DNA from: an uncultured Actinomycetes bacterium
GTDB taxonomy: Bacteria; Actinomycetota; Thermoleophilia; UBA2241
Direction: 5' to 3'
DNA: 64,000 nucleotides
Assembly (NCBI GenBank): GCA_963709345.1
Contig: CAVPVX010000011.1
Span: forward strand, 276,886-340,885
In this document: piece after piece, positions 1-64,000 of the stretch
Position numbering within the stretch: the stretch's first letter is position 1
How the letters are laid out: every line of letters begins with the position of its first letter
Translations under genes and position numbers: made by a program
Notes under the pieces: model-generated
Told to the model about the DNA's origin: nothing
The model's database searches: none
What the model saw: only the letters and a program-made list of their open reading frames with translations

Positions 1-191
1 ATCTGGGTCGTCACCCTCATGCCCAGAGCAAAGGCGAGCTTGCCCATGGTCGCTGCGGTGAGGTTGCACTCGCCGGCGAGCACGCGCGAGACCCAGGCCC
101 GTGACGTGCCCATGCGACGGGCCAGCTCGGCGCCACTGACTCCCTTGGCGTCCATCTCGGCGACCAGCGCGTCGATGAGCTCGAGCGTCAT
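1..191 (-). CDS. higA: HTH (XRE/Cro-C1) antitoxin, HigA-like; partial, C-terminus lies beyond the window start
   Basis: Reverse translation from ATG at 191 gives MTLELIDALVAEMDAKGVSGAELARRMGTSRAWVSRVLAGECNLTAATMGKLAFALGMRV. This is a classic helix-turn-helix antitoxin. It lies immediately downstream of a RelE/HigB-like toxin ORF on the same strand. Confidence 0.7.
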   Translation of the reverse strand, partial: MTLELIDALVAEMDAKGVSGAELARRMGTSRAWVSRVLAGECNLTAATMGKLAFALGMRVTTQ

Positions 192-256
192 GAGGTAGCT
201 CCAGTACTCGGGATGCTGCCGCGCCAGCGTCGCGTGCTCATCGAAGGTCGGCGCCA

Positions 257-658
257 TCACGCTCCTATCTCGACAACGATGTCGCCGACGGCCGAGGCGG
301 CGAGGTAGTCCGTGCGGAGATGCTGTGCACGCCGGACGATCCCCCGGAGCTCGCGCGGTTTGGGCTTCCTGCAGAGCTCGCTGCACACGATGAGCCGCCG
401 CTGCTCGAAGAAGAAGACGAGCCGGAACCCTCGAGGCGTCTTGAGCTCGAAGATGCCCTCGCCGAGGTGTCGCGACCGGCGCTCGTCTCTCGGTGGTCCG
501 GCGAGAGCGATCTTGCCCAGCAAGGCGAGGAGTTGAGCATGGGCCGCTCGGTCGGTGACCGCGACTGCATCAAGCGCCTCCCTGATGGAACAGCGACCGC
601 GACCATCGACCACGGCGGCGATGATCCACGTGCTGCTCGAGATGACAGTGAGCCGCAT
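257..658 (-). CDS. RelE/ParE-superfamily toxin, HigB/Gp49-like
   Basis: ORF 257..658(-). The motif LGEGIFELKTPRGFRLVFFF...RLIVCSELCRKPK resembles phage-Gp49/HigB toxins. It sits upstream of the HTH antitoxin in toxin-then-antitoxin order with a 65-nt gap. Confidence 0.65.
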   Translation of the reverse strand: MRLTVISSSTWIIAAVVDGRGRCSIREALDAVAVTDRAAHAQLLALLGKIALAGPPRDERRSRHLGEGIFELKTPRGFRLVFFFEQRRLIVCSELCRKPKPRELRGIVRRAQHLRTDYLAASAVGDIVVEIGA

Positions 659-859
659 GTTAACTCATAAGTTGACGCGGCGCAAAGCTTGGACACTGTC
701 CCGCGTTGGAGTATCGACGTGCCGGCGACACGGGAAACTGGTTCATGGAGTCCTCACGACGCCAGCGTATGCCGGCCGCACCACGCGTCAGGATGACGAA
801 AGTGGGGCGGGGTGGACGTTGCGGGGTGGCGGCGCGGCAGTGCTCGCGCGGCGCGCCGG

Positions 860-1969
860 TCAAGCAGAAGCGACCTGCCCGCGGCCACGCCACCCGGCGT
901 CCAGACGCGCGTACCCGAGCGCGAGAAGGTGGCTCGCGACCAGGATCGGCACCCCGAGCAGCGCGGCGACCCATGACGGCTGGTCGAACACACCGAGGCC
1001 GATCGCGAGCCAGCCGATCAGTACCCACTGGATCAGGTAGACGGCGGTGATGTTGCGGCTCAGCGAGGTCAGGTAGCGCGGCACGATGCGCCACGAAAGG
1101 CGGCCGTCCAGCCACCACAGGAGCGGCAGCCAGAGCAGGACGAAGCCCGCCAGCAGCAACTGCACCGGCAGGCCGCTGCGGTAGTAGTCGCCGAAGGCGA
1201 GGATCTCGCCGGGGCCGGGAGCAAAGGGGAGGAGCGCTACGCCGGCCAGAGCCGCACCGCAGCCTGCGAGCGCCCAGCCCCGCATCAGCCGGCGCGCGGA
1301 AGAGGCACGGGCGGCGAACCCGGCCAGAGAGAGGCCGAGCAGTGGGTAGGCGAGCCACGGGAAGAGCGGGAACGACACCCAGTCGCCGAGCCCCCACAGC
1401 GGGTCGAGGGCGACGTTCCCGCCGCCGACCCCCCACAGGAGCGGCGCGACGACCGCCACCACCGCCGCCAGCGCCAGGACGAGGCGCGGGTCGCGCGCGT
1501 ACCGCTTGACCGGTCCGAGGACGATGAGCGAGAGGCCGGCGAGCTGGAGGATGTCGATCTCGAAGAGCGGCCCCCACCAGGTGCCGCCGAAGGCGTCGAT
1601 GGCGCGCGCGTCGCCGCTCACCAGCAGCGGCACGGAGAAGCGCACCAGGTTGAGCAAGTAGCCGAGCGCGAACAGCTGCAGCCCGCGCACGACGCCCTCG
1701 CGCACTCCGGTGCGGGACGAGCTGCCGAACAGGAAGCCCATCGCGACCATGAAGACCGGCGCGGCGGGGGCGGTGCCGAGGAGCAGGAAGGTCACGCCGA
1801 GCACCGAGTCCTCGCCGGAGCCCACGGCGAAGATGATCTGGACGTGCTGGAAGACCATGAAGACGATGGCCAGCCCGCGGGCGAGGTCGAGAAAGCGGAG
1901 TCGGCCGTCGGTGGTGAGCAGCGGTCCGAACGCTCGACGAGGACCAGGGCCCGGGGTCGGCCGGCTCAT
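860..1969 (-). CDS. Multi-TM membrane protein, DUF1624 / acyltransferase-like (heparan-alpha-glucosaminide N-acetyltransferase-like) family
   Basis: ORF 860..1969(-), 369 aa with about 9 TM helices. The N-terminal motif RFLDLARGLAIVFMVFQHV matches the DUF1624 signature. Confidence 0.55.
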   Translation of the reverse strand: MSRPTPGPGPRRAFGPLLTTDGRLRFLDLARGLAIVFMVFQHVQIIFAVGSGEDSVLGVTFLLLGTAPAAPVFMVAMGFLFGSSSRTGVREGVVRGLQLFALGYLLNLVRFSVPLLVSGDARAIDAFGGTWWGPLFEIDILQLAGLSLIVLGPVKRYARDPRLVLALAAVVAVVAPLLWGVGGGNVALDPLWGLGDWVSFPLFPWLAYPLLGLSLAGFAARASSARRLMRGWALAGCGAALAGVALLPFAPGPGEILAFGDYYRSGLPVQLLLAGFVLLWLPLLWWLDGRLSWRIVPRYLTSLSRNITAVYLIQWVLIGWLAIGLGVFDQPSWVAALLGVPILVASHLLALGYARLDAGWRGRGQVASA

Positions 1970-1978
1970 CGTGCGACG

Positions 1979-2203
1979 TCACGCATCGTCGGCGTCCGCA
2001 GACTTGTGGCGGTAGGCCTTCCACGCGATGTAGGCGAGGCTGCCGGCCATGAGGACGATGAACCACGGGCTGGTGATGATGGCGGCGAGAGGTTCGCCGA
2101 GCAGGACCAGCACCCAAAGGATCACCGCGGTGATCAGCGCATCGACCGCCAGCTCCTGCAGGACGAATCTGGCTCGCGAGGCAGTGCGCTTTGGGGACGC
2201 CAT
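1979..2203 (-). CDS. Small 2-TM membrane protein (hypothetical)
   Basis: ORF 1979..2203(-), 74 aa. It has a hydrophobic core and lies 10 nt upstream of the DUF1624 gene on the same strand. Confidence 0.4.
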   Translation of the reverse strand: MASPKRTASRARFVLQELAVDALITAVILWVLVLLGEPLAAIITSPWFIVLMAGSLAYIAWKAYRHKSADADDA

Positions 2204-2553
2204 CGGAAGTCGCTTTCGTCGTCTGACCAGGGAGGCCGGTCACGCAACGGCTACCTCAGGATAGTATCAGCAGAGGTCAGATTCGCTGGGCCGCGTCGTC
2301 GTCGATCTCATGGAGGCGCGCGGGTTCGACGGGGTGACCCTGCGGCACGTCGCGGGTGTCTCGCAGTCGACAGTCCGCCGGTGCTTCGACGCCGAGGGGC
2401 GTGTCACCCCATGGGACGAGCATGACGTGCCCATCGGCGCTCCCGCACGGGTATTCGTGCAGAATCCCGGCTAGGATAGCGTCCCGCGCTGGTCGCCGAT
2501 CCCGGCGCGGTGTGCACGGCGACACCACCGGCCGACACGTCGGAAGGGCGTTC

Positions 2554-3759
2554 ATGAACGATGCGATCCCTTACTCCCCAGGCGCGCCGGCGGCGGACCG
2601 TGATGATCCGGCCACGGACCTGCAACGCGCGATGGACCGCTGGTTCTTTCGTCGCGGGCTGCCGCAGTTCGCCCTCGACCACAGTTCCACCACGGCCATC
2701 TGGACGAGGGCGTCGCCGTTCCTCTTCGTCAGCTTCCTCTTCCTCGTCGTCACGAGCGCCGCCGATGTCCGCAGCGTCGCGGGCGGCGTGGCCGTCGCCG
2801 TCGCCGCCGGGCTGTTCCTGGTCGCCTTTGGAGTCGTCAATCTGCGCGGGGGGCGACCGTTCCATGCGCTGCCGCGGCGCGTCGGCTGGGGCGTGCTCGC
2901 TGCCTACGTCGTCGTGCCCACACTCCTCAGTGGCTTCGCCTCACTGCGGTGGCTCCCACCCCTGGTGACCGTGGGGGTGGCCGTCGGGTTCCTCGCGCTC
3001 GCCTGGGTCGTCACCTGGGCAGCGCTCATCCCGCTCGTTGGCTGGGCCGTCCGGTGGACCACGCGGCAATTCGGCAGCGTCGTGCCGCTCGTCACCCGTG
3101 CCCTGCCACTGCTTCTGCTCTTCGTCACCATCATCTACCTCACCACGGAGGTCTGGCAGGTCGCCGGCACGCTGCCCGCCCGGTGGCTGTGGCTCACCAT
3201 CGGACTCTTCATCCTTCTCGGCCTCTGCGTCATCGCCACGCGCCTTCCGCAGGGGATCCACAGCCTGGAGGCCACTGGCGACAGAGCCTCCATCGAGAGC
3301 GCCTGTGCCGGCACGCCGCTGGCCCCCGTCGTCGCCGGCATCGCCGACCTCGGCGAGCCGCGGCCGCTGACCCGTCTGCAGCGTCTCAACATCGGCGTCG
3401 TCATGACGATGGCCCAGGTGGTGCAGGTGGCTCTGTTCGCCGTGGTCGTGTGGCTCTTCTTCCTGCTCTTCGGGACCATCGCCGTCTCCATCCCCGTCCA
3501 GATGGAGTGGCTGGGCGGCATCAACCCCGTGGACGTGCTGTGGCACCTGACGCCCGATCGCGGCCTCACCCGCGAGTCCGTGCGCGTGGCGACGTTCCTC
3601 GCCGGCTTCTCGGCGTTCTACGTCACTGTCTACAGCGCTTCGGACGCGACCTACCACGAGCACTTCTACGCGGACATCGGTCGCGAGCTGGAGCGTGCCA
3701 TGGCGGTCCGCCAGGCCTACGTGGCCCACAGCGTCGAACGCGGTCCGCAGACGCGCTGA
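2554..3759 (+). CDS. Polytopic integral membrane protein of unknown function
   Basis: ORF 2356..3759(+). The most plausible start is ATG at 2554 (MNDAIPYSP...). There are about 8 predicted TM segments and codon third positions are GC-rich. I recognised no family. Confidence 0.5.
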   Translation: MNDAIPYSPGAPAADRDDPATDLQRAMDRWFFRRGLPQFALDHSSTTAIWTRASPFLFVSFLFLVVTSAADVRSVAGGVAVAVAAGLFLVAFGVVNLRGGRPFHALPRRVGWGVLAAYVVVPTLLSGFASLRWLPPLVTVGVAVGFLALAWVVTWAALIPLVGWAVRWTTRQFGSVVPLVTRALPLLLLFVTIIYLTTEVWQVAGTLPARWLWLTIGLFILLGLCVIATRLPQGIHSLEATGDRASIESACAGTPLAPVVAGIADLGEPRPLTRLQRLNIGVVMTMAQVVQVALFAVVVWLFFLLFGTIAVSIPVQMEWLGGINPVDVLWHLTPDRGLTRESVRVATFLAGFSAFYVTVYSASDATYHEHFYADIGRELERAMAVRQAYVAHSVERGPQTR

Positions 3760-3842
3760 GCCGAGAGCCGGCGCGTGGATCCGGCGCAGGCGCGCCGTCG
3801 CCTTCGACCCTCCAATCCGTCACACCGGAGAGAGTGCGCTGA

Positions 3843-4381
3843 TCAGTCGATCTGCGTCTCTGCGGCTGTGAGTCGCGCGATCCACGCCGACCCGTCGCAC
3901 GTGAACAACGTGCCGACTGTGCGGGATCCCACCCTCTCGAGAGTGACGGCGTACTCGCCCACTTGCACGCGGAGAGACGACCCAGATTCGGCCACCCTCC
4001 CTGGCTCGTCCCCGACGTCCATGCGTCCCCAATACTCAGTGTACGCGTCACCATCCTCGCGCATCAGACGGGGATTTCCTTCGCAGGGATAGACATGAGC
4101 GCTCGAGCGCTCGGAGCGGTCTTCTGTGTCGAATCGACTCACCCACTCCATCGTGTGCGTTGCCGGATCATAGGATGCGTGCCCTGCGAATGCCTGCGTG
4201 GAGGAATAGGGAAGACGCTCGGGGTCGGCGGAGCGGGAGACACGGATGTCGGCGAAGTGGCGATCGCACTGTAGCCACCAGACCTCGGAGACTTCGCTCG
4301 GGCCATGGCCGTCGGCCTCAATGGAAAGGCGGCGCCATGCACCGTTGGGCCAATCCACTATGCCGTTTCCCCCAGACCGCA
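3843..4381 (-). CDS. Hypothetical protein (W/D/E-rich, no recognisable family)
   Basis: This is the C-terminal 180 aa of ORF 3843..4676(-), starting at ATG 4381 (MRSGGNGIVDWPNGAWRR...). Its composition is protein-like, unlike the surrounding R/P-rich frames. It lies in a lower-GC patch next to an IS remnant. Confidence 0.4.
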
Positions 4382-4672
4382 TACAGGACCGTTCGAGCCG
4401 AGCCGCCACTCTCGCCGAAAGAGCGGCTCGGGGAAGGGCAATCGACAAGTCCGCAGGAGATTCAGCCTGCCTCCGATGGCCTGTGGGTACTGTCTCATCG
4501 AGCCCCACCTCTCCGCTACGTCGATGGTCGGGGAGCGCCCCGACTGAGCGGCCCCGCGTTCTCTGCGATTGCGCCCAGAGCCACCTTCGGCGTGGCTCAG
4601 TGCTCCTCCTGTGCATCGACGTATCGATTACGCTACTGGGAGCAGTCATCGGGCGCAAGGGTTCGCTGCTCT

Positions 4673-5641
4673 TCATCCATCCTCGTACGAGTGCGCGCGT
4701 CTCATGACCGGTTCGCAGTTCTGGCTGTTGCCATCGACCCGTACCCTGCCCGGAATCCCGGCATCTCTCGAGGAATCGGGCCCGCCATGGACGCCTCCCA
4801 GTACCCCGACGTCGCCGCAGCGTCCTGGTGACACGCCCGACCTCGGTTGACGATCCTCACGACAGCGATCATGCGCAGTGCCCGATTCGCCGAACGATCG
4901 TCGCCGCGATTGAGCCGGGGACGTCTCGTTGGCCCCGAGGAAGCGGGGAGGGGCGCGGCTCGGCGGACGAGCTCCGCGAGGGCCCGGTCGAGTCGGCCGA
5001 TCTCCCTCTCGAGGGCGGCGATGCGCAGGGCGAGGCTTCGCAGGGCGAACTTGGCCGCCTGCAGGGGCTCGGCAAGCCGCCGTGGATCCGGCCGCATTCG
5101 TGCGCACAGACGTGCCTGCCTGCCCGAGGAGAGTCTTGCCGAGCAGCGACTCGCGCAGCTCGGCAGGAGCGGTCGCGATCAGGTCTCCCGGCTGGCACAT
5201 TGCAGCGGCAAGCGCCTTCACGGCCCCCTCTCGAGAGACGCGAATCTGGCGGATCGACTCGATCACCCCGGTTGTGTCTTTCGGCACGACGACGATCTCG
5301 CCGGCCAGGACATTCCGCGCCGCGGCCAGGGCGTCGACGGGGTCGGGATTTCCCCTTGCGGCTGCGCGCGTGCTTGTGCGGCTGATTCACCTCCAGCAGG
5401 CAGACCTGTCGGCCTGTGAGCCAGCGCGTGAGACCAGCGCCGTAGGATGAGGTCGATTCGATCCCCAGAGCCGCGATCGGGCCGAACCCCTCCAGCCACG
5501 AGTGAAGCGCACGATAACCCGCGAGCGTCGCGGGAAGTCCGCGTCCCCGAGTCGCTGCCCGCGCTCGTCCAAAGCCACGGCGTGATGCGTCCGAGAGTGA
5601 CAGTCCACGCCGCCGATGACACCAAGCCACTGTTCCGGCAT
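4673..5641 (-). mobile_element. IS110-family transposase remnant (frameshifted in at least 3 frames, C-terminal region missing)
   Basis: Minus-strand fragments match the IS110 DEDD N-terminal domain: MPEQWLGVIGGVDCHSRTHHAVALDERGQRLGD, then ATLAGYRALHSWLEGFGPIAALGIESTSSYGAGLTRWLTGRQVCLLEVNQPHKHARSRKGKS. A further fragment is a middle coiled-coil: LQAAKFALRSLALRIAALEREIGRLDRALAELV. No single intact ORF spans them. Confidence 0.6.
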
Positions 5642-5928
5642 GCTCGCTCGCCCTCCTCATGGCGGTGACCGTGGGGCCGCGGCGGCCGCACAAGACAGCG
5701 AAGGGACTCACTTCGTGCGGGTTCCTGACTTGGCTACAACGAGGAGAGCTCCGTCGCGCACGACACCTCGTTCACTGCGATGTGCCGACGCATCGTCGTG
5801 GACGGCAGCGACCGTGTGCTCTGGGTGGCCGTCACGGGCGAGCAGCGTCCCGGGGGGCCCGGACGACCTCCCACCAGAGTGACGCGGCCCGCGAGTCCGC
5901 AGGTCACGTCCGCGGGCCCGGCGCCAGG

Positions 5929-5937
5929 TGCTAGAAT
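5929..5937 (+). promoter_or_regulatory. Extended -10 element (TGcTAGAAT) about 10 nt upstream of the dnaE ATG; possible near-leaderless transcript
   Basis: TGCTAGAAT sits at 5929-5937 and the dnaE ATG at 5948. Confidence 0.3.
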
Positions 5938-5947
5938 CCGGGCATCC

Positions 5948-8900
5948 ATGGCCGCCGACTTCGTCCATCTCCACGTGCACAGCGAGTACTCGCTGCTCGA
6001 CGGCGCCTGCCGTGTGAAGAGCCTCGTCCACAGGGCCAAGGAGCTGGGGATGCCGGCCGTCGCGCTCACCGACCACGGCACGCTGGGCGGCGTCGTCAAG
6101 TTCTACAACGCCGCCCGGGAAGAAGGCATCAAGCCGATCATCGGCCTCGAGCTCTACGTCGCGACCGACCGGCGCTCCCGCGCCGGCGTCAAGGAGAAGA
6201 ACGCCCACCTCACGCTGCTCGCCCGTGACGAGACCGGGTACCGCAACCTCGTCAAGCTCTCCACTCACGCGTACCTCGAGGGCTACTACTACAAGCCGCG
6301 CGCCGACTGGGAGTTGCTCGAGCAGTACCACGACGGTCTGATCGCGCTCACCGGTTGTATGAGCGGCAAGGCGTCGCAGTTGCTCCGCGACGGCAACGAC
6401 GAGGCCGCGCTGGCCGAGGTGCGGCGACTGGCCGACCTCCTCGGCCCTGAGAACGTTTACGTCGAGCTGCAGGACGCCGGCCTGCCCGAGCAGCGCGAAC
6501 TGCTGCCCAAGCTGGCGCAGCTCGCCGAGCAGGCCGGTCTGCGCACGGTCGCGACCAACGACGTGCACTACCTCCGTCACGAGGACGCTCACGCGCACGA
6601 CGCCCTGCTCTGCATCCAGACGCAGAGCAACCTCTCCGATGAGGTGCGCATGCGCTACGGCAGCGACGAGTTCTACCTCAAGTCGCCGGAGGAGATGGAA
6701 GAGCGTTTCAAGGACTACCCGGGCGCGTGCTCCGCGACGGTGGAGATCGCCGAGCGCTGTGACTTGAGCCTCGACTTCGGCGACTACAAGCTGCCGACGT
6801 ACCCGGTGCCCGAGGGCACTACCGAGGCGGCGCACCTGCACGCGCTGTGCGAGCACGGGCTCGTGAAGCGCTACGGCGCCGAGCCCTCGGCCGAGGCGCG
6901 CGAGCGCCTCGACTTCGAGCTCGGCGTCATCGGCGAGATGGGCTTCGACGCGTACTTCCTCATCGTCTGGGACTACGTCAAGTACGCCAAGGACAACGGC
7001 ATCGCCGTCGGACCCGGCCGTGGGTCGGCCGCCGGGTCCATCGTCAGCTATGCGCTCGGCATCACCGACATCGACCCCCTGAAGTACGACCTGCTCTTCG
7101 AGCGCTTTCTCAACCCGGGGCGCAAGAGCATGCCCGACATCGACATGGACTTCAGCGTGGAGCGTCGCGAGGAAGTGATCGCGTACGTGGCCGAGAAGTA
7201 CGGTCGCGACCGGGTCGCCCAGATCATCACGTTCGGCACCATGGCGGCGCGCGCGGCCGTTCGCGACGCCGCCCGGGTCATGGGTCTGCCGTACGCCGTC
7301 GGCGACAAGATCGCCAAGATGATCCCCGAGCAGGCGCCGCCGGCGACCTTCGCGCAAGCGATGCATTCCGGCAGCGAGCTCAAGCAGGCCTGCGACGCCG
7401 ACGAGCAGGTCAGGGAGGTCGTCGACCTCGCGATGAGCCTCGAGGGCCTCATCCGCAACGAATCAATCCACGCCGCCGCGGTGGTGATCAGCGACAAGCC
7501 GCTCACCGAGTATCTGCCGCTGCAGCAGAAGGGCGAGGCCGAGCTCGTCACGCAGTTCGACATGAACGACGTCTCCAGGCTCGGCCTGCTCAAGATGGAC
7601 TTCCTCGGGCTGCGAAACCTCGACGTCATCGAGGCTGCGCTCGCGATCATCGAGAAGACACGCGGCGTCTGCATCGAGATAGACCAACTGCCGCTGGACG
7701 ACGCGAAGACGTACACGATGCTGCAGCGCGGCGACTCCATCGGCGTGTTCCAGTTCGAGAGCCCCGGCATGAAGGAGGCGCTCCGCGACGTGGGCCCCAC
7801 GCAGTTCGAGGACCTCATCGCCATCGTCGCCCTCTACCGGCCGGGGCCGATGCAGTACATCCCGACGTATGCGCGCAACAAGAAGAACCCGGCCTCGGTC
7901 GTCTACGACCACGAGGCTCTGCGCCCCATCCTGGAGCCGACCCACGGCGTGACCATCTACCAGGAGCAGTACATGGCCATCGCCCGGCGCGTCGGCGGCT
8001 TCACGCCGGCTCAGGCCGACGACCTGCGCAAGGCCATCAGCAAGAAGAACCACCAGCTGATGGCCACCCTCAAGGAGCCGCTGCTGGAAGGGCTGGAGAG
8101 GAGCGGCGTGCCGCCGGCCGTCGCCACCAGGCTCTGGTCGAGCTTCGAGGCCACCGGCGACTACTCGTTCAACAAGAGCCACGCCGCCTGCTACGCGATG
8201 ATCAGCTACCGCACCGCCTGGCTGAAGGCGAACTATCCGGTCGAGTACATGGCCGCGCTCATCAGCAGCGTCATGAACACCAAGGACAAGGTGCCGTTCT
8301 ACGTCAACCAGTGCCACGAGATGGGCCTCGATGTCCTGCCGCCGGACGTCAACGAGAGCGATGTCGGCTTCACGGTCGTCGAGGACAAGATCCGCTTCGG
8401 CCTCAACGCCGTCAAGGGCGTCGGTGTGGGAGCGATCGAGGCGATCATCTCCGCCCGCGCCGGCGGGCCGTTCACATCCGTCTTCGACTTCTGCGGCCGC
8501 GTCGACTCGCAGCTCGCCAACAAGCGCACGCTGGAGGCGCTGATCAAGAGCGGCGCCTTCGACAGCACCGGCGATCCGCGCCGGGGCATGCTCGAGGCGC
8601 TGCCGCTGGCGATGTCGGACGGCGAGCGCCGCCGCAAGGACGCAGCGCGCGGGCAGGGTGGGCTCTTCGATCTCGTGCCGCCCGACGACGGCGGCCACCC
8701 CGCGCCGACGGTGCCGCGGGGCGAGTGGAATCAGGCGACGCTGCTCAAGGCCGAGAAGGAGGCCCTCGGCCTGTACGTCTCGGCCCACCCGCTGCAGGGT
8801 CTGCGCGATCAGTTGCGCGACGAGATCGAAGTCCCCGTCGGCGCTCTCGACGACAGCGGCGACGGCGCCGTCCTCTGGACCGGCGGCATCGTCGCGAGCG

Positions 8901-9358
8901 CCCAGAAGCGCGTCAGCAAGAACGGCGGCGTGTGGCTCTCGTTCCGTCTTGAAGACGTTGACGGCGGCATCGAGTGCCGTGCCTGGCCCAAAGTGTACGA
9001 GCAGTACCGCGACGAACTGGTCGAAGACGGGATCATCAAGGTCAAGGGCAGGATCGAGCGCCGCAACGAGGGTGAAAGCATGCTCGCCGTGATCGAGGTC
9101 GTGCCCTTCAACGGCGTCAGCGAATACCATCCTCTCACGGTGGTCATCGACGCCGGCTGCGTGCCGGCGGACGTGATCGACGATCTCCACCGCGTACTCT
9201 CGGACTTTCCCGGCCAGGTGCCGGTGGTGCTGCAGATGGTCCGTGGCGACGAGCGCGCCAGGCTGCGGGTCGGCGATGGTCTGCGCGTGGACCCGGTCGC
9301 CGGTCTGTACGCCGAGCTCAAGGCGCTGCTCGGCGAGAGCTGTATCGGGGTCGGCTGA
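5948..9358 (+). CDS. dnaE: DNA polymerase III alpha subunit
   Basis: The 1137-aa ORF starts MAADFVHLHVHSEYSLLDGACRV, a PHP domain. Fingers/palm and OB regions are typical of DnaE. Confidence 0.95.
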   Translation: MAADFVHLHVHSEYSLLDGACRVKSLVHRAKELGMPAVALTDHGTLGGVVKFYNAAREEGIKPIIGLELYVATDRRSRAGVKEKNAHLTLLARDETGYRNLVKLSTHAYLEGYYYKPRADWELLEQYHDGLIALTGCMSGKASQLLRDGNDEAALAEVRRLADLLGPENVYVELQDAGLPEQRELLPKLAQLAEQAGLRTVATNDVHYLRHEDAHAHDALLCIQTQSNLSDEVRMRYGSDEFYLKSPEEMEERFKDYPGACSATVEIAERCDLSLDFGDYKLPTYPVPEGTTEAAHLHALCEHGLVKRYGAEPSAEARERLDFELGVIGEMGFDAYFLIVWDYVKYAKDNGIAVGPGRGSAAGSIVSYALGITDIDPLKYDLLFERFLNPGRKSMPDIDMDFSVERREEVIAYVAEKYGRDRVAQIITFGTMAARAAVRDAARVMGLPYAVGDKIAKMIPEQAPPATFAQAMHSGSELKQACDADEQVREVVDLAMSLEGLIRNESIHAAAVVISDKPLTEYLPLQQKGEAELVTQFDMNDVSRLGLLKMDFLGLRNLDVIEAALAIIEKTRGVCIEIDQLPLDDAKTYTMLQRGDSIGVFQFESPGMKEALRDVGPTQFEDLIAIVALYRPGPMQYIPTYARNKKNPASVVYDHEALRPILEPTHGVTIYQEQYMAIARRVGGFTPAQADDLRKAISKKNHQLMATLKEPLLEGLERSGVPPAVATRLWSSFEATGDYSFNKSHAACYAMISYRTAWLKANYPVEYMAALISSVMNTKDKVPFYVNQCHEMGLDVLPPDVNESDVGFTVVEDKIRFGLNAVKGVGVGAIEAIISARAGGPFTSVFDFCGRVDSQLANKRTLEALIKSGAFDSTGDPRRGMLEALPLAMSDGERRRKDAARGQGGLFDLVPPDDGGHPAPTVPRGEWNQATLLKAEKEALGLYVSAHPLQGLRDQLRDEIEVPVGALDDSGDGAVLWTGGIVASAQKRVSKNGGVWLSFRLEDVDGGIECRAWPKVYEQYRDELVEDGIIKVKGRIERRNEGESMLAVIEVVPFNGVSEYHPLTVVIDAGCVPADVIDDLHRVLSDFPGQVPVVLQMVRGDERARLRVGDGLRVDPVAGLYAELKALLGESCIGVG

Positions 9359-9388
9359 GGCCGACCGTCACGACGGGGGAGAGGGCCC

Positions 9389-10588
9389 ATGATCCCTGAA
9401 GGCATGCGCGACGTGCTGCCGCCCGAGATGGGTCGCCTGCGCGCCGTCGAGACGGCGCTGTGCGGCCGCTTCGAGGCGTACGGGTACGGTGAGGTTCGCA
9501 CGCCCTGGCTCGAGTTCGCGAAGTCCTTCGCCGTCGTGGACGACGACACGCTGGCGGCGGGGTACCGGCTGCACGGCGAGCAGGGGCACGAGCTCATGGT
9601 GCGCACCGACATGACGGCGCCGGTCGCGCGTCTTGCGGCGGAGCGCTGTGACGACGAGCCGCTGCCGCTGCGCTTCTTCTACGTCGCGCCCTGCATCCGC
9701 CCTTGGGCGCCGCAGCGCGGGCAGGACGGCGAGTTCATGCAGGCGGGCGCCGAGCTCCTCGGTCTCGACTCGGCGGCCGCCGACGCCGAGTGCGTGACGC
9801 TGCTCTGCGACGCGCTCTCGTCGTTGGGTCTGCGCGAGTTCAAGATCACCCTCGGCAGCGTCGCCTTCCAGCGAGCGCTCATCGAGTCTCTCGGCCTCGA
9901 CCCGGCCGACCGCGAGGATCTCATCGAGGCGCTCGCCGACCGCGACTATCCGCTGGTCGAGAGCATCGCCGCCAACGCCGGGCTCGGGCACGACGCGCTC
10001 GGAGCCTTGTGGCGGACGCTCGAGCTCAGCGGCGTCGACGACAGCCTGGCGCAGGCGCGCAAGCTGGCGCGGAGCGACACGGCCGACGCGGCCATCGCGC
10101 GGCTCGTCGCGGTGCGCGACCTCGTCGGCGAGGCGGGGTTCGGCGCCGAGCTGGCCTTCGACTTCGGGCTCATGCACGACCTCACGTACTACTCCGGCCT
10201 CATCTTCGAGGCGTACGCTCCTCGTGTGGGGCTGCCGGTCGCGACCGGTGGCCGCTACGACCATCTCGTCCAGCGCTTCGGCTGGGACGTCCCCGGCGTG
10301 GGCTTCGCGATCGCCGTGGACCGGCTCGTCGACGCGCTGGACGAAGCCGGGCTGGCGCCGGTGGCGCCGCCGCCGGCGCTCGCCTTCGTCGGGGGTCTCG
10401 AGGAGCCGGCGCGGGCCGCCGAGCTTCGTCGCGCCGGTGTCGGTGTCCGCGCCCTGCCGGAGGGCGCGGCCGATCCGGCGCCGCCGCGGCTACGGCGGCG
10501 CGGCGGCAGCTACGAGCTCGAGCTGGCCGACGGGCGGACCGTCGGCGGGAGCTGGCGCGACGTTCGGCGCGCCTTGGGGTCGCAGTGA
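9389..10588 (+). CDS. hisZ: ATP phosphoribosyltransferase regulatory subunit HisZ (HisRS paralogue)
   Basis: 399 aa, MIPEGMRDVLPPEMGRLR...; class-II aaRS-like core. A GGGGGAGAGGG ribosome-binding site precedes the start. It is directly followed by a short-form hisG. Confidence 0.85.
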   Translation: MIPEGMRDVLPPEMGRLRAVETALCGRFEAYGYGEVRTPWLEFAKSFAVVDDDTLAAGYRLHGEQGHELMVRTDMTAPVARLAAERCDDEPLPLRFFYVAPCIRPWAPQRGQDGEFMQAGAELLGLDSAAADAECVTLLCDALSSLGLREFKITLGSVAFQRALIESLGLDPADREDLIEALADRDYPLVESIAANAGLGHDALGALWRTLELSGVDDSLAQARKLARSDTADAAIARLVAVRDLVGEAGFGAELAFDFGLMHDLTYYSGLIFEAYAPRVGLPVATGGRYDHLVQRFGWDVPGVGFAIAVDRLVDALDEAGLAPVAPPPALAFVGGLEEPARAAELRRAGVGVRALPEGAADPAPPRLRRRGGSYELELADGRTVGGSWRDVRRALGSQ

Positions 10589-11208
10589 GGATCGGCGTCG
10601 CCTGTGGCCCGGCGCCCCTGCCGGCCGAGCTTCTCGATCTGCTCGGGGCCGCCGGGCTGCCTGTAGCCCCACTGCGTGGCACGTTGCCGCCCGCGTTGCT
10701 CACGGCGGTCGACACGACGTGGCTCCTCGCGTCCGGCGCCGACGTGCTGCGCGCTTGCGACCGGGCGGCCGTCGACCTCGGCGTCGTGGGCAAGCTCGAA
10801 CTGCTCGAGTCGCGGCACGAGGTCAGCGAGCTTCTCGACCTCGGGTGCTGCCGCGACGCCTTGGTGTACGCGGCCCTCTTCGGCGCTGAGCCGGGCCGCG
10901 CGCTCCGCATCGCCACGAGTCACCCGGTAAGCGCACGCGGGTACTTCGCCGCAGCCGGCCGCCAGGTGGCGATAGTCGTGATGGACGAACCGGCGCTCGC
11001 GCTGGGGCTGGGTCTGGCCGACGGGGTCGTCGCGCTGCAGAGCCATCTCGCCGCTCCCGTGCCCGGGGCAGACGGCGCGCTCGAGATCCGCGACCAGGTC
11101 GCGGCATGCAGCGCGCGGCTCGTGGCCGGGCGCGCCGGTCGCGCCCTTCTCGGCGCACGCCTCGGCGACCTGCTCGAACGGCTGCGCGACGTGATGGAGG
11201 GCGCATGA
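10585..11208 (+). CDS. hisG: ATP phosphoribosyltransferase, short form
   Basis: GTG at 10585 overlaps the hisZ stop (GTGA). The product is about 207 aa with ...ELLDLGCCRDALVYAAL...RIATSHPVSARGYFAAAGRQVAIVVMD.... It shares a frame with the tool ORF 9703..11208. Confidence 0.8.
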   Translation: MRIGVACGPAPLPAELLDLLGAAGLPVAPLRGTLPPALLTAVDTTWLLASGADVLRACDRAAVDLGVVGKLELLESRHEVSELLDLGCCRDALVYAALFGAEPGRALRIATSHPVSARGYFAAAGRQVAIVVMDEPALALGLGLADGVVALQSHLAAPVPGADGALEIRDQVAACSARLVAGRAGRALLGARLGDLLERLRDVMEGA

Positions 11209-12464
11209 GGCGACTGAACTGGAACGACGACGTCGGGGAACTGGTGGCCGCGCTGCGCGCCCTGGCTCCGCCGCCCGACCAGGTGCGCGAGGCGGTCGAG
11301 GCGATCGTTGCCGACGTGCGCGCGCTCGGCGACGACGCGGTACGGGCGCACACCGCGCGCCTGGATCGCGTCGAGCTCCCCGCGGCGTACGGCGTCTCGC
11401 CGGGGGAGCTCACCGCGCGGCTCGACGCTCTCACCCCCGAGCTGCGCGCGGCGCTCGAGCTGGCGGCCGCCAACGTGCGCGCCTATCACGAGCGCGAGGC
11501 CGTGGTCTCCTGGCGCGAGACGCTGCCGCAGGGCCAGGTCGTCGGCCAGGAGATCGTGCCGCTCGCCGTCGCCGGGCTGTACGTGCCCGGTGGTCTCGCC
11601 GACTACCCCTCCTCCGTGCTCATGACGGCGATCCCCGCGCAGGTCGCCGGTGTGGAGCGCGTCGTCGTCTGCTCGCCGCCGCGCCCGGGCGGCGGCGCGG
11701 CCGCCGGCGTCGCCGCCGCGTGCGCGCTGCTCGGGATCGAGCATCTCTTCCCGATCGGCGGCGCGCAGGCCGTCGCCGCCATGGCGCTGGGCACGAGCGT
11801 CGTCCCGCGCTGCGACGTCATCGTCGGTCCCGGCAACGCGTACGTCACCGAAGCCAAGCGCCGGCTGGTCGGCGAGGTCGGCATCGACAGCCTCGCCGGC
11901 CCGAGCGAGGTCCTCATCATCGCCGACGAGAGCGGTGTGCCGGCCTGGCTGGCGGCCGATCTGCTCGCCCAGGCCGAGCACGGCTCGGGGGCTATGGCGT
12001 GCCTCGTCGACGTCGGCGGCACGCTCGCCGGCCCCGTTGCCGCCGAGTGCGAGCGTCTCTCGGGCGAACTCGGCATCGCCCTCGACAATGTCGTCATCGT
12101 CGCCTGTCCGGATCGCGCCGCCGCGCTCGCGTTCGGCAACGCCTTCGCGCCCGAGCACCTCGAGCTGCACTGCGCGGATGCGGCCGCTCTCGTCCCCGGC
12201 GTGCGCAACGCCGGCGCCGTCTTCGTGGGGCCGCATGCGGCGACGGCCTTCGCCGACTACGCCGCCGGCAGCAACCACGTGCTGCCCACCGGCGGCTCCG
12301 CCCGCTTCGCCCAGGGGCTCTCAACCGATGCTTTCCGCAAACGCATGGCTGTGGTAGAACTCGACGGTCCCGCCGCAGCCGCCCTCGCTCCGGCGGTGGC
12401 GGCGATCGCCGACGAAGAGGGCCTGCGCGCCCACGCGCGCTCGGCCCGACTCCACGCCCAGTGA
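11205..12464 (+). CDS. hisD: Histidinol dehydrogenase
   Basis: ATG at 11205 overlaps the hisG stop (ATGA). 419 aa; ...GGAQAVAAMALGT...SLAGPSEVLIIADE.... Confidence 0.9.
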   Translation: MRRLNWNDDVGELVAALRALAPPPDQVREAVEAIVADVRALGDDAVRAHTARLDRVELPAAYGVSPGELTARLDALTPELRAALELAAANVRAYHEREAVVSWRETLPQGQVVGQEIVPLAVAGLYVPGGLADYPSSVLMTAIPAQVAGVERVVVCSPPRPGGGAAAGVAAACALLGIEHLFPIGGAQAVAAMALGTSVVPRCDVIVGPGNAYVTEAKRRLVGEVGIDSLAGPSEVLIIADESGVPAWLAADLLAQAEHGSGAMACLVDVGGTLAGPVAAECERLSGELGIALDNVVIVACPDRAAALAFGNAFAPEHLELHCADAAALVPGVRNAGAVFVGPHAATAFADYAAGSNHVLPTGGSARFAQGLSTDAFRKRMAVVELDGPAAAALAPAVAAIADEEGLRAHARSARLHAQ

Positions 12465-12474
12465 GGAGCCGCAC

Positions 12475-13065
12475 ATGACCGCGCGTCGCGCAACGGTACA
12501 GCGCACCACCAGCGAGACCGACATCGCCCTGACCCTCGTGGTCGATGGATCCGGGGCGGCTGAGGCGAGCACCGGCATCGGCTTCCTCGACCATATGCTC
12601 GAGCTCTTCGCTCATCACGGCCGCTTCGACCTCAGCGTCAAGGCGAGCGGCGACCTCGACGTCGACGGCCACCACACCGTCGAAGACGTCGGTCTGGCGC
12701 TCGGAGAGGCGCTTCGCGAGGCGCTCGGCGACAAGCGCGGCATCCGTCGCTACGGGTCGTTCCTGCTGCCGATGGACGAGGCGCTCGCTCTGGTCGCGCT
12801 CGATCTCTCGGGCCGGCCGTTCTTCGCGCACGACCTGCAGCTTGCCGGCGTGCGCCTCGGCGCCTTCGACGCAGAGCTCACGGCTCACTTCCTGCGCTCG
12901 CTGGCGACGCAGAGCGGCATGACGCTGCACGTGCGCCTTCTCGCCGGCAGCGACGGCCACCACATCGTCGAGGCCGTCTTCAAGGCATTCGCGCGGGCGC
13001 TCTCCGAGGCGTGCGAGCGGCACGGGCGCGACGACGCGGTGCCGTCGACCAAGGGCACGCTCTGA
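12475..13065 (+). CDS. hisB: Imidazoleglycerol-phosphate dehydratase
   Basis: 196 aa; MTARRATVQRTTSETDIALTL...HHTVEDVGLALG..., the canonical IGPD sequence. A GAGGAG ribosome-binding site precedes the start. Confidence 0.92.
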   Translation: MTARRATVQRTTSETDIALTLVVDGSGAAEASTGIGFLDHMLELFAHHGRFDLSVKASGDLDVDGHHTVEDVGLALGEALREALGDKRGIRRYGSFLLPMDEALALVALDLSGRPFFAHDLQLAGVRLGAFDAELTAHFLRSLATQSGMTLHVRLLAGSDGHHIVEAVFKAFARALSEACERHGRDDAVPSTKGTL

Positions 13066-13070
13066 CGCTC

Positions 13071-13715
13071 GTGTCGCAGCCCGGGCCGCGCATCGCCGTG
13101 GTCGACTACGGCATGGGCAACCTGGCCAGCGTGGCGAAGGCGCTCGAACGCAGCGGCGCCGACGTGCGCGTCACGCAGAGCGTCGCCGCGGTGCGCGACG
13201 CCGCCGGCGTCGTGCTGCCTGGCGTCGGCGCCTTCCGTGACGCGGTCGCGCGTCTGGAGAACGGGGGGCTTGGAACCGCCGTCGTCGAGCGCATCGCCGC
13301 CGGCACGCCGTTCCTCGGCGTCTGCCTCGGGCTGCAGCTTCTCTTCGAGAGCAGCGGCGAGGGAGGCCGTCGTCCCGGCCTCGGCGTGCTCCCGGGCACC
13401 GTCGAGCGTCTGGAGACCGATCTCAAGGTGCCGCACATCGGCTGGAACGATCTCGAGTGGGGACCGGCCGGCGCGGGCATGGCCCGCTGGGTGCCGGCCC
13501 CCGCGACCGTCTACTTCGTGCATTCGTACGCGGCCGTCCCGGCCGATCCCGCGATCGTCGCCGCGACTACCGACTACGGCGGGACGGTCGTCGCGGCGGT
13601 GGCGCGGGACAACGTCTGGGCGGTACAGTTCCACCCGGAGAAGAGCTCGAGCGTCGGGCTGTCGCTGCTGGCCGCCTTCGTCGCCAACGTCCACCGGGAG
13701 GCGCACTCCTCATGA
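13071..13715 (+). CDS. hisH: Imidazole glycerol phosphate synthase, glutaminase subunit
   Basis: GTG at 13071 gives VSQPGPRIAVVDYGMGNLASV...; a class-I glutamine amidotransferase with an HPE motif near the C-terminus. Confidence 0.88.
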   Translation: MSQPGPRIAVVDYGMGNLASVAKALERSGADVRVTQSVAAVRDAAGVVLPGVGAFRDAVARLENGGLGTAVVERIAAGTPFLGVCLGLQLLFESSGEGGRRPGLGVLPGTVERLETDLKVPHIGWNDLEWGPAGAGMARWVPAPATVYFVHSYAAVPADPAIVAATTDYGGTVVAAVARDNVWAVQFHPEKSSSVGLSLLAAFVANVHREAHSS

Positions 13716-14437
13716 TCGTGTTCCCCGCCGTCGACATCCAGGCCGGCAAGGCTGTGCGGCTGCGACGCGGCGACTTCGACGACGTGACCGTGTTCAGCGA
13801 CGACCCCGTCGATCTGGCCAGGTACTGGCAGGACCAGGGCGCCGAGGCGCTCCACGTGATCGACCTCGACGCCGCCCGCACCGGCGAGCTGCAGAACATC
13901 GCCATCGTCGAGCGCATCGTCAAGGCGCTCGACATCCCCGTCCAGTACGGCGGCGGTGTCCGCGACGTCAAGGCTCTCGCCCTGACGGCGGGCATCGGCG
14001 TGCACTGGGTGATCATGGGTACGGCCGCGGTCACGTCCTTGGATCTGCTCGACGACGCCGTCAAGTGGCTGGGCGAGCGTCTCGTCGTCGGGCTCGATTG
14101 CACCGACGGCATGGTCGCCACACACGGCTGGCAGGAGCGGTCCCAGATGAGCGCCATCCGCTTCTCGAAGACCCTCGTCGAGCACGGCGTCGGGCGCGTC
14201 ATCTACACCGACACCGCCCGCGACGGCATGCTCGGTGGGCCCAACATCCCCGGGCTCAAGGATCTCGCGGAGGTCTCGCCGCTCGAGATCATCCTGGCCG
14301 GCGGCGTCGGCCTGCTCGACGACCTGCGCCGCCTCAAGCGCCTCGACGCGGCCACTGTGGTCGGCGTCATCGTCGGCATGGCGCTCTACGAGAAGTCCTT
14401 CACGCTCGCCGACGCCCAGACCGTCTTCGCCGGCTGA
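13712..14437 (+). CDS. hisA: ProFAR isomerase
   Basis: ATG at 13712 overlaps the hisH stop (ATGA). MIVFPAVDIQAGKAVRL..., a TIM barrel. Confidence 0.9.
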   Translation: MIVFPAVDIQAGKAVRLRRGDFDDVTVFSDDPVDLARYWQDQGAEALHVIDLDAARTGELQNIAIVERIVKALDIPVQYGGGVRDVKALALTAGIGVHWVIMGTAAVTSLDLLDDAVKWLGERLVVGLDCTDGMVATHGWQERSQMSAIRFSKTLVEHGVGRVIYTDTARDGMLGGPNIPGLKDLAEVSPLEIILAGGVGLLDDLRRLKRLDAATVVGVIVGMALYEKSFTLADAQTVFAG

Positions 14438-14449
14438 CGGCGGCCACCG

Positions 14450-15279
<830 letters not shown>

Positions 15280-15283
<4 letters not shown>

Positions 15284-15993
15284 AGGCGACGCGCCGCATC
15301 GACCTCACCGGCGCACACACCCCCGACGAGGGCGAGCTCGCCGATGCCGTCGCCGCCGCGCGTCTCGTGTGCTTTCCGACAGACACGGTGTATGGCATCG
15401 GCGGTCGCCTGACGCCGGCCGTTCGCGAGGCGGTGATCGCGGCGAAGGGGCGTGACGCGGGCAAGCCGCTCCAGGTGGTGTATGCGTCACTGGAGCTGCT
15501 CGAGGGGTCACTCGATCTGGAGCCCCGGGTCCTCGGCGCGGTGCGCCGCCTCCTGCCGGGGCCGTTCACGCTCCTGGTGCCGTACCCGCCGGGGCTGAGC
15601 TTACCGCCGGCGGGCGAGGTCTTGCCGGCGCCGGCTTCGCCGGCTTCGCTCGCCTCTCCGGCGGCACCCACGCGCACGCTGGGCGTGCGCGTGCCCAAGT
15701 GGCCGCCCGCCGCGCGGGCGCTCGCGCGCCTGCCCTTCGCCCTGCTCGCCTCGAGCGCCAATCCGAGCGGGGCCGCGGCGCCGCGCTCGGTCGCGGTGGT
15801 CGACCCGGGCATCCTCGCCGCCTGCGACCTCCTTCTCGACGCCGGACCGGTGAGCGGAATCGCGTCTACGGTGGTCGATCTCAGCCACTACGCCCTTGAC
15901 GGCCGTTGGCGCATCGTGCGCACGGGGGCCGTCGACGAAGAGGGTGTCGCCGGGCTTCTCGGCGGCGCCGGGGAGGAGCCGGAGTCATCATGA
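15280..15993 (+). CDS. tsaC: L-threonylcarbamoyladenylate synthase, YrdC-only type
   Basis: GTG at 15280 overlaps the hisF stop (GTGA). It carries the motif [14 protein letters not shown]. 237 aa with no Sua5 C-terminal domain. Confidence 0.8.
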
Positions 15994-16883
15994 GGACGCT
16001 GCCGTTCTACCAGGTCGACGTGTTCACCGACCGCCCGTTCGCCGGCAACCCGCTGGCCGTCTTTCCCGAGGCCCAAGGCCTCACTGCCGTGCAGATGCAG
16101 GCCATCGCCAGCGAGATGAACCTCTCCGAGACCACCTTCGTCCTGCCGCCGGAGGGCGACGGCGACGCGCGGGTGCGGATCTTCACGCCTGCCGTCGAGT
16201 TGCCGTTCGCCGGGCACCCCAGTGTGGGTACGGCATGCGAGCTCGTGCGCCTGCGGCTCGTCGACGTGTACCAGCCGGTGACGACCGTGGTGCTCGAGCT
16301 CGACGTGGGCCCCACCGTCGTCGAGGTGGCGGTGCGTGGCGGCGTTCCCGTCGCCGGCACGGTCCACCAGCGCGCACCCGTCTTCCACGCTCCGTCGCCG
16401 CGCGGCTCCGCCGCCGCCGCGCTCGGCCTCGACCTCGACGACCTGCACCCGGAGTTCGACCCCGTGCCGGTCGACACCGGCCTCTGCTACACGATCGTGC
16501 CGCTGGTCTCGCAGCGCGCGCTGGCGCGCGTCTCCATCAACCTCGAGCTGGCCGCCGACTTCGAGCGGCGCTACGCGGAGCTGTATCCCTGCGCGTTCAC
16601 GGGGCAGGCCGACCCGTGGATCGAGGCGCGCGGCCTGTTCCCCTTCGTAGGCATCACCGAGGACCCGGCCACCGGCAGCGCCGCGGGACCGCTGGCCGCG
16701 TACATGGCCCGGGCGGGCATGCTGCCGCCGGGCGAGGAGCGCGTCGTTCTGCAGGGACAGCACATCGGCCGGCCCAGCTTCCTCACCGTCTCAGTCTCGG
16801 GTACGCGGGAGCACATCGAGGACGTCCGCGTGGGCGGACGGGTGCACCCCGTGCTGAGGGGCGAGCTCTCGCTGCCGGACTGA
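15990..16883 (+). CDS. PhzF-family isomerase (phenazine biosynthesis-like protein)
   Basis: ATG at 15990 overlaps the tsaC stop (ATGA). [25 protein letters not shown]...ETTFV... is the PhzF/DAP-epimerase-like fold signature. Confidence 0.8.
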   Translation: MRTLPFYQVDVFTDRPFAGNPLAVFPEAQGLTAVQMQAIASEMNLSETTFVLPPEGDGDARVRIFTPAVELPFAGHPSVGTACELVRLRLVDVYQPVTTVVLELDVGPTVVEVAVRGGVPVAGTVHQRAPVFHAPSPRGSAAAALGLDLDDLHPEFDPVPVDTGLCYTIVPLVSQRALARVSINLELAADFERRYAELYPCAFTGQADPWIEARGLFPFVGITEDPATGSAAGPLAAYMARAGMLPPGEERVVLQGQHIGRPSFLTVSVSGTREHIEDVRVGGRVHPVLRGELSLPD

Positions 16884-17000
16884 TACAATCAGCGGCCTGT
16901 ACGAACAGGTCTCGGCGTCTCGCATCGGGCCGCGTCCCCGGGTGGCTTGCGACCCGTCGCGAGCGCACCCGCTCACTCCCCAGACCAGAAGGAGCATGTC

Positions 17001-17447
17001 ATGAAGATCGCCGCCGGCGCCGACCACGGAGGGTTCGCGCTCAAACAGGCTGTGGTGCGTCGCCTCCGCTCGCTGGGCCACGAGGTGATCGACGTGGGCA
17101 CCGACTCTGAGGAGACGTCCGTCGACTACCCTGACTTCGGCCACAAGGTCGCGACGATGGTCGCCTCCGGCGACGTCGACCGCGGTCTGCTGGTCTGCGG
17201 CACCGGCCTCGGCATGTGCATGTCGGCCAACCGCCACCCCGGCGTGCGTGCCGCGGACTGCTTCACGCCGTATCTCGCAGAGATGGCGCGCCGCCACAAC
17301 GACGCCAACGTGCTCTGCATGGGCGGTCGAATCCTCAGCGAGGACGAGGGCTGGGCCATCACCGAGGTGTGGTTGAACACGCCCTTCGAGGGAGGGCGCC
17401 ACGAGCACCGGGTGGCCGGCATCGAGCGGGGAGGCGGGTGCGCGTGA
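17001..17447 (+). CDS. rpiB: Ribose-5-phosphate isomerase B
   Basis: An AAGGAG ribosome-binding site at 16989-16994 precedes ATG 17001. MKIAAGADHGGFALKQAV...LVCGTGLGM.... Confidence 0.9.
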   Translation: MKIAAGADHGGFALKQAVVRRLRSLGHEVIDVGTDSEETSVDYPDFGHKVATMVASGDVDRGLLVCGTGLGMCMSANRHPGVRAADCFTPYLAEMARRHNDANVLCMGGRILSEDEGWAITEVWLNTPFEGGRHEHRVAGIERGGGCA

Positions 17448-18712
17448 GTCCCGTCGGTCGCGAGTGGCGCCGCGAGCCGCTCTACCACCTCGATCCCGAG
17501 CTCAACGAGCTCCTGCGGAGCGAGCTCATCCGCCAGCAGGAGACCCTCGAGCTGATCGCCAGCGAGAACTTCGCCAGCCGCGCCGTGCTCGAGGCCACGG
17601 GCTCGGTACTCACCAACAAGTACGCGGAGGGCACGCCGGGGGCGCGATACTACGGCGGGTGTGACGTCGTCGATCAGGTCGAGCGGCTCGCCATCGATCG
17701 CTGCAAGGAGGTGTTCGGCGCCGAGCACGTGAACGTGCAGCCCCACTCGGGCTCGTCGGCCAACCTGGCGGCGCTCTTCGCCTTGCTGGAGCAGGGCGAC
17801 ACGATGATGGCCATGGCGCTCGCCCACGGCGGCCACCTCACGCACGGCATGAGCATCAACTACTCCGGCCGGACCTACGACGTGGTGCCGTATCACGTGC
17901 GCTCCGACACCGAGCTCATCGACATGGACGAGGTGCGCGACCTCGCGCTGGCTCACCGCCCCAGGCTCATCATCTGCGGCTACAGCGCCTACCCGCGCAT
18001 CGTCGACTTCGCCGCTTTCCGCGAGATCGCCGACGAGTGCGGCGCCATGCTCCTCGCCGACATCGCCCACATCGCCGGGCTGATCGCCGCGGGGGTGCAC
18101 CCCAATCCGGTCCCGTACTGCGACGTGGTGACCAGCACCACGCACAAGACGCTGACGGGCCCGCGGGCCGGCCTCATCATGTGCCGCAAGGAATATGCGG
18201 AGGCTATCGATCGCGCCGTCTTCCCCGGCATGCAGGGCGGGCCGCTGATGCACGTGATCGCCGCCAAGGCCGTCTGCCTGCGCATCGCCCAGAGCGACGA
18301 GTTCCACCGCCTGCAGCGGCAGATCGTGAAGAACTGCGCCGTGCTCGCCGAGACGCTGGCCGAGGGCGGTCTGCGGCTCGTCTCCGGCGGCACCGACGTG
18401 CACCTGGCGCTGGTCGATCTGCGCAGCACGGGGATGAGCGGTCTCGAGTGTCAGGACCTCCTCGAGACGGTCAACATCACGGCCAACCGCAACGTCGTGC
18501 CCTTCGAAGACGCGTCGTTCAACGTCGCCAGCGGGCTGCGCGTCGGCTCGCCGGCGGTGAGCACCCGGGGCTTCATGGAGCCCGAGATGCGCCAGACCGG
18601 CGAGCTCATGCTCCGCGCCGTCTCCGCTCGCAAGAACGGCGCCGCTCTCGCGGAGATCCGCCACGAGGTCCTCGATCTGCTGGACCGCTTCCCGCTCTAC
18701 GAGTTCCTGTGA
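17444..18712 (+). CDS. glyA: Serine hydroxymethyltransferase
   Basis: GTG at 17444 overlaps the rpiB stop (GTGA). ...[25 protein letters not shown]... and the THKTL PLP-lysine motif are present. Confidence 0.92.
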
Positions 18713-19206
18713 GCGGTCCTCCCGACAACGCCGCCGCGGCGCCGCAGGCGCGGCCGACCTGGGACGAGTACTTCCTGCAGCTCGCCAGGCAGGCCGCGAC
18801 CCGCTCGACCTGCCTGCGTCGCCGGGTGGGCGCCGTGCTGGTGCGCGACAGGCGCATCCTCGCGACCGGCTACAACGGCGCCCCGCGCGGCGTCTCCCAC
18901 TGTCTGGACGTCGGGTGTCTGCGTGACGAGCTCGGCATCCCCTCGGGGGAGCGTCACGAGCTCTGCCGCGCCATCCACGCCGAGCAGAACGCCGTCATCC
19001 AGGCGGCCATCCACGGCGTGGCCATCGAGGGTGCGACTCTGTACTGCACGCACCACCCGTGCATCCTCTGCGCCAAGATCCTCATCAACTGCGGCGTGCG
19101 CGAGATCCACTATCTCGAGGGCTACCCCGATGAGCTCTCCCGAGAGATGCTCAAGGAAGCCGAGGTCGTGCTCCACAAGGAGGAACTGCCATCGGCGGCC
19201 CACTGA
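18709..19206 (+). CDS. Deoxycytidylate (dCMP) deaminase, ComEB-like
   Basis: GTG at 18709 overlaps the glyA stop (GTGA). It carries the Zn-binding motifs HAEQNAV and [11 protein letters not shown]. Confidence 0.8.
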
Positions 19207-19256
19207 GCCTCTCGAGCCCGCTGCGCACGGCCATCCTCGGCTTTCTCATCGCCGCC

Positions 19257-20321
19257 TTGATCGTCTACGTGCTCACACCGCTGATGGGGCGTCTGGCGCA
19301 CCGCACCGGCGCCGTGGACACGCCCAGCGACGACCGGCGCATGCACGTGCTCGCGACGCCCCTGCTGGGCGGCCTCGGCATGTACCTCGGGTGGATGATC
19401 CCGGTCATGCTGCTGGTCGAGGTCGACCGCGCCGTGTGGGGGATCATAGGCGGTGCGACGATCGTCGTCGCCGTGGGCCTGTTCGACGATCTCTACGAGC
19501 TGGAGCCGATCGTCAAGTTCATCGGCCAGCTGCTCGCCATCGGCGTGGCCATCTACTTCGACACGAGCGTGACGCGCCTCGGGGTGCCCTTCACCGACGT
19601 CATGTGGCACCTGCCCGTCCTGTTGTCGATCTTCGTCACCGTGTTCTGGATGGCGATGATCATCAACATGGTGAACTTCATCGACGGCCTCGACGGGCTG
19701 GCCGCCGGCGTGTGCGGCATCTCCGCGCTCACGTTCTCCGTCATCTCTCTGCTCACCGGCTTCCCAGCCATGGGGGTGCTCTCCGCCGTGCTGGCCGGCG
19801 CGACCTTCGCCTTCCTGCGCTTCAACTTCCACCCGGCCAGCATCTTCATGGGCGATGCCGGCTCGATGCTGCTGGGGTTCGTGCTCGCCTGCATCAGCGT
19901 CCAGAGTGTGATGAAGGGCACTGCGGCCGTCGCGCTGGTGCTGCCGCTGCTCGTGCTCGGCGTCCCCTTCGTGGATCTCTTCCTCATCGTCTGGCGGCGC
20001 TGGCGCCGCGGGGTGCCGTTCTACTCGCCCGGCCAAGACCACGTGCACCACGATCTCGTGCTCGTGCACGGCTTCTCGCAGCGCAAGAGCGTGCTCCTGC
20101 TGTACGGGTGGTGCAGCTGCCTCAGCTGCCTCGCCATCGCCGCTCAGCAGCGCTACACGCCGGCGATCGTGTTCTTCGGCGTCGCGGCGGTCGTCTCGAC
20201 CACCTACATGGCCCGTCTGCTCAGCCGCTTCCGGTCGCGCCGCGAGGGCCTTCCCGACCCGCTTGCTCCAGGTGTCGGCCGCAACCCGTCCAAGGGTGGG
20301 AATGATGACCAGGCCGCCTAG
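19257..20321 (+). CDS. wecA: GT4 family UDP-GlcNAc:undecaprenyl-phosphate GlcNAc-1-phosphate transferase (WecA/Rfe-like); N-terminus probably extends to CTG 19203
   Basis: MraY/WecA signatures are present: ...DDLYEL...NMVNFIDGLDGLAAG...NFHPASIFMGDAGS.... The first in-frame canonical start is TTG 19257. The in-frame region from 19203 ([21 protein letters not shown]) encodes the expected first TM helix. Confidence 0.8.
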   Translation: MIVYVLTPLMGRLAHRTGAVDTPSDDRRMHVLATPLLGGLGMYLGWMIPVMLLVEVDRAVWGIIGGATIVVAVGLFDDLYELEPIVKFIGQLLAIGVAIYFDTSVTRLGVPFTDVMWHLPVLLSIFVTVFWMAMIINMVNFIDGLDGLAAGVCGISALTFSVISLLTGFPAMGVLSAVLAGATFAFLRFNFHPASIFMGDAGSMLLGFVLACISVQSVMKGTAAVALVLPLLVLGVPFVDLFLIVWRRWRRGVPFYSPGQDHVHHDLVLVHGFSQRKSVLLLYGWCSCLSCLAIAAQQRYTPAIVFFGVAAVVSTTYMARLLSRFRSRREGLPDPLAPGVGRNPSKGGNDDQAA

Positions 20322-20388
20322 AGCGACTGCGGCCAAGACAGGCCGCTTCGGCTGCCGCGCCGGTCGCAGGCGCTCGGTTGCCATCCTG

Positions 20389-20417
20389 TTGCAGGCCTCC
20401 GGCTCGGCAGGTATAGT
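20389..20417 (+). promoter_or_regulatory. Candidate sigma-A-type promoter for the atp operon (-35 TTGCAG, 17-nt spacer, -10 TATAGT)
   Basis: TTGCAG at 20389-20394 and TATAGT at 20412-20417 are separated by 17 nt. The -10 box abuts the annotated atpZ ATG, so the true atpZ start may be GTG 20487. Confidence 0.35.
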
Positions 20418-20639
20418 ATGACGCCGGGAGCATCCGGGGACGGAAAAAAAGACGGCGGGCACCGCTCGTCTGCGTCCGCGGAATCGGTGGCGTTTCTACT
20501 TCTTGCAGGCGTCGCAGTCGGGCTGGGTGTGGGTGCCGGGCTTGACTGGCTGTTCGGTAAGTTCCCGCTGTTCGCCGTAATCGGTGTGTTCGCCGGGTTC
20601 GTTCTGGCGCTGTACGCGATCTACGTAGAGACGAAGTAA
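20418..20639 (+). CDS. AtpZ/AtpI-family small membrane protein (putative F-ATPase-associated)
   Basis: The core ...LLLAGVAVGLGVGAGLDWLFGKFPLFAVIGVFAGFVLALYAIY... matches PF09527. The start is uncertain: ATG 20418 or GTG 20487. Confidence 0.6.
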   Translation: MTPGASGDGKKDGGHRSSASAESVAFLLLAGVAVGLGVGAGLDWLFGKFPLFAVIGVFAGFVLALYAIYVETK

Positions 20640-20670
20640 CCGCTTCGGGAGGACCGGACTTATCCGCAAG

Positions 20671-21036
20671 TTGGTCATAGCACCGCTTCTTTTTGGAGCC
20701 ACTGCAGTGGTCTGCGCCGTGGTCGCCGCCGTCGTTGGGCAGCCGGTGTGGGCCGCCGCCGCGGGCGCCAGCCTCGCGCTCGTCTACTGGGCGCTCGATG
20801 CGCTCACCTGGTGGCGCGCTCGCGATCGCGACGACCTCGCGCTCGGACTCGCGATCGGCGGCATGTTCACCCGGCTTCTTGTGGTGCTCACGGCTCTCGT
20901 CATCATCGGCATTCTCGACCGCCCGTCGTTCCCCACCGCGGTGGTCTCATTCCTCGTCGCGTTCACTCTGTACATCCTTGTCCGTCCCCTCATGTACCTC
21001 ACCGCGTCCACTCCGGCGGGCCAGGCGAGGCTGTAG
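20671..21036 (+). CDS. atpI: ATP synthase protein I
   Basis: A 121-aa hydrophobic protein immediately upstream of atpB. The TTG start is uncertain. Confidence 0.5.
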   Translation: MVIAPLLFGATAVVCAVVAAVVGQPVWAAAAGASLALVYWALDALTWWRARDRDDLALGLAIGGMFTRLLVVLTALVIIGILDRPSFPTAVVSFLVAFTLYILVRPLMYLTASTPAGQARL

Positions 21037-21890
21037 TGAAGCATCCCTGGCGCTGGATCATCGGCCTGCTGGCCGTCGGTTTACTCGTCGCCCTGGCGAT
21101 CATCCCCGGCGGTGCCAGGCGGGAGTTCCCGGTCGCGGAGGAGTTCGATCTCACCCACCCCCTCGTCTCGCTGCCCACGGTCGGGCCCTTCGATCTGTCG
21201 GTGAGCAAGGCCGTCGTCTATCTGTGGATCGCCACCGCGGTCATCGTCGTCCTCGCGATCATCATCGCTCGCAGCCTCAAGGTGCATCCAGGCCGGTTCC
21301 AGTTCACTATGGAGACGCTCTACGCTCTGGCGCGCGACGGTATCGTAGGCTCGGTCATGAAGAGCGGCAAAGCGACCTGGTTCCCCTACGTCGGCGCTGT
21401 GTTCGTCTTCGTGCTCGTGAACAACGTGATCGGGCTGCTCCCGCTTCCGTTCGGCGAGCATCATCAACCGTCCTACTACGCCGCCACCGCCAACCTCAAC
21501 GTCACGGTGACCCTGGCGCTGTTCACGTTCGTGTTCACGCACTACGCAGGGCTGCGGAAGAACGGCCTTCGGTACTTCGCCAACTGGGCGCCGCCCTCGG
21601 CCCCTCCGGTGCTCAAGCAGGTGATCTGGTTCATCCATGTCATCAGCGAGATCTTCCGTCTCATCTCGCTCTCTGTACGTCTGTTCGCCAACATGCTCGC
21701 CGGGCACGCCATCCTCGCCGTGTTCTTCGCCATGGTGCTCATCTTCCAGAGCTACCTGGCGGCCGTCGTGCTGCAGGGCGCTTCGGTGCTCATCTACATG
21801 TTCGAGATCTTCGTCGCCTTCATCCAGGCGTTCATCTTTGCCATTCTCTCCGCCGTTTACATCGGCGGCGCTCTCGACCAGGACCACTGA
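21036..21890 (+). CDS. atpB: ATP synthase Fo subunit a
   Basis: GTG at 21036 overlaps the atpI stop. It carries the key-Arg motif ...SLSVRLFANMLAGH.... Confidence 0.9.
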   Translation: MKHPWRWIIGLLAVGLLVALAIIPGGARREFPVAEEFDLTHPLVSLPTVGPFDLSVSKAVVYLWIATAVIVVLAIIIARSLKVHPGRFQFTMETLYALARDGIVGSVMKSGKATWFPYVGAVFVFVLVNNVIGLLPLPFGEHHQPSYYAATANLNVTVTLALFTFVFTHYAGLRKNGLRYFANWAPPSAPPVLKQVIWFIHVISEIFRLISLSVRLFANMLAGHAILAVFFAMVLIFQSYLAAVVLQGASVLIYMFEIFVAFIQAFIFAILSAVYIGGALDQDH

Positions 21891-21919
21891 CCATCGTCAC
21901 GTGCAGACAACCGCTGTAG

Positions 21920-22174
<255 letters not shown>

Positions 22175-22211
22175 GAGCAACGAGCGCTGAAGTGAAACAG
22201 GGAGGTCGCTC

Positions 22212-22721
22212 ATGCTAGACGTGTTCCCGGGCCTCATGATCTGGACGCTGATCACGTTCGGCATCGCCGTGTTCATCCTCTGGAAGTACGCCTTCGGGCC
22301 GCTCCAGAAGATCATCGATGAGCGGCGCGCGGGCATCCAGGAAAGCATGGACGTGGCGGAAGAGACGCGCGTTGAGGCGCTGCGCCTGCTCGAGGAGTAC
22401 AAGGCCACGCTCGCCAGGGTACGCGGCGAGTCTGATGAGATCCTGGAGCGCTCGCGCACGACCGCCGAGCACACCAAGACGGAGATCATGACGGAGGCCA
22501 AGGTCCAATCCGAGCGCGTGCTCGAGAAGGCTCACGAGCAGATCGAGCGCGACACGCGCGCCGCCCTGCGCCAGATCAAGGGTCAGATCGCCGAGCTCAC
22601 CGCACTGGCCACCGAGAAGGTCGCGGCGAGTAGCCTGAGCGAAGCCGACCAGCGGCGCCTCATCGACGAGGCGCTCGCAGAGCTCGACGTCGACAAGCTC
22701 GGCGCTGAGGGCTCAGGGTGA
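22212..22721 (+). CDS. atpF: ATP synthase Fo subunit b
   Basis: N-terminal TM helix followed by a long charged helix; 169 aa; AGGGAGG ribosome-binding site. Confidence 0.88.
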   Translation: MLDVFPGLMIWTLITFGIAVFILWKYAFGPLQKIIDERRAGIQESMDVAEETRVEALRLLEEYKATLARVRGESDEILERSRTTAEHTKTEIMTEAKVQSERVLEKAHEQIERDTRAALRQIKGQIAELTALATEKVAASSLSEADQRRLIDEALAELDVDKLGAEGSG

Positions 22722-23271
22722 GCGAGGAGCAGGTCGCCAGGGTCTACGCCCAGGCCCTCTTCGACGCGGCGCGCGATGCGGACGCGGTGGACCTCGTGCG
22801 CCGCGAGCTGGGCGACTTCGTCGCCGCCCTCGCGGCCTCGGCGTCGCTCCACGACGTGCTCGCCGACCCGCAGGTCGAGACGGCTGCCAAGCAGCGCGTG
22901 CTGGTCGAGATCACGCGCGGCGGGCAGCCGCTGCTCACCAACGTGCTCCGGCTCTTGCTCGACCGCGGGCGCTTCGCCGTTGTGCCTAGGCTGCCGGACT
23001 TCTTCGATGAGCTCGCGGACGCGGGCGAAGGCGTCGTCGAGGTCGAGGTGGTCGCCGCCGTCGAGCTCGCGCCGGCGACGGAGGAGAAGATCGTCGCCCG
23101 CGTCCACGAGGCCACCGGCCGCCGGGTGGAGCTCGCCCGGCGTGTCGACCCCGCGATCATCGGCGGGCTCATCCTGCGCATCGGCGACGTGATCGTCGAC
23201 GGCAGCGTCAAGGGACGTATCCGCCAGCTGCGCCGCCGGCTGGCTACCGCAGAAGTGAGAGGTGATGTCTA

Positions 23272-23272
<1 letters not shown>
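22718..23272 (+). CDS. atpH: ATP synthase F1 subunit delta
   Basis: GTG at 22718 overlaps the atpF stop (GTGA). 184 aa, OSCP-like. Confidence 0.85.
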
Positions 23273-24819
<1,547 letters not shown>

Positions 24820-24820
24820 C

Positions 24821-27167
<2,347 letters not shown>

Positions 27168-27176
27168 GAGGCAGCC

Positions 27177-27608
27177 GTGAGTGACGAGCGCTCAATCGAA
27201 CTCGAAGTGGTGACGCCCGACGGCGAGCTCTATCACGACGACGTCCGCATGGTCGTGCTGCCGGGCGTCGAGGGTGAGCTCGGGGTCCTGGCTCGCCACC
27301 AGCCGCTGGTGACGCTGCTCGCCATCGGCCAGACACGGGTGCGCCTCCTCGACGACACGTGGGAGTACATTGCCACCGGCATCGGCTACGCGGCGATCCG
27401 CTCGAGCCGCGTGCTCGTCGTCGTCGACCACGGCGAGTTGGCCGGCGCGATCGACGTGGAGCGCGCCGAGGAGGCGCAGCGCCGCGCCCGCCAGCGCCTT
27501 GAGGACCGTGGCGATCTCGCGGCTCAGGCGGAGGTCGATTGCTTCCGCGCCGAGCAGGCGCTGCAGCGCGCCGAGAATCGGCTGCGCGTGTCCCGGCGCA
27601 CGCGCTGA
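27177..27608 (+). CDS. atpC: ATP synthase F1 subunit epsilon
   Basis: 143 aa; beta-sandwich plus C-terminal helices. Confidence 0.88.
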   Translation: MSDERSIELEVVTPDGELYHDDVRMVVLPGVEGELGVLARHQPLVTLLAIGQTRVRLLDDTWEYIATGIGYAAIRSSRVLVVVDHGELAGAIDVERAEEAQRRARQRLEDRGDLAAQAEVDCFRAEQALQRAENRLRVSRRTR

Positions 27609-27650
27609 GTCTCGTCTGGCGCCGGGACGCGCCATACTTGTGATCGTCTG

Positions 27651-28994
27651 ATGGACGGCTCCAGCGAACACGAGCAGCACCTCGAGGTGCATGGCGGCCG
27701 GCGTCTGGATGGCGAGGTCGTCCTCTCGGGGGCGAAGAACTCCGCCCTCAAACTCCTCGCCGCCAGCCTGCTCACCGCCGAACCCTGCACGATCCGCCGC
27801 GTTCCCCGCATCACGGATGTAGACACCATGGTGACGATGCTTCGCGCCCTGGGGGCGGAGGTCGACGGTGAGGCCGATGTGCTGCGCGTGCGGCCGGGAC
27901 GGGATCTCAACGGGTGCGCGCCGTACGAGCTCGTCCGCACCATGCGCGCCAGCATCATCGTCATGGGACCGCTCGTGGCGCGCCTCGGCGAGGCCACGAT
28001 CGCCATGCCCGGCGGCTGCAACATCGGGCCGCGGCGCATCGACTTCCACATCCGCGGCCTCGAGAAGCTTGGGGCGGTGATCGAGATGGAGCATGGCTTC
28101 ATCAAGGTGCACAGCCGGCAACTCAAGGGGGCGGTCGTACCTCTCGACTATCCGAGCGTCGGCGCCACGGAGAACCTCCTCATGGCGGCGACCGCCGCCG
28201 AGGGCGAGACGGTCATCGAGAATGCGGCACGAGAGCCGGAGATCATCGACCTCTGCGAGTTCCTGATCGGTATGGGGGCGGTCATCGAGGGCGCCGGTAC
28301 CAGCACCATCCACATCGCGGGCGGCTCGGAGCTGCACGGGGTAGACCACGAGGTGATCGCCGATCGCATCGAGGCCGGGACGTATCTTCTGATGGGCGTC
28401 GCCACCGGCGGCGCCGTCACGACGGTCGGCCTCGACCCTGCGCATCTCGAGCTCTTTCTCGCCAAGCTTCGCGCCATGGGCGTCACCGTCGAGGAGGGCG
28501 ACCGGCGCATCACGGTGAGCCGCGAGGGCGCTCTCGCTCCGATCGACGTCTCTACGCTTCCGCACCCCGGCTTTGCCACCGATCTGCAGGCGCAGATGAT
28601 GGCCGTGCTGTCGCTCGCCGAAGGGACGTCGATCATCACCGAGAACGTCTTCGAGAACCGCTTCGTCGTGGTCGACGAGCTCAACCGTCTGGGGGCGGGT
28701 ATCGAGACCAGCGGGCACCACGCCGTGGTCGCCGGGCCCCGCGCCCTCACCGGCACCGTGGTCGAGGCGCCCGACCTCCGGGGCGGCGCCGCACTGGTCA
28801 CGGCCGGCCTCGCTGCGGAGGGCGTGACGGAGGTGCGCGGCGTGCAGCACATCGACAGAGGCTACGAAGATCTCGCCGGCAAGCTCACCGCTCTCGGCGC
28901 CGAGGTCTCGCGCTCGCTGCCGGCGCGCCGAACCGGGGAGGAGATGCGCGCGTCTCTCCGGTCGTGCGATGATGAGGCGGCGCGTAGCGCCTGA
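27651..28994 (+). CDS. murA: UDP-N-acetylglucosamine 1-carboxyvinyltransferase
   Basis: 447 aa; ...LSGAKNSALKLLAASLL... with an EPSP-synthase fold. Confidence 0.92.
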   Translation: MDGSSEHEQHLEVHGGRRLDGEVVLSGAKNSALKLLAASLLTAEPCTIRRVPRITDVDTMVTMLRALGAEVDGEADVLRVRPGRDLNGCAPYELVRTMRASIIVMGPLVARLGEATIAMPGGCNIGPRRIDFHIRGLEKLGAVIEMEHGFIKVHSRQLKGAVVPLDYPSVGATENLLMAATAAEGETVIENAAREPEIIDLCEFLIGMGAVIEGAGTSTIHIAGGSELHGVDHEVIADRIEAGTYLLMGVATGGAVTTVGLDPAHLELFLAKLRAMGVTVEEGDRRITVSREGALAPIDVSTLPHPGFATDLQAQMMAVLSLAEGTSIITENVFENRFVVVDELNRLGAGIETSGHHAVVAGPRALTGTVVEAPDLRGGAALVTAGLAAEGVTEVRGVQHIDRGYEDLAGKLTALGAEVSRSLPARRTGEEMRASLRSCDDEAARSA

Positions 28995-29015
28995 GTGGCG
29001 CCGTTCCGGAGGAGC

Positions 29016-31067
29016 ATGGCCGAATACCGCGTCTACAAGGTCGGGGAAGAAGAGCACGTTCGCGACAACGGCGCGGCGTCGCGAATGCCCGCGTCCGAAC
29101 GCGCCGCGAGCCGTGGCCGCCGCCGTTCCGGCGCCGACTCTCGTGATGTCGTCTCGCGGCGGTGGTGGTTGTGGGCGCTGGTGGCCGCCGCCGTCCTCGC
29201 CGTCGCCCTCCTGTACTGGTTCTTCGGACGCGACGCCGTCGGCAATTCCATTGCGGCGCTCGACCTTGCACGGCTCTCGGGCAAGGTGCCCGGCTGGGCC
29301 GTGATCGGCGCGCCTGTGGTTGCCGTGACCGTCGTCGGCCTGGTCACGGTCTACCTGGCCTTCGGCCGGCATCTCGTCCTCAAGCTCATCGCCTTGGCCG
29401 TCGTGGTCCTGGCGCTGGCGACTCCCGGCCTGGCCGTCGGCTACGCCGAGGGGACGCTCGACGTGGTCAGCACCAAGGACGCTGAAGTCACCAGGGACGT
29501 CGCGGCCGCCGAGGAGGAGCTTGAGATCCCGCTCCCCAACAAGCCGATGAACATCCTGCTCATCGGCTCGGACAAGTCGGACGTGCCCGGTGACCCCGGC
29601 CGCTCGGACACGCAGATGCTCGTGCGCATCGACCCCGAGACCAAGAGCATCTCCATGCTGTCGGTGCCACGTGACTTGCGCGTGTACATCCCGGATCACG
29701 GTTACGACAAGATGAACACGGCCTACTCCTACGGCGGGCCGAAGCTCGCGGTGAAGACCTTCAAGGAACTCACCGGCCTGCCCATCAACCACTTTGTCGA
29801 GATCAACTTCGCCGGCTTCTGGCACGTGGTCAACATCCTCGGCGGCGTCTACATCCCAGTCGATCACACCTACTTCGTGCCGGCGAGCGCCGACTACAAG
29901 TCGATCAACCTGAAGGCCGGCTACCAGCTGGTCGGCGGCAAGCAGTCGCTGAACTACGTGCGCTATCGCCACGATCAGCGTGGCGACTTCACCCGGATGC
30001 AGCGCCAGCAGCTCTTCCTTCGGGAGCTGCAGCGGCAGTCCGGGCGCTGGAGCAGCGACTGGGGCAAGGTGATAAAGCTGATCAAGGCCATCACCGGCGA
30101 GACCAAGTCGGACCTCGACTCGCTGAGGAAGCTCGAGCCGCTGGTGAATCTCTCGTTCGAGGTGGACACCTCGAAGGTGTATCAGGTGCACCTCGAGGGC
30201 GCGACTCCGATGATCGACGGCATCTCCTACGTCACGGCCACCGAAGGAGAGGTCGCCGAGGCGGTGCACGGATTCACCGACCCGAAGCAGGCGCCCCTGT
30301 CGACCAAGGGCCTCAAGATCTCCAAGAAGATGTATGGGGTCGACATCTACAACGGCAGCGGCATCCCCGGTCTGGCGACATCGGCCGCTTCGCAGCTGAG
30401 CGCGCAGGGCTACAAGGCCGAGGCTCAGGCCGACGCCCCGGAGTTCCCGGGCACGGCGACCGTCGTCTACGCGCCCAAGAGCCTGGAGACGCAGGCCAGG
30501 ATCATCGGCGAGATGCTGTGGCCGTCCGACGTGCGCATCGTCGAGCGCGCGTTCGGCGTCGACGACGGCATCACCGTCTTCGTCGCCTCCTCCTTCGACG
30601 GCACCATCGAAGCCCCGGAGGAAGAGGTGCAAGCGCAGCAGACGTTGCAGCGCGGCCAGAAGTACGACTGGGAGTCGTGGCGGGCGCTGGACGCGAAGAG
30701 CCCGCTGCGCCTCGAGGCGCCGACCGCCTGGTCACCCGGCCTCGTCTACGATGAGTTCCGCTCGTACGCGGTCGAGAAGACCGACGGCAAACGTGTCGCC
30801 GCTGCCATCGCCGTGATCAGGACGCCGATGTCGGGGTTCGCCGGTATACAAGCGATGCGCTGGCTCGACCCGCCGGCGATCGAGAACCCCACGTCCACGC
30901 GGACGATCGCCGGGACCAAGTACATGCTCTTCTACCAGGGCGCGAACCTCCACATGGTCGCGTGGACGCGGCGCAGCACGCTCTACTGGGTGATCAACAC
31001 CCTGGACAACCAGCTGTCCAACGACGTGATGATGGGGCTTGCGACCTCGTTCAAGCCCGTGAAGTGA
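29016..31067 (+). CDS. LCP (LytR-CpsA-Psr) family cell-wall glycopolymer transferase with C-terminal LytR_C and an extra domain
   Basis: ATG at 29016 after a GGAGGAG ribosome-binding site. An N-terminal TM anchor is followed by the canonical LCP core: NILLIGSDKSD...RSDTQMLVRIDP...SVPRDLRVYIPDHGYDKMNTAYSYGGP...INHFVEINFAGF.... A LytR_C-like segment (VDIYNGSGIPGLATSAASQL) follows. Confidence 0.85.
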   Translation: MAEYRVYKVGEEEHVRDNGAASRMPASERAASRGRRRSGADSRDVVSRRWWLWALVAAAVLAVALLYWFFGRDAVGNSIAALDLARLSGKVPGWAVIGAPVVAVTVVGLVTVYLAFGRHLVLKLIALAVVVLALATPGLAVGYAEGTLDVVSTKDAEVTRDVAAAEEELEIPLPNKPMNILLIGSDKSDVPGDPGRSDTQMLVRIDPETKSISMLSVPRDLRVYIPDHGYDKMNTAYSYGGPKLAVKTFKELTGLPINHFVEINFAGFWHVVNILGGVYIPVDHTYFVPASADYKSINLKAGYQLVGGKQSLNYVRYRHDQRGDFTRMQRQQLFLRELQRQSGRWSSDWGKVIKLIKAITGETKSDLDSLRKLEPLVNLSFEVDTSKVYQVHLEGATPMIDGISYVTATEGEVAEAVHGFTDPKQAPLSTKGLKISKKMYGVDIYNGSGIPGLATSAASQLSAQGYKAEAQADAPEFPGTATVVYAPKSLETQARIIGEMLWPSDVRIVERAFGVDDGITVFVASSFDGTIEAPEEEVQAQQTLQRGQKYDWESWRALDAKSPLRLEAPTAWSPGLVYDEFRSYAVEKTDGKRVAAAIAVIRTPMSGFAGIQAMRWLDPPAIENPTSTRTIAGTKYMLFYQGANLHMVAWTRRSTLYWVINTLDNQLSNDVMMGLATSFKPVK

Positions 31068-32725
31068 GCTTCCTGCGCGCGGTGATGCGGCGGCTCGACC
31101 CCTGGGCCGCACTCCTGCTCGGCGTCCTGGTCGCCTTGGGCGTCGTGATCCTGCTGGCAACGCCTGGGCCGTGGCATCGCGTCGTCGGCCCCGCGCCGGC
31201 CGTAACCCTCAAGCCGCCGCCGCCCGATGACGTCGCGGTGTTCGTGCTGGGAGGACGTGGCGGCGCCTGCTCAGGTGTCGTGTGGCTGCACATCGACGCC
31301 GACGAGTTGTCGCTCACCGCCGTCGTGATCGCCGGACACGTCACGGGCTCTGTGCCCGGCGCCGGCTTCGCCCCGCTTGCGGACGTCGTCGATACGGCGG
31401 GTCCGCGTGCCGCCGCCGCCGCGCTCAGCGAGGAGCTCGACGTACAGATGGACGCGTGGGTGACGCTCGACCGCAGGGCGCTGGCACAGGCGGTCGATCC
31501 CATGTTCCCGATGGACGACGTACGCGCCGCGCGCGGCCGGTACCGCCTGGCGTTCTCCGCCTGGAAGGGCAAGGGAGGAGTGGAGGAATCGTGGCGCACC
31601 CAGTACGAGACGCTGCGCGAGGCGCTCCCGCAGGTCGCCTTTCACGAGCTCAACGTCGTTGCGTTCTCGAATTACGTGCTCGGCTTCGGCTTCGTGCGCA
31701 GCGACCTTACGCTTCAAGACGCGACCTCCCTGGCCGACACGCTGCGTGAGATCGACCCCGGCCTCGTCGAGGTGCGCACGGCGGCGGTCGTCGTCGAGAC
31801 CTGCCGCGGCGCGGAGATGTGGCACATGGACGCCAGCCGTCTGGAGACGCTGCGCCTGTCGCTTGCTCTTGGTCTCGTTCCTCCCGACGTTGGGCCACGT
31901 ATCGTCCGCCGGAGGCGCGCTGCTCGCGTTCTGGTCGTCGCTCCCATGCCGGCCGCCGAGGCGGATGTCTACATCCGGCAGGTGCGCCGGAGCCTGCGTC
32001 GCTCCGCCGGCTCGCCCATCGAAGTCCGGTCGGTCGCGGGCGTCACCGCCGATCTCGCCCTTCGTGCCGCCCGCGCCCTCGACCGGCGCGCTCCACTGGC
32101 CGTCCTCGTCGCGCCGCCGGACGCGGCCGACACCGATGCCGCGGAGATCGTCGCAGAGGTCTACGCGATGTTGAGGAGGCGAGGGCAGGAAGCGGTGGCG
32201 GCTGGGCCGCTGCCCGGACCTGCTGCGTCGTCGGAGGTGAGCGAGCCGCCCACTTCCGGCCTGCGGGTCGTGGTCGCCGGTGGCGGGCTGCCCGTGTCCT
32301 GGGCGCCGGACGCGGCGGAGGACGGCGTCACGAGTCCGCGGAGTGAAGCCATCGTCGGCGCCGCAGCCGCCAACGTCCAGACCCTCGTGCGCGCCTGCTG
32401 GCCGGGCGTCCTTGCGCCGGAGCTCGCGGCGACGCGACTCGGCTTCCCTTTCGTCGCCGCCCGTCACACCGGCGTCGGGGTCGTGTCGGCGACGGAGGAT
32501 GCGGCGGCGCCCGTCATGTCCCGGCTTCGGCTCTGGGGTTTCGTGGTCGGGCGGCTTGTGCTGAGCCCGACGGACTGGACGCCACCCGGCGCGGGAGCGG
32601 CGCTCTACTATCGCTCGTCCTCAAGAATGGCCGCTCGGGTCCTCGCCGACGGGCTGGGACTGGGACCGGCGGCGGTCATCAGGGATGACGATGCGCCGCG
32701 GCCCGTAGTTCTCGTCGTCGAGTGA
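31064..32725 (+). CDS. Membrane-anchored protein with a degenerate LCP-like domain (hypothetical)
   Basis: GTG at 31064 overlaps the LCP stop (GTGA). An N-terminal TM helix is followed by VFVLGGRGG...VVWLHIDADELSLTAVVIAGHVTG...DAWVTLDRRAL.... This is weakly LCP-like but lacks the conserved Arg/Asp motifs. Confidence 0.5.
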   Translation: MSFLRAVMRRLDPWAALLLGVLVALGVVILLATPGPWHRVVGPAPAVTLKPPPPDDVAVFVLGGRGGACSGVVWLHIDADELSLTAVVIAGHVTGSVPGAGFAPLADVVDTAGPRAAAAALSEELDVQMDAWVTLDRRALAQAVDPMFPMDDVRAARGRYRLAFSAWKGKGGVEESWRTQYETLREALPQVAFHELNVVAFSNYVLGFGFVRSDLTLQDATSLADTLREIDPGLVEVRTAAVVVETCRGAEMWHMDASRLETLRLSLALGLVPPDVGPRIVRRRRAARVLVVAPMPAAEADVYIRQVRRSLRRSAGSPIEVRSVAGVTADLALRAARALDRRAPLAVLVAPPDAADTDAAEIVAEVYAMLRRRGQEAVAAGPLPGPAASSEVSEPPTSGLRVVVAGGGLPVSWAPDAAEDGVTSPRSEAIVGAAAANVQTLVRACWPGVLAPELAATRLGFPFVAARHTGVGVVSATEDAAAPVMSRLRLWGFVVGRLVLSPTDWTPPGAGAALYYRSSSRMAARVLADGLGLGPAAVIRDDDAPRPVVLVVE

Positions 32726-32734
32726 ACGTCTCGC

Positions 32735-32785
32735 AAGACGACGGCGGCGCCTTCCTCTGCGGGAAGGCGCCGTCGTGGCGTACAC
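32735..32785. terminator. Bidirectional hairpin between convergent genes
   Basis: A near-perfect inverted repeat, ACGACGGCGGCGCCTTCC ... GGAAGGCGCCGTCGT, lies between the stop at 32725(+) and the stop at 32798(-). Confidence 0.5.
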
Positions 32786-32797
32786 GATGGATCTCAG

Positions 32798-33166
32798 TTA
32801 GGCGTGACTGCGGCGCAGAAGAACTCCGCCGCCGATGAGACCGACGCCTGCGGCGAGGATGAGGAGCACCTCGCTGCCGGTGAAGGCGAGCTGCCCACCC
32901 TGGGTCCCAGGATCCTGCAAGCTCGCCAAGTAGTCTTCGAGGACGCCCCTCAGGTCGGTGTACTGCGCGTAGATCGGGTTGTTCTCGATGAAGTCCAGCG
33001 CTGCCTGGATCTCGGCGGCCGACCAGTTGCCGTCGATGGTGCCGTCCTTGGCATCTTCGATGATCGCGTCGATCACCGACTGCGGCACGGCCGCCTGCGC
33101 GACCACGGCGAACGCGAGCACGAGCAGGAGGACAACTGCGATTACGGTCAGAAGCTTGACCTTCAT
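32798..33166 (-). CDS. Small secreted, sortase-anchored (LAXTG) surface protein
   Basis: ATG at 33166 gives MKVKLLTVIAVVLLLVLAFAVVAQA, a signal peptide. The C-terminus has ...QLAFTG, then a hydrophobic TM stretch, then RRSHA. This is the classic cell-wall sorting signal with the actinobacterial LAXTG motif. It is embedded in a longer spurious ORF, 32798..33913. Confidence 0.65.
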   Translation of the reverse strand: MKVKLLTVIAVVLLLVLAFAVVAQAAVPQSVIDAIIEDAKDGTIDGNWSAAEIQAALDFIENNPIYAQYTDLRGVLEDYLASLQDPGTQGGQLAFTGSEVLLILAAGVGLIGGGVLLRRSHA

Positions 33167-33315
33167 GTCTTCACCCCCCCTCACAACGTCTTTCCGGCGG
33201 TTACCGGTGGAATACACCATACTTGTACCACTTGTCGTCGCACATGACCATACTCCCGCCGGCTCAGAAGCGCGGGTGTGCTGTCCGCGGCACGTCTTCG
33301 ATATGACGATGACAG

Positions 33316-33321
33316 TATAAT
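33316..33321 (+). promoter_or_regulatory. Perfect TATAAT -10 box 7 nt upstream of ATG 33329 (candidate leaderless start of the O-antigen ligase gene)
   Basis: TATAAT at 33316-33321; ATG at 33329. Confidence 0.35.
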
Positions 33322-33328
33322 GCCGCCG

Positions 33329-35122
33329 ATGGACCCCCTGACAAACACTCGCCCTGTTGGCCGAGTGATGCGGCGGCCGCAGAACGCCATCCCTTACGCG
33401 GTCGCCGTAGCGGCTGTGGCGGCCTTCTCCTTCTTGTCCGGGGGGTACATCCTGGGGCGGAGCACCCCCATCGCGGTCGCCGTTCTCCTGCTGGCGGCTG
33501 TATGGGTGTGGTTTCTCCGCCGCCGCCGGCGTCCCTCCTGGCCGTTTGTCGCGGCTCTCGTCGTCTTCGGCCTCTACGCCCTGTGGACCGGGGCCTCCGT
33601 GCTCTGGTCGCTCGCCCCGGACCTGACCTGGGCGGCGTTCAACCTCACCGCGTTCTACCTCGCCGTCCTCGCGGTGCTCGGCCTCACGTCGGTGCGTGTT
33701 CTGCAGCTGCGTACGGCGGGCTACGGGTACTTCGCCGTCGCCGTGGCCGTCGGCGTCTATGCGTTTCTCGGCAAGGCGCTGCCCGAGGTCGTGACGCACG
33801 CGCACCGGTACGCGCGTCTCGACAGCCCGGTGGGCTACTGGAACGTACTCGCGCTGATGATGGTCATGGGGCTCTGCGTGGGCCTTTCTCTCGCGGGGGA
33901 CCGGCGGGCGCACCCCGCCTGGCGCGCGCTCGCCGCCGCCGCCGCGGTTCCCATGTGCATCACGTTCTACTACTCCTTCTCGCGTGGCGGGTGGATCGCT
34001 CTGGGCGTCGCGCTCCTGCTCTACTTCGCGTTCACGACCAGCCGGCTCGCCAGCCTGAGCAGCCTGGTCGCGATCGTCACTCCCGTCGCCGTCGTGCTGT
34101 GGCGCCTGCGTGGTCTGAGCACGCTGTCAACGGCCACGACCGACGATGCCCTGCGCGCTCTTGAGGGGGGCGTGCTCCTCCGCTGGTCGCTCGCGGCGAT
34201 ACTCGTCGCGAGCGGCGTCCAAGTCGCGATCGCCCTCCTCCATCGCGCCGTGCCCTGGCCGCGCTGGCTGCGCTTCGCCGCGGGCGCTACGATCGTGGTC
34301 GTGCTGGTGGGCGGGGCGATCGGGGGTTCGTGGCGATTCCTCGAGCCGCGCGGCGGCACCGCCTGGATCGGCGAGCGCGTGACCGTCCTTCTCGAGGGGA
34401 GCGACGAGACGTCGAGCAATGAGGGGGCGGGGCGCCTCATCTCTCTCAACACGGGGCGGCCGGAGCTCTGGCGTGAGGCGATGGACCAGTGGCGGCACGC
34501 GCGCGTGAGTGGGTCGGGCGCCGGCACCTTCCCCTTCACGCACTACCGCTTCAGGGAGACCGGAGGCGTCACCAAGCACGCGCACAGCCAGTGGTTCAAC
34601 GTGCTCGGCGAGCTGGGTACGGTGGGGCTTGCGCTGTTCGTCGCGGCCATGGCGCTGTGCGTCGCCGCGATGGTCGGCAACCCCTTCTCGTGCCGGCGCG
34701 ACCCGCTGCACCCGCTCCTCGTGGCGATGCAGGCGGGCGTGATCGCCTTCTTCGTGCACGTCTCCTGGGATTGGGACTGGGACATGGCCGCGATCGGGAC
34801 GCTCGTGTTCGTCTTCGTGGCGGCGTCGGCTTCGTACCGCACGGCCCGTGCTGCCGACGAGCGCGATCGGGAGCCGCGGCGAGCGACGTCGTCAGGTGCG
34901 CGGGTCGCTGCCGCGCCCGCTTCGGACGAGCCGGGGCCCGACGAGCCGGATGCGCGCGAGGCGGCCGCGTTCGCGGCCACCGTCGTCGTCACGAGCGCGA
35001 ACGCCGTCGTGTCTGCCGGCGGCGATACGATCGCACGCGACCACACGACTGCCGGCGACCGATGTGACCGCGGGCGACCACGTGACCGCGGACGGTCGCG
35101 ACGCAGCCGACGGCCCGGATGA
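33329..35122 (+). CDS. O-antigen ligase (Wzy_C/WaaL) family polytopic membrane protein; probably continuous with the downstream TPR ORF via a frameshift
   Basis: About 11 TM helices. It carries ...FYYSFSRGGWIALG... and ...HAHSQWFNVLGELGTVG..., the hallmarks of O-antigen ligase. The acidic low-complexity tail ends at 35122. Confidence 0.75.
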   Translation: MDPLTNTRPVGRVMRRPQNAIPYAVAVAAVAAFSFLSGGYILGRSTPIAVAVLLLAAVWVWFLRRRRRPSWPFVAALVVFGLYALWTGASVLWSLAPDLTWAAFNLTAFYLAVLAVLGLTSVRVLQLRTAGYGYFAVAVAVGVYAFLGKALPEVVTHAHRYARLDSPVGYWNVLALMMVMGLCVGLSLAGDRRAHPAWRALAAAAAVPMCITFYYSFSRGGWIALGVALLLYFAFTTSRLASLSSLVAIVTPVAVVLWRLRGLSTLSTATTDDALRALEGGVLLRWSLAAILVASGVQVAIALLHRAVPWPRWLRFAAGATIVVVLVGGAIGGSWRFLEPRGGTAWIGERVTVLLEGSDETSSNEGAGRLISLNTGRPELWREAMDQWRHARVSGSGAGTFPFTHYRFRETGGVTKHAHSQWFNVLGELGTVGLALFVAAMALCVAAMVGNPFSCRRDPLHPLLVAMQAGVIAFFVHVSWDWDWDMAAIGTLVFVFVAASASYRTARAADERDREPRRATSSGARVAAAPASDEPGPDEPDAREAAAFAATVVVTSANAVVSAGGDTIARDHTTAGDRCDRGRPRDRGRSRRSRRPG

Positions 35123-35138
35123 CAGAGCCGGCGCGCCG

Positions 35139-35582
35139 GTGGCCGCGCGGCGCCGGCATGCCGGCTGGGCGCCGCGGGTCGTCGCCAGCGTGGCCCTCGT
35201 GCTGCTGGCGTTGAGCTGGATGCCGCCGTATCTGGCGGGTCGCGCGGAGAAGGCGGCGCGCGTGGCGGCCAGCGACGGCGAGGTCGCCGTCGCGCTCGAC
35301 CACGCCGCGCGGGCCGCGCACCTTGATCCTCTGGCGGCCGATCCGCTGCTGCTCCAGTCGTCCCTCCTGCAGCAGGAGGGACGCAGTCGCGAGGCGCTCG
35401 ACAAGGCGGAGGCGGCGACCCGACTGCAGCCGGCGAACTACAAGGCCTGGTACGAGCTCGGCAGGCTGCAGCTCACCGTGCTGGGCCGCCCGAAGGACGC
35501 CAGAGCCTCGTTCCGCCGCGCGCTCGAGCTCAACCCGTTACACGACGGCAGCCGAGCGGAGCTCGACGCGCTCGCCTTCTGA
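35139..35582 (+). CDS. TM-anchored TPR-repeat protein (or the C-terminal TPR module of the O-antigen ligase)
   Basis: In frame from GTG 35139: a TM helix VVASVALVLLALSWMPPYL, then TPR-like repeats ...ALDKAEAATRLQPANYKAWYELGRLQLTVLGRPKDARASFRRALELNP.... Confidence 0.55.
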   Translation: MAARRRHAGWAPRVVASVALVLLALSWMPPYLAGRAEKAARVAASDGEVAVALDHAARAAHLDPLAADPLLLQSSLLQQEGRSREALDKAEAATRLQPANYKAWYELGRLQLTVLGRPKDARASFRRALELNPLHDGSRAELDALAF

Positions 35583-35697
35583 GTCCCGGGGGTGCCTCCG
35601 GGGATCGCCGCGGGCTCCCCGGACCCTTGTGGCGCCTGTGGTAGACTCTCGCCCGAAATGGGGCTCCCCCACACCTGCGACGGAGGTGTCGTTCCGC

Positions 35698-37011
35698 ATG
35701 CATGCCACTCCGATCGGGGTCGTCGGCACCGGGTACGTCGGGCTGGTCTCAGCCGTGTGCTTTGCTCACCTGGGCCACGACGTCGTCTGTATGGACATCG
35801 ACGAGGGCAAGATCGCCCGTCTCTCCAGAGGGGATGTCCCCATCTACGAGCCGGGGCTCGAAAAGCTCATCGCCGACAACGCCGGCCGGCTGACTTTCAC
35901 CACGTCCTACGACGAGGTGCTGGCGGCCTGTCGCATCCTGTTCATAGCCGTCGACACGCCTCCGTCGCCGTCTGGCGACGCCGATCTCTCGCGCGTGCAG
36001 CACGCGACGCGCGAGATCGCGGCCCGCGGCGGTGAGCGGCTTCTCGTCATGAAGAGCACCGTGCCGGTGGGCACGGGCGAGAAGGTCATGGCCGACCTTG
36101 AGGCTCTCGGTGCGACCGGCATGACCTACGCGTCGAATCCCGAGTTCCTGCGCGAAGGCGCCGCCATCCAGGACTTCCTCGAGCCCGACCGCATCGTGAT
36201 CGGCGCGTTCCGCGACGAGGACGGCGACGCCGTCGCGGCGCTGTACCGCGGCATCGACACCGACGTCGTCCGCACCAGCGTGCCGACGGCCGAGATGGTC
36301 AAGTACGCCTCCAACGCGTTCCTCGCCACCAAGATCTCGTTCATCAACGAGATCGCCAACGTCTGCGAGCAGGTGGGCGCCGACGTGCGCACCGTCGCCT
36401 ACGGCATGGGTCTGGACCACCGCATCGGGCCGCACTTCCTGCAAGCCGGCATCGGCTACGGCGGCTCGTGCTTCCCCAAAGACGTGCAGGCGCTCAAGCA
36501 GCTGGCGGGGAACACCGGCTACCACTTCCAGCTGCTCAACGCCGTCATCGAGGTCAACGCGCTCCAGAAGAGGCGTGTCGTCGGCAAGCTCAAGGAGCGG
36601 CTGGGGAACCTGCGCGGGGCCACCATCGCGCTGCTCGGCCTCACCTTCAAGCCGCAGACCGACGACCTGCGCGAGGCGGCCTCCATCGTCCTCGCCGGCC
36701 GCCTGATCCATGAAGGCGTGCGCGTGAAGGCGTACGATCCCATGCTCGAAGCCGGAGAGCACCCGTTGTTCCCCGGCGTCGTCATCTGTAGCGAGCCACT
36801 CGAGGCCCTCGAGTCCGCGGACGCGGCGGTGCTCGTGACCGAGTGGTCCGAGTTCGGCCGCCTCGACTGGAAGGCCGCCGCCGCGGCGATGTCGCGGCCG
36901 CTGCTCGTGGACGGGCGCAACTTCGTCGACCGCGATGCCGTCACCGCCGCCGGGTTCGAGTACGAGGGCATCGGTCTCGGCGCCGCGGCTCCGACGCCCG
37001 TCGCCGGCTGA
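35698..37011 (+). CDS. ugd: UDP-glucose 6-dehydrogenase
   Basis: ATG at 35698 after a GGAGGTG ribosome-binding site. IGVVGTGYVGLVSAVCFA...GGSCFPKD... with the catalytic Cys motif. Confidence 0.9.
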   Translation: MHATPIGVVGTGYVGLVSAVCFAHLGHDVVCMDIDEGKIARLSRGDVPIYEPGLEKLIADNAGRLTFTTSYDEVLAACRILFIAVDTPPSPSGDADLSRVQHATREIAARGGERLLVMKSTVPVGTGEKVMADLEALGATGMTYASNPEFLREGAAIQDFLEPDRIVIGAFRDEDGDAVAALYRGIDTDVVRTSVPTAEMVKYASNAFLATKISFINEIANVCEQVGADVRTVAYGMGLDHRIGPHFLQAGIGYGGSCFPKDVQALKQLAGNTGYHFQLLNAVIEVNALQKRRVVGKLKERLGNLRGATIALLGLTFKPQTDDLREAASIVLAGRLIHEGVRVKAYDPMLEAGEHPLFPGVVICSEPLEALESADAAVLVTEWSEFGRLDWKAAAAAMSRPLLVDGRNFVDRDAVTAAGFEYEGIGLGAAAPTPVAG

Positions 37012-37022
37012 GCCGCTCCGGC

Positions 37023-38183
37023 ATGAGCCACACGCGCGGCACTCCGCGGCAGGCCGTTATCCTCGTCGGCGGCGAGGGCAGGCGGCTGCGTCCCGTCACC
37101 TCTCGCGTGCCCAAGCCGGTGGCTCCCGTGGTCGAGAGACCCTTCGTCGCCTACATCCTCGACAACCTGGCGCGACACGGGGTCGAACGCGCCGTGTTCT
37201 CGACGGGTTTTCTCGCCGAAGCGATCGAGGCCGTCATCGGCGACGGCGCCGCGTACGGCCTGCAGGTCGAGTACGCGGTCGAGAGCGAGCCTCTCGGCAC
37301 CGCCGGAGCGATCGCCAACTGCGAGGGCAAGCTCCTCGACGACAGCTTTTTCGTGTTCAACGGTGACGTGCTGAGCGACGTGGACCTGACGGCGCTGGCC
37401 GCGGCTCACGTGGACCGGGGAGGTATGGGCACGATCTACCTCACTCCGGTGGACGACCCGCGGCGCTACGGCCTCGTCGAGCTTCGCGGGGACGGCAGCG
37501 TGGCGAGCTTCCTCGAGAAGCCCGGGGAGTGGGAGGGCACCGCGCTGATCAACGCCGGCGTCTACGTGCTCGAGCCCGAGATCCTCGAGATGATCCCGAG
37601 GGGGCGGCACTTCTCGATCGAGCGCGGGGTGTTCCCCAAGCTGGCGGCGGCCGGATCGCTGTACGGCCACGTCGATCACGGGTACTGGCGAGACATCGGC
37701 ACGCCCGACAGCTACCTGCAGGCGCACTTCGATATCCTCGAGCGCACCGTCGATACGCGGGTGGCGGAGGCCCTCGGCGAGCAGTATCTATGGGTCTCGC
37801 CGACGGCGACCGTGGACCCGAGGGCTCGGGTCATCCCGCCGTGCTTCGTCGCCGACGGCGTGCGCGTCGAGGCCGGCGCCAGGGTCGGCCCGCTGGCTGT
37901 GCTCGGCGCCGGCTGCGTGGTGGCCGAGGGGGCCGTGGTCGTCGAGGCGGTGGTCCAGGCGGAGGTCACCATAGGCGCCCACGCGCAGATCGAAGGCAGC
38001 ATCCTGGTGCGCGGCAGCAGCGTCGGCTCCGGGACGCAGCTGAACGGCGCCGTCCTCGGCGACGGCTGTGCGATCGGGGCCGGCAACCGGCTCGCCGGGG
38101 GCATCTGCGTCTATCCCGACACGGAGATCCCGGATAACTCGATACAGTTCTACGAGCAGCTTCGCGGCAGGGAGGGCACATGA
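37023..38183 (+). CDS. manC: Mannose-1-phosphate guanylyltransferase (NDP-sugar pyrophosphorylase with C-terminal left-handed beta-helix)
   Basis: MSHTRGTPRQAVILVGGEGRRLRPVTSRVPKP... followed by hexapeptide repeats. Confidence 0.8.
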   Translation: MSHTRGTPRQAVILVGGEGRRLRPVTSRVPKPVAPVVERPFVAYILDNLARHGVERAVFSTGFLAEAIEAVIGDGAAYGLQVEYAVESEPLGTAGAIANCEGKLLDDSFFVFNGDVLSDVDLTALAAAHVDRGGMGTIYLTPVDDPRRYGLVELRGDGSVASFLEKPGEWEGTALINAGVYVLEPEILEMIPRGRHFSIERGVFPKLAAAGSLYGHVDHGYWRDIGTPDSYLQAHFDILERTVDTRVAEALGEQYLWVSPTATVDPRARVIPPCFVADGVRVEAGARVGPLAVLGAGCVVAEGAVVVEAVVQAEVTIGAHAQIEGSILVRGSSVGSGTQLNGAVLGDGCAIGAGNRLAGGICVYPDTEIPDNSIQFYEQLRGREGT

Positions 38184-39529
38184 CGATCCCGGACGGCATC
38201 TTCAAGGCCTACGACATCCGCGGTCTGTACCCGCAGGAGCTCGACGAGGAGGCGGCGGAGCGCATCGGGTGCGCCCTGGCGCAGCAGCTGGGCGCGGCGC
38301 GGCTGGGCGCCGGGATGGACCCGCGCCCGTCGTCCACGGGCCTGCTCGAGGCGTTCGCGGCAGGCGCCGCTGCGGGAGGCGCTGCGACGGTCGACTTCGG
38401 TCTCGTCCCCACGGAGATGGTGTACTTCGGCGTCGCCTCACAAGGGCTGGACGGCGGCGTGATGGTGACGGCCTCGCACAACCCCCCCGAGTACAACGGC
38501 ATGAAGCTGGTCGGCGAGGGCGCCCTGCCGCTGAGCGGCGACGCCGGCATCCCCGAGCTCAAGGAGCGGAGCCAGGCGCTGGCCGAGTTGCCGGCGCGCA
38601 TCGCCTTCGGGGGGCTCGAGCGCTTCGATCTGTATCCCGGCTATGTCGATCACCTGCGCAACCAGGTCGACATGGCCGCCTTCAAGCCGTGCAAGGTGGT
38701 CATGGACGCCGCCAACGGCGTCGCCGGCAAGCTCGCGCCGCGGCTGTTCGACGGCACTCCCTTGGAGCGCGTCGAGATGTACTTCGAGGTCGACGGCACC
38801 TTCCCGAACCACGCACCGAATCCCCTGCTCGAAGAGAACAGCCGCGAGATCCGCGAGCGCGTCGTCGCTGAGAAGGCCGACCTCGGCATCGCCTGGGACG
38901 GAGACGCCGACCGCTGCTTCTTCATCGACGAGGCCGGCGAGTTCGTTCCCGGCGACTTCGTGACCGCGCTGCTCGCCCAGGCGCTCCTGCTCAAGAACCC
39001 CGGCGCGGCGATCCTCTACGATCTGCGCGCCAGCCGCGCGGTGCCCGACGTCATCCGTGCCGGAGGCGGCGTGCCGCTGCTCAACCGCGTCGGCCACGCC
39101 TTCTTCAAGCAGCGCATGCGTCGCGAAAAGGTCCTCTTCGGCGGCGAGGTCTCGGGCCACTACTACTTCGCCGCCAACTACAACGCCGACTCCGGCTTCA
39201 TCCCGGCGCTGCTCATTTTGGAGCTTCTCTCCCAGAAGGGCGCGACGATGGCGGAACTGCTGGAGCCGCTGCGCAGCAGGTATTTCATCAGCGGCGAGAT
39301 CAACTCCACGGTCACGGACGTGGCGGCCGCGCTGGCGCGCATCGAGGCCCGCTTCGGCGACGGCGCGATCACGCACCTCGACGGCGTCTCCGTCGACTAC
39401 GACGACTGGTACTTCAACGTGCGTCCTTCCAACACCGAGCCCTTGCTGCGCCTCAATCTCGGCGCCGACGCGGAGGGTCTGATGGAGGAGAAGCGTGACC
39501 TCGTCCTCGCGGTCATCCATGAGGGGTGA
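38180..39529 (+). CDS. manB: Phosphomannomutase/phosphoglucomutase
   Basis: ATG at 38180 overlaps the manC stop (ATGA). It has the active-site motif ...TASHNPPEYNGMK.... Confidence 0.9.
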   Translation: MTIPDGIFKAYDIRGLYPQELDEEAAERIGCALAQQLGAARLGAGMDPRPSSTGLLEAFAAGAAAGGAATVDFGLVPTEMVYFGVASQGLDGGVMVTASHNPPEYNGMKLVGEGALPLSGDAGIPELKERSQALAELPARIAFGGLERFDLYPGYVDHLRNQVDMAAFKPCKVVMDAANGVAGKLAPRLFDGTPLERVEMYFEVDGTFPNHAPNPLLEENSREIRERVVAEKADLGIAWDGDADRCFFIDEAGEFVPGDFVTALLAQALLLKNPGAAILYDLRASRAVPDVIRAGGGVPLLNRVGHAFFKQRMRREKVLFGGEVSGHYYFAANYNADSGFIPALLILELLSQKGATMAELLEPLRSRYFISGEINSTVTDVAAALARIEARFGDGAITHLDGVSVDYDDWYFNVRPSNTEPLLRLNLGADAEGLMEEKRDLVLAVIHEG

Positions 39530-40625
39530 TGTGAGGGGCGCGACCGATCTCGGGCCGGCGCGCGTCGCCGAGCTCGACAGCGGTGACATGCTCGGCGCCA
39601 TCGCCGCGTTGCCGTGTCAGCTCCGCGACGGGTACGCGACTGCCCGGGAGCGACTCGCCGGGGCCTTCTTCGGCACGTTTCCCGCGATCCCGCCGGCTGC
39701 GCCGGACGGGGTCGTCGTCTGCGGCATGGGCGGCTCGGCGATCGGCGCCGACCTTGTCTTCGCCTGCCTCCCGGACCTCGCCGTGCCGGCGAGTGTCGTC
39801 CGCGGCTACGAGTTGCCGGCGTGGGCGGGACCCGAGACGCTGGTCGTCGTGATCAGCTACTCGGGCGAGACCGAGGAGTCGCTGGCCTGTGTGGCGCATG
39901 CGCGCGCGCGGGGCTGCGCGCCCGTGTGCATCGCCTCGGGTGGCCGCCTGGCCGCTTTTGCCGCCACGGAGGGCTTGCCTCATGTTCCGGTCGCCGGCGG
40001 GGGGCAGCCACGGGCCGCCGTGGGGTCGCTCTCCATGCCGCTCCTGGCGACGCTCGAGGCGGCGGGTCTGTGCCGCGAGCACGCCGGGGACGTCGCCGCC
40101 GCCGCCACCCAGCTCGAGTCCGACGGCGTGAGGCTGGGCGCGGATTCGGACGAGCCGGCCAACGCCGCCAAGGCGCTCGCTCGTCGTCTGAAGGGCCGTC
40201 TCGCCCTCGTGTACGGCGCCGGGCCCACGGCGCCCGTCGCCCGGCGCTGGAAGGGCCAGATCAACGAGAACGCCAAGGCGCCCGCCTTCTTCAACGAGCT
40301 CTCCGAGCTCGATCACAACGAGATCATGGGCTGGACGAGTCTGAGGCAGGTGACGACGTCCGCCCTCGCCGTGTTCCTGGACGACGAGGGCGCCGGCCCG
40401 CGTCTGGCGCGGCGCGCCGGTCTCACGGCGCTGGAGTACGAGGCGCTGGGCGTCGCCACCGAGCACGTCGTATCTCACGGCGCCTCGCCGCTGGCGCGTC
40501 TCTTCTCGCTGGTGCAACTCGGCGACTATGCGTCCTGCTATCTCGCCCTGCTCTACGGCGTCGACCCGACGCCGGTCGCCGCCATCGAGCGCCTCAAGGA
40601 CCGGCTCGCCGGCGACGCCGGCTGA
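39519..40625 (+). CDS. Bifunctional phosphoglucose/phosphomannose isomerase (SIS-domain, archaeal type)
   Basis: ...VVVCGMGGSAIGADL... and ...VVISYSGETEESL... are tandem SIS motifs. The start is ATG 39519 or GTG 39531. Confidence 0.75.
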   Translation: MRGDVRGATDLGPARVAELDSGDMLGAIAALPCQLRDGYATARERLAGAFFGTFPAIPPAAPDGVVVCGMGGSAIGADLVFACLPDLAVPASVVRGYELPAWAGPETLVVVISYSGETEESLACVAHARARGCAPVCIASGGRLAAFAATEGLPHVPVAGGGQPRAAVGSLSMPLLATLEAAGLCREHAGDVAAAATQLESDGVRLGADSDEPANAAKALARRLKGRLALVYGAGPTAPVARRWKGQINENAKAPAFFNELSELDHNEIMGWTSLRQVTTSALAVFLDDEGAGPRLARRAGLTALEYEALGVATEHVVSHGASPLARLFSLVQLGDYASCYLALLYGVDPTPVAAIERLKDRLAGDAG

Positions 40626-40631
40626 CTCGCC

Positions 40632-42498
<1,867 letters not shown>

Positions 42499-42511
42499 GC
42501 CGGAGAACAGG

Positions 42512-43663
42512 ATGACCGCCGACCCGGCACAGCACGGAGCCGCCTCGGTCGCCGGTGGGCCTGCCGGGCCCGGCGGTTCGCGCCTGCGCGTGCGTACGGT
42601 CGAGATCCTTCCTGGAGAGGTCGTGCTCATCGACCAGCTTGCGCTGCCGCTGGAGGAGCGCTACGTCCGCTGTGCCACCTGGCGCGAGGTAGCCGACCGG
42701 ATCACCGACATGACCGTCCGCGGCGCGCCGGCCATCGGCGTCACCGCGGCGGGAGGCATCGCGCTCGCGGCCGGCGAAGCCGCCGCCGCGAGCCCCGACG
42801 ATGCCGCTGCGCTTCGGGCCGCGCTCGAGCAGGCCGCGAGGAGCCTGCTGGCCACGCGGCCCACGGCGGTCAATCTGCGTTGGGCGCTGGACGAGATGCG
42901 GCGAGCGTGGGAGGCGGCGCTCGCCGCCGGCCTGCCGCAGGCCGCTCCGGCGGCCGTGGCCGGCGCGCTTCTCGCCCGGGCGCAGGCGATCCTCGACGAC
43001 GACATCGACCGCTGCCTGCGCATCGGCGAGCACGGCGCGGCGCTGTTCAAGGCCGGCGACCGCATCCTCACGCATTGCAACGCCGGCGCGCTCGCGACGG
43101 CCGGCTACGGCACGGCTCTGGGCGTCATCCGCGCCGCGGCGGCGCGCTACGAGGGCATCTCCGTCCTCGTCGACGAGACCCGCCCGTGGCTGCAGGGCGC
43201 CCGCCTCACCGCCTGGGAGCTCGGCGTCGAGGGCATTCCGTACCGGCTGATCAGCGACAACATGGCCGGGCACTTCATCCAGCGCGGCGAGGTCGACGGC
43301 GCCGTGGTCGGCGCCGATCGGATCGCCGCGAACGGCGACACCGCCAACAAGATCGGCACGTACAGCGTGAGCGTGCTTGCCAAGGAGCACCACGTGCCCT
43401 TCTACGTGGCGGCGCCTCTCTCGACGGTCGACCTGACCGTGCCCAGCGGAGCCGGGATCCCGATCGAGGAGCGCCCAGAGCGCGAGGTGACGAGCTTCAA
43501 CGGCCGGCAGGTGGCTCCCGAGGGCGCCCGTGCTCTGCACCCGGCCTTCGACGTCACGCCGGCGGCGAACATCGCCGCCGTCGTCACCGAGGCCGGCATC
43601 CTGCGCGCCCCGTTTGGCCCGGCGCTCGCGGCGGCATGCTCCGGCGGGGAGTGCGAACGATGA
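42512..43663 (+). CDS. mtnA: S-methyl-5-thioribose-1-phosphate isomerase (eIF-2B alpha/beta/delta family)
   Basis: It has ...RGAPAIGVTAA...THCNAGALAT (catalytic Cys) and ...GADRIAANGDTANKIGTY (catalytic Asp). Confidence 0.85.
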   Translation: MTADPAQHGAASVAGGPAGPGGSRLRVRTVEILPGEVVLIDQLALPLEERYVRCATWREVADRITDMTVRGAPAIGVTAAGGIALAAGEAAAASPDDAAALRAALEQAARSLLATRPTAVNLRWALDEMRRAWEAALAAGLPQAAPAAVAGALLARAQAILDDDIDRCLRIGEHGAALFKAGDRILTHCNAGALATAGYGTALGVIRAAAARYEGISVLVDETRPWLQGARLTAWELGVEGIPYRLISDNMAGHFIQRGEVDGAVVGADRIAANGDTANKIGTYSVSVLAKEHHVPFYVAAPLSTVDLTVPSGAGIPIEERPEREVTSFNGRQVAPEGARALHPAFDVTPAANIAAVVTEAGILRAPFGPALAAACSGGECER

Positions 43664-44796
43664 CCGTCCGTGCCTACATCATGGCCGCGGGCCTCGGCAC
43701 CCGGCTCTACCCGCTGACCGGGCTCACGTCTAAGCCGATGGTCCCCATCCTCAACCGCCCGGTGCTGGAGCACCTGCTCCACCTGCTGCGCCGGCACGGG
43801 GTCACCGAGCTGGCCGCGAACCTGCACTACCACCCCGAGAAGATCCGCGCGTACTTCGGCGACGGCGCCGAGTTCGGCGTCGACTTGCGGTACCACCTCG
43901 AGGAGCATCTGCTCGGCACCGCGGGCGGCGCCGACGCCTTTCGCGAGTTTCTCTGCGGTTCCACCTTCCTCGTCATGAGCGGCGACGGCCTCACCGACAT
44001 CGACCTCACCGCCTTCCTGGCTGCGCACCGCGCCGCCGGCGGCATCGCTACCATGGCCGTCAAAGAGGTCGCGGACCCGTCGCTCTACGGGGTCGTCGTC
44101 CGCGGCGCCGGCGGGCGGGTGATGGGCTTCCAGGAGAAGCCGCCTCCCGGGGAGGCGCTCTCCGACCTGTGCAACTGCGGCATCTACGCGTTCGAGCCGG
44201 AGATCTTCGACTACATCGCTCCCGGTACGTTGGTCGATTGGGCCAGAGATGTGTTTCCGGCGCTGCTCGGCGACGATCGCCCGTTCCACGCCTGGGAGCT
44301 CCAGACATACTGGAACGACGTCGGCAACATCGAGCAGTACCGGCTGAGCAACTTCGACGCCCTGCTCGGTCACGTCGCCCTCGACGTGCCGGGGCGCCAG
44401 GTCTCGCCGGGCGTCTGGGTGGGGCAGGGCACCGAGATCGAAGCGGGCGTACGCCTCGAGGCGCCTCTCCTGCTCGGCGCGGGTTGTCTCGTGGAGGCGG
44501 GCGCCGAGCTCATCGGGCCGCTGATCGTCGGCGACGGCTGCGTCATCGAGCGCGGCGCCGTGCTCGAGGGCGTGATCCAGTGGGAGGGCGCGAAGGCCGG
44601 GCGTGGCTCGCGCCTCGACGGCAGCATCCTCGGCCGGCATGTCACCGTGCACCATGAGGCCGTGGTGCGCGAGGACGCCGTCATCGGCGATCGCTCCGAC
44701 GTGGCTGCGCACGCCCACGTCTCCGCGGGCGCGCGCGTCGAGCCGCGCTCCTGCATCGGTCCCGTCGGCTTCTGCGCCGGCCAGAGCGGCGAGTGA
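43660..44796 (+). CDS. Nucleotidyltransferase (NDP-sugar pyrophosphorylase, ManC/GlmU-like N-terminal domain plus left-handed beta-helix)
   Basis: ATG at 43660 overlaps the mtnA stop (ATGA). MTVRAYIMAAGLGTRLYPLTGLTSKPMVPI.... Confidence 0.8.
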   Translation: MTVRAYIMAAGLGTRLYPLTGLTSKPMVPILNRPVLEHLLHLLRRHGVTELAANLHYHPEKIRAYFGDGAEFGVDLRYHLEEHLLGTAGGADAFREFLCGSTFLVMSGDGLTDIDLTAFLAAHRAAGGIATMAVKEVADPSLYGVVVRGAGGRVMGFQEKPPPGEALSDLCNCGIYAFEPEIFDYIAPGTLVDWARDVFPALLGDDRPFHAWELQTYWNDVGNIEQYRLSNFDALLGHVALDVPGRQVSPGVWVGQGTEIEAGVRLEAPLLLGAGCLVEAGAELIGPLIVGDGCVIERGAVLEGVIQWEGAKAGRGSRLDGSILGRHVTVHHEAVVREDAVIGDRSDVAAHAHVSAGARVEPRSCIGPVGFCAGQSGE

Positions 44797-44809
44797 CGGC
44801 CGGTCGCGA

Positions 44810-45622
44810 GTGAACGCCTCCGGCGCGCTCGACGGCATGCTCGATCTGCTCTTCCCCAAGCGCTGCGTCGTGTGCCGGGTCGCCGGCGCCTGGCTCTGCG
44901 AGTCGTGCGCCGCCGGTCTCAGGCCGCTCCCCCAGCGGCGCTGTCGCCGCTGCGGCGCGCCGGTCCGCAGCGCCCGACCACAGCGCTCCCGGCGGACCGA
45001 TGCGACCGATCCCGTTCGCCTGCACCCGTCCTGCCCCGAGTGCCGCGACCGGGAGCTTGCGTTCGTCGCCGCGTCGGCGGCGTACTGCTACGAGGGCCCG
45101 GCGCGGGCCTTGGTCACAGCGTGCAAGTTCCGCGCCCTGCGCTCTCTGGTCGACGACATGGCGGAGAGGGCCAGGCCGGCGTTCGCCGCCGCGCACGGCG
45201 GATGCGGGGCCCGCCTCGTGACGTCCGTCCCGGCGCATCGCGACCATCGCCTCGAACGCGGATTCGACCCCGCCGAGCTCCTCGCCCGCCGGCTTGCGCG
45301 CGACGCCGGCCTCGCCTATGCTCCGCTGCTCCGTCGCGTAAGGCACGGGGCCCGCCAGAGCGGGCTCTCCCGGGCCGAACGCGCCGCCAATGTCCGTCGT
45401 GCGTTCGCGTTGCGGGAGAGCGGCATCAGGGTAGGTACTAAGTCCAAGAAGGTGATTATCGTCGACGACGTCTACACCACAGGTGAAACGTTGAACCAGT
45501 GTGCTGAAGCGTTTGCGCACTCCGACCTCGAAGCCCACGTCTTCACCTTCGCGCGCACCGTGCGCGCGACTCCCTCCCAAGCATCGCTAGACCATGCCGT
45601 CCAGAAGGAGCGATGTCCATGA
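44810..45622 (+). CDS. comF: ComF-family protein (double zinc-ribbon plus phosphoribosyltransferase domain)
   Basis: CxxC pairs (CVVCRV...CESC, CRRCG...CPEC) and a PRTase motif IIVDDVYTTGETL. Confidence 0.75.
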   Translation: MNASGALDGMLDLLFPKRCVVCRVAGAWLCESCAAGLRPLPQRRCRRCGAPVRSARPQRSRRTDATDPVRLHPSCPECRDRELAFVAASAAYCYEGPARALVTACKFRALRSLVDDMAERARPAFAAAHGGCGARLVTSVPAHRDHRLERGFDPAELLARRLARDAGLAYAPLLRRVRHGARQSGLSRAERAANVRRAFALRESGIRVGTKSKKVIIVDDVYTTGETLNQCAEAFAHSDLEAHVFTFARTVRATPSQASLDHAVQKERCP

Positions 45623-46239
45623 GAACTCAGATCAAGGGCCGCAACGTCACCGTGACCCCCGCACTCCAAGAGTACGCGGGGGAGAAGATCGAGCATGTGC
45701 ACAAGCTCCTGCAGCAGCGCAAGATCGACGAGGTGACGAGGGTAGAACTCGAACTCAGGGTTGAGAAGAACCCGAGCATCTCGGAGCCGTGCATCGCCGA
45801 GGCGACGGTATTCACCCGTGGACCCGTGATCAGAGCGCGCGAGACGTCGACCGACATGTACGCGGCCATCGACCTGGTCAGCGACAAGCTCGTCCGGCGC
45901 GTGAAGAAGTACCACGACAAGCTGCACGGCAAGACGCGCCACGGACACGAGAAGCTGGTGCTCCCGGCGGAGCCCGCCCCCGAACTGGCGCCGGTCGCCG
46001 CGGCCGCGGCGCTGGCCGACGAGATCGCCGGAGAAGCGGAGTACGCCGGCGACAACGGCCGCATCGTCAAGACGAAGCAGTTCGCGCTCAAGCCGATGTC
46101 GGTACACGAGGCCACGCTTCAACTCGAACTGGTCGGCCACGACTTCTTCGTGTTCACGAACGCCGAGTCGAACCGCACCAACGTCGTCTACCGGCGCAAC
46201 GACGGCCACTACGGGCTCATCGAGCCCTTCGAGAACTGA
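45613..46239 (+). CDS. hpf: Ribosome hibernation-promoting factor (long HPF)
   Basis: MSMRTQIKGRNVTVTPALQEYAGEKI... plus a C-terminal dimerisation domain. The ATG at 45619 overlaps the comF stop. Confidence 0.88.
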   Translation: MSMRTQIKGRNVTVTPALQEYAGEKIEHVHKLLQQRKIDEVTRVELELRVEKNPSISEPCIAEATVFTRGPVIRARETSTDMYAAIDLVSDKLVRRVKKYHDKLHGKTRHGHEKLVLPAEPAPELAPVAAAAALADEIAGEAEYAGDNGRIVKTKQFALKPMSVHEATLQLELVGHDFFVFTNAESNRTNVVYRRNDGHYGLIEPFEN

Positions 46240-46371
46240 GGCGACGGCCGGAGTGCGAGCGCGGCCGTGCGATCGTCATCCGGCGGAGTCGCGGCGCGGA
46301 GCGACTCCTGTCGGCCGCTGTGCGACAATAGGCGACGACGCTAGCAACCGCACCCCGGGAGTCGCGCGACT

Positions 46372-49023
<2,652 letters not shown>

Positions 49024-49029
49024 GCCGTT

Positions 49030-49440
49030 TCAAGTCTCAGGAGCGCCGTGACCACTCACCCGCGTCGTGCGAATCGTCATGGAACGTCGGCGGCTGCGCC
49101 GGCTCGCATACGCTGCTGTGGCGCCGTCCAGAGCGTCGGAGACCGTCTGCCGGTCTTCCGTGACGCCGCTGAGGCCGCTGAGTCGCAGGCGGGCGCTGTC
49201 GCGGCGCAGCCAGACGCCGTCGTCGTAGAGCGCCCGGATGCCCGCGGCCGCCATGACCGGCGCCACATTGGCCTCCGGCAGGGCGTGGTCGTGGTTGCCG
49301 AGGACGATGAGGTCGGGGTGGAGGGCGTTCACACGGTCCACGGTCGCTCGCACCCGGGCGTGCGAGACGAACGATCCGTGGTGGTTGTCCGCGACGAAGG
49401 CGACGCGCAGGCCGCCGAACGCCGGCGGCACGTTGGCGCT
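49030..49440 (-). pseudogene. Metallophosphoesterase (YfcE/YaeI-like) N-terminal fragment, no start codon, motifs II/III collapsed
   Basis: The minus frame reads LRVAFVADNHHGSFVSHARVRATVDRVNALHPDLIVLGNHDHALPEANVAPVMAAAGIRALYDDGVWLRRDSARLRLSGLSGVTED. No in-frame ATG, GTG or TTG precedes it. It lacks the distal GHTH and other metal-binding motifs. Confidence 0.4.
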
Positions 49441-49523
49441 CGTGAGGGCGTCCCGGTTGACCCGCCGCGAGCCATGGCGGCATTCTGCCCCTGCCTGGTG
49501 CCGCCTCGGGAGCGTGCGAGTCC

Positions 49524-52500
49524 CTACCTCAGAATCGGGCCTGCCTCGAGCAGCCGGCCGCACTCGTTCGCCGGCAGGGGTCTGCTGTAGAGGAACCCCT
49601 GGATGGCGTCGCAACTCTCGTCTCGCAGGACGCCGAGCTCGCCGGGCGTCTCGACCCCTTCCGCCACGACGGTGAGCCGGAGCCGGTGGCCGAGAGTGAT
49701 GACTGACGCGGCCACCGCGGCATGCTCGGGGACGTTGGACAGGTCGTGGATGAACGAGCGGTCGATCTTGACCGTGGAGATGGGCAGGCGGACGAGGTGG
49801 CTGAGGGACGAGTAGCCCGTGCCGAAGTCGTCGAGTGCGATGCGCACGGCCATCGCGCGGAGGGCGCCGAGGACCTGGGCGGTGTGGCGCGGATCGCGCA
49901 TCGCCGCCGTCTCGGTGATCTCCAGCTCGAGTGAGTGAGCGTCGAACCGCGTGCTGCGCAATGCCCTGCGAACGGTGTCGACAAGGCTCTCGTCGTGCAG
50001 CTGGCGCGCGCTGATGTTGACGCCCATGCGGAGCGGACGCCCGAGCTGACGTTGCCACGCGCGTCCCTGGCGGCATGCCTCAATGAGGACCCAGGCGCCG
50101 ATCGGCAGGAGGACGCCGCACTCTTCCGCCGATGGAATGAAGTCCAGCGGCGCGATGACCCCGCGCTCGGGATGCCGCCAGCGGAGCAGCGCCTCGACGC
50201 TTGTGATCTGACCGCTCGCTGCGTCGACCACCGGCTGGTACTCAAGAAAGAACTGGCCGGCTTCGAGCGCGTGATGCAGTTCGCCCTCGAGCGCGAGGTG
50301 GTCGGCGCGCTCGGCATTCATGCCGACGTGGAAGAACCGCCAGCAGTGGCCGCCCGCGTCCGATGCCATCCGCAGGGCGGACGCAGCGTTGCGCAACAGT
50401 TCGTCGGCCGTGACGCCGTCTGCCGGGTAAACGGCGACGCCGAGGCTCACAGTCAGGTAGAGCTCGTGCTGCCCGACGTGGATGGGTTGTCCCACCGCTG
50501 CGACGAGCTTGCCCAGCGCGGTGCTCGCCTCGTTCGGCCCTGCTGCTCCGGGCAGCAGGAGCGCATACCTGCCCGCGCCGAAGTGCGCCAGCGTGTCCTC
50601 GGCGCGTCCAGCGCGCTGCAAGCGGCGCCCGACTTCGCCGAGCAGATCGTCGGTCGCGTCGTGGCCGAGCGACGAGACGAGGGTGTCGAAACGGTCGAGC
50701 TGCAGAGTGGCGACCGCGAACGACAGGCGCTTGCGCCCCGCGTGCTTGAGCGCCTGACGGGAACGGTCCTCAAGCAGGGTGCGGTTGGCGAGCCCGGTCA
50801 CGGGGTCGTGGAGCGACAGGCTCTGCAGCCGCTCGTCGGCGGTCTTCTGCTCGGTGCGGTCGACGAGCACGGCGGTGCCGCCGATGACGGCGCCATCGGC
50901 GTCGTGGAGCGGCACGGCCTTGAGCGTGATCCACAGTTCCCGGTCGCCGGCCGTGGTCCGGTACGGGCCTTCATAGATGCCCTCGCGGCCTTCGAGCGCC
51001 GCCTCCAGTGCCGGGAGCGGCCGGAGGTCGGCGATGGTCGTGCGGATGCTCGCCCCGGCGTAGTGCCGGGGCGAGCATCCGGCGGCGGCGTCAAAGGCCG
51101 CATTGCCCTCCAGGAACGTGAGCTCCCTGTCGTACCTGAACACGCCTACCGGGAGCCCGTCCACGAGCGTCCGATATCGCTGCTCGGATTCGCGCAGCGC
51201 GGATTCGGCTCGATGGCGATCGGTCACGTCGAGCAGGATGCCCTCCTGGGCCAGCGGAGAGCCGTCCGCGTCGCGGATCAGCGCGAACCGATCCCACACC
51301 CAGCGCTCCTCGCCGTTCGCGCTCCGTATTCGATACTCGGCTTCGCCGCGCCCGCTCTCCAGCGAGTCGAGTGCGGAATCCTCGAGCAGGTGGATGTCCT
51401 CCGGATGGACGACCTTCTCCCACTCGAAGTCCGGCGCCATGAGTTGCTCGGGGGTATATCCCGTGAGGCTCTGGTCGCCGCCGACGATGAACTCGTCGGC
51501 CCACGGCGACCGCGTCTGGGCGCGGTACAGCCAGCCCGGTATCGTGCTCAGCAGCGACCGCAGCCGCCGCTCGGTCTCCGCCTGGGCATCCTGTGCCTCG
51601 TGCAGTCGCGTCACGTCGATGATCATGCCGACGATCTCGGCCGGTCTTCCCGCTTCGTCGGCGATGAACACGCCGCTGTCGAGTACCCAGCGCACCGCGC
51701 CGTCCCTGGTCACGATCCTGTGCTCCGTCTGGCTGCCAGGCGATCCGGCGGTGAGGTCGCGCCGCATGTCGTCGACGACGAACTGGAGGTCGTCGGGGTG
51801 GACGATCTGCTTCCACGAGACCGCGCCGCCGGTGAACTCCTCCGGGCCGTAGCCCGTCAGCGCCCGGCAGCCCTCGCTCAAGAACGTCGTGCCCCGGGGG
51901 CCTTGGATCGCGCTGCGATAGGCGGCTCCGGGCAGGCTGGCGACCAGGCCGCTCAGCATCTCCTCGCGCACGCGCAGAGCCGCCTCGGCTTCGTGAAGGT
52001 CCGTGACGTCGGTGACGAAGCCCTCGAGGTGCTGGAGATCACCCGCGTCGTCGAAGACGCCGACCCCGCGCTCCCAGACCCATTTCTCGCGCCCGTCCTT
52101 GGTGCTGATCCGGTACGTCGTGGTCCAGGGCGCCCGGGCGGCGAGGGCCTCCTGCACCGTCGACCAGATGGTCTCGGCGTCCGCGGGGTGAGGTAGATCG
52201 GCGTACGATACGGCGTCGCCGCCGATCAGCTCCTCCGGCCGGTAGCCCGTGAGCTCGGTGCAGCCGTCGCTCAGAACCATCATGGTCCAGCCCCGGTCGT
52301 TGAGACACCGGTACGCCATGCCGGGGACGTTCTCGAGCAGCGTCTTCATCGCCCGTTCGCCTTCGGCCGCCCGTGCGTCGGCGAGCCCGCGTTCGCGTTC
52401 GGCGCGACGCTGTTCCGTCACGTCGACCAGGACGGCCAGCGAGCGGATCACGCGGCCGCCGCTGTCTCGCTCGGCCGTGGCCGAGAGCAGGACGTCGACG

Positions 52501-53666
52501 CTAGCGCCGTCTCTGGCTACCATCTGATATGGGACGTCCTCGCAGGATCCCGACGCGAAGAATCCGGGAAGGACTTCCTCCTGCGCGAAGCGCCGGGACT
52601 CCTCGGTCAGAAACTCCGTCGACCGCCGCCCCAGGACTTCTTCGGCGCTGTAGCCGAGGCGTTGAAGCCAGCGATCGCTCACGCTCAGCAGACGACCCTG
52701 GGCGTCGATCGAGTGGAGCATCACCGGCGTTCTCAGATACAGGGTCCGGTACTTCTCCTCGCTCTCGCGCAGCGCCTCGCCGGCGCGCTTACCTTCGGTG
52801 ACGTCGCGCACGATGAGGAGCATCTCGCCGTTATCCCGCGGCACGTGCCGCACCTCGTCGTACCGGATGGAGGCGGGCGTGGCCCTCGTCACCTCCGCCG
52901 TCACCGGTTTGCCGGTGGCTCGCGCGAGGGCGACCGCCTGCCGGATCCTCGCTGCTGCGTCCCCGGGCAGGTCCTTCCACGGCAGGTTGCCGGGCGACGC
53001 CGCGGCCAGATGGCCGGGATCGTGCGCCGCGGCATGCCGGCCGCCGACGACCCGCGCCACCGTATCGTCGGCGTTCAGATACAGATAGGTGTCGGGCAGC
53101 GTCTCTACGATGCCCCGGACGCCTGCCGCCGCGTCTCGCACGGCGTCCTTCATCTCCTTGAGAGTGGTCAGGTCGACGATCGTGGCGACCACGGCCTCGA
53201 GGGCGCCCGCGCTGCTCGTCAGCGGCTCTACGGCCACCTGCACCCAGGTCGACGGCAGTCCGTCGTCCCACGCCAGCTCGAGCACGATGCCGTCGACAGG
53301 CTGCCCCGTGCGCACGGCGTCGAGAAGGCCGGCTGCGGCGAGGTCGGCGGGCGTTCCGTCTTCGGAGACCACGGCGCCACGCCACTCGGGGATGTCGACG
53401 GCGAGGCTGCCGACGACGCGATCGCGCGTGACTCGCAGAAGCGTCGCGGCCCGCCGGTTCAGGTCGATGATGCGGCCGGACGGGTCGCACACGACGATCG
53501 CGGCGGCGACCGCGTCGACCGTCACGGATGCGGTCGGATGCCCCGCCGGCTCCGCCGACGGGTGGTCGCGGCCCGATGAAGCAGCCGCCGCGGCCTGAGT
53601 CTCGCCCCGCGCGGCCGGCTTCCTGCTTTCCGGTGTCCCGGTCGCGTCTTTGTGCTTCCTCGTCAT
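49524..53666 (-). CDS. Multi-PAS (about 8 PAS/PAC) signalling protein with a degenerate GGDEF (GAGRY, I-site RAED retained) and an intact EAL phosphodiesterase domain
   Basis: ORF 49524..53861(-); the likely start is ATG 53666 (MTRKHKD...). It has repeated PAC boxes (..DVT.....AE..). The GGDEF-domain motif reads [13 protein letters not shown]. The EAL domain has [26 protein letters not shown] and EGVE. Confidence 0.85.
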
Positions 53667-53802
53667 CGTCCCCTCGCGGCCACCGCCCTGGCAGCAGTCT
53701 GCCCAAACGGCCGCCTCCCACGCACGTGCTCTGCACGGACGGTATCGGCGGGTGGGCATCCGGGCTGAAGCGGTTCGCGGATTCCGGTACACTACCTCGG
53801 TC

Positions 53803-54963
53803 ATGAGTACCACCGCCTCAGAAGCACTCGTCCACCTGGACTCGCTCCGCGAGCGTCTCAAGGAAGCCTCCGGGCGCCTGGGATGGCTGCGGAGCTATCT
53901 TGACCCGCCAGGGCTGACAGAGCAGATCGAGGCGCTCGAAGAGCGCATGCGCGCCCCCGGCTTCTGGGACGACCAGCAACAGGCCCCGAGGATCTCCGCC
54001 GAGTACAGCCGGGCCAAGAGGCGCCTTGCCGACTTCGCCGATCTCGAAGGCCGCTTCGCCGATCTCGAATCCACCGAGGAGCTGCTGCGTGAGGATCTGA
54101 GCGGCGACGCCGTGGACGACGAGCTCCTGCAGGAGCTCGTGAGCGGCGTCGCCGAGCTCGAGGCCGACCTGCAGCGCGGGGAAGAGCTGCGCTTCTTCAG
54201 CGGCAAGTACGACGAGGGTGGCGCGATACTCACCATCCACCCCGGCGCCGGCGGCACGGAGTCCCAGGACTGGGCCGAGATGCTGCTGCGCATGTACCTG
54301 CGCTGGTTCGAGCGCCGCGGCTTCAGCGTCGAGGTCAACGATTCGCAAGAGGGCGACGAGGCGGGCCTCAAGAGCGCCACGCTCACCGTGGAGGGCGAGA
54401 ACGTTTACGGTCTGCTGCAGTCCGAGAAGGGCGTGCACCGGCTCGTGCGCATGAGCCCGTTCGACTCGGCCAACCGGCGGCACACCAGCTTCGTCTCGGT
54501 CGATGCATCGCCGCTGGTCAGCGACGACGTCGAGGTGGAGATCGACGACGACGACCTGCGCATCGACACGTACCGGTCCAGCGGCGCCGGCGGGCAGCAC
54601 GTCAACAAGACGAGCTCCGCGATCCGCATCACGCACCTGCCCACCAACATCGTGGTGCAGTGCCAGAACGAACGCTCGCAACTGCAGAACAAGACCGTGG
54701 CGATGCACATGCTGAAGTCCAAGCTGGTGGAGCTCGAGGAGCGCCACCTGGCGGAAGAGCTGGCGCGTGAGCGCGGCGAGGTGCTCAACGTCGACTTCGG
54801 CAGCCAGATCCGCAGTTACGTGCTGCATCCCTACCAGATGGTGAAGGACCTGCGCACGGGGCACGAGGTCGGCAACACCCAAGCTGTGCTCGACGGCGAT
54901 CTCGACGGCTTCGTGCACGCGTACCTCGTGTGGCGCGCCGGCGGGAGCGAGCCGCGCAAGTAG
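53803..54963 (+). CDS. prfB: Peptide chain release factor 2 (no programmed frameshift)
   Basis: It carries the SPF motif (...MSPFDS...) and GGQ (..[11 protein letters not shown]..). The N-terminus reads ...LRSYLDPPG as one continuous frame. Confidence 0.9.
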
Positions 54964-54965
54964 TC

Positions 54966-55760
54966 GTGTCGCCGCCCGGGGACTATCACGTCCACACGCG
55001 GTTCTCCGACGGGGAGGGTGAGCCGGCCGACTGCGTCGAGAGGGCGCTGGCGCTCGGCCTCCCGGAGATCGGCATCACCGACCACCTCACGCCCGCGGTC
55101 CTCCAGGCCGACGGCGACTGGAGCCTCGCTCGTGAGTGCATGGATGAGTACGTCGCCGCCGTGCGGGCCGCCGCCGCGCGCTTCCCCGGCATCACCGTGC
55201 TGCTCGGCGTCGAGGCGGATTACGTGCCGGGTGCGGAGGACGAGCTCGCCGAGATGCTGGGCGCCCACCCCTTCGACTACGTCATCGGTGGGCTGCACTA
55301 CGTCGACGGCTTCTCGTTCGACGAGCCGGCCACCCGCGACGACCCTCTCTGGGACGACGCCGCTTCGCTGTACCGCCGTTACTACGCGCTGATCGCCGGC
55401 GCCGCCGCGTCCGGACTCTTCGACGTCATCGCGCACCTGGACTACGTGATGCTGTGGGGACGTCGTTCGGCGGTCGACATCTCGGCAGCCGAAGATGCGG
55501 CGCTCGCCGCGCTGGCGACCCACGGGATCGCCATCGAGCTCAATACGACGGGTACGCTGGAGCCGGCCGGCCTCATGCACCCCGCGCCTGACCTGCTGGT
55601 GCATGCGTGCCGGTTGGGCATCCCCCTCGTCTTCGGTTCGGATGCTCACCAGGTGGACCAGGTGGGATGGCGGTTCGACGCCGCAGTAGGGTTGGCGCGG
55701 CAGGCCGGGTACCATGCCAGCCTGGAGCTCTCCTCGAGGAAGCAGAGCCCGTTGGGATGA
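54966..55760 (+). CDS. hisK: Histidinol-phosphatase, PHP family (HisK/HisJ type)
   Basis: GTG at 54966. YHVHTRFSDGEG...GITDHL...GGLHYVD... are PHP metal-binding motifs. Confidence 0.75.
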   Translation: MSPPGDYHVHTRFSDGEGEPADCVERALALGLPEIGITDHLTPAVLQADGDWSLARECMDEYVAAVRAAAARFPGITVLLGVEADYVPGAEDELAEMLGAHPFDYVIGGLHYVDGFSFDEPATRDDPLWDDAASLYRRYYALIAGAAASGLFDVIAHLDYVMLWGRRSAVDISAAEDAALAALATHGIAIELNTTGTLEPAGLMHPAPDLLVHACRLGIPLVFGSDAHQVDQVGWRFDAAVGLARQAGYHASLELSSRKQSPLG

Positions 55761-55819
55761 AGCCGTCGCGTCGACTGGGCGTCTGCCGACCGGCCGCCGG
55801 GGGTTTGGCCGGCCGTCAG

Positions 55820-56192
55820 TCGGCGCCGACGGCGCCGAGGACCAAGTCCTGCAGACAGCTCGTGAACACGGACACGTACTCGTCTCGCACGACGCGCAGT
55901 CTCTCCTGCCAATCGCGTCCACGCGCCACATCTTGCTCATCACGAGCTTGGTGAACGCCTGGTATCGCTAGACGTACGTCAACTCAGCGTGCACCAGGGC
56001 GCGTAGAGTCTCGACAGGCCCCTCCACGTCGCGGACCTCCTCGCGGATGCCGGCGGCCAGGTGCTGCAGGCCGTCGTGGAGCAGCGCGCTCACGATCTCG
56101 TCGACCGTCGTGCGCGCGTAGCCGTGTTCGCCGAACAACTCGATCGCCGCTCTGTACGACCGCTCGACGCTGTCGCCCTTGGCGTGCGCCAT
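55820..56192 (-). pseudogene. TetR-family regulator remnant (HTH N-terminus, then premature stop, then out-of-frame C-terminal helices)
   Basis: The minus strand gives MAHAKGDSVERSYRAAIELFGEHGYARTTVDEIV...TYV, then a stop at 55968. The next frame continues ...DWQERLRVVRDEYVSVFTSCLQDLVLGAVGAD. The same ORF (55968..56573) carries an upstream heptad L-x-x-G repeat fragment (YhgE/Pip-like). Confidence 0.35.
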
Positions 56193-56632
56193 CTGTCTTC
56201 CTCGCATCTCCGCTGCCGCCGCTTCCGACGTCTTGGCGGCGGCCGTTTCGACGCCGGTCGCCAAGCCGTCGGCTGCTCGTGCCGCCTGCGTGGCGCCGCT
56301 GTGCAGGGAGCTCGCACCAGAGGAGAGCTCGCTCAGGCCAGTGCGAAGTGACTTGGCACCGGAGTCGGCGTCGCTCAGGTAGCCTGTGATGGTCTGTGAC
56401 CCCGCGCCTTCATGGATGGCTTGAGGCAGAGTGCGAACGGCTCGAGAACCGAGTCGACCTGCGCTTCGCCGGCTGCGCCCGTGGAACGCCAGCTCAGCCA
56501 TGACCTGGTCGGCTTGGTAGCCCACTCTGCATCGCACGCGAACGTGGCGCGAAACCGATCCCGAGGCGCTCACCCGGTGATAGGCTGCGACGCGTGTACG
56601 TCGGGGCCGGCCAGCGACGAGGAGGACGGCTG

Positions 56633-57190
56633 ATGAGGAACGTCGGGGAATCGGGGGAGGGGCGGCGGCCGGCGCTCACCGGTGACGTGGTTCGGATCCG
56701 GTCCGCCCGCGAGGGCGATGTCCCCGTGCTGCTGGCCATTCTGGACGAGCCCGAAGTCGCGCGCTGGTGGCGGCGGTCGGAATGGGAGCGGATCGATGAA
56801 ATCGGAGCGGTCACCTTCGTGATCGAGGCGCCTCCGACGGCCGCCGCACCGGCGGCGTGCAGTAGCGTCGTCGGCTGCATCCAGTACACGGAGGAAGAGA
56901 GTCCGGAGTATCGCTCGGCCGCCGTCGATATCTTCGTCTCGGCGGCATGCCATGGGCGCGGCATAGGCCCCGACGCAATGCGTTCACTCATCACCTGGCT
57001 GATCGACGAACGCGGGCATCATCGTCTCACGGTCGATCCGGCGGCGGCGAACGCCCATGCCATCCACGTCTACGAGAAGCTGGGCTTCAGACCGGTGGGC
57101 GTGCTGCGGCAGTATGAGCGCGTCGAGGACGGGGTCTGGCGTGACGCGCTCCTGATGGAGCTGCTGGCCGAGGAGTTCGTGCGCGCCTGA
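56633..57190 (+). CDS. GNAT-family N-acetyltransferase
   Basis: ...HGRGIGPDAMRSLITWL...VYEKLGFRPVG... is an acetyl-CoA binding motif. The ATG at 56633 lies inside the tool ORF 56594..57190. Confidence 0.75.
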   Translation: MRNVGESGEGRRPALTGDVVRIRSAREGDVPVLLAILDEPEVARWWRRSEWERIDEIGAVTFVIEAPPTAAAPAACSSVVGCIQYTEEESPEYRSAAVDIFVSAACHGRGIGPDAMRSLITWLIDERGHHRLTVDPAAANAHAIHVYEKLGFRPVGVLRQYERVEDGVWRDALLMELLAEEFVRA

Positions 57191-57212
57191 GGCGCGCACG
57201 CCGCCGCAGGCG

Positions 57213-58197
57213 TCAGTCGTCCAGCGTGAACTCGGTGAGGAAGGTCGCAAGCGCGGCGAACTCCGTCTCGAGCTGCGACTCGAGCCTTCCCGGGTACCTC
57301 TGCTCGATGTAGCTCAGCGTGTCCTTCTTGGAGTGCCAGATGGCGCGGTCCTTGAAGGTGTTGAGGTACCCGTCTTTCGTCGCCGAGAAGCCAGTTCGTC
57401 GCTTCGAGGTAGAGGTAGGGGATGCCGGCCTTGCGGAACGCGACGTGGTCGCTCCAGTCGCCCGTGGTCCCGTAGGGGTGGTCGGCGTTGAGCCCGGGGC
57501 TCGTGAGGATGAAGGCGTCCGTCTGGCGCGCCACGCTGCGGAACGCGAGTTGCGGCCAGGGATCGTCCTTGCTGCTGTAGCAGTAGAGTCGGTCGCCGGT
57601 GGCCACGGAATCGAAGTTGATCATGAGCACGGTCTCGGCTTTGGTCTGGTCGCTCATCTCAGCGACGTAGTGCGCCGAGCCGCGGAGTCCCACCTCCTCG
57701 GCGCCGAAGGCGACGAAGACCAGGGTGTACGGGGTCGAGGCGTCGCGCAAGGCGTCTGCGAGCTGCATCATGAGTGCGACGCCGGTCGCGTTGTCGAAGG
57801 CCCCGCGGCCGGCCGAGACCGAGTCGTAGTGGGCGCCGATCACGATCTGCTCGGCGCTGGCGCCGGGCTTGACGGCGACGATGTTACGCGAGCTCCGGGA
57901 GGCGCTCCCGGCGCTGAAGGTGAAGTCCTGGGTGTCGGGCACGTAGCCGAGGTCGGTGAACCACTGCAGGATGCGTTCGCCGGCGCGGCGCTCACCGGAT
58001 CTGCCGGCCACTCGCGGGCCGATCTCGTCGGTCAGTTCGGCCATGTACTCGTAGGCGTCGGTGCCGGCCGTCGGTCCAGCCATCGGCACGGTCTCTGCCG
58101 CGGCACGGGACGAGTGAGTCTGTACGGCGGCTATGCCGAGCGCGAGCAGCGTCGCCAGAGCGGCAGCGGCGACGACGGCGAAGATCCCCCTGCGCAT
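57213..58197 (-). CDS. M28-family Zn aminopeptidase with signal peptide; reading frame broken by a 1-nt indel near 57375
   Basis: ATG at 58197 gives MRRGIFAVVAAAALATLLALG... with ...GAHYDSV...DNATGVALMMQLA...FGAEEVGLRGS.... After ...EATNW the conserved C-terminus (DGYLNTFKDRAIWHSKKDTLSYIEQ...TLDD*) continues in the -1 frame. Its stop is at 57213. Confidence 0.65.
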
Positions 58198-58282
58198 GGT
58201 CTCCCCCTCGAGAAGCGATAGCGATTCCGCCCTGCTTGTACACGTCGGGAGCGCTTCGGTCAATCTGCGGTAGCATGCGGTC

Positions 58283-59308
58283 ATGGACCGTGACCCCGTC
58301 GCCGGCGCTTCCGCCCCGCCGTATCCCAAGATCGAGCTGCACGTGCACCTCGAGGCGACGGTGCGACCGGAACGCCTGCTCGAGATCGCGCGCCGCAACG
58401 ACGTTCGCCTGCCGGCGCGCACGCCCGGGGGGATGCGCCGCTTCTGCGCCTTCCGTGGGTTCGAGGAGTTCATCGGCGTGTGGATCAAGACGACCGGCGT
58501 CCTGCGGCACGGCCGGGATTTTCGTCAGATCGTCGTGGACTATGCCGGCGACCTCGCCGACCAGGGCTGCCGGTACGCCGAACCTCTCTTCTCCCCGTCC
58601 GAGCCGATGGCCCGCGGCGTCCCGTGGCAGGAGGTCTTCGAAGGCTACTGCGACGGCGCCGACGAGGCCCGCGAGCGGCACGGCGTCGAGATGCGCTTCA
58701 CGCCGGACATCACGCGCGACTTCCCTCCCGAGATCGGCGAGCGCCTGGCGGAGTGGGCCGTGCGCTTCCGCGATCGCGGCGTCGCCGGCATCAGTCTCGG
58801 TGGGAGCGAAGACCGCTTTCCGCCCCAACTCTTCGAGCGGGCGTTCGCGATCGCCCGCGAGGGAGGGCTGAAGGCGGCCCCGCACGCCGGCGAGATGGCC
58901 GGTCCGGCATCGGTCCGGGCCGCGCTCGACGTGCTGCGTGCCGATCGCCTGCGCCACGGCATCCGCAGCGTCGAGGATCCTGCCCTCCTCGCCGAGGTCG
59001 CCGCGCGCGGCATCGTGTGTGACGTGACCCCGGTCAGCAACCTGCAGACCGGGGTCGTGAGCTCGCTGGAGGAGCACCCGCTGCCGACGATGCTGCGGGC
59101 AGGCGTGAAGTGCTCCATCTCGAGCGACGACCCGGTGCTCATGGGAACGTCGCTGACGCGCGACTGCGTCGTCGCCGTGGAACTGGGGCACACGCCGCGC
59201 GGCATGTACGAGGACGCCCTCTCGGGCGCGTTCTGCGACGCCGACGCGCGAGAGCGGCTGCGCGCGGCCGGAGAGGCCTTCGACTGGACCGCGGTCGCGG
59301 CCGGGTAG
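58283..59308 (+). CDS. add: Adenosine deaminase
   Basis: KIELHVHLEATVRPE... and ...SISSDDP... are TIM-barrel metal-binding motifs. Confidence 0.88.
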   Translation: MDRDPVAGASAPPYPKIELHVHLEATVRPERLLEIARRNDVRLPARTPGGMRRFCAFRGFEEFIGVWIKTTGVLRHGRDFRQIVVDYAGDLADQGCRYAEPLFSPSEPMARGVPWQEVFEGYCDGADEARERHGVEMRFTPDITRDFPPEIGERLAEWAVRFRDRGVAGISLGGSEDRFPPQLFERAFAIAREGGLKAAPHAGEMAGPASVRAALDVLRADRLRHGIRSVEDPALLAEVAARGIVCDVTPVSNLQTGVVSSLEEHPLPTMLRAGVKCSISSDDPVLMGTSLTRDCVVAVELGHTPRGMYEDALSGAFCDADARERLRAAGEAFDWTAVAAG

Positions 59309-59327
59309 GTCGCCGGGCGGCGCCCGG

Positions 59328-59954
59328 CTACCGCGCGAGCAGGCCCTCCACGATGCCGTCGACCACGGCCGTCACCGCGGCGTCGACGGCCTTCGGGTCG
59401 TCCAGACGGCGCAGCGGACCGTCGACGAGCAGCGTCGCAAGCCCGTGGACCGCAGCCCACGCGGCGAGACCCAGATCCTCGACGTCGCGGGCGACGAAGC
59501 TCCCCCGCGCCACGCCGTCGGCGATGGCCTCGAGCAGCGGCATGTACGACGCTTCGCCGGCCGCCTCGAGGCGCTCGCCGCCGGCCCGACGCAGTTCCGG
59601 CCGGAACATGAGGCGAAAGCTTGCGGGATCCTCGATGGCGAAGCGCACATAGGCGGCGCCGAGCGCTCGGACGCGAGCCGTCGGGTCGTCCCGCGTGCTC
59701 GCGGCTGCGGCGCGCATGCGCTCGCCGAGAGCGAGCAGGCTGCACTCGACCAGCGTGGCGATCAGCGTCGCCAGGTCGGCGAAGTGATGGTACGGGGCGG
59801 CGTGGCTCACGCCGGCGCGCCGCGCGACCCCGCGCATGCTCAGCCCCTCGAGGCCGCGCTCGTGAAGGATGTCCGCGGCTGCCGCGAGCAGCGCGGCGTG
59901 CAGGTCGCCGTGGTGGTATGTGTCTCGTGCCCTGCCGTCCGCCGGCGCGACCAT
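59328..59954 (-). CDS. TetR/AcrR-family transcriptional regulator
   Basis: ATG at 59954 gives MVAPADGRARDTYHHGDLHAALLAAAADILHERGLEGLSMRGVARRAGVSHAAPYHHF..., a canonical TetR HTH. It runs divergent from the SDR gene. Confidence 0.85.
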   Translation of the reverse strand: MVAPADGRARDTYHHGDLHAALLAAAADILHERGLEGLSMRGVARRAGVSHAAPYHHFADLATLIATLVECSLLALGERMRAAAASTRDDPTARVRALGAAYVRFAIEDPASFRLMFRPELRRAGGERLEAAGEASYMPLLEAIADGVARGSFVARDVEDLGLAAWAAVHGLATLLVDGPLRRLDDPKAVDAAVTAVVDGIVEGLLAR

Positions 59955-59977
59955 GTCACCTCGGTTCGCAGCAAATG

Positions 59978-60006
59978 TTGACGGTGTCAAGATAACCGGG
60001 TATGTT
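59978..60006 (+). promoter_or_regulatory. Promoter with embedded palindromic operator (TTGACGGTGTCAA) between the divergent TetR and SDR genes
   Basis: -35 TTGACG at 59978-59983, a 17-nt spacer, -10 TATGTT at 60001-60006. The perfect inverted repeat TTGAC-GGT-GTCAA sits at 59978-59990, with a second GTCAAG half-site at 60012-60017. Confidence 0.5.
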
Positions 60007-60056
60007 ACCAATGTCAAGATGAAGTGCACGACGACGGTCGACGTCAGGGAGCAGTC

Positions 60057-61040
60057 ATGAGCGAAGACACACCGGGACTCGGGCAGGCGCAGGATCTCAA
60101 CGTCGTACTGGGCGCGGGCGGGGGTACCGGCGGCGCCATCGTGCGCGAGTTGGTGGGGCAGGGCAGGCGCGTCCGTGCGGTGACGCGGCATGGAGCGACC
60201 AGCGCGAGCGCCGGGACGCTCCCGCCCGCGTCGTACGAGGACGTCGCTGCCGACATCACAGACGTGAGCCAGCTGGCGCGTGCCGTCGCGGGCGCCACCG
60301 TCGTCTACCACGCGGCGCAGCCGTCCTACACGCGCTGGGCGCAGGAGTTCCCGGCGATGACGCGGGGCGTGCTGACGGCCGCCGCCGCCGCCGGGGCCAA
60401 GCTCGTGTTCGCCGACAATCTGTACATGTACCCGCCGGTGGACGGCGCCATGGACGAGACGACGCCGGCGACCGGCCAGACGAAGAAGGGCAAGGTGCGC
60501 GCCGCCATGGCGGCCGAGTTGCTGGCGGCGCACCGCGAGGGTCGCCTGCGGGTCGCCATCGGCCGCTCCTCCGACTACTACGGCGCCTGGGGGCCGGGCT
60601 CGGCGGTCGGAGAGCGCTTCTTCAAGGCCGTGCTGGCCGGCAAGAAGGCGCAGTGGTTCGGCAGTCTCGATCAGCCACACACGCTCGGCTACCTCCCCGA
60701 CATGGCTCGCGCGTTCGTCGTCCTCGGCGACCGCGAGGAGGCCGACGGGAGGGTCTGGCACACGCCGGCCGCGCCGGACATCACCGGGCGCGAGTTCGTC
60801 GAGCTCGCGGCGCGGGTCGCCGGAACGCCGGCGAGGCCCGTCGCACTGAGCGCGGGAGCGCTCAGACTACCGGGCATATTCATGCCCATCCTGCGCGAGT
60901 TCCCGGAGCTCATGTACCAGTGGGAACGACCGTTCGTGAGCGACGCGAGCGCGTTCCCGGCCGCCTTCGGTCCCTTCACGCCGACGCCTCACGAGGAGGC
61001 GCTCGCCGCGACCATCGCATGGTATCGGACGAGGCGGTGA
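60057..61040 (+). CDS. NAD(P)-dependent epimerase/dehydratase (atypical SDR, NmrA-like)
   Basis: ATG at 60057 after a GGGAG ribosome-binding site. It has the Rossmann motif VLGAGGGTGGAIVREL. Confidence 0.75.
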   Translation: MSEDTPGLGQAQDLNVVLGAGGGTGGAIVRELVGQGRRVRAVTRHGATSASAGTLPPASYEDVAADITDVSQLARAVAGATVVYHAAQPSYTRWAQEFPAMTRGVLTAAAAAGAKLVFADNLYMYPPVDGAMDETTPATGQTKKGKVRAAMAAELLAAHREGRLRVAIGRSSDYYGAWGPGSAVGERFFKAVLAGKKAQWFGSLDQPHTLGYLPDMARAFVVLGDREEADGRVWHTPAAPDITGREFVELAARVAGTPARPVALSAGALRLPGIFMPILREFPELMYQWERPFVSDASAFPAAFGPFTPTPHEEALAATIAWYRTRR

Positions 61041-61232
61041 AGCGGACCGACGCCGATACGTCGTCGCCCGCCGCCTTGCTCTGGTAATCCAGACCTGCTA
61101 AGGTGGCTTTCAGACGACGGGAGCCGGTTCTCCCGCCCAGGCGCCACGCGCCGGGCTTTCCTCCCGCAGCAGACCCCAGACATTGTGACTACCGGGCAGT
61201 GTTCTGAATTGAAAGGAACACAAGTCCGTACC

Positions 61233-63107
<1,875 letters not shown>

Positions 63108-63122
63108 TCCTGCGATAGTGCG

Positions 63123-63165
63123 CCGGAGGGGCGGCGGGCGGCGAGCCCGCCGCCCCTCCGGCGCT
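63123..63165 (+). terminator. Rho-independent terminator hairpin downstream of the helicase gene
   Basis: CCGGAGGGGCGGCGGGC-ggcga-GCCCGCCGCCCCTCCGG is a 17-bp perfect stem, followed by a weak U-tract (cgcttctgct). Confidence 0.6.
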
Positions 63166-63246
63166 TCTGCTCCCCCGCACTTCTGCCCTCCGGCGGCGCC
63201 GGCTGGCACGCTTGGCGTCGCCTTTGCTATACTGCCGTCTCTGCGT

Positions 63247-63322
63247 GGGCGACTAGCTCAGTTGGGAGAGCGCCTGCTCGACAAGCAGGAGGTCGTTGGT
63301 TCAATTCCAACGTCGCCCACCA
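63247..63322 (+). tRNA. tRNA-Val (anticodon GAC), 76 nt with encoded CCA; C rather than U at position 33
   Basis: Manual cloverleaf: acceptor GGGCGAC/GTCGCCC, D-arm GCTC-AGTTGGGA-GAGC, anticodon stem CCTGC/GCAGG with loop TCGACAA, T-arm GTTGG-TTCAATT-CCAAC, then ACCA. A TATACT -10 lies at 63229-63234. Confidence 0.8.
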
Positions 63323-63364
63323 CTTCGTTCCGCCGCGTGACCGGCGGCTCTGCGCGAGAGGCTC

Positions 63365-63418
63365 GCGCCGCGATGAGGCTCGCGTTACGCGCACCGGCGC
63401 TGATGGCTTCTGCCCTTC
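63365..63418 (+). promoter_or_regulatory. Fluoride riboswitch (crcB RNA motif) in the crcB leader
   Basis: GCGAUGAGGCUCGCG...ACCGGCGCUGAUGGCUUCUGCC closely parallels the fluoride-aptamer consensus (GGCGAUGAGGCCCGCC...GCUGAUGGCCUCU). It lies about 45 nt upstream of a CrcB/Fluc gene. Confidence 0.65.
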
Positions 63419-63459
63419 CGGGCGGGAGCCATTTCTCGTTCCGGGTCTGAATCGAGACG

Positions 63460-63849
63460 ATGGAGGACCGCGTGGCCACTCGACTACTCCTGCTCATGGC
63501 CGCCGGCGCCGTGGGAACGCTGTGCAGGTACGGTCTCTCCGGCGTCGTGCACGCCGGGCTCGGCGCCCGTCTTCCCTGGGGTACGCTGGTCGTGAACCTG
63601 GCCGGGTGCCTCATCGCAGGACTTCTCTTCGGGCTCTTCGAGAGTCGCTGGGCGCTGAGCGGCGAGGCGCGCATCGTCATCTTCATCGGCTTCCTGGGGG
63701 CGTTCACCACGTTCTCCGGATTCATGCTGGAGACGTCGGAACTGGTGCGCGACGCGCAGTGGGTGGGCGCCGCGGGTAACCTGGCGCTGCAGAACGGCCT
63801 GGGCGCCGTGGCCATGTACGGAGGCCTCGTGGCCTCGCGACTGGTGTAG
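63460..63849 (+). CDS. crcB: Fluoride ion channel CrcB/Fluc
   Basis: ...GTLCRYGLS...LPWGTLVVNLAGCLIAGL...IGFLGAFTTFSGF... is the dual-topology Fluc signature. The start is ATG 63460, or GTG 63472 after GGAGGA. Confidence 0.85.
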   Translation: MEDRVATRLLLLMAAGAVGTLCRYGLSGVVHAGLGARLPWGTLVVNLAGCLIAGLLFGLFESRWALSGEARIVIFIGFLGAFTTFSGFMLETSELVRDAQWVGAAGNLALQNGLGAVAMYGGLVASRLV

Positions 63850-63862
63850 GGGAGGGGGAGCG

Positions 63863-64000
63863 ATGCATCTGCCCGAGTATGCGGAGCTGCTGCGCGTCTT
63901 CATCGGCGACAGCGACCGCCATCACGGAAAGCCGCTGTACGAGGCGATCGTGGAGGCGGCGCGCAAGCAGCACCTCGCCGGCGCCACCGTGCTGCGCGGC
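63863..64000 (+). CDS. DUF190 (P-II-like) protein commonly paired with crcB; partial, runs off window end
   Basis: MHLPEYAELLRVFIGDSDRHHGKPLYEAIVEAARKQHLAGATVLRG matches the DUF190 N-terminus. A GGGAGGGGGAG ribosome-binding site precedes the start. Confidence 0.7.
   Translation, partial: MHLPEYAELLRVFIGDSDRHHGKPLYEAIVEAARKQHLAGATVLRG

Follow-up and report, generated by a model that had tools for sequence, protein, structure and literature searches.

The 64,000-nucleotide stretch of DNA analyzed here (the window), from an uncultured Thermoleophilia bacterium, begins with 5,928 bp of dispensable genes located in front of dnaE: a toxin-antitoxin pair, membrane genes, one gene for a small predicted beta-barrel protein, a disrupted regulator gene and a defunct IS110 element. 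A sequence-only reading had described positions 1-5700 as an accessory patch with the signature of one old insertion that is eroding, and the question is whether the region has such a single origin. The comparisons described below indicate that it most likely does not. Positions 1-5928 would instead be the dnaE-proximal part of a hypervariable slot, a mosaic generated by separate gains, rearrangements and deletions, and not one island. The data directly show the gene identities, the breaks in synteny, the lesions of the pseudogenes and the purifying selection on the small gene; the order of events, expression and the biochemical roles are inferred.

The region downstream of the patch was compared with eight related Thermoleophilia genomes (L007, L008, L009, L010, L011, L012, L013 and L075), in which dnaE is 69-88% identical. 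Homology detected by blastn to all eight begins at positions 5912-5929, and its length ranges from 5 kb to more than 13 kb. The dnaE-hisZ pair and the following genes are common to all of them, and the gene content 5′ of about 5929 is different in each one, as expected for the variable accessory region that had been proposed from the sequence. The right boundary of the slot (5929-5950, plus strand) consists of a conserved box, TGCTAGAAT (5929-5937, extended -10-like), located 10 nt 5′ of the dnaE ATG (5948-5950). The window and seven relatives all have G5930 and TAGAATC (5932-5938), and no conservation was found among these sequences 5′ of the box. The other side of the slot is occupied by leuB-ilvE-leuA(cimA), with the Pfam domains Iso_dh, Aminotran_4 and HMGL-like/LeuA_dimer; the left boundary is outside the window and this flank was read from the relatives. 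Upstream of dnaE, the slot contains DUF6951 in L008, a gene for a 145-aa protein without assigned identity in L013, an FAA hydrolase gene in L011, and TerC and DUF1624 genes in L075. In L004 and L088 it contains genes for an FAA hydrolase, the 145-aa protein, a DUF1624 protein, a 74-aa protein (mostly deleted in L088), a 401-aa protein and an MFS transporter. The sequences of the relatives all come from metagenomes, either as assembled genomes or as contigs, and some are nanopore-based; individual frameshifts in them (e.g., in DUF1624 of L075 and L009) may therefore be errors. The arrangement in the window is not an assembly artifact, since a 3,644-bp contig of an independent Logan assembly (ERR12037370) has the same junctions, with identical ORFs of 74, 54, 401, 277 and 203 aa in the same order.

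The leftmost genes, both on the minus strand, are the HigB-like toxin and HTH antitoxin that had been recognized at 1-658, and both have domains above the Pfam cut-offs. The toxin gene (257-658; GC3 0.80), located 5′ of the antitoxin gene, specifies a Gp49/HigB-like protein of the RelE/ParE superfamily (PF05973 Gp49, 25.9 bits, cut-off 23.9, E=1e-5) and is absent from every relative compared. The Xre/HigA-like antitoxin gene (3-257; GC3 0.89) loses its C-terminus at the left window edge. Its product matches PF13560 HTH_31 (30.2 bits, cut-off 27) and HTH_26 (23.5 bits, cut-off 22), and its start (ATG 257 or GTG 260) shares nucleotides with the stop codon of the toxin gene (257-259). In the HigB-HigA family, the toxin cleaves mRNA and is neutralized by a labile antitoxin, which also represses the operon. 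The pair resembles these type II modules in the Gp49 domain, the toxin-first order, the stop/start overlap and the HTH antitoxin; it differs in that the antitoxin, cut by the edge, is below the cut-off of the HigA equivalog TIGR02607 (21.3 versus 47.7 bits). Among the genomes compared, only this one has the pair. By analogy with the family, the antitoxin of this pair would neutralize the toxin and repress the operon.

Positions 860-3771 contain a membrane module. Two minus-strand membrane proteins, one of them DUF1624-like, and a plus-strand polytopic protein of about 400 aa had been predicted in this region, and the three genes were confirmed at 860-1969, 1979-2203 and 2554-3759 (401 aa). The first encodes a 369-aa DUF1624/acyltransferase-3 polytopic membrane protein with matches to PF07786 HGSNAT_cat (E=1.7e-12; 47.8 bits, cut-off 22) and PF01757 Acyl_transf_3 (E=1.8e-12; 47.4 bits, cut-off 31) and nine hydrophobic segments by hydropathy. 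While these properties are those of acyltransferase-3/DUF1624 (HGSNAT catalytic domain) enzymes, the protein has neither a fused SGNH domain nor an NCBIfam equivalog match. Its orthologues in L004, L088, L089, L075 and L009 are 78-90% identical. The second gene, an ORF co-directional with the acyltransferase gene (GC3 0.85), specifies a 74-aa protein with two transmembrane helices by hydropathy and 85-90% identity to its counterparts in L004, L089 and L090.

The earlier reading overlooked a TetR-family regulator pseudogene stub located at 2295-2468 on the plus strand. A tblastn search with the 204-aa TetR protein of L089 showed 62% identity, interrupted by two small in-frame gaps, over residues 21-83. 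The stub lacks the N-terminal 20 and the C-terminal ~120 amino acids, and with them a complete TetR_N HTH and ligand-binding domain; a 54-aa ORF over the remnant (2310-2474) has no Pfam match. The intact gene of L089 (5066-5680 of that locus) has both TetR_N (E=2.4e-13) and TetR_C_14 (E=1.3e-8). The regulator is also intact in L090. The window, L004 and L088 have a decayed copy or none. With only a stub left in the window, any ligand-dependent repression that the module had has presumably been lost.

The DUF1624, 74-aa and 401-aa genes are common to L004, L088, L089 and L090 at 82-94% DNA identity. In L004 and L088 they occupy this leuA-dnaE slot, in the absence of any IS110; in L089, where they are beside sbcCD, and in L090, where there is an inversion, they form a linked unit that is located elsewhere. 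These genes may be viewed as a lineage-specific module in which the DUF1624 and 74-aa genes diverge from the TetR and 401-aa genes. In L075 and L009, DUF1624 alone adjoins dnaE with a gap of ~140 bp, a state that could be either ancestral or derived.

The 401-aa protein had been named as one of two candidates for cargo in the eroding insertion. This does not hold, because the module is present in the slot of L004 and L088 and linked in L089 and L090, and only 3772-5928 is private. The protein belongs to an unnamed family that is widespread in Actinomycetota (>265 homologues), and it is the only mildly novel item of the patch. Its predicted model is confident and no solved structural relative was found for it. 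The DUF1624, 74-aa, TetR and 401-aa genes could form one operon pair, a TetR-controlled envelope-modification/export system in which the 401-aa protein acts alongside the acyltransferase as a new kind of transporter or channel. This is consistent with the linkage of all four genes in L089 and L090 despite their differing flanks and the L090 inversion, with that of three of them in L004 and the window, with the co-directional, adjacent TetR and 401-aa genes of L089, and with a confident model unlike any solved structure. However, the linkage is seen in only four close relatives out of 82 loci encoding the 401-aa family and so could be simple shared ancestry. Furthermore, no neighbor is conserved across the family, TetR is decayed or lost in three of the genomes and the 74-aa gene mostly deleted in one of them, and L075 and L009 keep DUF1624 alone. 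We consider such a system rather unlikely. It is just as doubtful that the 401-aa protein has an undescribed membrane fold that is, or once was, TetR-controlled and acts with the DUF1624 and 74-aa proteins as a new envelope-modification/export module.

Homology to the module-bearing relatives stops at 3771-3797; the 2.1 kb to the right therefore have a history of their own. Positions 3772-5928 are private: none of the relatives compared has them. The sequence between about 3.76 and 5.7 kb had been described as visibly less GC-rich. This is correct for 3772-4858 (GC 0.648, 3rd percentile of same-size windows), to which a modest dip in total GC is confined; 3772-5928 as a whole has a GC content of 0.674 (17th percentile), compared with 0.673 for dnaE, and the IS part is average at 0.695. 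The clearer anomaly is the lowered third-position GC, 0.63-0.75 over 3750-5700 versus 0.85-0.93 in neighboring genes; that of the genes within 860-3759 is native-like (0.85-0.92). The GC argument for an eroding insertion is weak.

The private stretch includes a minus-strand open frame, previously called an orphan and placed at 3843-4381, with the caution that it would be non-coding if it had neither homologues nor codon bias. The frame extends over 3843-4382 and is a real coding gene with relatives. Ten close homologues of 168-172 aa are 61-78% identical with 34 invariant columns, and a dN/dS ratio of 0.15-0.19 indicates purifying selection. The start is probably GTG 4358, which gives a protein of 171 aa as in the homologues; the 277-aa version of the gene callers has an N-terminal extension without coding signal. 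A profile search reached 125 remote cluster representatives, and 30 of the 46 extended-family (profile-linked) members match PF16815 HRI1 (best E 9.2e-16), although the protein itself is below the gathering threshold (21.4 versus 27 bits). The family profile matches PDB 3rby with E=0.003, and the predicted model is an all-beta barrel with barrel-type structural neighbors, at low confidence (pLDDT 52). The likeness to yeast Hri1/YLR301W (PF16815; PDB 3RBY), a beta-barrel protein without known function, consists of this remote sequence relationship and the all-beta model; 3rby_A has 245 residues and the window protein, modeled at that low pLDDT, is a single domain of ~171 aa. This is an intact, selectively constrained HRI1-like gene with an atypically low third-position GC (0.72), and it was probably acquired horizontally.

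If all of 3772-5928 were non-coding spacer, the frame would be a chance opening in GC-rich DNA. The flat codon-position GC over much of the stretch, a GC3 of only 0.72 compared with ~0.9 in neighboring genes, and the non-coding character of the gene callers' extension are what such a spacer would show. Nonetheless, the conserved length and columns of the homologues, the dN/dS ratio and the membership in a remote family with HRI1 Pfam matches contradict it, and the homologue in L001 has a GC3 that is likewise low (0.70). A spacer throughout is extremely improbable: it is already refuted for 3843-4358, and a non-coding spacer is a possible description of the segments 4383-4858 and 5727-5928. The first of these (476 bp; GC 0.651) has flat codon-position GC; neither tblastx nor blastn matched it to any of the loci compared, and it has no Rfam match. 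It is not similar to the 3′ end of the intact IS copy, the local alignment score being 22 compared with a shuffle mean of 20.8. The second consists of ~200 bp of GC-rich DNA (0.723) that separates the IS relic from the dnaE promoter and resembles neither relatives nor IS left ends.

Between these two segments is the IS110-family relic (4859-5726, minus strand), which comprises a transposase pseudogene and, from the left non-coding end, the proximal ~85 nt. Decayed fragments in three frames had been noticed before; their extent, given as 4673-5641, had to be corrected. DNA alignment of the relic with the intact copy L087 gives 79-83% identity and takes in part of the left end. Intact transposases of 351-358 aa (PF01548 plus PF02371) align over their residues 1-303 with the encoded sequence, at 67-69% amino acid identity. 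The relic's own fragments are below threshold (PF01548, 18.8 versus 29 bits; NF033542, 16.4 versus 140 bits). The reading frame is interrupted by changes near 5530, 5340 and 5118, there is a 41-codon deletion at ~4952, and neither the last ~50 codons nor the right end is present. IS110 elements are minimal, with a recombinase gene between non-coding ends, and the bridge RNA of the group is encoded in the long non-coding left end (PMC11208160). The left end common to L087 and L168 is ~237 nt long, of which the distal ~150 nt are absent from the relic. No Rfam match was found in the relic region at E<=1, and the fold energy of 5642-5928 does not surpass that of shuffled sequences (z=0.15); no stable fold was detected. 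Judged from its sequence, the relic is immobile and incapable of guiding recombination; an IS110-family element would have integrated beside the dnaE core promoter and later become inactive.

The decayed IS110 of the earlier reading is confirmed. In a rival explanation, the whole patch, or 1970-5928, would be a single mobile island brought in front of dnaE by IS110 and eroding as a unit. The window does exceed L075 and L009 by ~4 kb here (1934-5927), with the IS relic at the end of the additional sequence, and third-position GC is depressed in 3772-5700. However, 860-3771 is common to relatives and 3772-5928 is private: the module genes occupy the slot of L004 and L088 without IS110 and are beside sbcCD in L089, homology to module-bearing relatives ends at 3771-3797, and the genes within 860-3759 have native-like GC3. 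The minimal architecture of the IS110 group also argues against the element as a carrier. None of the intact copies L087, L168 and L171 contains an HRI1-like or a 401-aa gene between the IS ends, and no flanking repeats were found. IS110 elements are not known to carry passenger genes. A single island is thus very unlikely, and we favor the mosaic origin of the slot.

Among known systems, IS110-group elements such as IS621, which are bridge-RNA-guided DEDD recombinases (PMC11208160, PMC11208158), are related to the relic through DEDD_Tnp_IS110 and Transposase_20 homology. The relic differs in being frameshifted and in having lost the C-terminus, the bridge-RNA-bearing distal left end and the right end. 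A classical genomic island has an integrase, a tRNA or attachment site and direct repeats; the slot, whose left boundary is outside the window, shows none of these in the part that the window covers. Domain searches found no integrase in 1-5928, positions 1-10000 contain no tRNA, Rfam match or significant flanking repeat (repeats are short and at chance level), the sole tRNA of the window is at 63247, and no plasmid or phage DNA match was found. The region resembles the variable accessory slots located between syntenic housekeeping blocks, which share with this region the conserved flanks, a content that varies by relative, a toxin-antitoxin pair and an IS remnant.

The region ahead of dnaE (plus strand, start ATG 5948) was mapped over 1-5950 from an ORF listing, codon-position GC and family scans. 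On the minus strand it opens with an HTH antitoxin truncated at the window edge (3-257), a Gp49/HigB-like toxin (257-658) whose stop overlaps the antitoxin start, a DUF1624/acyltransferase-3 membrane protein (860-1969) and a 74-aa protein with two transmembrane helices (1979-2203). A stub of a TetR regulator gene (2295-2468) comes next, followed by a 401-aa polytopic membrane protein on the plus strand (2554-3759), a small minus-strand gene (3843-4382) and, also on the minus strand, IS110 transposase fragments in three frames (about 4860-5640). Some of these pieces are called as ORFs, 204 and 280 aa out of frame in the IS110 relic and 54 aa in the TetR stub; for annotation, the stub and the relic are best marked as two pseudogenes. 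A 3.6-kb contig of an independent Logan assembly (ERR12037370) carries identical 74-, 54-, 401-, 277- and 203-aa ORFs in unchanged order and so bridges the junctions between 1979 and about 5287, which rules out an assembly artefact for the patch. Searches for known RNAs with Rfam, at E<=1 over 1-10000 and at the gathering threshold over the whole window, returned only a tRNA-Val (GAC; 63247-63322), the sole Rfam or ARAGORN match within the 64 kb.

Searching one genome per species with DnaE as query yielded eight relatives (DnaE 69-88% identical). DNA homology to the window starts at 5912-5929 in all eight and runs for 5 to more than 13 kb, continuing through hisZ wherever the contig of the relative reaches. 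The relatives share an upstream conserved block encoding isopropylmalate dehydrogenase, a class IV aminotransferase and isopropylmalate/citramalate synthase. What lies between the conserved blocks differs from genome to genome: a DUF6951 gene (locus L008), a 145-aa gene of unknown function (L013), an FAA hydrolase (L011), TerC and DUF1624 (L075), or an FAA hydrolase, the 145-aa gene, DUF1624, the 74-aa gene (mostly deleted in L088), the 401-aa gene and an MFS transporter (L004 and L088). The location of the patch is thus a genuinely variable slot, in line with the sequence-only reading. The leuB-ilvE-leuA block is absent from within the window, so the slot reaches past its left edge. The toxin-antitoxin pair was absent from all relatives compared. 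PADLOC defence-system models gave only generic HTH matches for the antitoxin; its HTH region (3-257) weakly matched the candidate-system components PDC-M64B and PDC-M64C (E about 3e-7), most likely through generic HTH similarity. Plasmid and phage DNA did not match the slot, and no island hallmarks were found in it. Overall, the patch is an ordinary accessory slot: besides a toxin-antitoxin pair, it holds a lineage-specific cluster of membrane genes whose regulator has decayed, a small beta-barrel gene of apparently horizontal origin and a dead IS110.

On the dnaE side, alignment of the junction in the window and seven relatives showed that G5930 and TAGAATC (5932-5938) are invariant, inside a TGCTAGAAT box (5929-5937) that stands 10 nt before the dnaE ATG; nothing is conserved upstream of the box. 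The sequence suggests that this box may be an extended -10 promoter, in which case the dnaE mRNA would be almost leaderless. A scan of 1-6100 found no sigma-70-type promoter consensus. An ORF-finder extension of dnaE to 5780 (1192 aa) is without support in the relatives and looks spurious.

The idea that the patch represents one old, eroding insertion did not hold, and it is instead a mosaic. Positions 860-3771 share 82-94% DNA identity with four relatives (L004, L088, L089 and L090), and homology with these loci stops at 3771-3797, so that none of the relatives compared contains 3772-5928. In L089 (1748-12100) the module genes, i.e., those of the DUF1624 protein, the 74-aa protein, TetR and the 401-aa protein, lie between an MFS transporter gene and sbcCD and do not adjoin dnaE, and L090 (1-2090) has the 401-aa gene inverted with respect to the other three. 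The module therefore both moves and rearranges among close relatives, and no mobility gene is visible. L004 and L089 each have an MFS gene beside the module, but at 26% identity the two were rejected as orthologues. An intact 204-aa TetR regulator (TetR_N and TetR_C_14) is located between the 74-aa and 401-aa genes in L089 and L090; it is wholly lost in L004 and L088, and in the window only residues 21-83 are kept, a remnant that the sequence-only reading had missed. DUF1624 is the sole module gene kept in L075 and L009, about 140 bp from dnaE. Two frames are needed to align these DUF1624 orthologues (L075 8741-9839 and L009 807-1801) with the window protein; the cause could be a true frameshift or an indel introduced by long-read assembly.

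Base composition gave a more qualified picture than the lower-GC stretch initially described. The genome, that of an uncultured member of the Thermoleophilia (Actinomycetota), has a GC of 69.5%, and the description applies to 3772-4858 (0.648, 3rd percentile) and not to 3772-5928 as a whole (0.674, 17th percentile of same-size windows; dnaE, 0.673), the IS part being average (0.695). What stands out is that the third-position GC signal is lost: it is 0.63-0.75 across about 3750-5700 vs 0.85-0.93 in the genes on either side. GC reaches its window-wide minimum elsewhere, in the kilobase at 20500-21500 (about 0.616), where ATP-synthase membrane subunit-like genes follow a MraY/WecA-like gene; this region appears ordinary.

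The small gene had been considered an orphan, and its end had been placed one nucleotide off. It has ten homologues of 168-172 aa that are 61-78% identical, with 34 invariant columns; they point to GTG 4358 as its start, and the 277-aa ORF of the gene caller is to be corrected to an HRI1-like gene of ~171 aa. Comparison with the homologues in L001 and L002 gave a dN/dS of 0.15-0.19, identifying a constrained protein-coding gene. In both loci the homologue adjoins a GNAT acetyltransferase, and no IS was found near it. The GC3 of the small gene (0.72) is close to that of its L001 homologue (0.70) and unlike that of its present neighbours, which fits a horizontal acquisition. An exhaustive profile search recovered 125 remote cluster representatives. 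Pfam HRI1 (PF16815) was matched by 30 of 46 members of the extended family (best E 9e-16), and the family profile matched the yeast Hri1 structure 3RBY (E=0.003); the window protein itself scores 21.4 bits against PF16815, under the Pfam threshold of 27. This uncharacterised bacterial branch of the HRI1 beta-barrel family could be registered as a new domain family.

The 401-aa protein, previously put forward as possible cargo of the eroded segment, is not such cargo and belongs to a family widespread in Actinomycetota (at least 265 members at 90% clustering, in Nanopelagicales, Ilumatobacteraceae and others). All members found carry the annotation hypothetical and lack a Pfam domain: no meaningful Pfam match was obtained for any of 56 members, nor did the protein match NCBIfam or PADLOC models. 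An AlphaFold2 model built on a 56-sequence alignment is confident (pLDDT 89.4, pTM 0.81) and without a solved structural relative, and PDB sequence searches with the family gave no match. Of 82 loci, only four, all from close relatives, link the 401-aa gene to DUF1624, the 74-aa gene and TetR, and the family has no conserved neighbour, none occurring in more than 11 of 64 loci in a count that used crude ORF calling in GC-rich DNA. For these reasons, the four genes may at most be regarded as a possible functional module. In a more distant relative (L005, 110-4115), three consecutive same-strand genes without Pfam matches encode proteins of 433, 479 and 397 aa, the last a member of the 401-aa family. 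An ORF lying upstream on the same strand clusters with the family in seven loci, a hint that the family may include tandem paralogues. This uncharacterised, widespread family could also be registered as a new domain family. A specialist would find nothing surprising in the patch, its modest novelty being limited to the two uncharacterised protein families; beyond annotation it matters little, and it documents that, in a clade of uncultured Thermoleophilia, the interval from leuA to dnaE is a site of gene flux.

The suspected erosion of the IS110 was confirmed. The reconstructed relic protein matches thousands of IS110-family transposases, the best of which are 351-358 aa long, 67-69% identical and contain both family domains; residues 1-303 of these intact proteins are covered. 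The frame changes near 5530, 5340 and 5118, 41 codons are deleted at about 4952, and the last ~50 codons were not detectable in the window. At the DNA level, the relic is 79-83% identical to the intact copy in L087 over window 5726-4859. The flanking stretches, 4383-4858 (476 bp) and 5727-5928 (about 200 bp), are without coding signal, and they had no homologues in any fetched locus (for 4383-4858, tblastx returned only noise) and no RNA-family match. That 4383-4858 represents the 3' or right end of the IS was rejected, as neither tblastn with the last 56 transposase residues nor local DNA alignment with shuffles gave a signal. The non-coding left end shared by the intact copies in L087 and L168 measures about 237 nt, of which the window retains only the proximal ~85 nt. 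The three frame changes, the deletion, the missing codons and the mostly lost left end together indicate that the element is dead. A bridge-RNA remnant was also rejected: Rfam returned nothing, the fold of 5642-5928 was no better than shuffles (z=0.15), and only the proximal part of the intact left ends is kept. The left end of IS110-group elements encodes the bridge RNA by which recombination is guided (PMC11208160), and most of this region is missing from the relic, which is too degraded to serve bridge-RNA work.

Follow-up and report, generated by a model that had tools for sequence, protein, structure and literature searches.

A compact same-strand gene block between dnaE and the atp operon of a Thermoleophilia bacterium: conserved stop/start overlaps, promoter-like elements and candidate AUC starts

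The housekeeping genes that lie between dnaE and the atp genes of an uncultured Thermoleophilia (Actinomycetota) bacterium form a compact block on one strand, which is probably organised in three adjacent transcription units. Translation would be coupled within the units, and weak AUC codons would serve as starts of two genes. This reading is drawn from the sequence of the window, that is, the whole 64-kb stretch of DNA analysed here (GC ~70%), and from its comparison with related loci.

Gene content and gene neighbourhood

Downstream of dnaE, the third-position GC frame plot and the ORFs gave 13 genes, all on the + strand, and the thirteen chained genes proposed by the initial annotation were thus recovered. 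Gene identities, which are established, were assigned from NCBIfam and Pfam profiles. The dnaE gene itself (DNA polymerase III alpha subunit; 5948..9358, + strand, like all features below) matches NF005298/NF004226 with ~1364 bits, the alignment beginning at ORF residue 58-59. Its ATG at 5948 was placed just downstream of a promoter-like motif, and no Shine-Dalgarno (SD) site precedes it (anti-SD duplex -2.8 kcal/mol).

Seven of the 13 genes belong to the histidine pathway. The first is hisZ (9389..10588; TIGR00443, 286 bits, with residue 7 at profile position 1; SD GGGGGAGAGGG), followed by a short-form hisG (10585..11208), which is recognised by Pfam HisG (46 bits) and is weak in TIGR00070 (43 bits vs a cutoff of 75.75). 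Then come hisD (11205..12464; TIGR00069, 426 bits), hisB (12475..13065; NF002111, 265 bits, residues 2-196 aligned to profile positions 2-194), hisH (13071..13715; TIGR01855, 214 bits), hisA (13712..14437; TIGR00007, 239 bits) and hisF (14450..15283; TIGR00735, 374 bits over residues 3-258 of 277), whose C-terminal tail of ~19 residues reaches the tsaC start. The genes hisC, hisI and hisE are absent from the block.

The rest of the block consists of a Sua5/YrdC/TsaC-family gene (tsaC; 15280..15993; Pfam PF01300, 101 bits, under the family cutoff in TIGR00057), a PhzF-family isomerase gene (phzF; 15990..16883; TIGR00654, 208 bits), rpiB (17001..17447; NF004051, 185 bits, residues 1-142 aligned to profile positions 2-143; SD AAGGAG), glyA (17444..18712; NF000586, 587 bits), a ComEB-like dCMP deaminase gene (dcd; 18709..19206; Pfam PF00383, 91 bits) and a wecA-like gene for a GT4 phosphotransferase of the WecA/MraY family (19191..20321, from a proposed ATC start with a 16-nt overlap with dcd). 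Further downstream, atpZ (20418..20639; PF09527, 33 bits, over the cutoff) precedes a small ORF at the atpI position (20662..21036, from a proposed ATC start), which gave no Pfam matches and has the SD GGGAGGA (-10.3 kcal/mol). The genes atpB-E-F-H-A-G-D-C (21036..27608) were placed by an ATP-synt_A match of 190 bits and by their ORFs and junctions; atpF and atpH have a GTGA in common, and 1-nt overlaps are found at atpI/atpB and atpH/atpA.

In comparison with a bacterial histidine operon containing HisZ and a short-form HisG, the order hisZ-G-D-B-H-A-F is similarly pathway-like and its genes overlap or nearly abut. It differs in that it begins 30 nt downstream of dnaE, lacks a recognisable promoter and is joined to tsaC by a 4-nt overlap. 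In some relatives hisZ-hisG-hisA alone is retained at this place, and in some phzF is absent or represented only by a 3' remnant.

The arrangement tsaC..rpiB-(glyA)-dcd-wecA is kept in ~15 other distant metagenome contigs, five of which continue into atp. One contig with 40% GC (L151) carries prfA, prmC, a transporter gene, Sua5, MntP, LMW-PTP, rpiB, glyA, upp and the dCMP deaminase gene, and then atpBEFHA. The presence of the tsaC...rpiB-glyA-dcd...atp order in a contig of such low GC is an indication that this neighbourhood is old. It resembles the order prfA-prmC-tsaC(ywlC)-...-rpiB(ywlF)-glyA-upp-atp of Bacillus-like Firmicutes and the order tsaC-wecA(rfe)-atp of mycobacteria. In contrast to these, the window has dnaE-his instead of prfA-prmC upstream, an inserted phzF, no upp or phosphatase gene, and genes fused by overlaps. 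Judging by gene order, the mixture of functions is a his operon beside an old gene neighbourhood and not new wiring. The description of these genes as functionally unrelated was overstated, because seven of the 13 are devoted to histidine biosynthesis.

Stop/start overlaps

Seven 4-nt stop/start overlaps are found exactly where they had been described: GTGA at 10585 (hisZ/hisG), ATGA at 11205 (hisG/hisD), ATGA at 13712 (hisH/hisA), GTGA at 15280 (hisF/tsaC), ATGA at 15990 (tsaC/phzF), GTGA at 17444 (rpiB/glyA) and GTGA at 18709 (glyA/dcd). Residue 1 of the profiles falls 0-16 residues from the seven overlap starts, and the use of the next canonical start downstream would cut off conserved sequence in the overlapped genes. 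By this measure the overlapped codons are probably the true starts of the downstream genes, and the start codons previously assigned there agree with the family profile coordinates.

Nearly all relatives in which a given gene pair is retained also have its overlap. Counted among these relatives, conservation is 12/12 for hisZ/hisG, 6/6 for hisG/hisD, 8/10 for hisH/hisA, 3/3 for hisF/tsaC, 6/7 for tsaC/phzF, 17/19 for rpiB/glyA and 21/22 for glyA/dcd. Across the clade ATG, GTG and TTG replace one another at the overlaps, and the position of the start is constant.

The junctions lacking an overlap are dnaE/hisZ (30 nt), hisD/hisB (10 nt), hisB/hisH (5 nt here, and up to 58 nt among relatives), hisA/hisF (12 nt) and phzF/rpiB (117 nt). 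The 30-nt and 117-nt distances are those given by the initial annotation. Its statement that the remaining gaps do not exceed 12 nt is correct for the three junctions within the his genes and fails at dcd/wecA, where the first canonical start is TTG 19257.

Overlaps occur at 7/12 junctions of the block, compared with 3/~24 same-strand junctions elsewhere in the window (p = 0.007, Fisher test), the latter count being based on a rough gene list outside the block. Among the overlapped genes, tsaC and dcd lack an SD site (anti-SD duplexes of -2.8 and -2.5 kcal/mol, respectively), which fits their translation by termination-reinitiation.

In M. tuberculosis, 515 NUGA overlaps are known and 19% of the ORFs overlap an upstream ORF; such overlaps are common there and have been linked to coupling (bioRxiv 10.1101/2022.06.01.494293). 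Experimental proof of coupling at overlaps of this kind comes from E. coli and H. volcanii (Huber et al. 2019, PMC6728339). Compared with the NUGA/AUGA termination-reinitiation overlaps of these studies (PMC6728339; bioRxiv 10.1101/2022.06.01.494293), those in the window are of the same 4-nt type between genes of the same strand, likewise include downstream genes with and without an SD, and are likewise conserved in relatives. There is no difference in kind; the overlaps are denser here than the window average, and coupling is predicted. Since overlaps of the NUGA type are widespread among high-GC actinobacteria, the chain, real and conserved as it is, is ordinary operon packing.

Promoter-like elements and transcription units

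Three intergenic sites carry promoter-like elements. An extended -10 motif, TGCTAGAAT (5929..5937), is located 11 nt upstream of the dnaE ATG and is conserved ahead of dnaE in three relatives (L002, L003 and L101). The lack of an SD at dnaE fits a very short leader starting from this motif.

A second extended -10 motif, TGATACAAT (16881..16889), includes the phzF stop codon as its TGA. It is found ahead of rpiB in 26/26 clade loci, at a distance of 50-126 nt, and has been retained though the spacer sequence around it has diverged or acquired tandem repeats. The pattern TGnTAnAAT has two matches in the 64-kb window against 0.2 expected, and within 330 kb of clade loci all 25 matches are situated before rpiB (21) or dnaE (4).

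Upstream of atpZ, the element TTGCAG-17 nt-TATAGT (20389..20417) is of the sigma-70/SigA type. The pattern TTGnnn-17/18-TAnnnT is kept before atpZ in nearly all clade loci reaching the site, amid divergent spacers, and its -10 is degenerate in two of them (L092 and L102); in the window it has nine matches against 1.2 expected. In C. glutamicum, the atp operon has a promoter of its own (PMC3917460). On the + strand between 5700 and 21100 there are only 16 TAnnnT hexamers; a TGn or a -35 TTG accompanies just three of these, all of them at the intergenic sites described here. A simple promoter scan gave no matches in the region because it required a close match to the -35.

The conservation and specificity of these motifs are established; that they fire, and that translation is coupled across the overlaps, we infer. 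The first unit would comprise dnaE-hisZGDBHAF-tsaC-phzF, transcribed from the -10 element just upstream of dnaE, the second rpiB-glyA-dcd-wecA, transcribed from TGATACAAT, and the third atpZ through atpC, transcribed from the SigA-type element. Neighbouring genes inside each proposed unit share NUGA codons or are at most 12 nt apart, and therefore a ribosome ending one gene could restart on the next; this termination-reinitiation would be most important for tsaC and dcd.

Two hairpins were examined along the block. In GGTCGGC-TGAG-GCCGACC (9349..9366) the loop contains the stop codon of dnaE, and there is no U tract downstream; its fold energy is unexceptional in the window (z = -0.5), and three loci of another subclade (L005, L083 and L092) have a different stem sequence at this site. 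The small hairpin that had been noticed before rpiB, CCTGT-ACGA-ACAGG, is present, one base away from its reported position, at 16896..16909. With a fold energy of -10 kcal/mol (z = -1.5) it is an unremarkable structure, its conservation does not extend past the closest relative (L001), and it would lie at the 5' end of any transcript begun at TGATACAAT. A scan for a hairpin plus T-run, which is blind to Rho-dependent termination and to termination without a U tract, showed no terminator-like site on the + strand of 9358-20321. With no such site between the proposed units, long read-through transcripts may therefore coexist with shorter ones.

A single very long transcript that begins at hisZ (or dnaE) and runs on past wecA to include atpZ-atpC, with coupling throughout, was close to the original interpretation and appears unlikely. 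The common strand, the tiny gaps, the conserved overlaps and the empty terminator scan are in its favour, as is the report that tight coupling suppresses Rho-dependent termination in M. tuberculosis (bioRxiv 10.1101/2022.06.01.494293). However, the only two long spacers, of 117 and 96 nt, are precisely where conserved promoter-like elements are found; translational coupling could not bridge these distances, and rpiB and atpZ each have their own SD-like sequence. In relatives, moreover, spacers of 200-350 nt with hairpin repeats lie upstream of the rpiB motif. The block does not feed directly into atp, as had been supposed, since the 96-nt spacer with its promoter-like element lies between the end of wecA (20321) and the start of atpZ (20418), and the candidate elements at 16881-16889 and 20389-20417 speak against the absence of internal transcription starts.

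There is also little probability that the overlaps arose passively, from genome compaction and TGA-rich stops at high GC, and have no role in expression. High-GC actinobacteria have a great many NUGA overlaps, the 515 of M. tuberculosis being an example (bioRxiv 10.1101/2022.06.01.494293), and simple stop-codon loss followed by extension can create overlaps (PMC3887535); the dcd extension, like the hisF tail, looks like such an event. On the other hand, the same junctions stay overlapped in relatives whereas non-overlapping ones drift from 5 to 60 nt, the start codon changes in identity and keeps its position, tsaC and dcd lack an SD, and the overlap rate exceeds that of the rest of the window.

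The organisation in three units, which we prefer, has two further points against it, beside the empty promoter and terminator scans. No promoter of their own was recognised for the his genes, and it would be uncommon for these to depend solely on the dnaE promoter. Furthermore, the -10-like hexamer of the atpZ element directly abuts the atpZ start codon, and a transcript begun ~7 nt downstream of this hexamer would miss that codon, which is at odds with the model.

Start codons of wecA and of the ORF at the atpI position

The open wecA frame extends back to 19134 and contains no canonical start up to TTG 19257, which lies 50 nt beyond the dcd stop. The segment 19194-19283, however, varies among loci as coding sequence in the wecA frame, with third positions variable at 29/30 vs second positions at 7/30. 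Synonymous and nonsynonymous differences are 1285:806 in this frame, compared with 308:1800 and 24:1931 in the others. The proposed start, ATC 19191, follows AAGGAGG at 7 nt, and in all loci AAGGAG(G) is located 7-8 nt upstream of the start codon. This position is occupied by ATC in 14 loci, by ATA in 18 and by ATG in L098. A start at CTG 19203, in a CTGA overlap with dcd, is a possible alternative in the subclade of the window, and GTG and TTG are found at its position in L084 and L161.

In the case of the ORF at the atpI position, ATC, ATT, ATA, ATG, GTG and TTG interchange at a single alignment position among relatives. At the proposed starts, AUA is in many relatives part of an AUAG or AUAA shared with the upstream stop. 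AUC is probably the start codon of both genes in the window. The wider proposal, that both begin at conserved near-cognate AUC/AUA/AUU codons after strong SDs and that these weak starts would keep two membrane proteins very scarce within highly expressed operons, we consider evenly balanced between true and false.

That wecA is instead produced as a Dcd-WecA fusion, by ribosomes that shift into the -1 frame close to the stop codon of dcd (many relatives read C CCA UAG there), is very improbable. The wecA frame is indeed the -1 frame of dcd with no canonical start, and a strong SD-like element stands just upstream, as it does at some known frameshift sites such as those of prfB and dnaX. But the corresponding sequence in the window and in its subclade, G CCA UCG, is not a slippery one, and canonical codons occur within the start region of three relatives (L098, L084 and L161). 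A distance of 7-8 nt between the SD and the AUH codon suits initiation ideally, and both "fusion" proteins in the databases are garbled, frameshifted assemblies.

Conserved AUU start codons are known from infC and pcnB of E. coli, where such near-cognate starts give 1-2% of AUG translation (bioRxiv 10.1101/063800). Like these, the candidate starts of wecA and of the atpI-position ORF are near-cognate AUH codons that open a conserved coding sequence downstream of an SD, and low translation would be expected. They differ in the genes concerned, in the AUAG/AUAA overlaps of many relatives, and in being predicted from sequence.

The candidate non-AUG starts of these two genes are a more unusual part of the block than its overlap chain. 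If they are true, wecA and the atpI-position ORF would be systematically mis-started by standard gene callers, and non-AUG starts, whether used by termination-reinitiation or directed by the SD, would be a conserved way to limit two membrane proteins.

Gene content and neighborhood

The window has a GC content of about 70%, and its nearest public loci come from uncultured Thermoleophilia (Actinomycetota) genomes, with HisF identities of 97% for locus L001 and 86–88% for L002–L004. In the ORF list and in a frame plot of third-position GC, the plus-strand genes form an unbroken run; they were identified with NCBIfam and Pfam profiles. In detail, dnaE (5948–9358) is followed by hisZ (9389–10588), hisG (10585–11208), hisD (11205–12464), hisB (12475–13065), hisH (13071–13715), hisA (13712–14437) and hisF (14450–15283), and these by a Sua5/TsaC-family gene (tsaC, 15280–15993), a PhzF-family gene (phzF, 15990–16883), rpiB (17001–17447), glyA (17444–18712), a ComEB-like dCMP deaminase gene (dcd, 18709–19206) and a WecA/MraY-family transferase gene (wecA, ending at 20321). 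The run continues with atpZ (20418–20639), a small ORF at the atpI position between atpZ and atpB, and atpB to atpC, the last base of which is 27608. A longer dnaE from 5780 is implied by the ORF list, an extension without support from the family profiles. The short-form HisG is highly divergent (TIGR00070, 43 bits vs. a cutoff of 75.75), its identity to close relatives being 45–57% vs. 70–90% for the neighboring His proteins.

The 13 genes from hisZ to wecA had been described as functionally unrelated, but seven of them belong to a single pathway, that of histidine, and the rest form an old neighborhood. Judged from gene order, which was checked directly on L151 (a metagenome contig of 40% GC), the neighborhood of the non-his genes is much older than this lineage. 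L151 carries prfA, prmC, a transporter, Sua5, MntP, a low-molecular-weight phosphatase, rpiB, glyA, upp, dCMP deaminase and atpBEFHA, an order that matches the ywlC...ywlF-glyA-upp-atp region of Bacillus subtilis and the mycobacterial Rv1301-rfe-atp region. A literature search for the Bacillus ywl-glyA-upp-atp and the mycobacterial Rv1301–Rv1303 arrangements found no paper. About 15 further distant contigs retain tsaC..rpiB-(glyA)-dcd-wecA, and five of these run on into atp.

It is a clade-specific trait that dnaE and the his operon immediately precede tsaC. Solirubrobacterales loci also have hisZGDBHAF, but without tsaC downstream. Several of the related loci L085, L098, L101, L161 and L162 keep only hisZ-hisG-(hisD or a 63-aa ORF)-hisA between dnaE and tsaC. 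In relatives with a reduced his region hisB, hisH and hisF are missing, and others are without hisD, phzF or glyA in the block. In L095, L101 and L106, phzF is reduced to a 3′ remnant beside the rpiB motif.

Stop/start overlaps and their conservation

The initial annotation was right in large part, in that its overlaps exist and are conserved. The seven 4-nt junctions match it base for base, and its gaps of 30, 10, 5, 12 and 117 nt are correct. The best start at each junction is the codon within the overlap, as the family profiles begin 0–16 residues downstream and the next canonical start would truncate conserved sequence. Overlaps of 4 nt occupy 7 of the 12 junctions of the block vs. about 3 of 24 other same-strand junctions of the window, the latter counted on our rough gene list (Fisher p = 0.007).

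Conservation is a stronger argument than this count. Among 36 related genomic and metagenomic loci, and counting only relatives having both genes, the overlap is kept in 12/12 for hisZ/hisG, 6/6 for hisG/hisD, 8/10 for hisH/hisA, 3/3 for hisF/tsaC, 6/7 for tsaC/phzF, 17/19 for rpiB/glyA and 21/22 for glyA/dcd. ATG, GTG and TTG interchange as the start codon at the overlapped junctions of the relatives. On the contrary, the non-overlapped junctions vary, for instance hisB/hisH between 5 and 58 nt and hisA/hisF between 10 and 60 nt. Since the overlaps are kept while the other junctions drift, they are real and maintained. At hisF/tsaC, the overlap seems to have come from a C-terminal lengthening of hisF up to the next stop codon. 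A 4-nt dnaE/hisZ overlap in L002 was rejected as a frame error of that assembly, the junction there being like that of the window.

In anti-Shine-Dalgarno (SD) duplex calculations the SD is absent at tsaC (−2.8 kcal/mol) and dcd (−2.5 kcal/mol); hisD, hisA, phzF and glyA have a good one. The stop/start overlap is a well-known feature and ordinary for a high-GC actinobacterium. In 720 prokaryotic genomes, roughly 15% of the gene pairs of most groups overlap on the same strand, whatever the length, an overlap of 4 nt being the commonest, and coupling at overlaps of this type has been demonstrated by experiment (PMC6728339). In Mycobacterium tuberculosis, 19% of ORFs begin within the one upstream, 515 of them by NUGA, and where the overlap is 4 nt or 1 nt, an SD is missing from 58% of the downstream ORFs (bioRxiv 10.1101/2022.06.01.494293).

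Probable non-AUG starts of wecA and the atpI-position ORF

The remaining gaps had been put at 12 nt or less, which fails at dcd/wecA, where the first in-frame ATG, GTG or TTG is the TTG at 19257, 50 nt past the dcd stop. The coding sequence of WecA clearly reaches further upstream than any canonical start. Position 9 of TIGR02380 aligns at residue 23 of a WecA started at ATC 19191, and therefore position 1 of the profile would lie upstream of TTG 19257. In the 30 codons after 19191, 29 third positions are variable vs. 7 second positions (17 sequences), and synonymous to nonsynonymous differences amount to 1285:806 in this frame vs. 308:1800 and 24:1931 in the other two.

The junction was compared in the window and in L001–L005, L081–L109 and L161. 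An AAGGAG(G) SD is located 7–8 nt upstream of an in-frame AUH (AUA, AUC or AUU) codon in 34/34 clade sequences (19177–19206 in the window). The codon at this position is ATC in 14 sequences, including the window (19191, a 16-nt overlap with dcd), and ATA in 18, in which it shares bases with the dcd stop (ATAG or ATAA); only L098 has ATG. A single A-to-C change would account for both the shift from ATA to ATC and the loss of the dcd stop (TAG to TCG). Most members of the ATC subclade have CTG overlapping the new dcd stop (CTGA, 19203 in the window), whereas L084 has GTG and L161 has TTG there.

The conserved, SD-spaced ATC/ATA/ATG codon is the likely start of wecA. In the subclade of the window, CTG 19203 remains an alternative, and with either codon the wecA start of the window is non-canonical. 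Production of WecA as a frameshift fusion with Dcd is unlikely, as the site in the window is non-slippery. Two database proteins that read as Dcd-WecA fusions, P0022 and P0103, are garbled, frameshifted assemblies and not real fusions. The public wecA call (P0001, 350 aa) starts at GTG 19269, truncating the first membrane helix; the proteins called in close relatives are 347 to 386 aa long.

A comparable start seems to be present at the atpI-position ORF, which has no Pfam match. In the window, ATC (20662) stands 9 nt past GGGAGGA (20647–20664). At one alignment position, 6–9 nt past AGGAGG, the codon varies among relatives: ATC in the window and many others, ATT in L003, ATA in L089, ATG in L083, L097 and L102, GTG in L084, L101 and L103, and TTG in L108. 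In this alignment the interchange reads as start-codon behavior, plainer than at wecA. AUC/AUA starts of the two genes are probable. AUH starts as a general habit were rejected, because atpD, atpE, atpF and atpC in the window start with ordinary ATG or GTG. In Escherichia coli, initiation at AUA, AUC, AUU and CUG reaches 1–2% of the AUG level, and the confirmed natural cases are limited to infC and pcnB (bioRxiv 10.1101/063800).

Promoter-like elements and proposed transcription units

Both long spacers, before rpiB and before atpZ, contain conserved promoter-like elements. Before rpiB, TGATACAAT (16881–16889) is an extended −10 motif, and the TGA within it is the phzF stop codon. The form TGnTAnAAT has two matches in the window vs. 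0.2 expected, the second being TGCTAGAAT, 11 nt upstream of the dnaE ATG (within 5929–5950). A TA(C/G)AAT hexamer lies 50–126 nt upstream of the rpiB start in all 26 clade loci reaching rpiB, and 21 of them have the full form, while the remaining spacer sequence diverges. In 330 kb of clade loci, both strands included, the full form occurs 25 times, 21 upstream of rpiB and four upstream of dnaE, and nowhere else. As dnaE is also without an SD, its mRNA is probably leaderless or has a very short leader.

In L002 (12436–12647), 3.7 tandem copies of a 57-nt unit, 99% identical, lie between the phzF stop and the rpiB motif. Each unit contains a GC hairpin, and the final copy terminates in the promoter-like motif itself. 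L004 (about 12408–12600) has a similar repeat between the phzF stop and the promoter-like motif of rpiB.

The block had been said to feed directly into the atp operon, but 96 nt separate wecA from atpZ. This spacer carries TTGCAG-17 nt-TATAGT (20389–20417), and nearly all clade loci reaching the site have TTGnnn-17/18-TAnnnT in otherwise variable sequence, with a degenerate −10 hexamer in L092 and L102. Patterns of this type are enriched in the window (9 matches vs. 1.2 expected). Only 16 TAnnnT hexamers occur on the plus strand of 5700–21100, and exactly three are accompanied by TGn or a −35 TTG, all of them the intergenic ones of dnaE, rpiB and atpZ.

TATAGT (within 20412–20420) is immediately followed by the start codon of atpZ, an ATG here and ATG, GTG, CTG or TTG among the relatives. 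With transcription beginning about 7 nt past the hexamer, the RNA would start inside atpZ, without its start codon. Inspected by eye, the alignment of the atpZ 5′ region in L002–L004 showed third-position differences and one in-frame 3-nt indel, and the region looks coding. AtpZ may be made only from read-through RNA, or its start may lie elsewhere.

A single transcript from hisZ into atp, as initially proposed, is probably wrong at two junctions, given the conserved promoter-like elements in both long spacers. From these elements, the most likely layout would be three transcription units: dnaE-hisZGDBHAF-tsaC-phzF, rpiB-glyA-dcd-wecA, and atpZ to atpC. In Corynebacterium glutamicum, the atp operon is served by a promoter of its own (PMC3917460). 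Read-through RNA may occur in addition, because the sequence scan found no terminator-like site between the proposed units. A generic promoter scan returned no promoter-like site; it needs a close −35 match and could not detect these motifs. No promoter was found for the his genes.

A GC-rich hairpin at 9349–9366 has the dnaE stop codon in its loop and no U tract. A different stem (CAGGCGGGCGC...GCGCCCGCCTG) occupies the same place at the dnaE stop in L005, L083 and L092. Differing stems at one place suggest a conserved structure, with a possible role in processing or stability or as a leaky terminator. The small hairpin noted before rpiB is present, at 16896–16909 instead of the 16897–16910 first given, but it is unremarkable (z = −1.5) and kept only in the nearest relative. 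Folding of the three spacers and this hairpin was likewise unremarkable (z −0.5 to −1.7). The Rfam scan of 5000–30000 (E ≤ 1) gave neither a riboswitch nor a leader for any of the spacers; its sole match, inside dnaE, is weak and was dismissed as a chance match.

In conclusion, the main finding is one more instance of genes packed into operons through stop/start overlaps, in a block adjoining a gene neighborhood already widespread, and it changes little. For this uncultured lineage, the promoter-like motifs offer a SigA-type consensus that can be put to use. For annotation, the practical value lies in the public wecA call of this genome, which is cut short at its 5′ end, and in the uneven lengths called in relatives. 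The probable AUC/AUA starts are the part most worth following and, if true, would add natural, conserved cases of bacterial non-AUG initiation.

Follow-up and report, generated by a model that had tools for sequence, protein, structure and literature searches.

The locus downstream of the atp operon in this Thermoleophilia genome raises the question of what a membrane protein contributes that resembles an LCP (LytR-CpsA-Psr) transferase, has lost the residues of LCP chemistry and is encoded in overlap with an intact LCP gene. The following features were annotated in the window, the 64,000-nucleotide stretch of DNA that was analysed.

27651..28994, plus strand: murA, UDP-GlcNAc enolpyruvyl transferase (Pfam EPSP_synthase, E 1.8e-99)
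29016..31067, plus strand: gene 1, predicted LCP glycopolymer transferase of 683 aa (Pfam, NCBIfam, ortholog profile)
31064..31067, plus strand: GTGA overlap of the gene 2 GTG start with the gene 1 TGA stop (read from the sequence)
31064..32725, plus strand: gene 2, membrane-anchored protein of 553 aa (on record as a called protein)
32741..32776, no strand assigned: perfect G+C-rich hairpin of 16 bp, within the 72 nt that separate gene 2 from the convergent small gene
32798..33166, minus strand: small secreted protein of 122 aa (read from the sequence; an identical protein has been recorded as a called gene)
33278..35122, plus strand: polytopic membrane protein, Wzy_C / O-antigen-ligase-like (Pfam Wzy_C, E 1.5e-13)

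As the preliminary description had stated, gene 1 lies directly after murA, which was identified by its EPSP_synthase match and forms one run of genes on the same strand with the atp operon; the two genes are 21 nt apart. Its remark that the block has a lower GC content than the atp genes had to be dropped when GC and GC3 were computed. Gene 1 has a GC content of 0.660 compared to 0.671 for atpD (GC3 0.91 and 0.90, respectively), and gene 2, at 0.723, exceeds the window mean of 0.695.

Gene 1 begins with an ATG at 29016, preceded by a GGAGGAG Shine-Dalgarno sequence, and ends with a TGA stop at 31065-31067. It had been described as a textbook LCP enzyme with a LytR_C domain, in agreement with its matches to both Pfam families (LytR_cpsA_psr, PF03816, E 3.7e-43, 147.7 bits with a cut-off of 24.6; LytR_C, see below). 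It also matches NCBIfam TIGR00350 (E 6e-41, 140.2 bits, cut-off 62.3), and the profile of its orthologs, which carry the source annotation 'LCP family protein', matches TagV in PDB at 2e-42. By inspection, a cytoplasmic N-terminus is followed by three hydrophobic segments (residues ~49-69, 90-113 and 117-138) and then by the extracytoplasmic domains:

29508..30275, plus strand: LCP catalytic domain, residues ~165-420 (invariant catalytic columns)
30339..30590, plus strand: LytR_C domain, residues ~442-525 (Pfam PF13399, E 6.5e-10)
30648..31064, plus strand: extra C-terminal domain, residues ~544-683 (RseB/MucB, LolA-like, fold)

Invariant in 38 orthologs with 43-75% identity are D186, R196, D198, R219, D220, R316, R318, D320, D324, R327, R330, Q331 and Q332. 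The spacing of D186, D198 and R219 is that of D234, D246 and R267 in Cps2A, whose Mg-binding Asp pair and pyrophosphate-binding arginines are D234, D246, R267, R362 and R374, with D371 and Q378 in addition (PMC7831098); the matching positions have been named essential in Cps2A and A. oris LcpA (PMC7831098, PMC6381275). Judged from its sequence, gene 1 is a canonical LCP transferase in which no catalytic Asp or Arg has been lost. For the LytR_C domain, the profile matches 2m5y, the LytR_C structure of Rv0431 (E 1e-5). The extra C-terminal domain, with one helix on either side of eight antiparallel strands, matched no Pfam family. It is present, as had been noted, but measures ~140-155 aa (residues ~530-683) instead of the ~250 aa first assigned to it.

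For gene 2, no family in Pfam or NCBIfam was matched above threshold. All of its 283 homologs are labelled 'hypothetical' and none has Pfam domains; only 129 relatives occur among 1.84 billion representative proteins, and the family is almost exclusively found in Thermoleophilia MAGs. In 73 species-level genomes, with identities down to 33%, the gene has an uninterrupted reading frame, and dN/dS is ~0.3 (0.24-0.38), the LCP-like domain being the most constrained part. Gene 2 is a functional gene under purifying selection. The protein can be divided into four parts:

31103..31165, plus strand: signal-anchor TM helix, residues 14-34 (invariant columns; AF2 helix 13-32)
31226..31903, plus strand: predicted degenerate LCP-fold domain, residues ~55-280 (Foldseek, hhalign)
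31916..32464, plus strand: middle region, residues ~285-467 (confidently modelled flavodoxin-like alpha/beta domain, then a helical segment)
32465..32722, plus strand: probable LytR_C-like domain, residues ~468-553 (sub-threshold matches in relatives)

The TM helix ends in the juxtamembrane motif ILLATPGPW, with L31, A32, T33, P34, P36 and W37 invariant, which aligns with LALATPGLAVGY at the close of the last TM segment of gene 1 (hhalign, gene 2 residues 26-36 to gene 1 residues 129-139). No catalytic motif is recognisable in the middle region. Assignment of its domain as an SGNH/GDSL hydrolase was considered and rejected, as the combination of a catalytic-Ser GDS block after strand 1 with the Gly, Asn and His blocks is not found. 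The C-terminus is probably LytR_C-like: Pfam LytR_C is matched below threshold by 18 of 57 and 7 of 29 relatives (best E 1.8e-4), and in the six members for which coordinates were read all matches are C-terminal (last 55-75 residues) and mostly cover profile positions 10-82 of 86. The gene 2 protein of the window itself gave no LytR_C match. Its C-terminus compares to the LytR_C domain of gene 1 at 10% (hhalign, E 3e-3), and the top PDB match of the profile of this domain is again 2m5y, at E 0.21.

The central issue is the domain that follows the TM helix, where the strings VFVLGGRGG, WLHIDADELSLTAVVIAGHVTG and WVTLDRRAL had been pointed out as an LCP-like pattern and are indeed present. The structure model of gene 2 was compared with PDB by Foldseek, and LCP structures account for every one of the best 28 matches (E 6e-8 to 4e-4, probability 1.0, TM ~0.5 normalised to the target). 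By hhalign, the gene 2 family and the gene 1 orthologs match at 89.7% (E 1.8e-6, 177 columns; residues 67-244 of gene 2 onto 194-400 of gene 1) and at 85.4% in a second run, while controls with other domain pairs gave 0.3% or less. The gene 2 profile also matches the P0245 family from Ruthenibacterium at E 6.7e-4, and 4 of the 18 members of that family score above the LCP threshold of Pfam. Gene 2 itself reaches 13.1 bits against Pfam LytR_cpsA_psr (cut-off 24.6, E 0.11), and LCP matches below threshold were obtained for 6 of 57 and for 3 of 29 relatives. Pairwise BLASTP between the two proteins detected no similarity (best E 2.5), nor did a sequence search of PDB with HMMER yield a significant match for gene 2. 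Most of the domain is modelled with a pLDDT of 45-80, residues 130-150 and 189-217 being below 50, and the helices that bear on a hydrophobic tunnel for the polyprenyl chain are low-confidence parts of the model. We consider that residues ~55-280 keep the LCP alpha-beta-alpha fold, in a model of moderate confidence. The structure and profile comparisons uphold the suggested LCP-fold similarity, the absence of which had been named as what would refute the proposal. The designation as a tandem paralogue, however, holds at profile or structure level only and overstates the sequence similarity, and the recent tandem duplication that it implies is wrong or imprecise.

To follow the active site, residues were counted in 146 members of the gene 2 family, aligned to gene 1 positions. 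The equivalent of D186 is position 65 (R/A/S), that of R196 position 68 (S/T/A), that of D198 position 70 (S/T) and that of R219 position 91 (P). R316 corresponds to position 168 (R 54%, E 25%), and D324 and R327 to a gap or to A/V/S. None of the five key LCP catalytic positions is conserved among these 146 members, and the sole LCP residue retained is Q180, the equivalent of Q331 (145 of 146). The loss had initially been described as SDT to SGV and PRD to AGH. While hhalign reproduces the R/D loss and the pairing of PRD with AGH, RSDT aligns with ACSG, so that this part of the reading was off by one in register.

The pair has been kept in more than 70 Thermoleophilia genomes and gene 2 is therefore probably a non-enzymatic partner of the ligase. 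Our main reading, to which we assign a probability of roughly 55%, is that gene 2 codes for a pseudo-LCP which serves as non-catalytic subunit, scaffold or regulator of the gene 1 ligase; we infer both its physical association with gene 1 and its non-catalytic role. Gene 2 would be a single-pass membrane protein whose extracytoplasmic part opens with an LCP-fold domain devoid of the Mg-binding aspartates and pyrophosphate-binding arginines needed for LCP phosphotransfer, and continues with the flavodoxin-like and the LytR_C-like domain. It would be co-produced with gene 1 through the conserved 4-nt start/stop overlap, at the end of an atp-murA-lcp transcription unit. The two proteins would then associate in the membrane, perhaps via the LytR_C domains, and gene 2 may help there to position, stabilise or gate the transfer of polyprenyl-pyrophosphate-linked glycopolymer onto peptidoglycan or, less likely, onto the neighbouring LAFTG surface protein.

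The GTGA overlap at 31064-31067 is found as it had been described, and there is no evident Shine-Dalgarno sequence upstream of the gene 2 start. A gene 1 ortholog is located directly upstream of gene 2 in 72 of the 72 loci with upstream sequence, and murA precedes the pair in all of them. The co-conservation that had been suggested as a check is therefore seen in every informative related genome. In the 72 informative Thermoleophilia loci, the conserved block consists of the atp operon, murA, LCP gene, gene 2, small LAFTG gene (counted in 65 related loci) and Wzy_C gene, the next conserved member, which follows in nearly all loci with enough downstream sequence. Co-location and coupling are signs of co-expression, not of complex formation. 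It might be argued that gene 2 is LCP-derived but independent of gene 1, with a structural or regulatory role in the envelope such as peptidoglycan binding or division-site localisation, and that the pairing is an old operon inherited as such. Class-wide synteny indeed comprises a block of ~15 kb (atp, murA, lcp, gene 2, small gene, Wzy_C, sugar-nucleotide genes), so that adjacency alone is weak evidence of a specific partnership, and some LCP proteins are reported to be mainly peptidoglycan-binding, division-site proteins, E. hirae LcpA reportedly among them. We nevertheless consider this unlikely. The 4-nt overlap itself is conserved at 65 of 74 junctions, with a 4-nt gap at another 7, which exceeds mere conservation of gene order; no locus with upstream sequence has gene 2 without gene 1; and the two proteins have a common domain order (TM, LCP fold, LytR_C) and similar juxtamembrane motifs.

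Beyond gene 2, the hairpin in the convergent gap folds at -38.2 kcal/mol (z -3.9), and none of 200 shuffled sequences folds as well. It was not called by a simple terminator scan because it has no T run, and it is probably a bidirectional terminator without U-tract. The small protein on the opposite strand reads MKVKLLTVIAVVLLLVLAFAVVAQA...LAFTGSEVLLILAAGVGLIGGGVLLRRSHA and has the layout of an LAxTG-type sortase substrate: signal peptide, domain of ~70 aa, LAFTG, hydrophobic stretch and RRSHA. Counterparts are placed likewise in 65 related loci (tblastn gives 66 matches, one of them the window), and the C-termini, where readable, almost all have L[AMS]FTG. The NCBIfam LAVTG/LAXTG models are matched below cut-off (18.9 bits compared to 27, E 1.2e-3). 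From motif and layout, the C-terminus is predicted to be a sortase sorting signal of the LAxTG type.

The residues that the gene 2 domain conserves on its own account have to be weighed against a non-catalytic role. These are C69, W74, H76, D78, G101, G113, W132, D136, R137, W167, G169, G171, Q180, the FSNYVLG motif (201-207) and W253, and D256 is also among the conserved polar residues of the family. Positions 168 and 170 are basic in ~55-65% of the members; given these persisting basic residues and the conserved polar ones, some binding or catalysis with a rebuilt site is conceivable. Gene 2 might then still act enzymatically, or bind a lipid or glycan specifically, on an LCP scaffold re-tooled with C69 in the former RSD loop, D136-R137, K/R168, K/R170, Q180 and the FSNYVLG motif; it might, for example, handle the polyprenyl-phosphate product or transfer glycan to another acceptor such as the adjacent LAFTG protein. 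Invariant polar residues in or near the former active-site loop (C69 has the S197 position of RSD), the strong constraint on this domain and the adjoining conserved genes for a sortase substrate and a Wzy_C protein would fit, as would the finding that A. oris LcpA glycosylates a sortase substrate encoded beside lcpA (PMC6381275). We rate this as quite improbable, as the five residues required for LCP chemistry are not conserved. Moreover, many members have Glu, Leu or His at positions 168 and 170, which are therefore not an obligatory basic pair, and C69 and H76/D78 are at opposite ends of one modelled beta-strand (71-78), where by strand geometry they should be unable to form a catalytic dyad. 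Pfam and NCBIfam show no known catalytic motif.

That gene 2 is an unrelated lineage-specific membrane protein, the model of which mimics a common alpha/beta sandwich, would be in line with the sub-significant Pfam and HMMER results, the negative BLASTP comparison and the modest pLDDT, but it is very improbable and largely refuted by three independent lines that agree in one register (a template-free structure search that is LCP-specific, profile-profile matches of 85-90%, and a bridging family that straddles the LCP threshold of Pfam) together with the independent sub-threshold LCP matches in relatives.

The pseudo-LCP reading can be extended, tentatively and with considerable doubt, to a Thermoleophilia ligase that is an obligate heteromer of an active LCP and a dead LCP-fold subunit, with the LAFTG and Wzy_C proteins in the same attachment machine. 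If so, the dead subunit would position the acceptor or the substrate, or act as a regulator, and through the LCP pair glycan transfer would be coupled to a carrier anchored by sortase. No pseudo-enzyme subunit would have been described in the LCP family before gene 2.

Compared to the known LCP transferases (Cps2A, TagT/U/V, S. aureus LcpA, A. oris LcpA and mycobacterial Lcp1), gene 2 has neither the two Mg-binding Asp nor any of the three pyrophosphate-binding Arg, and it scores too low for the Pfam and NCBIfam LCP models. The variable beta-hairpin region that links the central sheet to the RxR helix is missing as well (hhalign gaps of 12 and 6 residues), and the inserted flavodoxin-like domain is an extra. 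Oligomerisation has been described for C. glutamicum LcpA (PMC7831098).

The gspA-lcpA module of A. oris likewise has an LCP gene beside the gene for a sortase-anchored surface protein, a place taken here by the LAFTG protein of 122 aa, whose gene converges with gene 2. That module, however, combines a single active LCP with a large glycoprotein and has no pseudo-LCP, whereas the LAFTG protein is small and Ser/Thr-poor.

The best functional analogy for gene 2 is with VirR (Rv0431) and Cei (Rv2700), two LytR_C-only proteins of M. tuberculosis. They are membrane-anchored, non-catalytic LCP relatives proposed to scaffold canonical LCP ligases through LytR_C-LytR_C contacts (PMC11832169). VirR, which is without LCP catalytic domain, binds canonical Lcp proteins through LytR_C and has been proposed as their scaffold (PMC11832169). 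In contrast to VirR and Cei, which have no LCP domain and are not beside or coupled to an LCP gene, gene 2 appears to retain the LCP fold in degenerate form, is about four times larger and shows translational coupling to the gene of its presumed partner. The P0245 family (~290 aa), in turn, is a second TM-anchored LCP-fold lineage, with other residues in place of the RSD and PRD motifs. Its proteins are single-domain and from Clostridia, and some members still pass the LCP threshold of Pfam and are named 'LCP family protein'. This separate degenerate family hints that pseudo-enzyme subunits of the LCP family may exist elsewhere.

Gene 2 codes for a protein with the fold of LytR-CpsA-Psr (LCP) transferases that is devoid of the LCP active site. 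It is fixed, throughout a class of Actinomycetota, as the downstream, translationally coupled partner of an LCP enzyme predicted to be active, encoded by gene 1. This finding is specific and well supported at the level of sequence and structure. The relevant features are as follows.

19134-20321, plus strand: family-4 glycosyltransferase (WecA/TagO/MraY type; Pfam E 2e-41), just 5′ of the atp operon
27651-28994: murA (Pfam EPSP_synthase, E 2e-99), 21 nt upstream of gene 1
29016-31067, plus strand: gene 1, ATG start at 29016 preceded by GGAGGAG, TGA stop at 31065-31067
31064-32725, plus strand: gene 2, GTG start at 31064, 553 aa; an identical product is already recorded as a called protein
32798-33166, minus strand: small secreted LAFTG protein, 122 aa, convergent with gene 2
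33278-35122: Wzy_C gene, next after the small LAFTG gene

The window is ordinary chromosome, with dnaE, his genes, SHMT, the family-4 glycosyltransferase and SecA among others. It also contains a 473-aa ORF (2338-3759, plus strand) of coding-like composition (GC3 0.87) with no Pfam match at E <= 1e-5, and a very large multi-PAS, GGDEF and EAL signalling protein of ~1450 aa (49524-53894, minus strand). Glycosyltransferases of the WecA/TagO type initiate polyprenyl-pyrophosphate-linked linkage units, and from their positions the glycosyltransferase, MurA and the LCP ligase all flank the atp genes. A similar order, rfe-atp-murA, is found in mycobacteria. The 72 nt between gene 2 and the LAFTG gene contain a perfect G+C hairpin of 16 bp (32741-32776; RNA fold -38 kcal/mol, z -3.9), which was not called by a simple terminator scan because it is devoid of a T-tract and was revealed only by folding. 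It probably serves as a bidirectional terminator, closing the atp-murA-lcp transcription unit.

By means of an Arg/Asp/Mg site, LCP enzymes move polyprenyl-pyrophosphate-linked glycopolymers onto peptidoglycan or, in A. oris, onto a sortase substrate (PMC7831098, PMC6381275). A textbook enzyme of this type, already known in kind, is encoded by gene 1, with one unusual addition. It matches the Pfam models LytR_cpsA_psr (148 bits) and LytR_C (40 bits) as well as TIGR00350 (140 bits). Upon comparison with PDB, the profile of its orthologs matches TagV, TagU, TagT, LcpA and Cps2A (best E 2e-42) and also reaches the LytR_C structure of Rv0431 (2m5y, E 1e-5). In Cps2A, the essential residues comprise two that bind Mg (D234 and D246), three that bind pyrophosphate (R267, R362 and R374), and D371 and Q378 (PMC7831098). 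Their gene 1 counterparts are D186, D198, R219, R316/R318, D324, R327 and Q331. The LCP-essential residues do not vary across 38 gene 1 orthologs (43-75% identity), and gene 1 is predicted to have everything that LCP transfer needs.

The gene 2 product of the window had no exact match in the contig index, and its genomic context was read instead from a homolog of 51% identity and by scanning genomes. The scan located gene 2 in 73 species-level genomes, nearly all of them Thermoleophilia MAGs, at identities from 82% down to 33%. All 73 loci come from MAGs, and none of the carriers found to date is cultured. At all 72 loci where sequence upstream was available, gene 2 begins at the end of a full-length ortholog of gene 1 that includes an RseB-like domain, so that the pair is indeed co-conserved, a point raised in the preliminary description. 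Related loci have atpD and murA upstream and Wzy_C downstream of the pair. The GTGA overlap described earlier could be verified: the four nucleotides at 31064-31067 are common to the gene 2 start and the gene 1 stop. Among 74 junctions, this overlap occurs in 65, while 7 have a 4-nt gap and 2 an apparent assembly frameshift. No Shine-Dalgarno sequence could be read upstream of the GTG, which fits termination-reinitiation coupling. A later start at ATG 31085 was rejected, as conservation extends to the residues before it (xxLRAV) and 65 of the 74 junctions have the in-frame overlap start.

At two loci (L018 and L071) the junction or the reading frame is interrupted; tblastn matches are partial there, and the overlap lacks an in-frame start. 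These are probably frameshift errors of long-read MAG assemblies and not gene losses. Two MAGs labelled Deltaproteobacteria (L033 and L052) carry the murA-LCP-gene 2 block with 59-71% identity to the window over the aligned segments, and are most likely mis-binned Thermoleophilia contigs.

A protein search returned 283 homologs of gene 2, all of them annotated as "hypothetical" and none with a Pfam domain, and there is no model for the family in NCBIfam or Pfam. An HMMER scan of 1.84 billion representatives gave 129 relatives, almost all being family members or fragments. Upon comparison with close and more distant relatives, dN/dS is 0.24-0.38 for gene 2 (gene 1: 0.20-0.34), and constraint within gene 2 is stronger in its N-terminal half, the LCP-like domain. 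Gene 2 is thus functional and not a decaying duplicate. It evolves faster than gene 1 (33-82% versus 42-93% identity in the same genomes). Gene 2 might have a function of its own, independent of gene 1; set beside the pairing at all 72 loci, we consider this rather unlikely. The block had been described as less GC-rich than the atp genes. This does not hold: gene 1 (GC 0.660, GC3 0.91) equals atpD (0.671, GC3 0.90) at third positions, so that its lower total GC reflects amino-acid composition, and gene 2 (0.723) is above the window mean of 0.695. On the same grounds, a foreign origin was rejected.

Gene 2 had been supposed to have lost the conserved Arg and Asp residues, and this was borne out when the gene 2 family (146 sequences) was paired with gene 1 by hhalign.

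Residues of gene 2 at positions invariant in gene 1 (hhalign pairing; gene 1 position, residue of gene 2 in the window, residues among the 146 family sequences)
D186; R65; R 84, A 31
R196; A68; S/T/A
S197; C69; C in 144/146
D198; S70; S/T
R219; G91; P 121
D220; H92; R/E/L
R316; K168; R 79, E 37
R318; K170; R 96, L 13, H 10
D324 and R327; gap or S176; A/V/S
R330; T179; T 96, R 13, A 12
Q331; Q180; Q in 145/146

Of the two Asp and three Arg needed for LCP phosphotransfer, not one is conserved in the family, and the variable beta-hairpin region of LCP proteins is deleted. The hhalign runs are consistent with one another and with the motif alignment proposed from the sequence, from which they differ only by a shift of one residue in the first motif. 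The family has conserved residues of its own: C69, W74, H76, D78, G101, G113, W132, D136-R137, W167-x-G-x-G171, Q180, FSNYVLG (201-207) and W253, several of which fall into a poorly modelled stretch (residues 189-217). These might form part of an active or binding site that has been re-tooled, a possibility which, as none of the five required residues is conserved, we regard as unlikely. A Cys-His-Asp triad (C69/H76/D78) was weighed and rejected, since these residues would sit at either end of a single modelled strand.

Three independent lines of evidence identify gene 2 as LCP-like. Alignment of the 146 family sequences to the gene 1 orthologs scores 85.4% in hhalign, and 29 gene 2 representatives of 29-50% identity score 89.7% (E 1.8e-6), with residues 67-244 of gene 2 on residues 194-400 of gene 1. 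Narrow first alignments had reached only 28.7%, more divergent members being needed for the higher score, and six controls with other pairs of domains all gave <= 0.3%. The gene 2 profile reaches the Ruthenibacterium protein P0245 (E 6.7e-4), a bridge toward the LCP family: it scores 22.9 bits on the Pfam LCP model (cut-off 24.6), 4 of the 18 members of its family exceed the threshold, and some of the 18 are named "LCP family protein". Gene 2 itself matches this model weakly (13 bits, E 0.11) in the same register as the other alignments. Sequence-only searches from gene 2 did not reach LCP proteins, be it by HMMER against the representatives, by HMMER with the family profile against PDB sequences (sole match a P-loop design, E 0.37) or by pairwise BLASTP with gene 1 (best E 2.5). 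That the resemblance is spurious, as these searches taken alone might suggest, is nevertheless largely excluded by the three lines of evidence together. The term "paralogue", applied to gene 2 from the outset, is thus justified for an ancient relationship at profile level and not for a recent tandem duplication.

P0245 and P0370-P0386, TM-anchored and ~290 aa long, are LCP-like proteins of a second and unrelated lineage, whose RSD and PRD motifs have given way to other residues (e.g. PPQ or PQQ for PRD). Annotation may understate how widespread degenerate LCP domains are.

Residues 14-34 of gene 2 are a signal-anchor helix; the invariant motif at its end, ILLATPGPW, is paired by hhalign with LALATPGLAVGY, which closes the last TM segment of gene 1. 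The final ~85 residues are probably a LytR_C domain. LytR_C is matched below the Pfam threshold by 18 of 57 and 7 of 29 relatives (best E 1.8e-4); the match is C-terminal in all six members for which coordinates were read and mostly covers profile positions 10-82 of 86. Comparison by hhalign with the LytR_C domain of gene 1 gives E 3e-3, and the top PDB match is 2m5y, though only at E 0.21. With its TM, LCP-like and LytR_C-like parts, gene 2 thus mirrors the actinobacterial TM-LCP-LytR_C architecture, plus one inserted domain. For this middle domain an SGNH-hydrolase reading was rejected, since the catalytic Ser and His are not conserved.

Attaching teichoic acids, capsules and arabinogalactan to peptidoglycan, the final step and one that takes place outside the cell, is the task of LCP enzymes, which are candidate drug targets. 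Their positioning and regulation are not well understood. As for accessory factors, the only ones that we found proposed are mycobacterial LytR_C-only proteins, and a full-text literature search returned no paper in which LCP proteins are connected with pseudo-enzymes. A dead paralogue that is translationally coupled across a whole class would lend itself naturally to asking which roles the LCP fold has beyond catalysis (lipid binding, peptidoglycan binding, oligomerisation), whether LCP proteins work as hetero-oligomers, a testable idea suggested by gene 2, and what the LytR_C domain is for. The analysis also defines an unannotated family of ~280 members, and its N-terminal domain could be annotated as "LCP-like, catalytically inactive".

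As the fold is kept and the active site is gone, gene 2 is read as a pseudo-enzyme. It would be produced together with gene 1 and would act as its partner, scaffold or regulator. The analysis shows the fold, the loss of residues, the selection on gene 2, the pairing and the coupling; we infer that the two proteins associate physically and that gene 2 is not catalytic. The C-terminus of the neighbouring LAFTG protein consists of LAFTG, a hydrophobic stretch and RRSHA, an LAxTG-type sortase sorting signal. Its gene is kept at the same position in 65 related loci, with L[AMS]FTG in almost all that have a readable C-terminus. In A. oris, LcpA glycosylates the sortase substrate GspA, which is encoded alongside (PMC6381275); by analogy, the LAFTG protein could serve the LCP pair as acceptor or carrier. 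LcpA of C. glutamicum oligomerises (PMC7831098). The closest precedent for the proposed role of gene 2 as a non-catalytic scaffold is VirR of M. tuberculosis, a LytR_C-only protein without catalytic domain which uses LytR_C to bind Lcp1 and its paralogues, and which has been proposed as a scaffold for them (PMC11832169).

Follow-up and report, generated by a model that had tools for sequence, protein, structure and literature searches.

A predicted soluble c-di-GMP phosphodiesterase of Thermoleophilia with a seven-PAS array and a degenerate GGDEF domain that keeps its RxxD motif

An uncultured member of the Thermoleophilia carries a long gene whose product joins an array of PAS domains to an EAL domain through a GGDEF domain that has lost its signature motif. 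Does such a protein act on c-di-GMP, and what is a cyclase domain kept for once its active site has gone? We address both questions within a window of 64 kb, by which we mean the whole stretch of DNA analysed (64,000 nucleotides). The gene is the following.

49524..53666, minus strand: complete coding sequence of the predicted sensor phosphodiesterase, 1380 codons followed by a stop codon (ORF list and translation)

A protein identical to the encoded one, likewise of 1380 aa, is found among public sequences (P0001). Its ATG at 53666 is preceded by a Shine-Dalgarno sequence (GAGGGG), and both elements align across six related loci, among which the DNA 5' of 53666 diverges with indels and resembles non-coding sequence. 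Three further starts were rejected, as the six relatives conserve the ATG and Shine-Dalgarno sequence of 53666 only: TTG 53861, which would open the longest possible ORF (1445 aa), ATG 53759, again with diverging 5' sequence, and ATG 53804, which would moreover overlap prfB. Long antisense ORFs, e.g. 49935..52196 on the plus strand (753 aa), were treated as high-GC artefacts; the family searches covered the minus-strand frame, which holds all domain matches. The original prediction of a 1380-aa cytoplasmic protein agrees with the translation and with the absence of any transmembrane segment, the maximum Kyte-Doolittle mean over 19 residues being 1.41, with peaks within PAS1 and the EAL domain. 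A tblastn search of the 64-kb window returned no other GGDEF or EAL gene.

The sensor gene is divergently transcribed from prfB, as originally described, the prfB ATG lying at 53803 beyond a short spacer.

53667..53802, no strand assigned: divergent intergenic region between the sensor gene and prfB, 136 bp (alignment of seven loci)

The seven-locus alignment contains a conserved block, GGGCA[GT]A[CG]T, at 53696-53704 in minus-strand reading. This block precedes the Shine-Dalgarno sequence of the sensor gene by about 20 nt and is a possible -10 element. Neither consensus sigma-70 promoters nor intrinsic terminators were detected in 48900-54000, a scan that is uninformative for an actinobacterium of 70% GC. 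No c-di-GMP riboswitch or other RNA element was found near the gene, and the sole Rfam match in the window is a tRNA (63247-63319). In the six Thermoleophilia loci used for comparison, the sensor gene is likewise flanked by secA and prfB. The prfB of the window is without the +1 frameshift site present in all six relatives; it reads CTTGAC within 53890-53910, which may be real or a one-T homopolymer error. Downstream of the sensor gene, a Metallophos gene (49024-49523) persists as a deletion remnant, which gave no Pfam match and was identified through a BLASTP match to the intact neighbour in a related locus (L030).

Domain calls with Pfam, proposed as a check together with the original prediction, returned a GGDEF domain (952-1106, 103.8 bits), an EAL domain (1129-1363, 244.7 bits) and several PAS families. 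The array of PAS/PAC domains was thereby recovered, but its number had to be corrected from about eight to seven, this being the number of segments that pass the Pfam PAS gathering score.

53511..53666, minus strand: disordered tail at the N-terminus, aa 1-52, with many Ala, Pro and charged residues (AlphaFold2 pLDDT below 50 at residues 1-52; no Pfam match)
53169..53519, minus strand: PAS1, aa 50-166 (PAS_4, 34.0 bits against a 23.1-bit cut-off; five-stranded PAS fold in the model)
52788..53105, minus strand: PAS2, aa 188-293 (PAS_4, 24.8 bits against 23.1, by sequence the weakest PAS domain of the array; fold backed by the model and Foldseek)
52404..52751, minus strand: PAS3, aa 306-421 (PAS_9, 53.3 bits; PAS_4, 39.7 bits)
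51993..52334, minus strand: PAS4, aa 445-558, PAS_3/PAC type (PAS_3, 73.4 bits)
51600..51953, minus strand: PAS5, aa 572-689, PAS_3/PAC type (PAS_3, 77.5 bits)
51210..51551, minus strand: PAS6, aa 706-819, PAS_3/PAC type (PAS_3, 62.1 bits)
50844..51164, minus strand: PAS7, aa 835-941 (PAS_4, 51.5 bits), adjoining the helix that runs into the GGDEF domain

Helical linkers separate the seven folds, according to both the profile matches and the model. PAS4 shares 40% identity with PAS5 and 32% with PAS6, which makes these three domains a paralogous triplet. Most relatives have a GAF domain after PAS6, which this sensor does not. To have called the array unusually long was an overstatement, length being relative here: PAS proteins contain two PAS domains on average and 19 at the record (PMC10468136), and homologues with arrays of PAS and GAF domains commonly reach 1500-2200 aa. 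The AlphaFold2 model of PAS1-PAS2, the two weakest domains of the array, is a tandem PAS pair matching the tandem PAS structures of NifL, MmoS, FixL and DosP; these are flavin or heme PAS domains, and at 14-19% identity the match is one of fold only. As for cofactors, PAS3 has no LOV-type Cys motif as read from its sequence, no heme-PAS signature was detected in the sensor, and a PDB sequence search with the 945-aa PAS region gave weak, generic matches (3MR0, 3.6e-10; FixL, 1e-6; LOV-HK, 4e-6), on which we claim no ligand.

The first question, whether the protein would act on c-di-GMP, turns on its C-terminal domain.

49578..50282, minus strand: EAL domain with full catalytic signature, aa 1129-1363 (Pfam EAL PF00563, 244.7 bits with a cut-off of 31.3, covering positions 3-236 of the 236 in the profile)

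All residues of the EAL signature set, which includes the EGxE catalytic base (PMC12900916), are in place: E1158 and R1162 (EALLR, from 1158), N1217, E1249 and E1252 (EITE, from 1249), D1279 and D1280 (DDFGTGYSS, from 1279), K1300 (KIDRS, from 1300), E1336 and E1339 (EGVE, 1336-1339) and Q1356. The claim that the EAL domain has all catalytic hallmarks thus stands, including the glutamates (E1158, E1336) and lysine (K1300) whose loss would have spoken against it. The signature residues are identical to those of MorA and invariant or nearly so across 59 homologues. The domain shares 39-47% identity with MorA, RmcA, BifA and MucR, phosphodiesterases characterised in both structure and biochemistry, and its model superposes on characterised EAL phosphodiesterases at 1.3-1.8 A (1.3 A rmsd for BifA and MucR). 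With nothing missing from the EAL domain, the protein is rightly assigned as a c-di-GMP phosphodiesterase, a prediction that was made originally and is well supported by the intact motifs and the phosphodiesterase-like matches.

Tandem GGDEF-EAL proteins with a dead GGDEF domain do include pure receptors, and FimX and LapD are among the PDB matches of the sensor. One could imagine that the sensor, like FimX/LapD or a 'trigger enzyme', serves chiefly to bind c-di-GMP or as a scaffold, without catalysis, and not as a bulk phosphodiesterase. We give this scarcely any credence: the EAL signatures of FimX and LapD are degenerate, whereas all catalytic EAL residues of the sensor are intact and invariant in its clade, the E-values are 1e-28 to 1e-37 for LapD and FimX against 1e-93 to 1e-98 for active phosphodiesterases, and the sensor reaches 133.8 bits with the NCBIfam model for LapD, which has a cut-off of 1020.

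The second question concerns the domain between the PAS array and the EAL domain.

50349..50813, minus strand: silent (catalytically dead) GGDEF domain, aa 952-1106 (Pfam GGDEF, 103.8 bits; model pLDDT 92.9)
50565..50579, minus strand: GAGRY in place of GG(D/E)EF, aa 1030-1034, aligning exactly on the GGDEF of the active MorA domain

Loss of the active-site motif, as originally noted, follows from the MorA alignment and from a motif search that found GG[DE]EF or G[GAS][DE]EF nowhere in the 1380-aa protein, so that a canonical GGDEF elsewhere in the protein does not come into play. Motif loss alone is no proof of a dead cyclase, because some degenerate GGDEF domains (GNDEF, GGDQF, AGDEF) can still cyclise, according to PMC12900916 and PMC3974145; here, the whole pocket is gone. 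Among the side-chain contacts to GTP and Mg2+ known from PleD, seven out of eight are replaced: D327Q, K332D, N335V, E370G, E371R, K442S and R446G in PleD numbering (with Q989, V997, S1102 and G1106 at the positions of D327, N335, K442 and R446), and only D344 is retained (D1006). This numbering was transferred by way of the DxDxFKxxND..GHxxGD and AKxxG(K/R)N spacing, which is invariant in canonical homologues, and not by direct alignment to PleD. In PleD, D327 is a Mg2+ ligand, N335 and D344 bind guanine, and K442 and R446 bind phosphate (PMC7288161).

The same pocket residues are replaced in all members of a clade of 21 close relatives, so far Thermoleophilia MAGs and metagenome contigs, and kept in the 79 canonical homologues that served as comparison set. 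At the former GGDEF the clade reads G[AGS]G[ASTRL][FYLI]. Yet the domain keeps its fold and stays under purifying selection, with 62-90% identity within the clade and 35% invariant columns; the N-terminal 306 aa (tail, PAS1, PAS2 and linker into PAS3) are less conserved, at 44-66% among aligned clade homologues. On this sequence evidence the diguanylate cyclase active site is dead, and the domain is most likely unable to bind GTP.

Degenerate GGDEF domains that sense GTP retain the nucleotide pocket. The original suggestion that the domain might sense GTP is thus hard to maintain with seven PleD contacts replaced here and lost in 21/21 clade members, and we consider it very improbable that GTP binding by this domain drives an allosteric activation of the EAL domain in the manner of PdeA (CC3396, GEDEF), RbdA and RmcA. 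Such a role would fit the architecture, which is shared with GTP-regulated phosphodiesterases, the best whole-module structural match, the GTP-bound GGDEF-EAL module of RmcA (5M3C, TM 0.75), the conservation of the D344 equivalent in 18/21 clade members, and the precedent of PdeA (cited in PMC7288161). Against it, the lysine K332 has been charge-reversed to Asp, the guanine-binding Asn has become Val and varies in the clade (E/V/D/A/G), and both phosphate-binding bases are gone, to Ser and Gly. Such free variation of the pocket positions among clade members speaks against a conserved nucleotide pocket of any kind.

One part of the domain has been spared from this variation.

50595..50606, minus strand: RxxD I-site motif RAED, aa 1021-1024, invariant in 21/21 clade members

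RAED is followed by five residues (TLAHF) and then by GAGRY, which is the canonical I-site spacing and what the original prediction had stated. Its strict conservation, with R and D in every clade member next to freely varying A-site positions, hints that the GGDEF domain may exceed a passive relay. The I-site (R1021, D1024 and K1053, a Lys at the position of PleD R390) might bind c-di-GMP, making the silent cyclase a receptor of the enzyme's own substrate, with substrate feed-forward, inhibition or a c-di-GMP-dependent cross-linking of the protein dimer as possible effects in addition to the PAS inputs. It is established that degenerate GGDEF domains with RxxD can serve as c-di-GMP receptors, e.g. 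in PelD (PMC7288161), with further precedents in Listeria, Bdellovibrio and Xanthomonas (GdpX6). Still, we regard this reading as unlikely. RxxD may persist for structural or historical reasons, as canonical homologues also have the Asp in 79/79 and the Arg in 76/79; mutating the I-site of ZMO1055, a PAS-GGDEF-EAL protein, had only a minor effect (PMC12900916), and the equivalent of PleD R313, a fourth contact from the partner domain, was not mapped with confidence. Because the third base is Lys here but Gly, Ala or Ser in most relatives (15/21), c-di-GMP binding at this site is possible. Quite unlikely, too, is the more specific scenario of a silent-cyclase subfamily with erased GTP pocket and invariant RxxD that would have been re-purposed as built-in c-di-GMP sensor of the adjacent EAL domain, for feed-forward or threshold setting.

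The top structural matches of the GGDEF-EAL model are DosP, RmcA, RbdA and MorA. E. coli DosP (PdeO) resembles the sensor as a soluble, PAS-controlled EAL phosphodiesterase with a silent GGDEF fold between PAS stalk and EAL, and the GGDEF-EAL part of the sensor aligns to it at E 1.4e-68. DosP is built as PAS, PAS/PAC, silent cyclase (EGTQF) and EAL, and its helix links carry the allosteric signal (PMC11543664). It differs by having two PAS domains, the first a heme-PAS, against seven in the sensor, and EGTQF where the sensor has GAGRY. The sensor was rejected as a DosP orthologue (NCBIfam NF008467, 342.7 bits against a cut-off of 857, with a match limited to GGDEF-EAL, aa 939-1371), as a Tlr1612-family phosphodiesterase (NF053781, 472 bits against 1600) and as DibA (NF045675, 421.6 bits against 980). 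Of the solved structures, P. aeruginosa MorA (PA4601; 4RNH/4RNF) comes closest in sequence (E 2e-98, some 39% identity over 425 residues), but its GGDEF is active, the enzyme is bifunctional and membrane-anchored, and it is without the Arg of RxxD (SQDD versus RAED).

RmcA (PA0575) and RbdA (PA0861) of P. aeruginosa share the architecture of PAS array, GGDEF and EAL, and RmcA 5M3C superposes on the whole module with an rmsd of 4.4 A; yet their GGDEF domains bind GTP (5M3C and 5XGD are GTP complexes), whereas the sensor has lost the GTP contacts. In Caulobacter PdeA, a degenerate GGDEF likewise precedes an active EAL, and the EAL domain of the sensor matches 3U2E, 4HJF and 3S83; there, only the motif has changed (GEDEF) and nucleotide binding is kept (Christen 2005, cited in PMC7288161), in contrast to the wholly remodelled pocket of the sensor. 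PelD, PopA, Listeria PssE and Bdellovibrio CdgA combine a dead A-site with a kept RxxD, but work as receptors on their own, with no active EAL domain beside them, and the sensor clade preserves the full I-site only in part.

We therefore favour as the likely account a soluble, multi-input, c-di-GMP-specific phosphodiesterase similar to DosP, MorA and RmcA, in which PAS domains control an EAL dimer and the silent cyclase serves as structural relay. The domain assignments, the state of the motifs, the folds and the pattern of conservation are direct results, from which we infer catalysis, gating through a dimer, the relay role and the nature of the signals as follows. The EAL domain would hydrolyse c-di-GMP to pGpG using two Mg2+ or Mn2+ ions held by E1158, N1217, E1249, D1279 and D1280, together with K1300 and the catalytic-base Glu E1336 of EGVE. 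Activity should need an EAL dimer to position the DDFGTG loop, as in other EAL enzymes (PMC5301497). The seven PAS domains and their helical linkers probably form a parallel dimeric stalk relaying one or more signals to the catalytic end, although the AlphaFold2 inter-domain geometry gives no reliable evidence on the dimer mechanism. The silent cyclase would make no c-di-GMP; placed between PAS stalk and EAL domain, it would act as a spacer of the dimer and a structural relay, as in DosP.

These findings leave current concepts unchanged, and the reasons for their importance are modest. They add a likely c-di-GMP-degrading enzyme to the Thermoleophilia, an early-branching actinobacterial class for which the RsiG-WhiG switch provides most of what is known about c-di-GMP signalling (PMC8325347). 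They also provide a clean natural case of a GGDEF domain that is maintained without its whole nucleotide pocket, and thereby support the view of silent cyclases in PAS-GGDEF-EAL enzymes as structural relays. Should c-di-GMP indeed bind to the invariant RxxD, the sensor would be a substrate-sensing phosphodiesterase.

The putative sensor gene comprises 1380 codons plus a stop on the reverse strand (49524..53666), and its product carries a complete C-terminal EAL domain (aa 1129-1363, 244.7 bits in Pfam). The motifs of a catalytically competent EAL domain (PMC12900916; PMC5301497) are all found at the expected places: EALLR (1158), N1217, EITE (1249), DDFGTGYSS (1279), KIDRS (1300), EGVE (1336), and Q1356. 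The metal and substrate ligands are thus complete (E1158, R1162, N1217, E1249, E1252, D1279, D1280, K1300, Q1356), the DDFGTGYSS loop is intact, and the catalytic-base Glu of EGVE is present. These signature columns are invariant or nearly so across 59 aligned homologues. An AlphaFold2 model of residues 940-1380 (mean pLDDT 92.9) places the EAL half within 1.3-1.8 Å of the EAL domains of BifA, MucR, MorA, and TBD1265, and the nearest structure to the whole GGDEF-EAL module is RmcA/PA0575 (TM 0.75), followed by MorA, DosP, and RbdA. Based on the complete and conserved signature residues and on the matching fold, the original prediction of a c-di-GMP phosphodiesterase with all catalytic hallmarks is well supported.

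The start codon and soluble nature proposed for this protein also hold. We accept the ATG at 53666 because it is directly preceded by GAGGGG, and because this ATG and its purine-rich SD coincide in all loci when the window is aligned with six related Thermoleophilia loci, while the sequence 5' of it diverges with indels, like non-coding DNA. The same alignment rules out the TTG at 53861, from which the longest possible reading frame would start. No membrane segment was found, as Kyte-Doolittle means over 19 residues do not exceed 1.41 and peak within PAS1 and the EAL domain.

The GGDEF domain (aa 952-1106, 103.8 bits in Pfam) is altered at its active site. GAGRY (1030-1034) falls exactly on the GGDEF of the active Pseudomonas aeruginosa MorA in the HMMER alignment, no GG[DE]EF or G[GAS][DE]EF string occurs in the entire protein, and RAED (1021-1024) precedes GAGRY by five residues, this spacing being as first described. 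We compared the residues contacting the nucleotide in PleD, whose roles are known (PMC7288161), between the sensor, a clade of 21 close relatives with a silent GGDEF, and 79 homologues with the canonical motif, the PleD numbers being mapped by the spacing that DxDxFKxxND..GHxxGD and AKxxG(K/R)N keep without exception in the canonical homologues rather than by direct alignment to PleD.

Nucleotide contacts of PleD and the equivalent residues in the sensor, its clade, and canonical homologues
D327 (Mg2+ ligand): sensor Q989; clade R or Q; canonical D (78/79)
K332 (phosphate loop): sensor D994; clade D or E; canonical K (78/79)
N335 (guanine contact): sensor V997; clade E, V, D, A, or G; canonical N (78/79)
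D344 (guanine contact): sensor D1006, kept; clade D (18/21); canonical D (78/79)
E370, E371 (motif acids): sensor G1032, R1033; clade G and variable; canonical D and E (79/79)
K442 (phosphate contact): sensor S1102; clade S or A; canonical K (75/79)
R446 (phosphate contact): sensor G1106; clade G; canonical R or K (70/79)

Judged from these residues, the alteration extends well past the five-residue motif, and binding of GTP and Mg2+ by such a pocket cannot be expected. That residues vary freely across the clade at the equivalents of N335 and E371 speaks against a conserved nucleotide site of any kind. The suggestion that the degenerate domain senses GTP therefore finds no footing in the sensor or its clade, where only the D344 equivalent is kept. 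In this respect the sensor differs from PdeA/CC3396, RbdA, and RmcA, all with GTP-binding GGDEF domains, since its pocket residues are replaced. The domain has nevertheless been maintained despite the loss of the pocket. Its identity between relatives is 62-90%, and 35% of its columns are invariant, versus 59% in the EAL domain; the first 306 residues, which span the disordered tail, PAS1, PAS2, and the linker into PAS3, reach only 44-66% identity among the aligned clade homologues. A search with the GGDEF domain against 1.84 billion representatives at 50% identity recovered the combination of G[AG]Gxx and RAEDT in only about five clusters, along with about seven more distant silent variants (GGGRF, GGQQF, AGSEF, GDHQI, GGARF); the remaining sequences near the top of the list were canonical.

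The RAED of the I-site keeps its canonical spacing to the motif, and R1021 and D1024 are invariant in 21/21 clade members. In the sensor and five relatives, the equivalent of PleD R390 is a Lys; the remaining fifteen clade members have Gly, Ala, or Ser. As the RxxD Asp and Arg are also found in 79/79 and 76/79 canonical homologues, respectively, the persistence of the motif may be partly structural or historical. Since c-di-GMP receptors are known among degenerate GGDEF domains that retain RxxD, binding of c-di-GMP at this site would be a reasonable, if rather unlikely, addition to the main model.

The array ahead of the GGDEF domain consists of seven PAS domains, not about eight as originally counted. 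When the N-terminal 945 residues were split at the recurring D(V/L/R)T...helix boundaries and scanned singly, seven pieces each exceeded a Pfam gathering score and residues 1-44 gave no Pfam match; the whole-protein scan also reports several PAS families. The two weakest calls, PAS1 (34.0 bits) and PAS2 (24.8 bits versus a 23.1-bit cut-off), were verified by an AlphaFold2 model of residues 1-306, which shows a disordered stretch (1-52) followed by two five-stranded PAS folds, each with a long helix behind it, and which resembles the tandem PAS structures of NifL, MmoS, FixL, and DosP. PAS4, PAS5, and PAS6 form a paralogous PAS_3/PAC triplet (32-40% mutual identity). The array is long compared to the average of two domains in PAS proteins, but far from the known maximum of 19 (PMC10468136), and PAS/GAF arrays longer than this one are common among homologues, in proteins of 1500-2200 aa, so that "unusually long" overstates the case. 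Most clade members carry an extra GAF domain of ∼160 aa at a site that is empty here:

∼51165-51209, reverse strand: PAS6-PAS7 junction, GAF absent

This GAF domain is present in the homologous proteins P0004-P0013 and P0015-P0019 and in loci L003, L004, and L032, and absent from the window protein, P0002, P0003, and P0014. The sensory array is therefore undergoing remodelling within a narrow lineage.

The window derives from a member of the Thermoleophilia (Actinomycetota), and the nearest genomic loci all belong to Thermoleophilia MAGs, with SecA and RF2 85-97% and 86-96% identical to the window proteins, respectively. The order hpf, secA, (Metallophos), sensor on the opposite strand, and prfB (45613..54963 in the window) is kept in 6/6 relatives. 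The sensor gene thus interrupts hpf-secA-prfB, a widespread housekeeping cluster, and is only 56-83% identical between genomes versus 82-97% for the neighbouring genes. Further features of the locus are:

49114-49470, reverse strand: Metallophos remnant, flanked by the stops of secA (49023) and the sensor (49524)
53696-53704: GGGCA[GT]A[CG]T block, ∼20 nt upstream of the sensor SD, 7/7 loci
directly upstream of the prfB start codon, read on the sensor strand: GTAGTGTACC[GC]GAATC block, 7/7 loci
53803..54963, forward strand: prfB

Both blocks lie in the intergenic region 53667-53802 and are the non-coding parts conserved in the seven-locus alignment; the first is a candidate -10 element. Scans for consensus promoters and terminators at the sensor locus found nothing, and no riboswitch or other Rfam element was found near the gene. 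In three loci (L003, L004, and L030), the next gene downstream of the sensor on its strand codes for a 289-aa Metallophos (metallophosphoesterase) protein, with a spacing of 48 bp in L030; L001, L002, and L032 gave no match to it. The window remnant gives no Pfam match and corresponds only to aa 43-195 of that protein (66% identity); it lacks 42 aa at the N-terminus and 94 aa (GHTHGGQ) at the C-terminus, and an in-frame 34-residue deletion takes out the GD metal motif.

The classic +1 programmed frameshift site of prfB (TAT CTT TGA C) is present in 6/6 relatives (L001-L004, L030, L032). The window reads TAT CTT GAC (53896-53904, forward strand), one T fewer, and RF2 is therefore encoded by a single uninterrupted in-frame ORF (386 aa). 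Either one lineage has truly lost the autoregulatory frameshift, or the missing T is a homopolymer or "frameshift-corrected" assembly error. In L032 (contig_23250, 2.0 Mb), secA is broken into three called genes (12195-14686), which looks like assembly indel errors and cautions that frame differences of a single base may have technical causes in these MAGs.

Taken as a whole, we consider it quite probable that the sensor is a soluble homodimeric enzyme, in which the long PAS stalk would integrate cytoplasmic signals and control the formation or geometry of the EAL dimer, with the silent cyclase domain serving as a mechanical relay. The domain identities, residue status, folds, conservation, and synteny behind this model are observed, while catalysis, gating through the dimer, the relay function, and all that concerns the signals are inferred. 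The resolved arrangement of Escherichia coli DosP (PAS, PAS/PAC, silent cyclase with EGTQF, EAL, connected by helices) has the same order as proposed here, with the silent cyclase before the EAL domain (PMC11543664). EAL dimerisation is needed to position the DDFGTG loop (PMC5301497), which fits the proposed control of the dimer by the PAS stalk. The NCBIfam equivalogs for DosP, Tlr1612, DibA, PdeR-like PRK10060, LapD, and others cover only the GGDEF-EAL part and all score far below their cut-offs; the sensor is thus the orthologue of no named phosphodiesterase. It belongs to a very well-known kind of protein.
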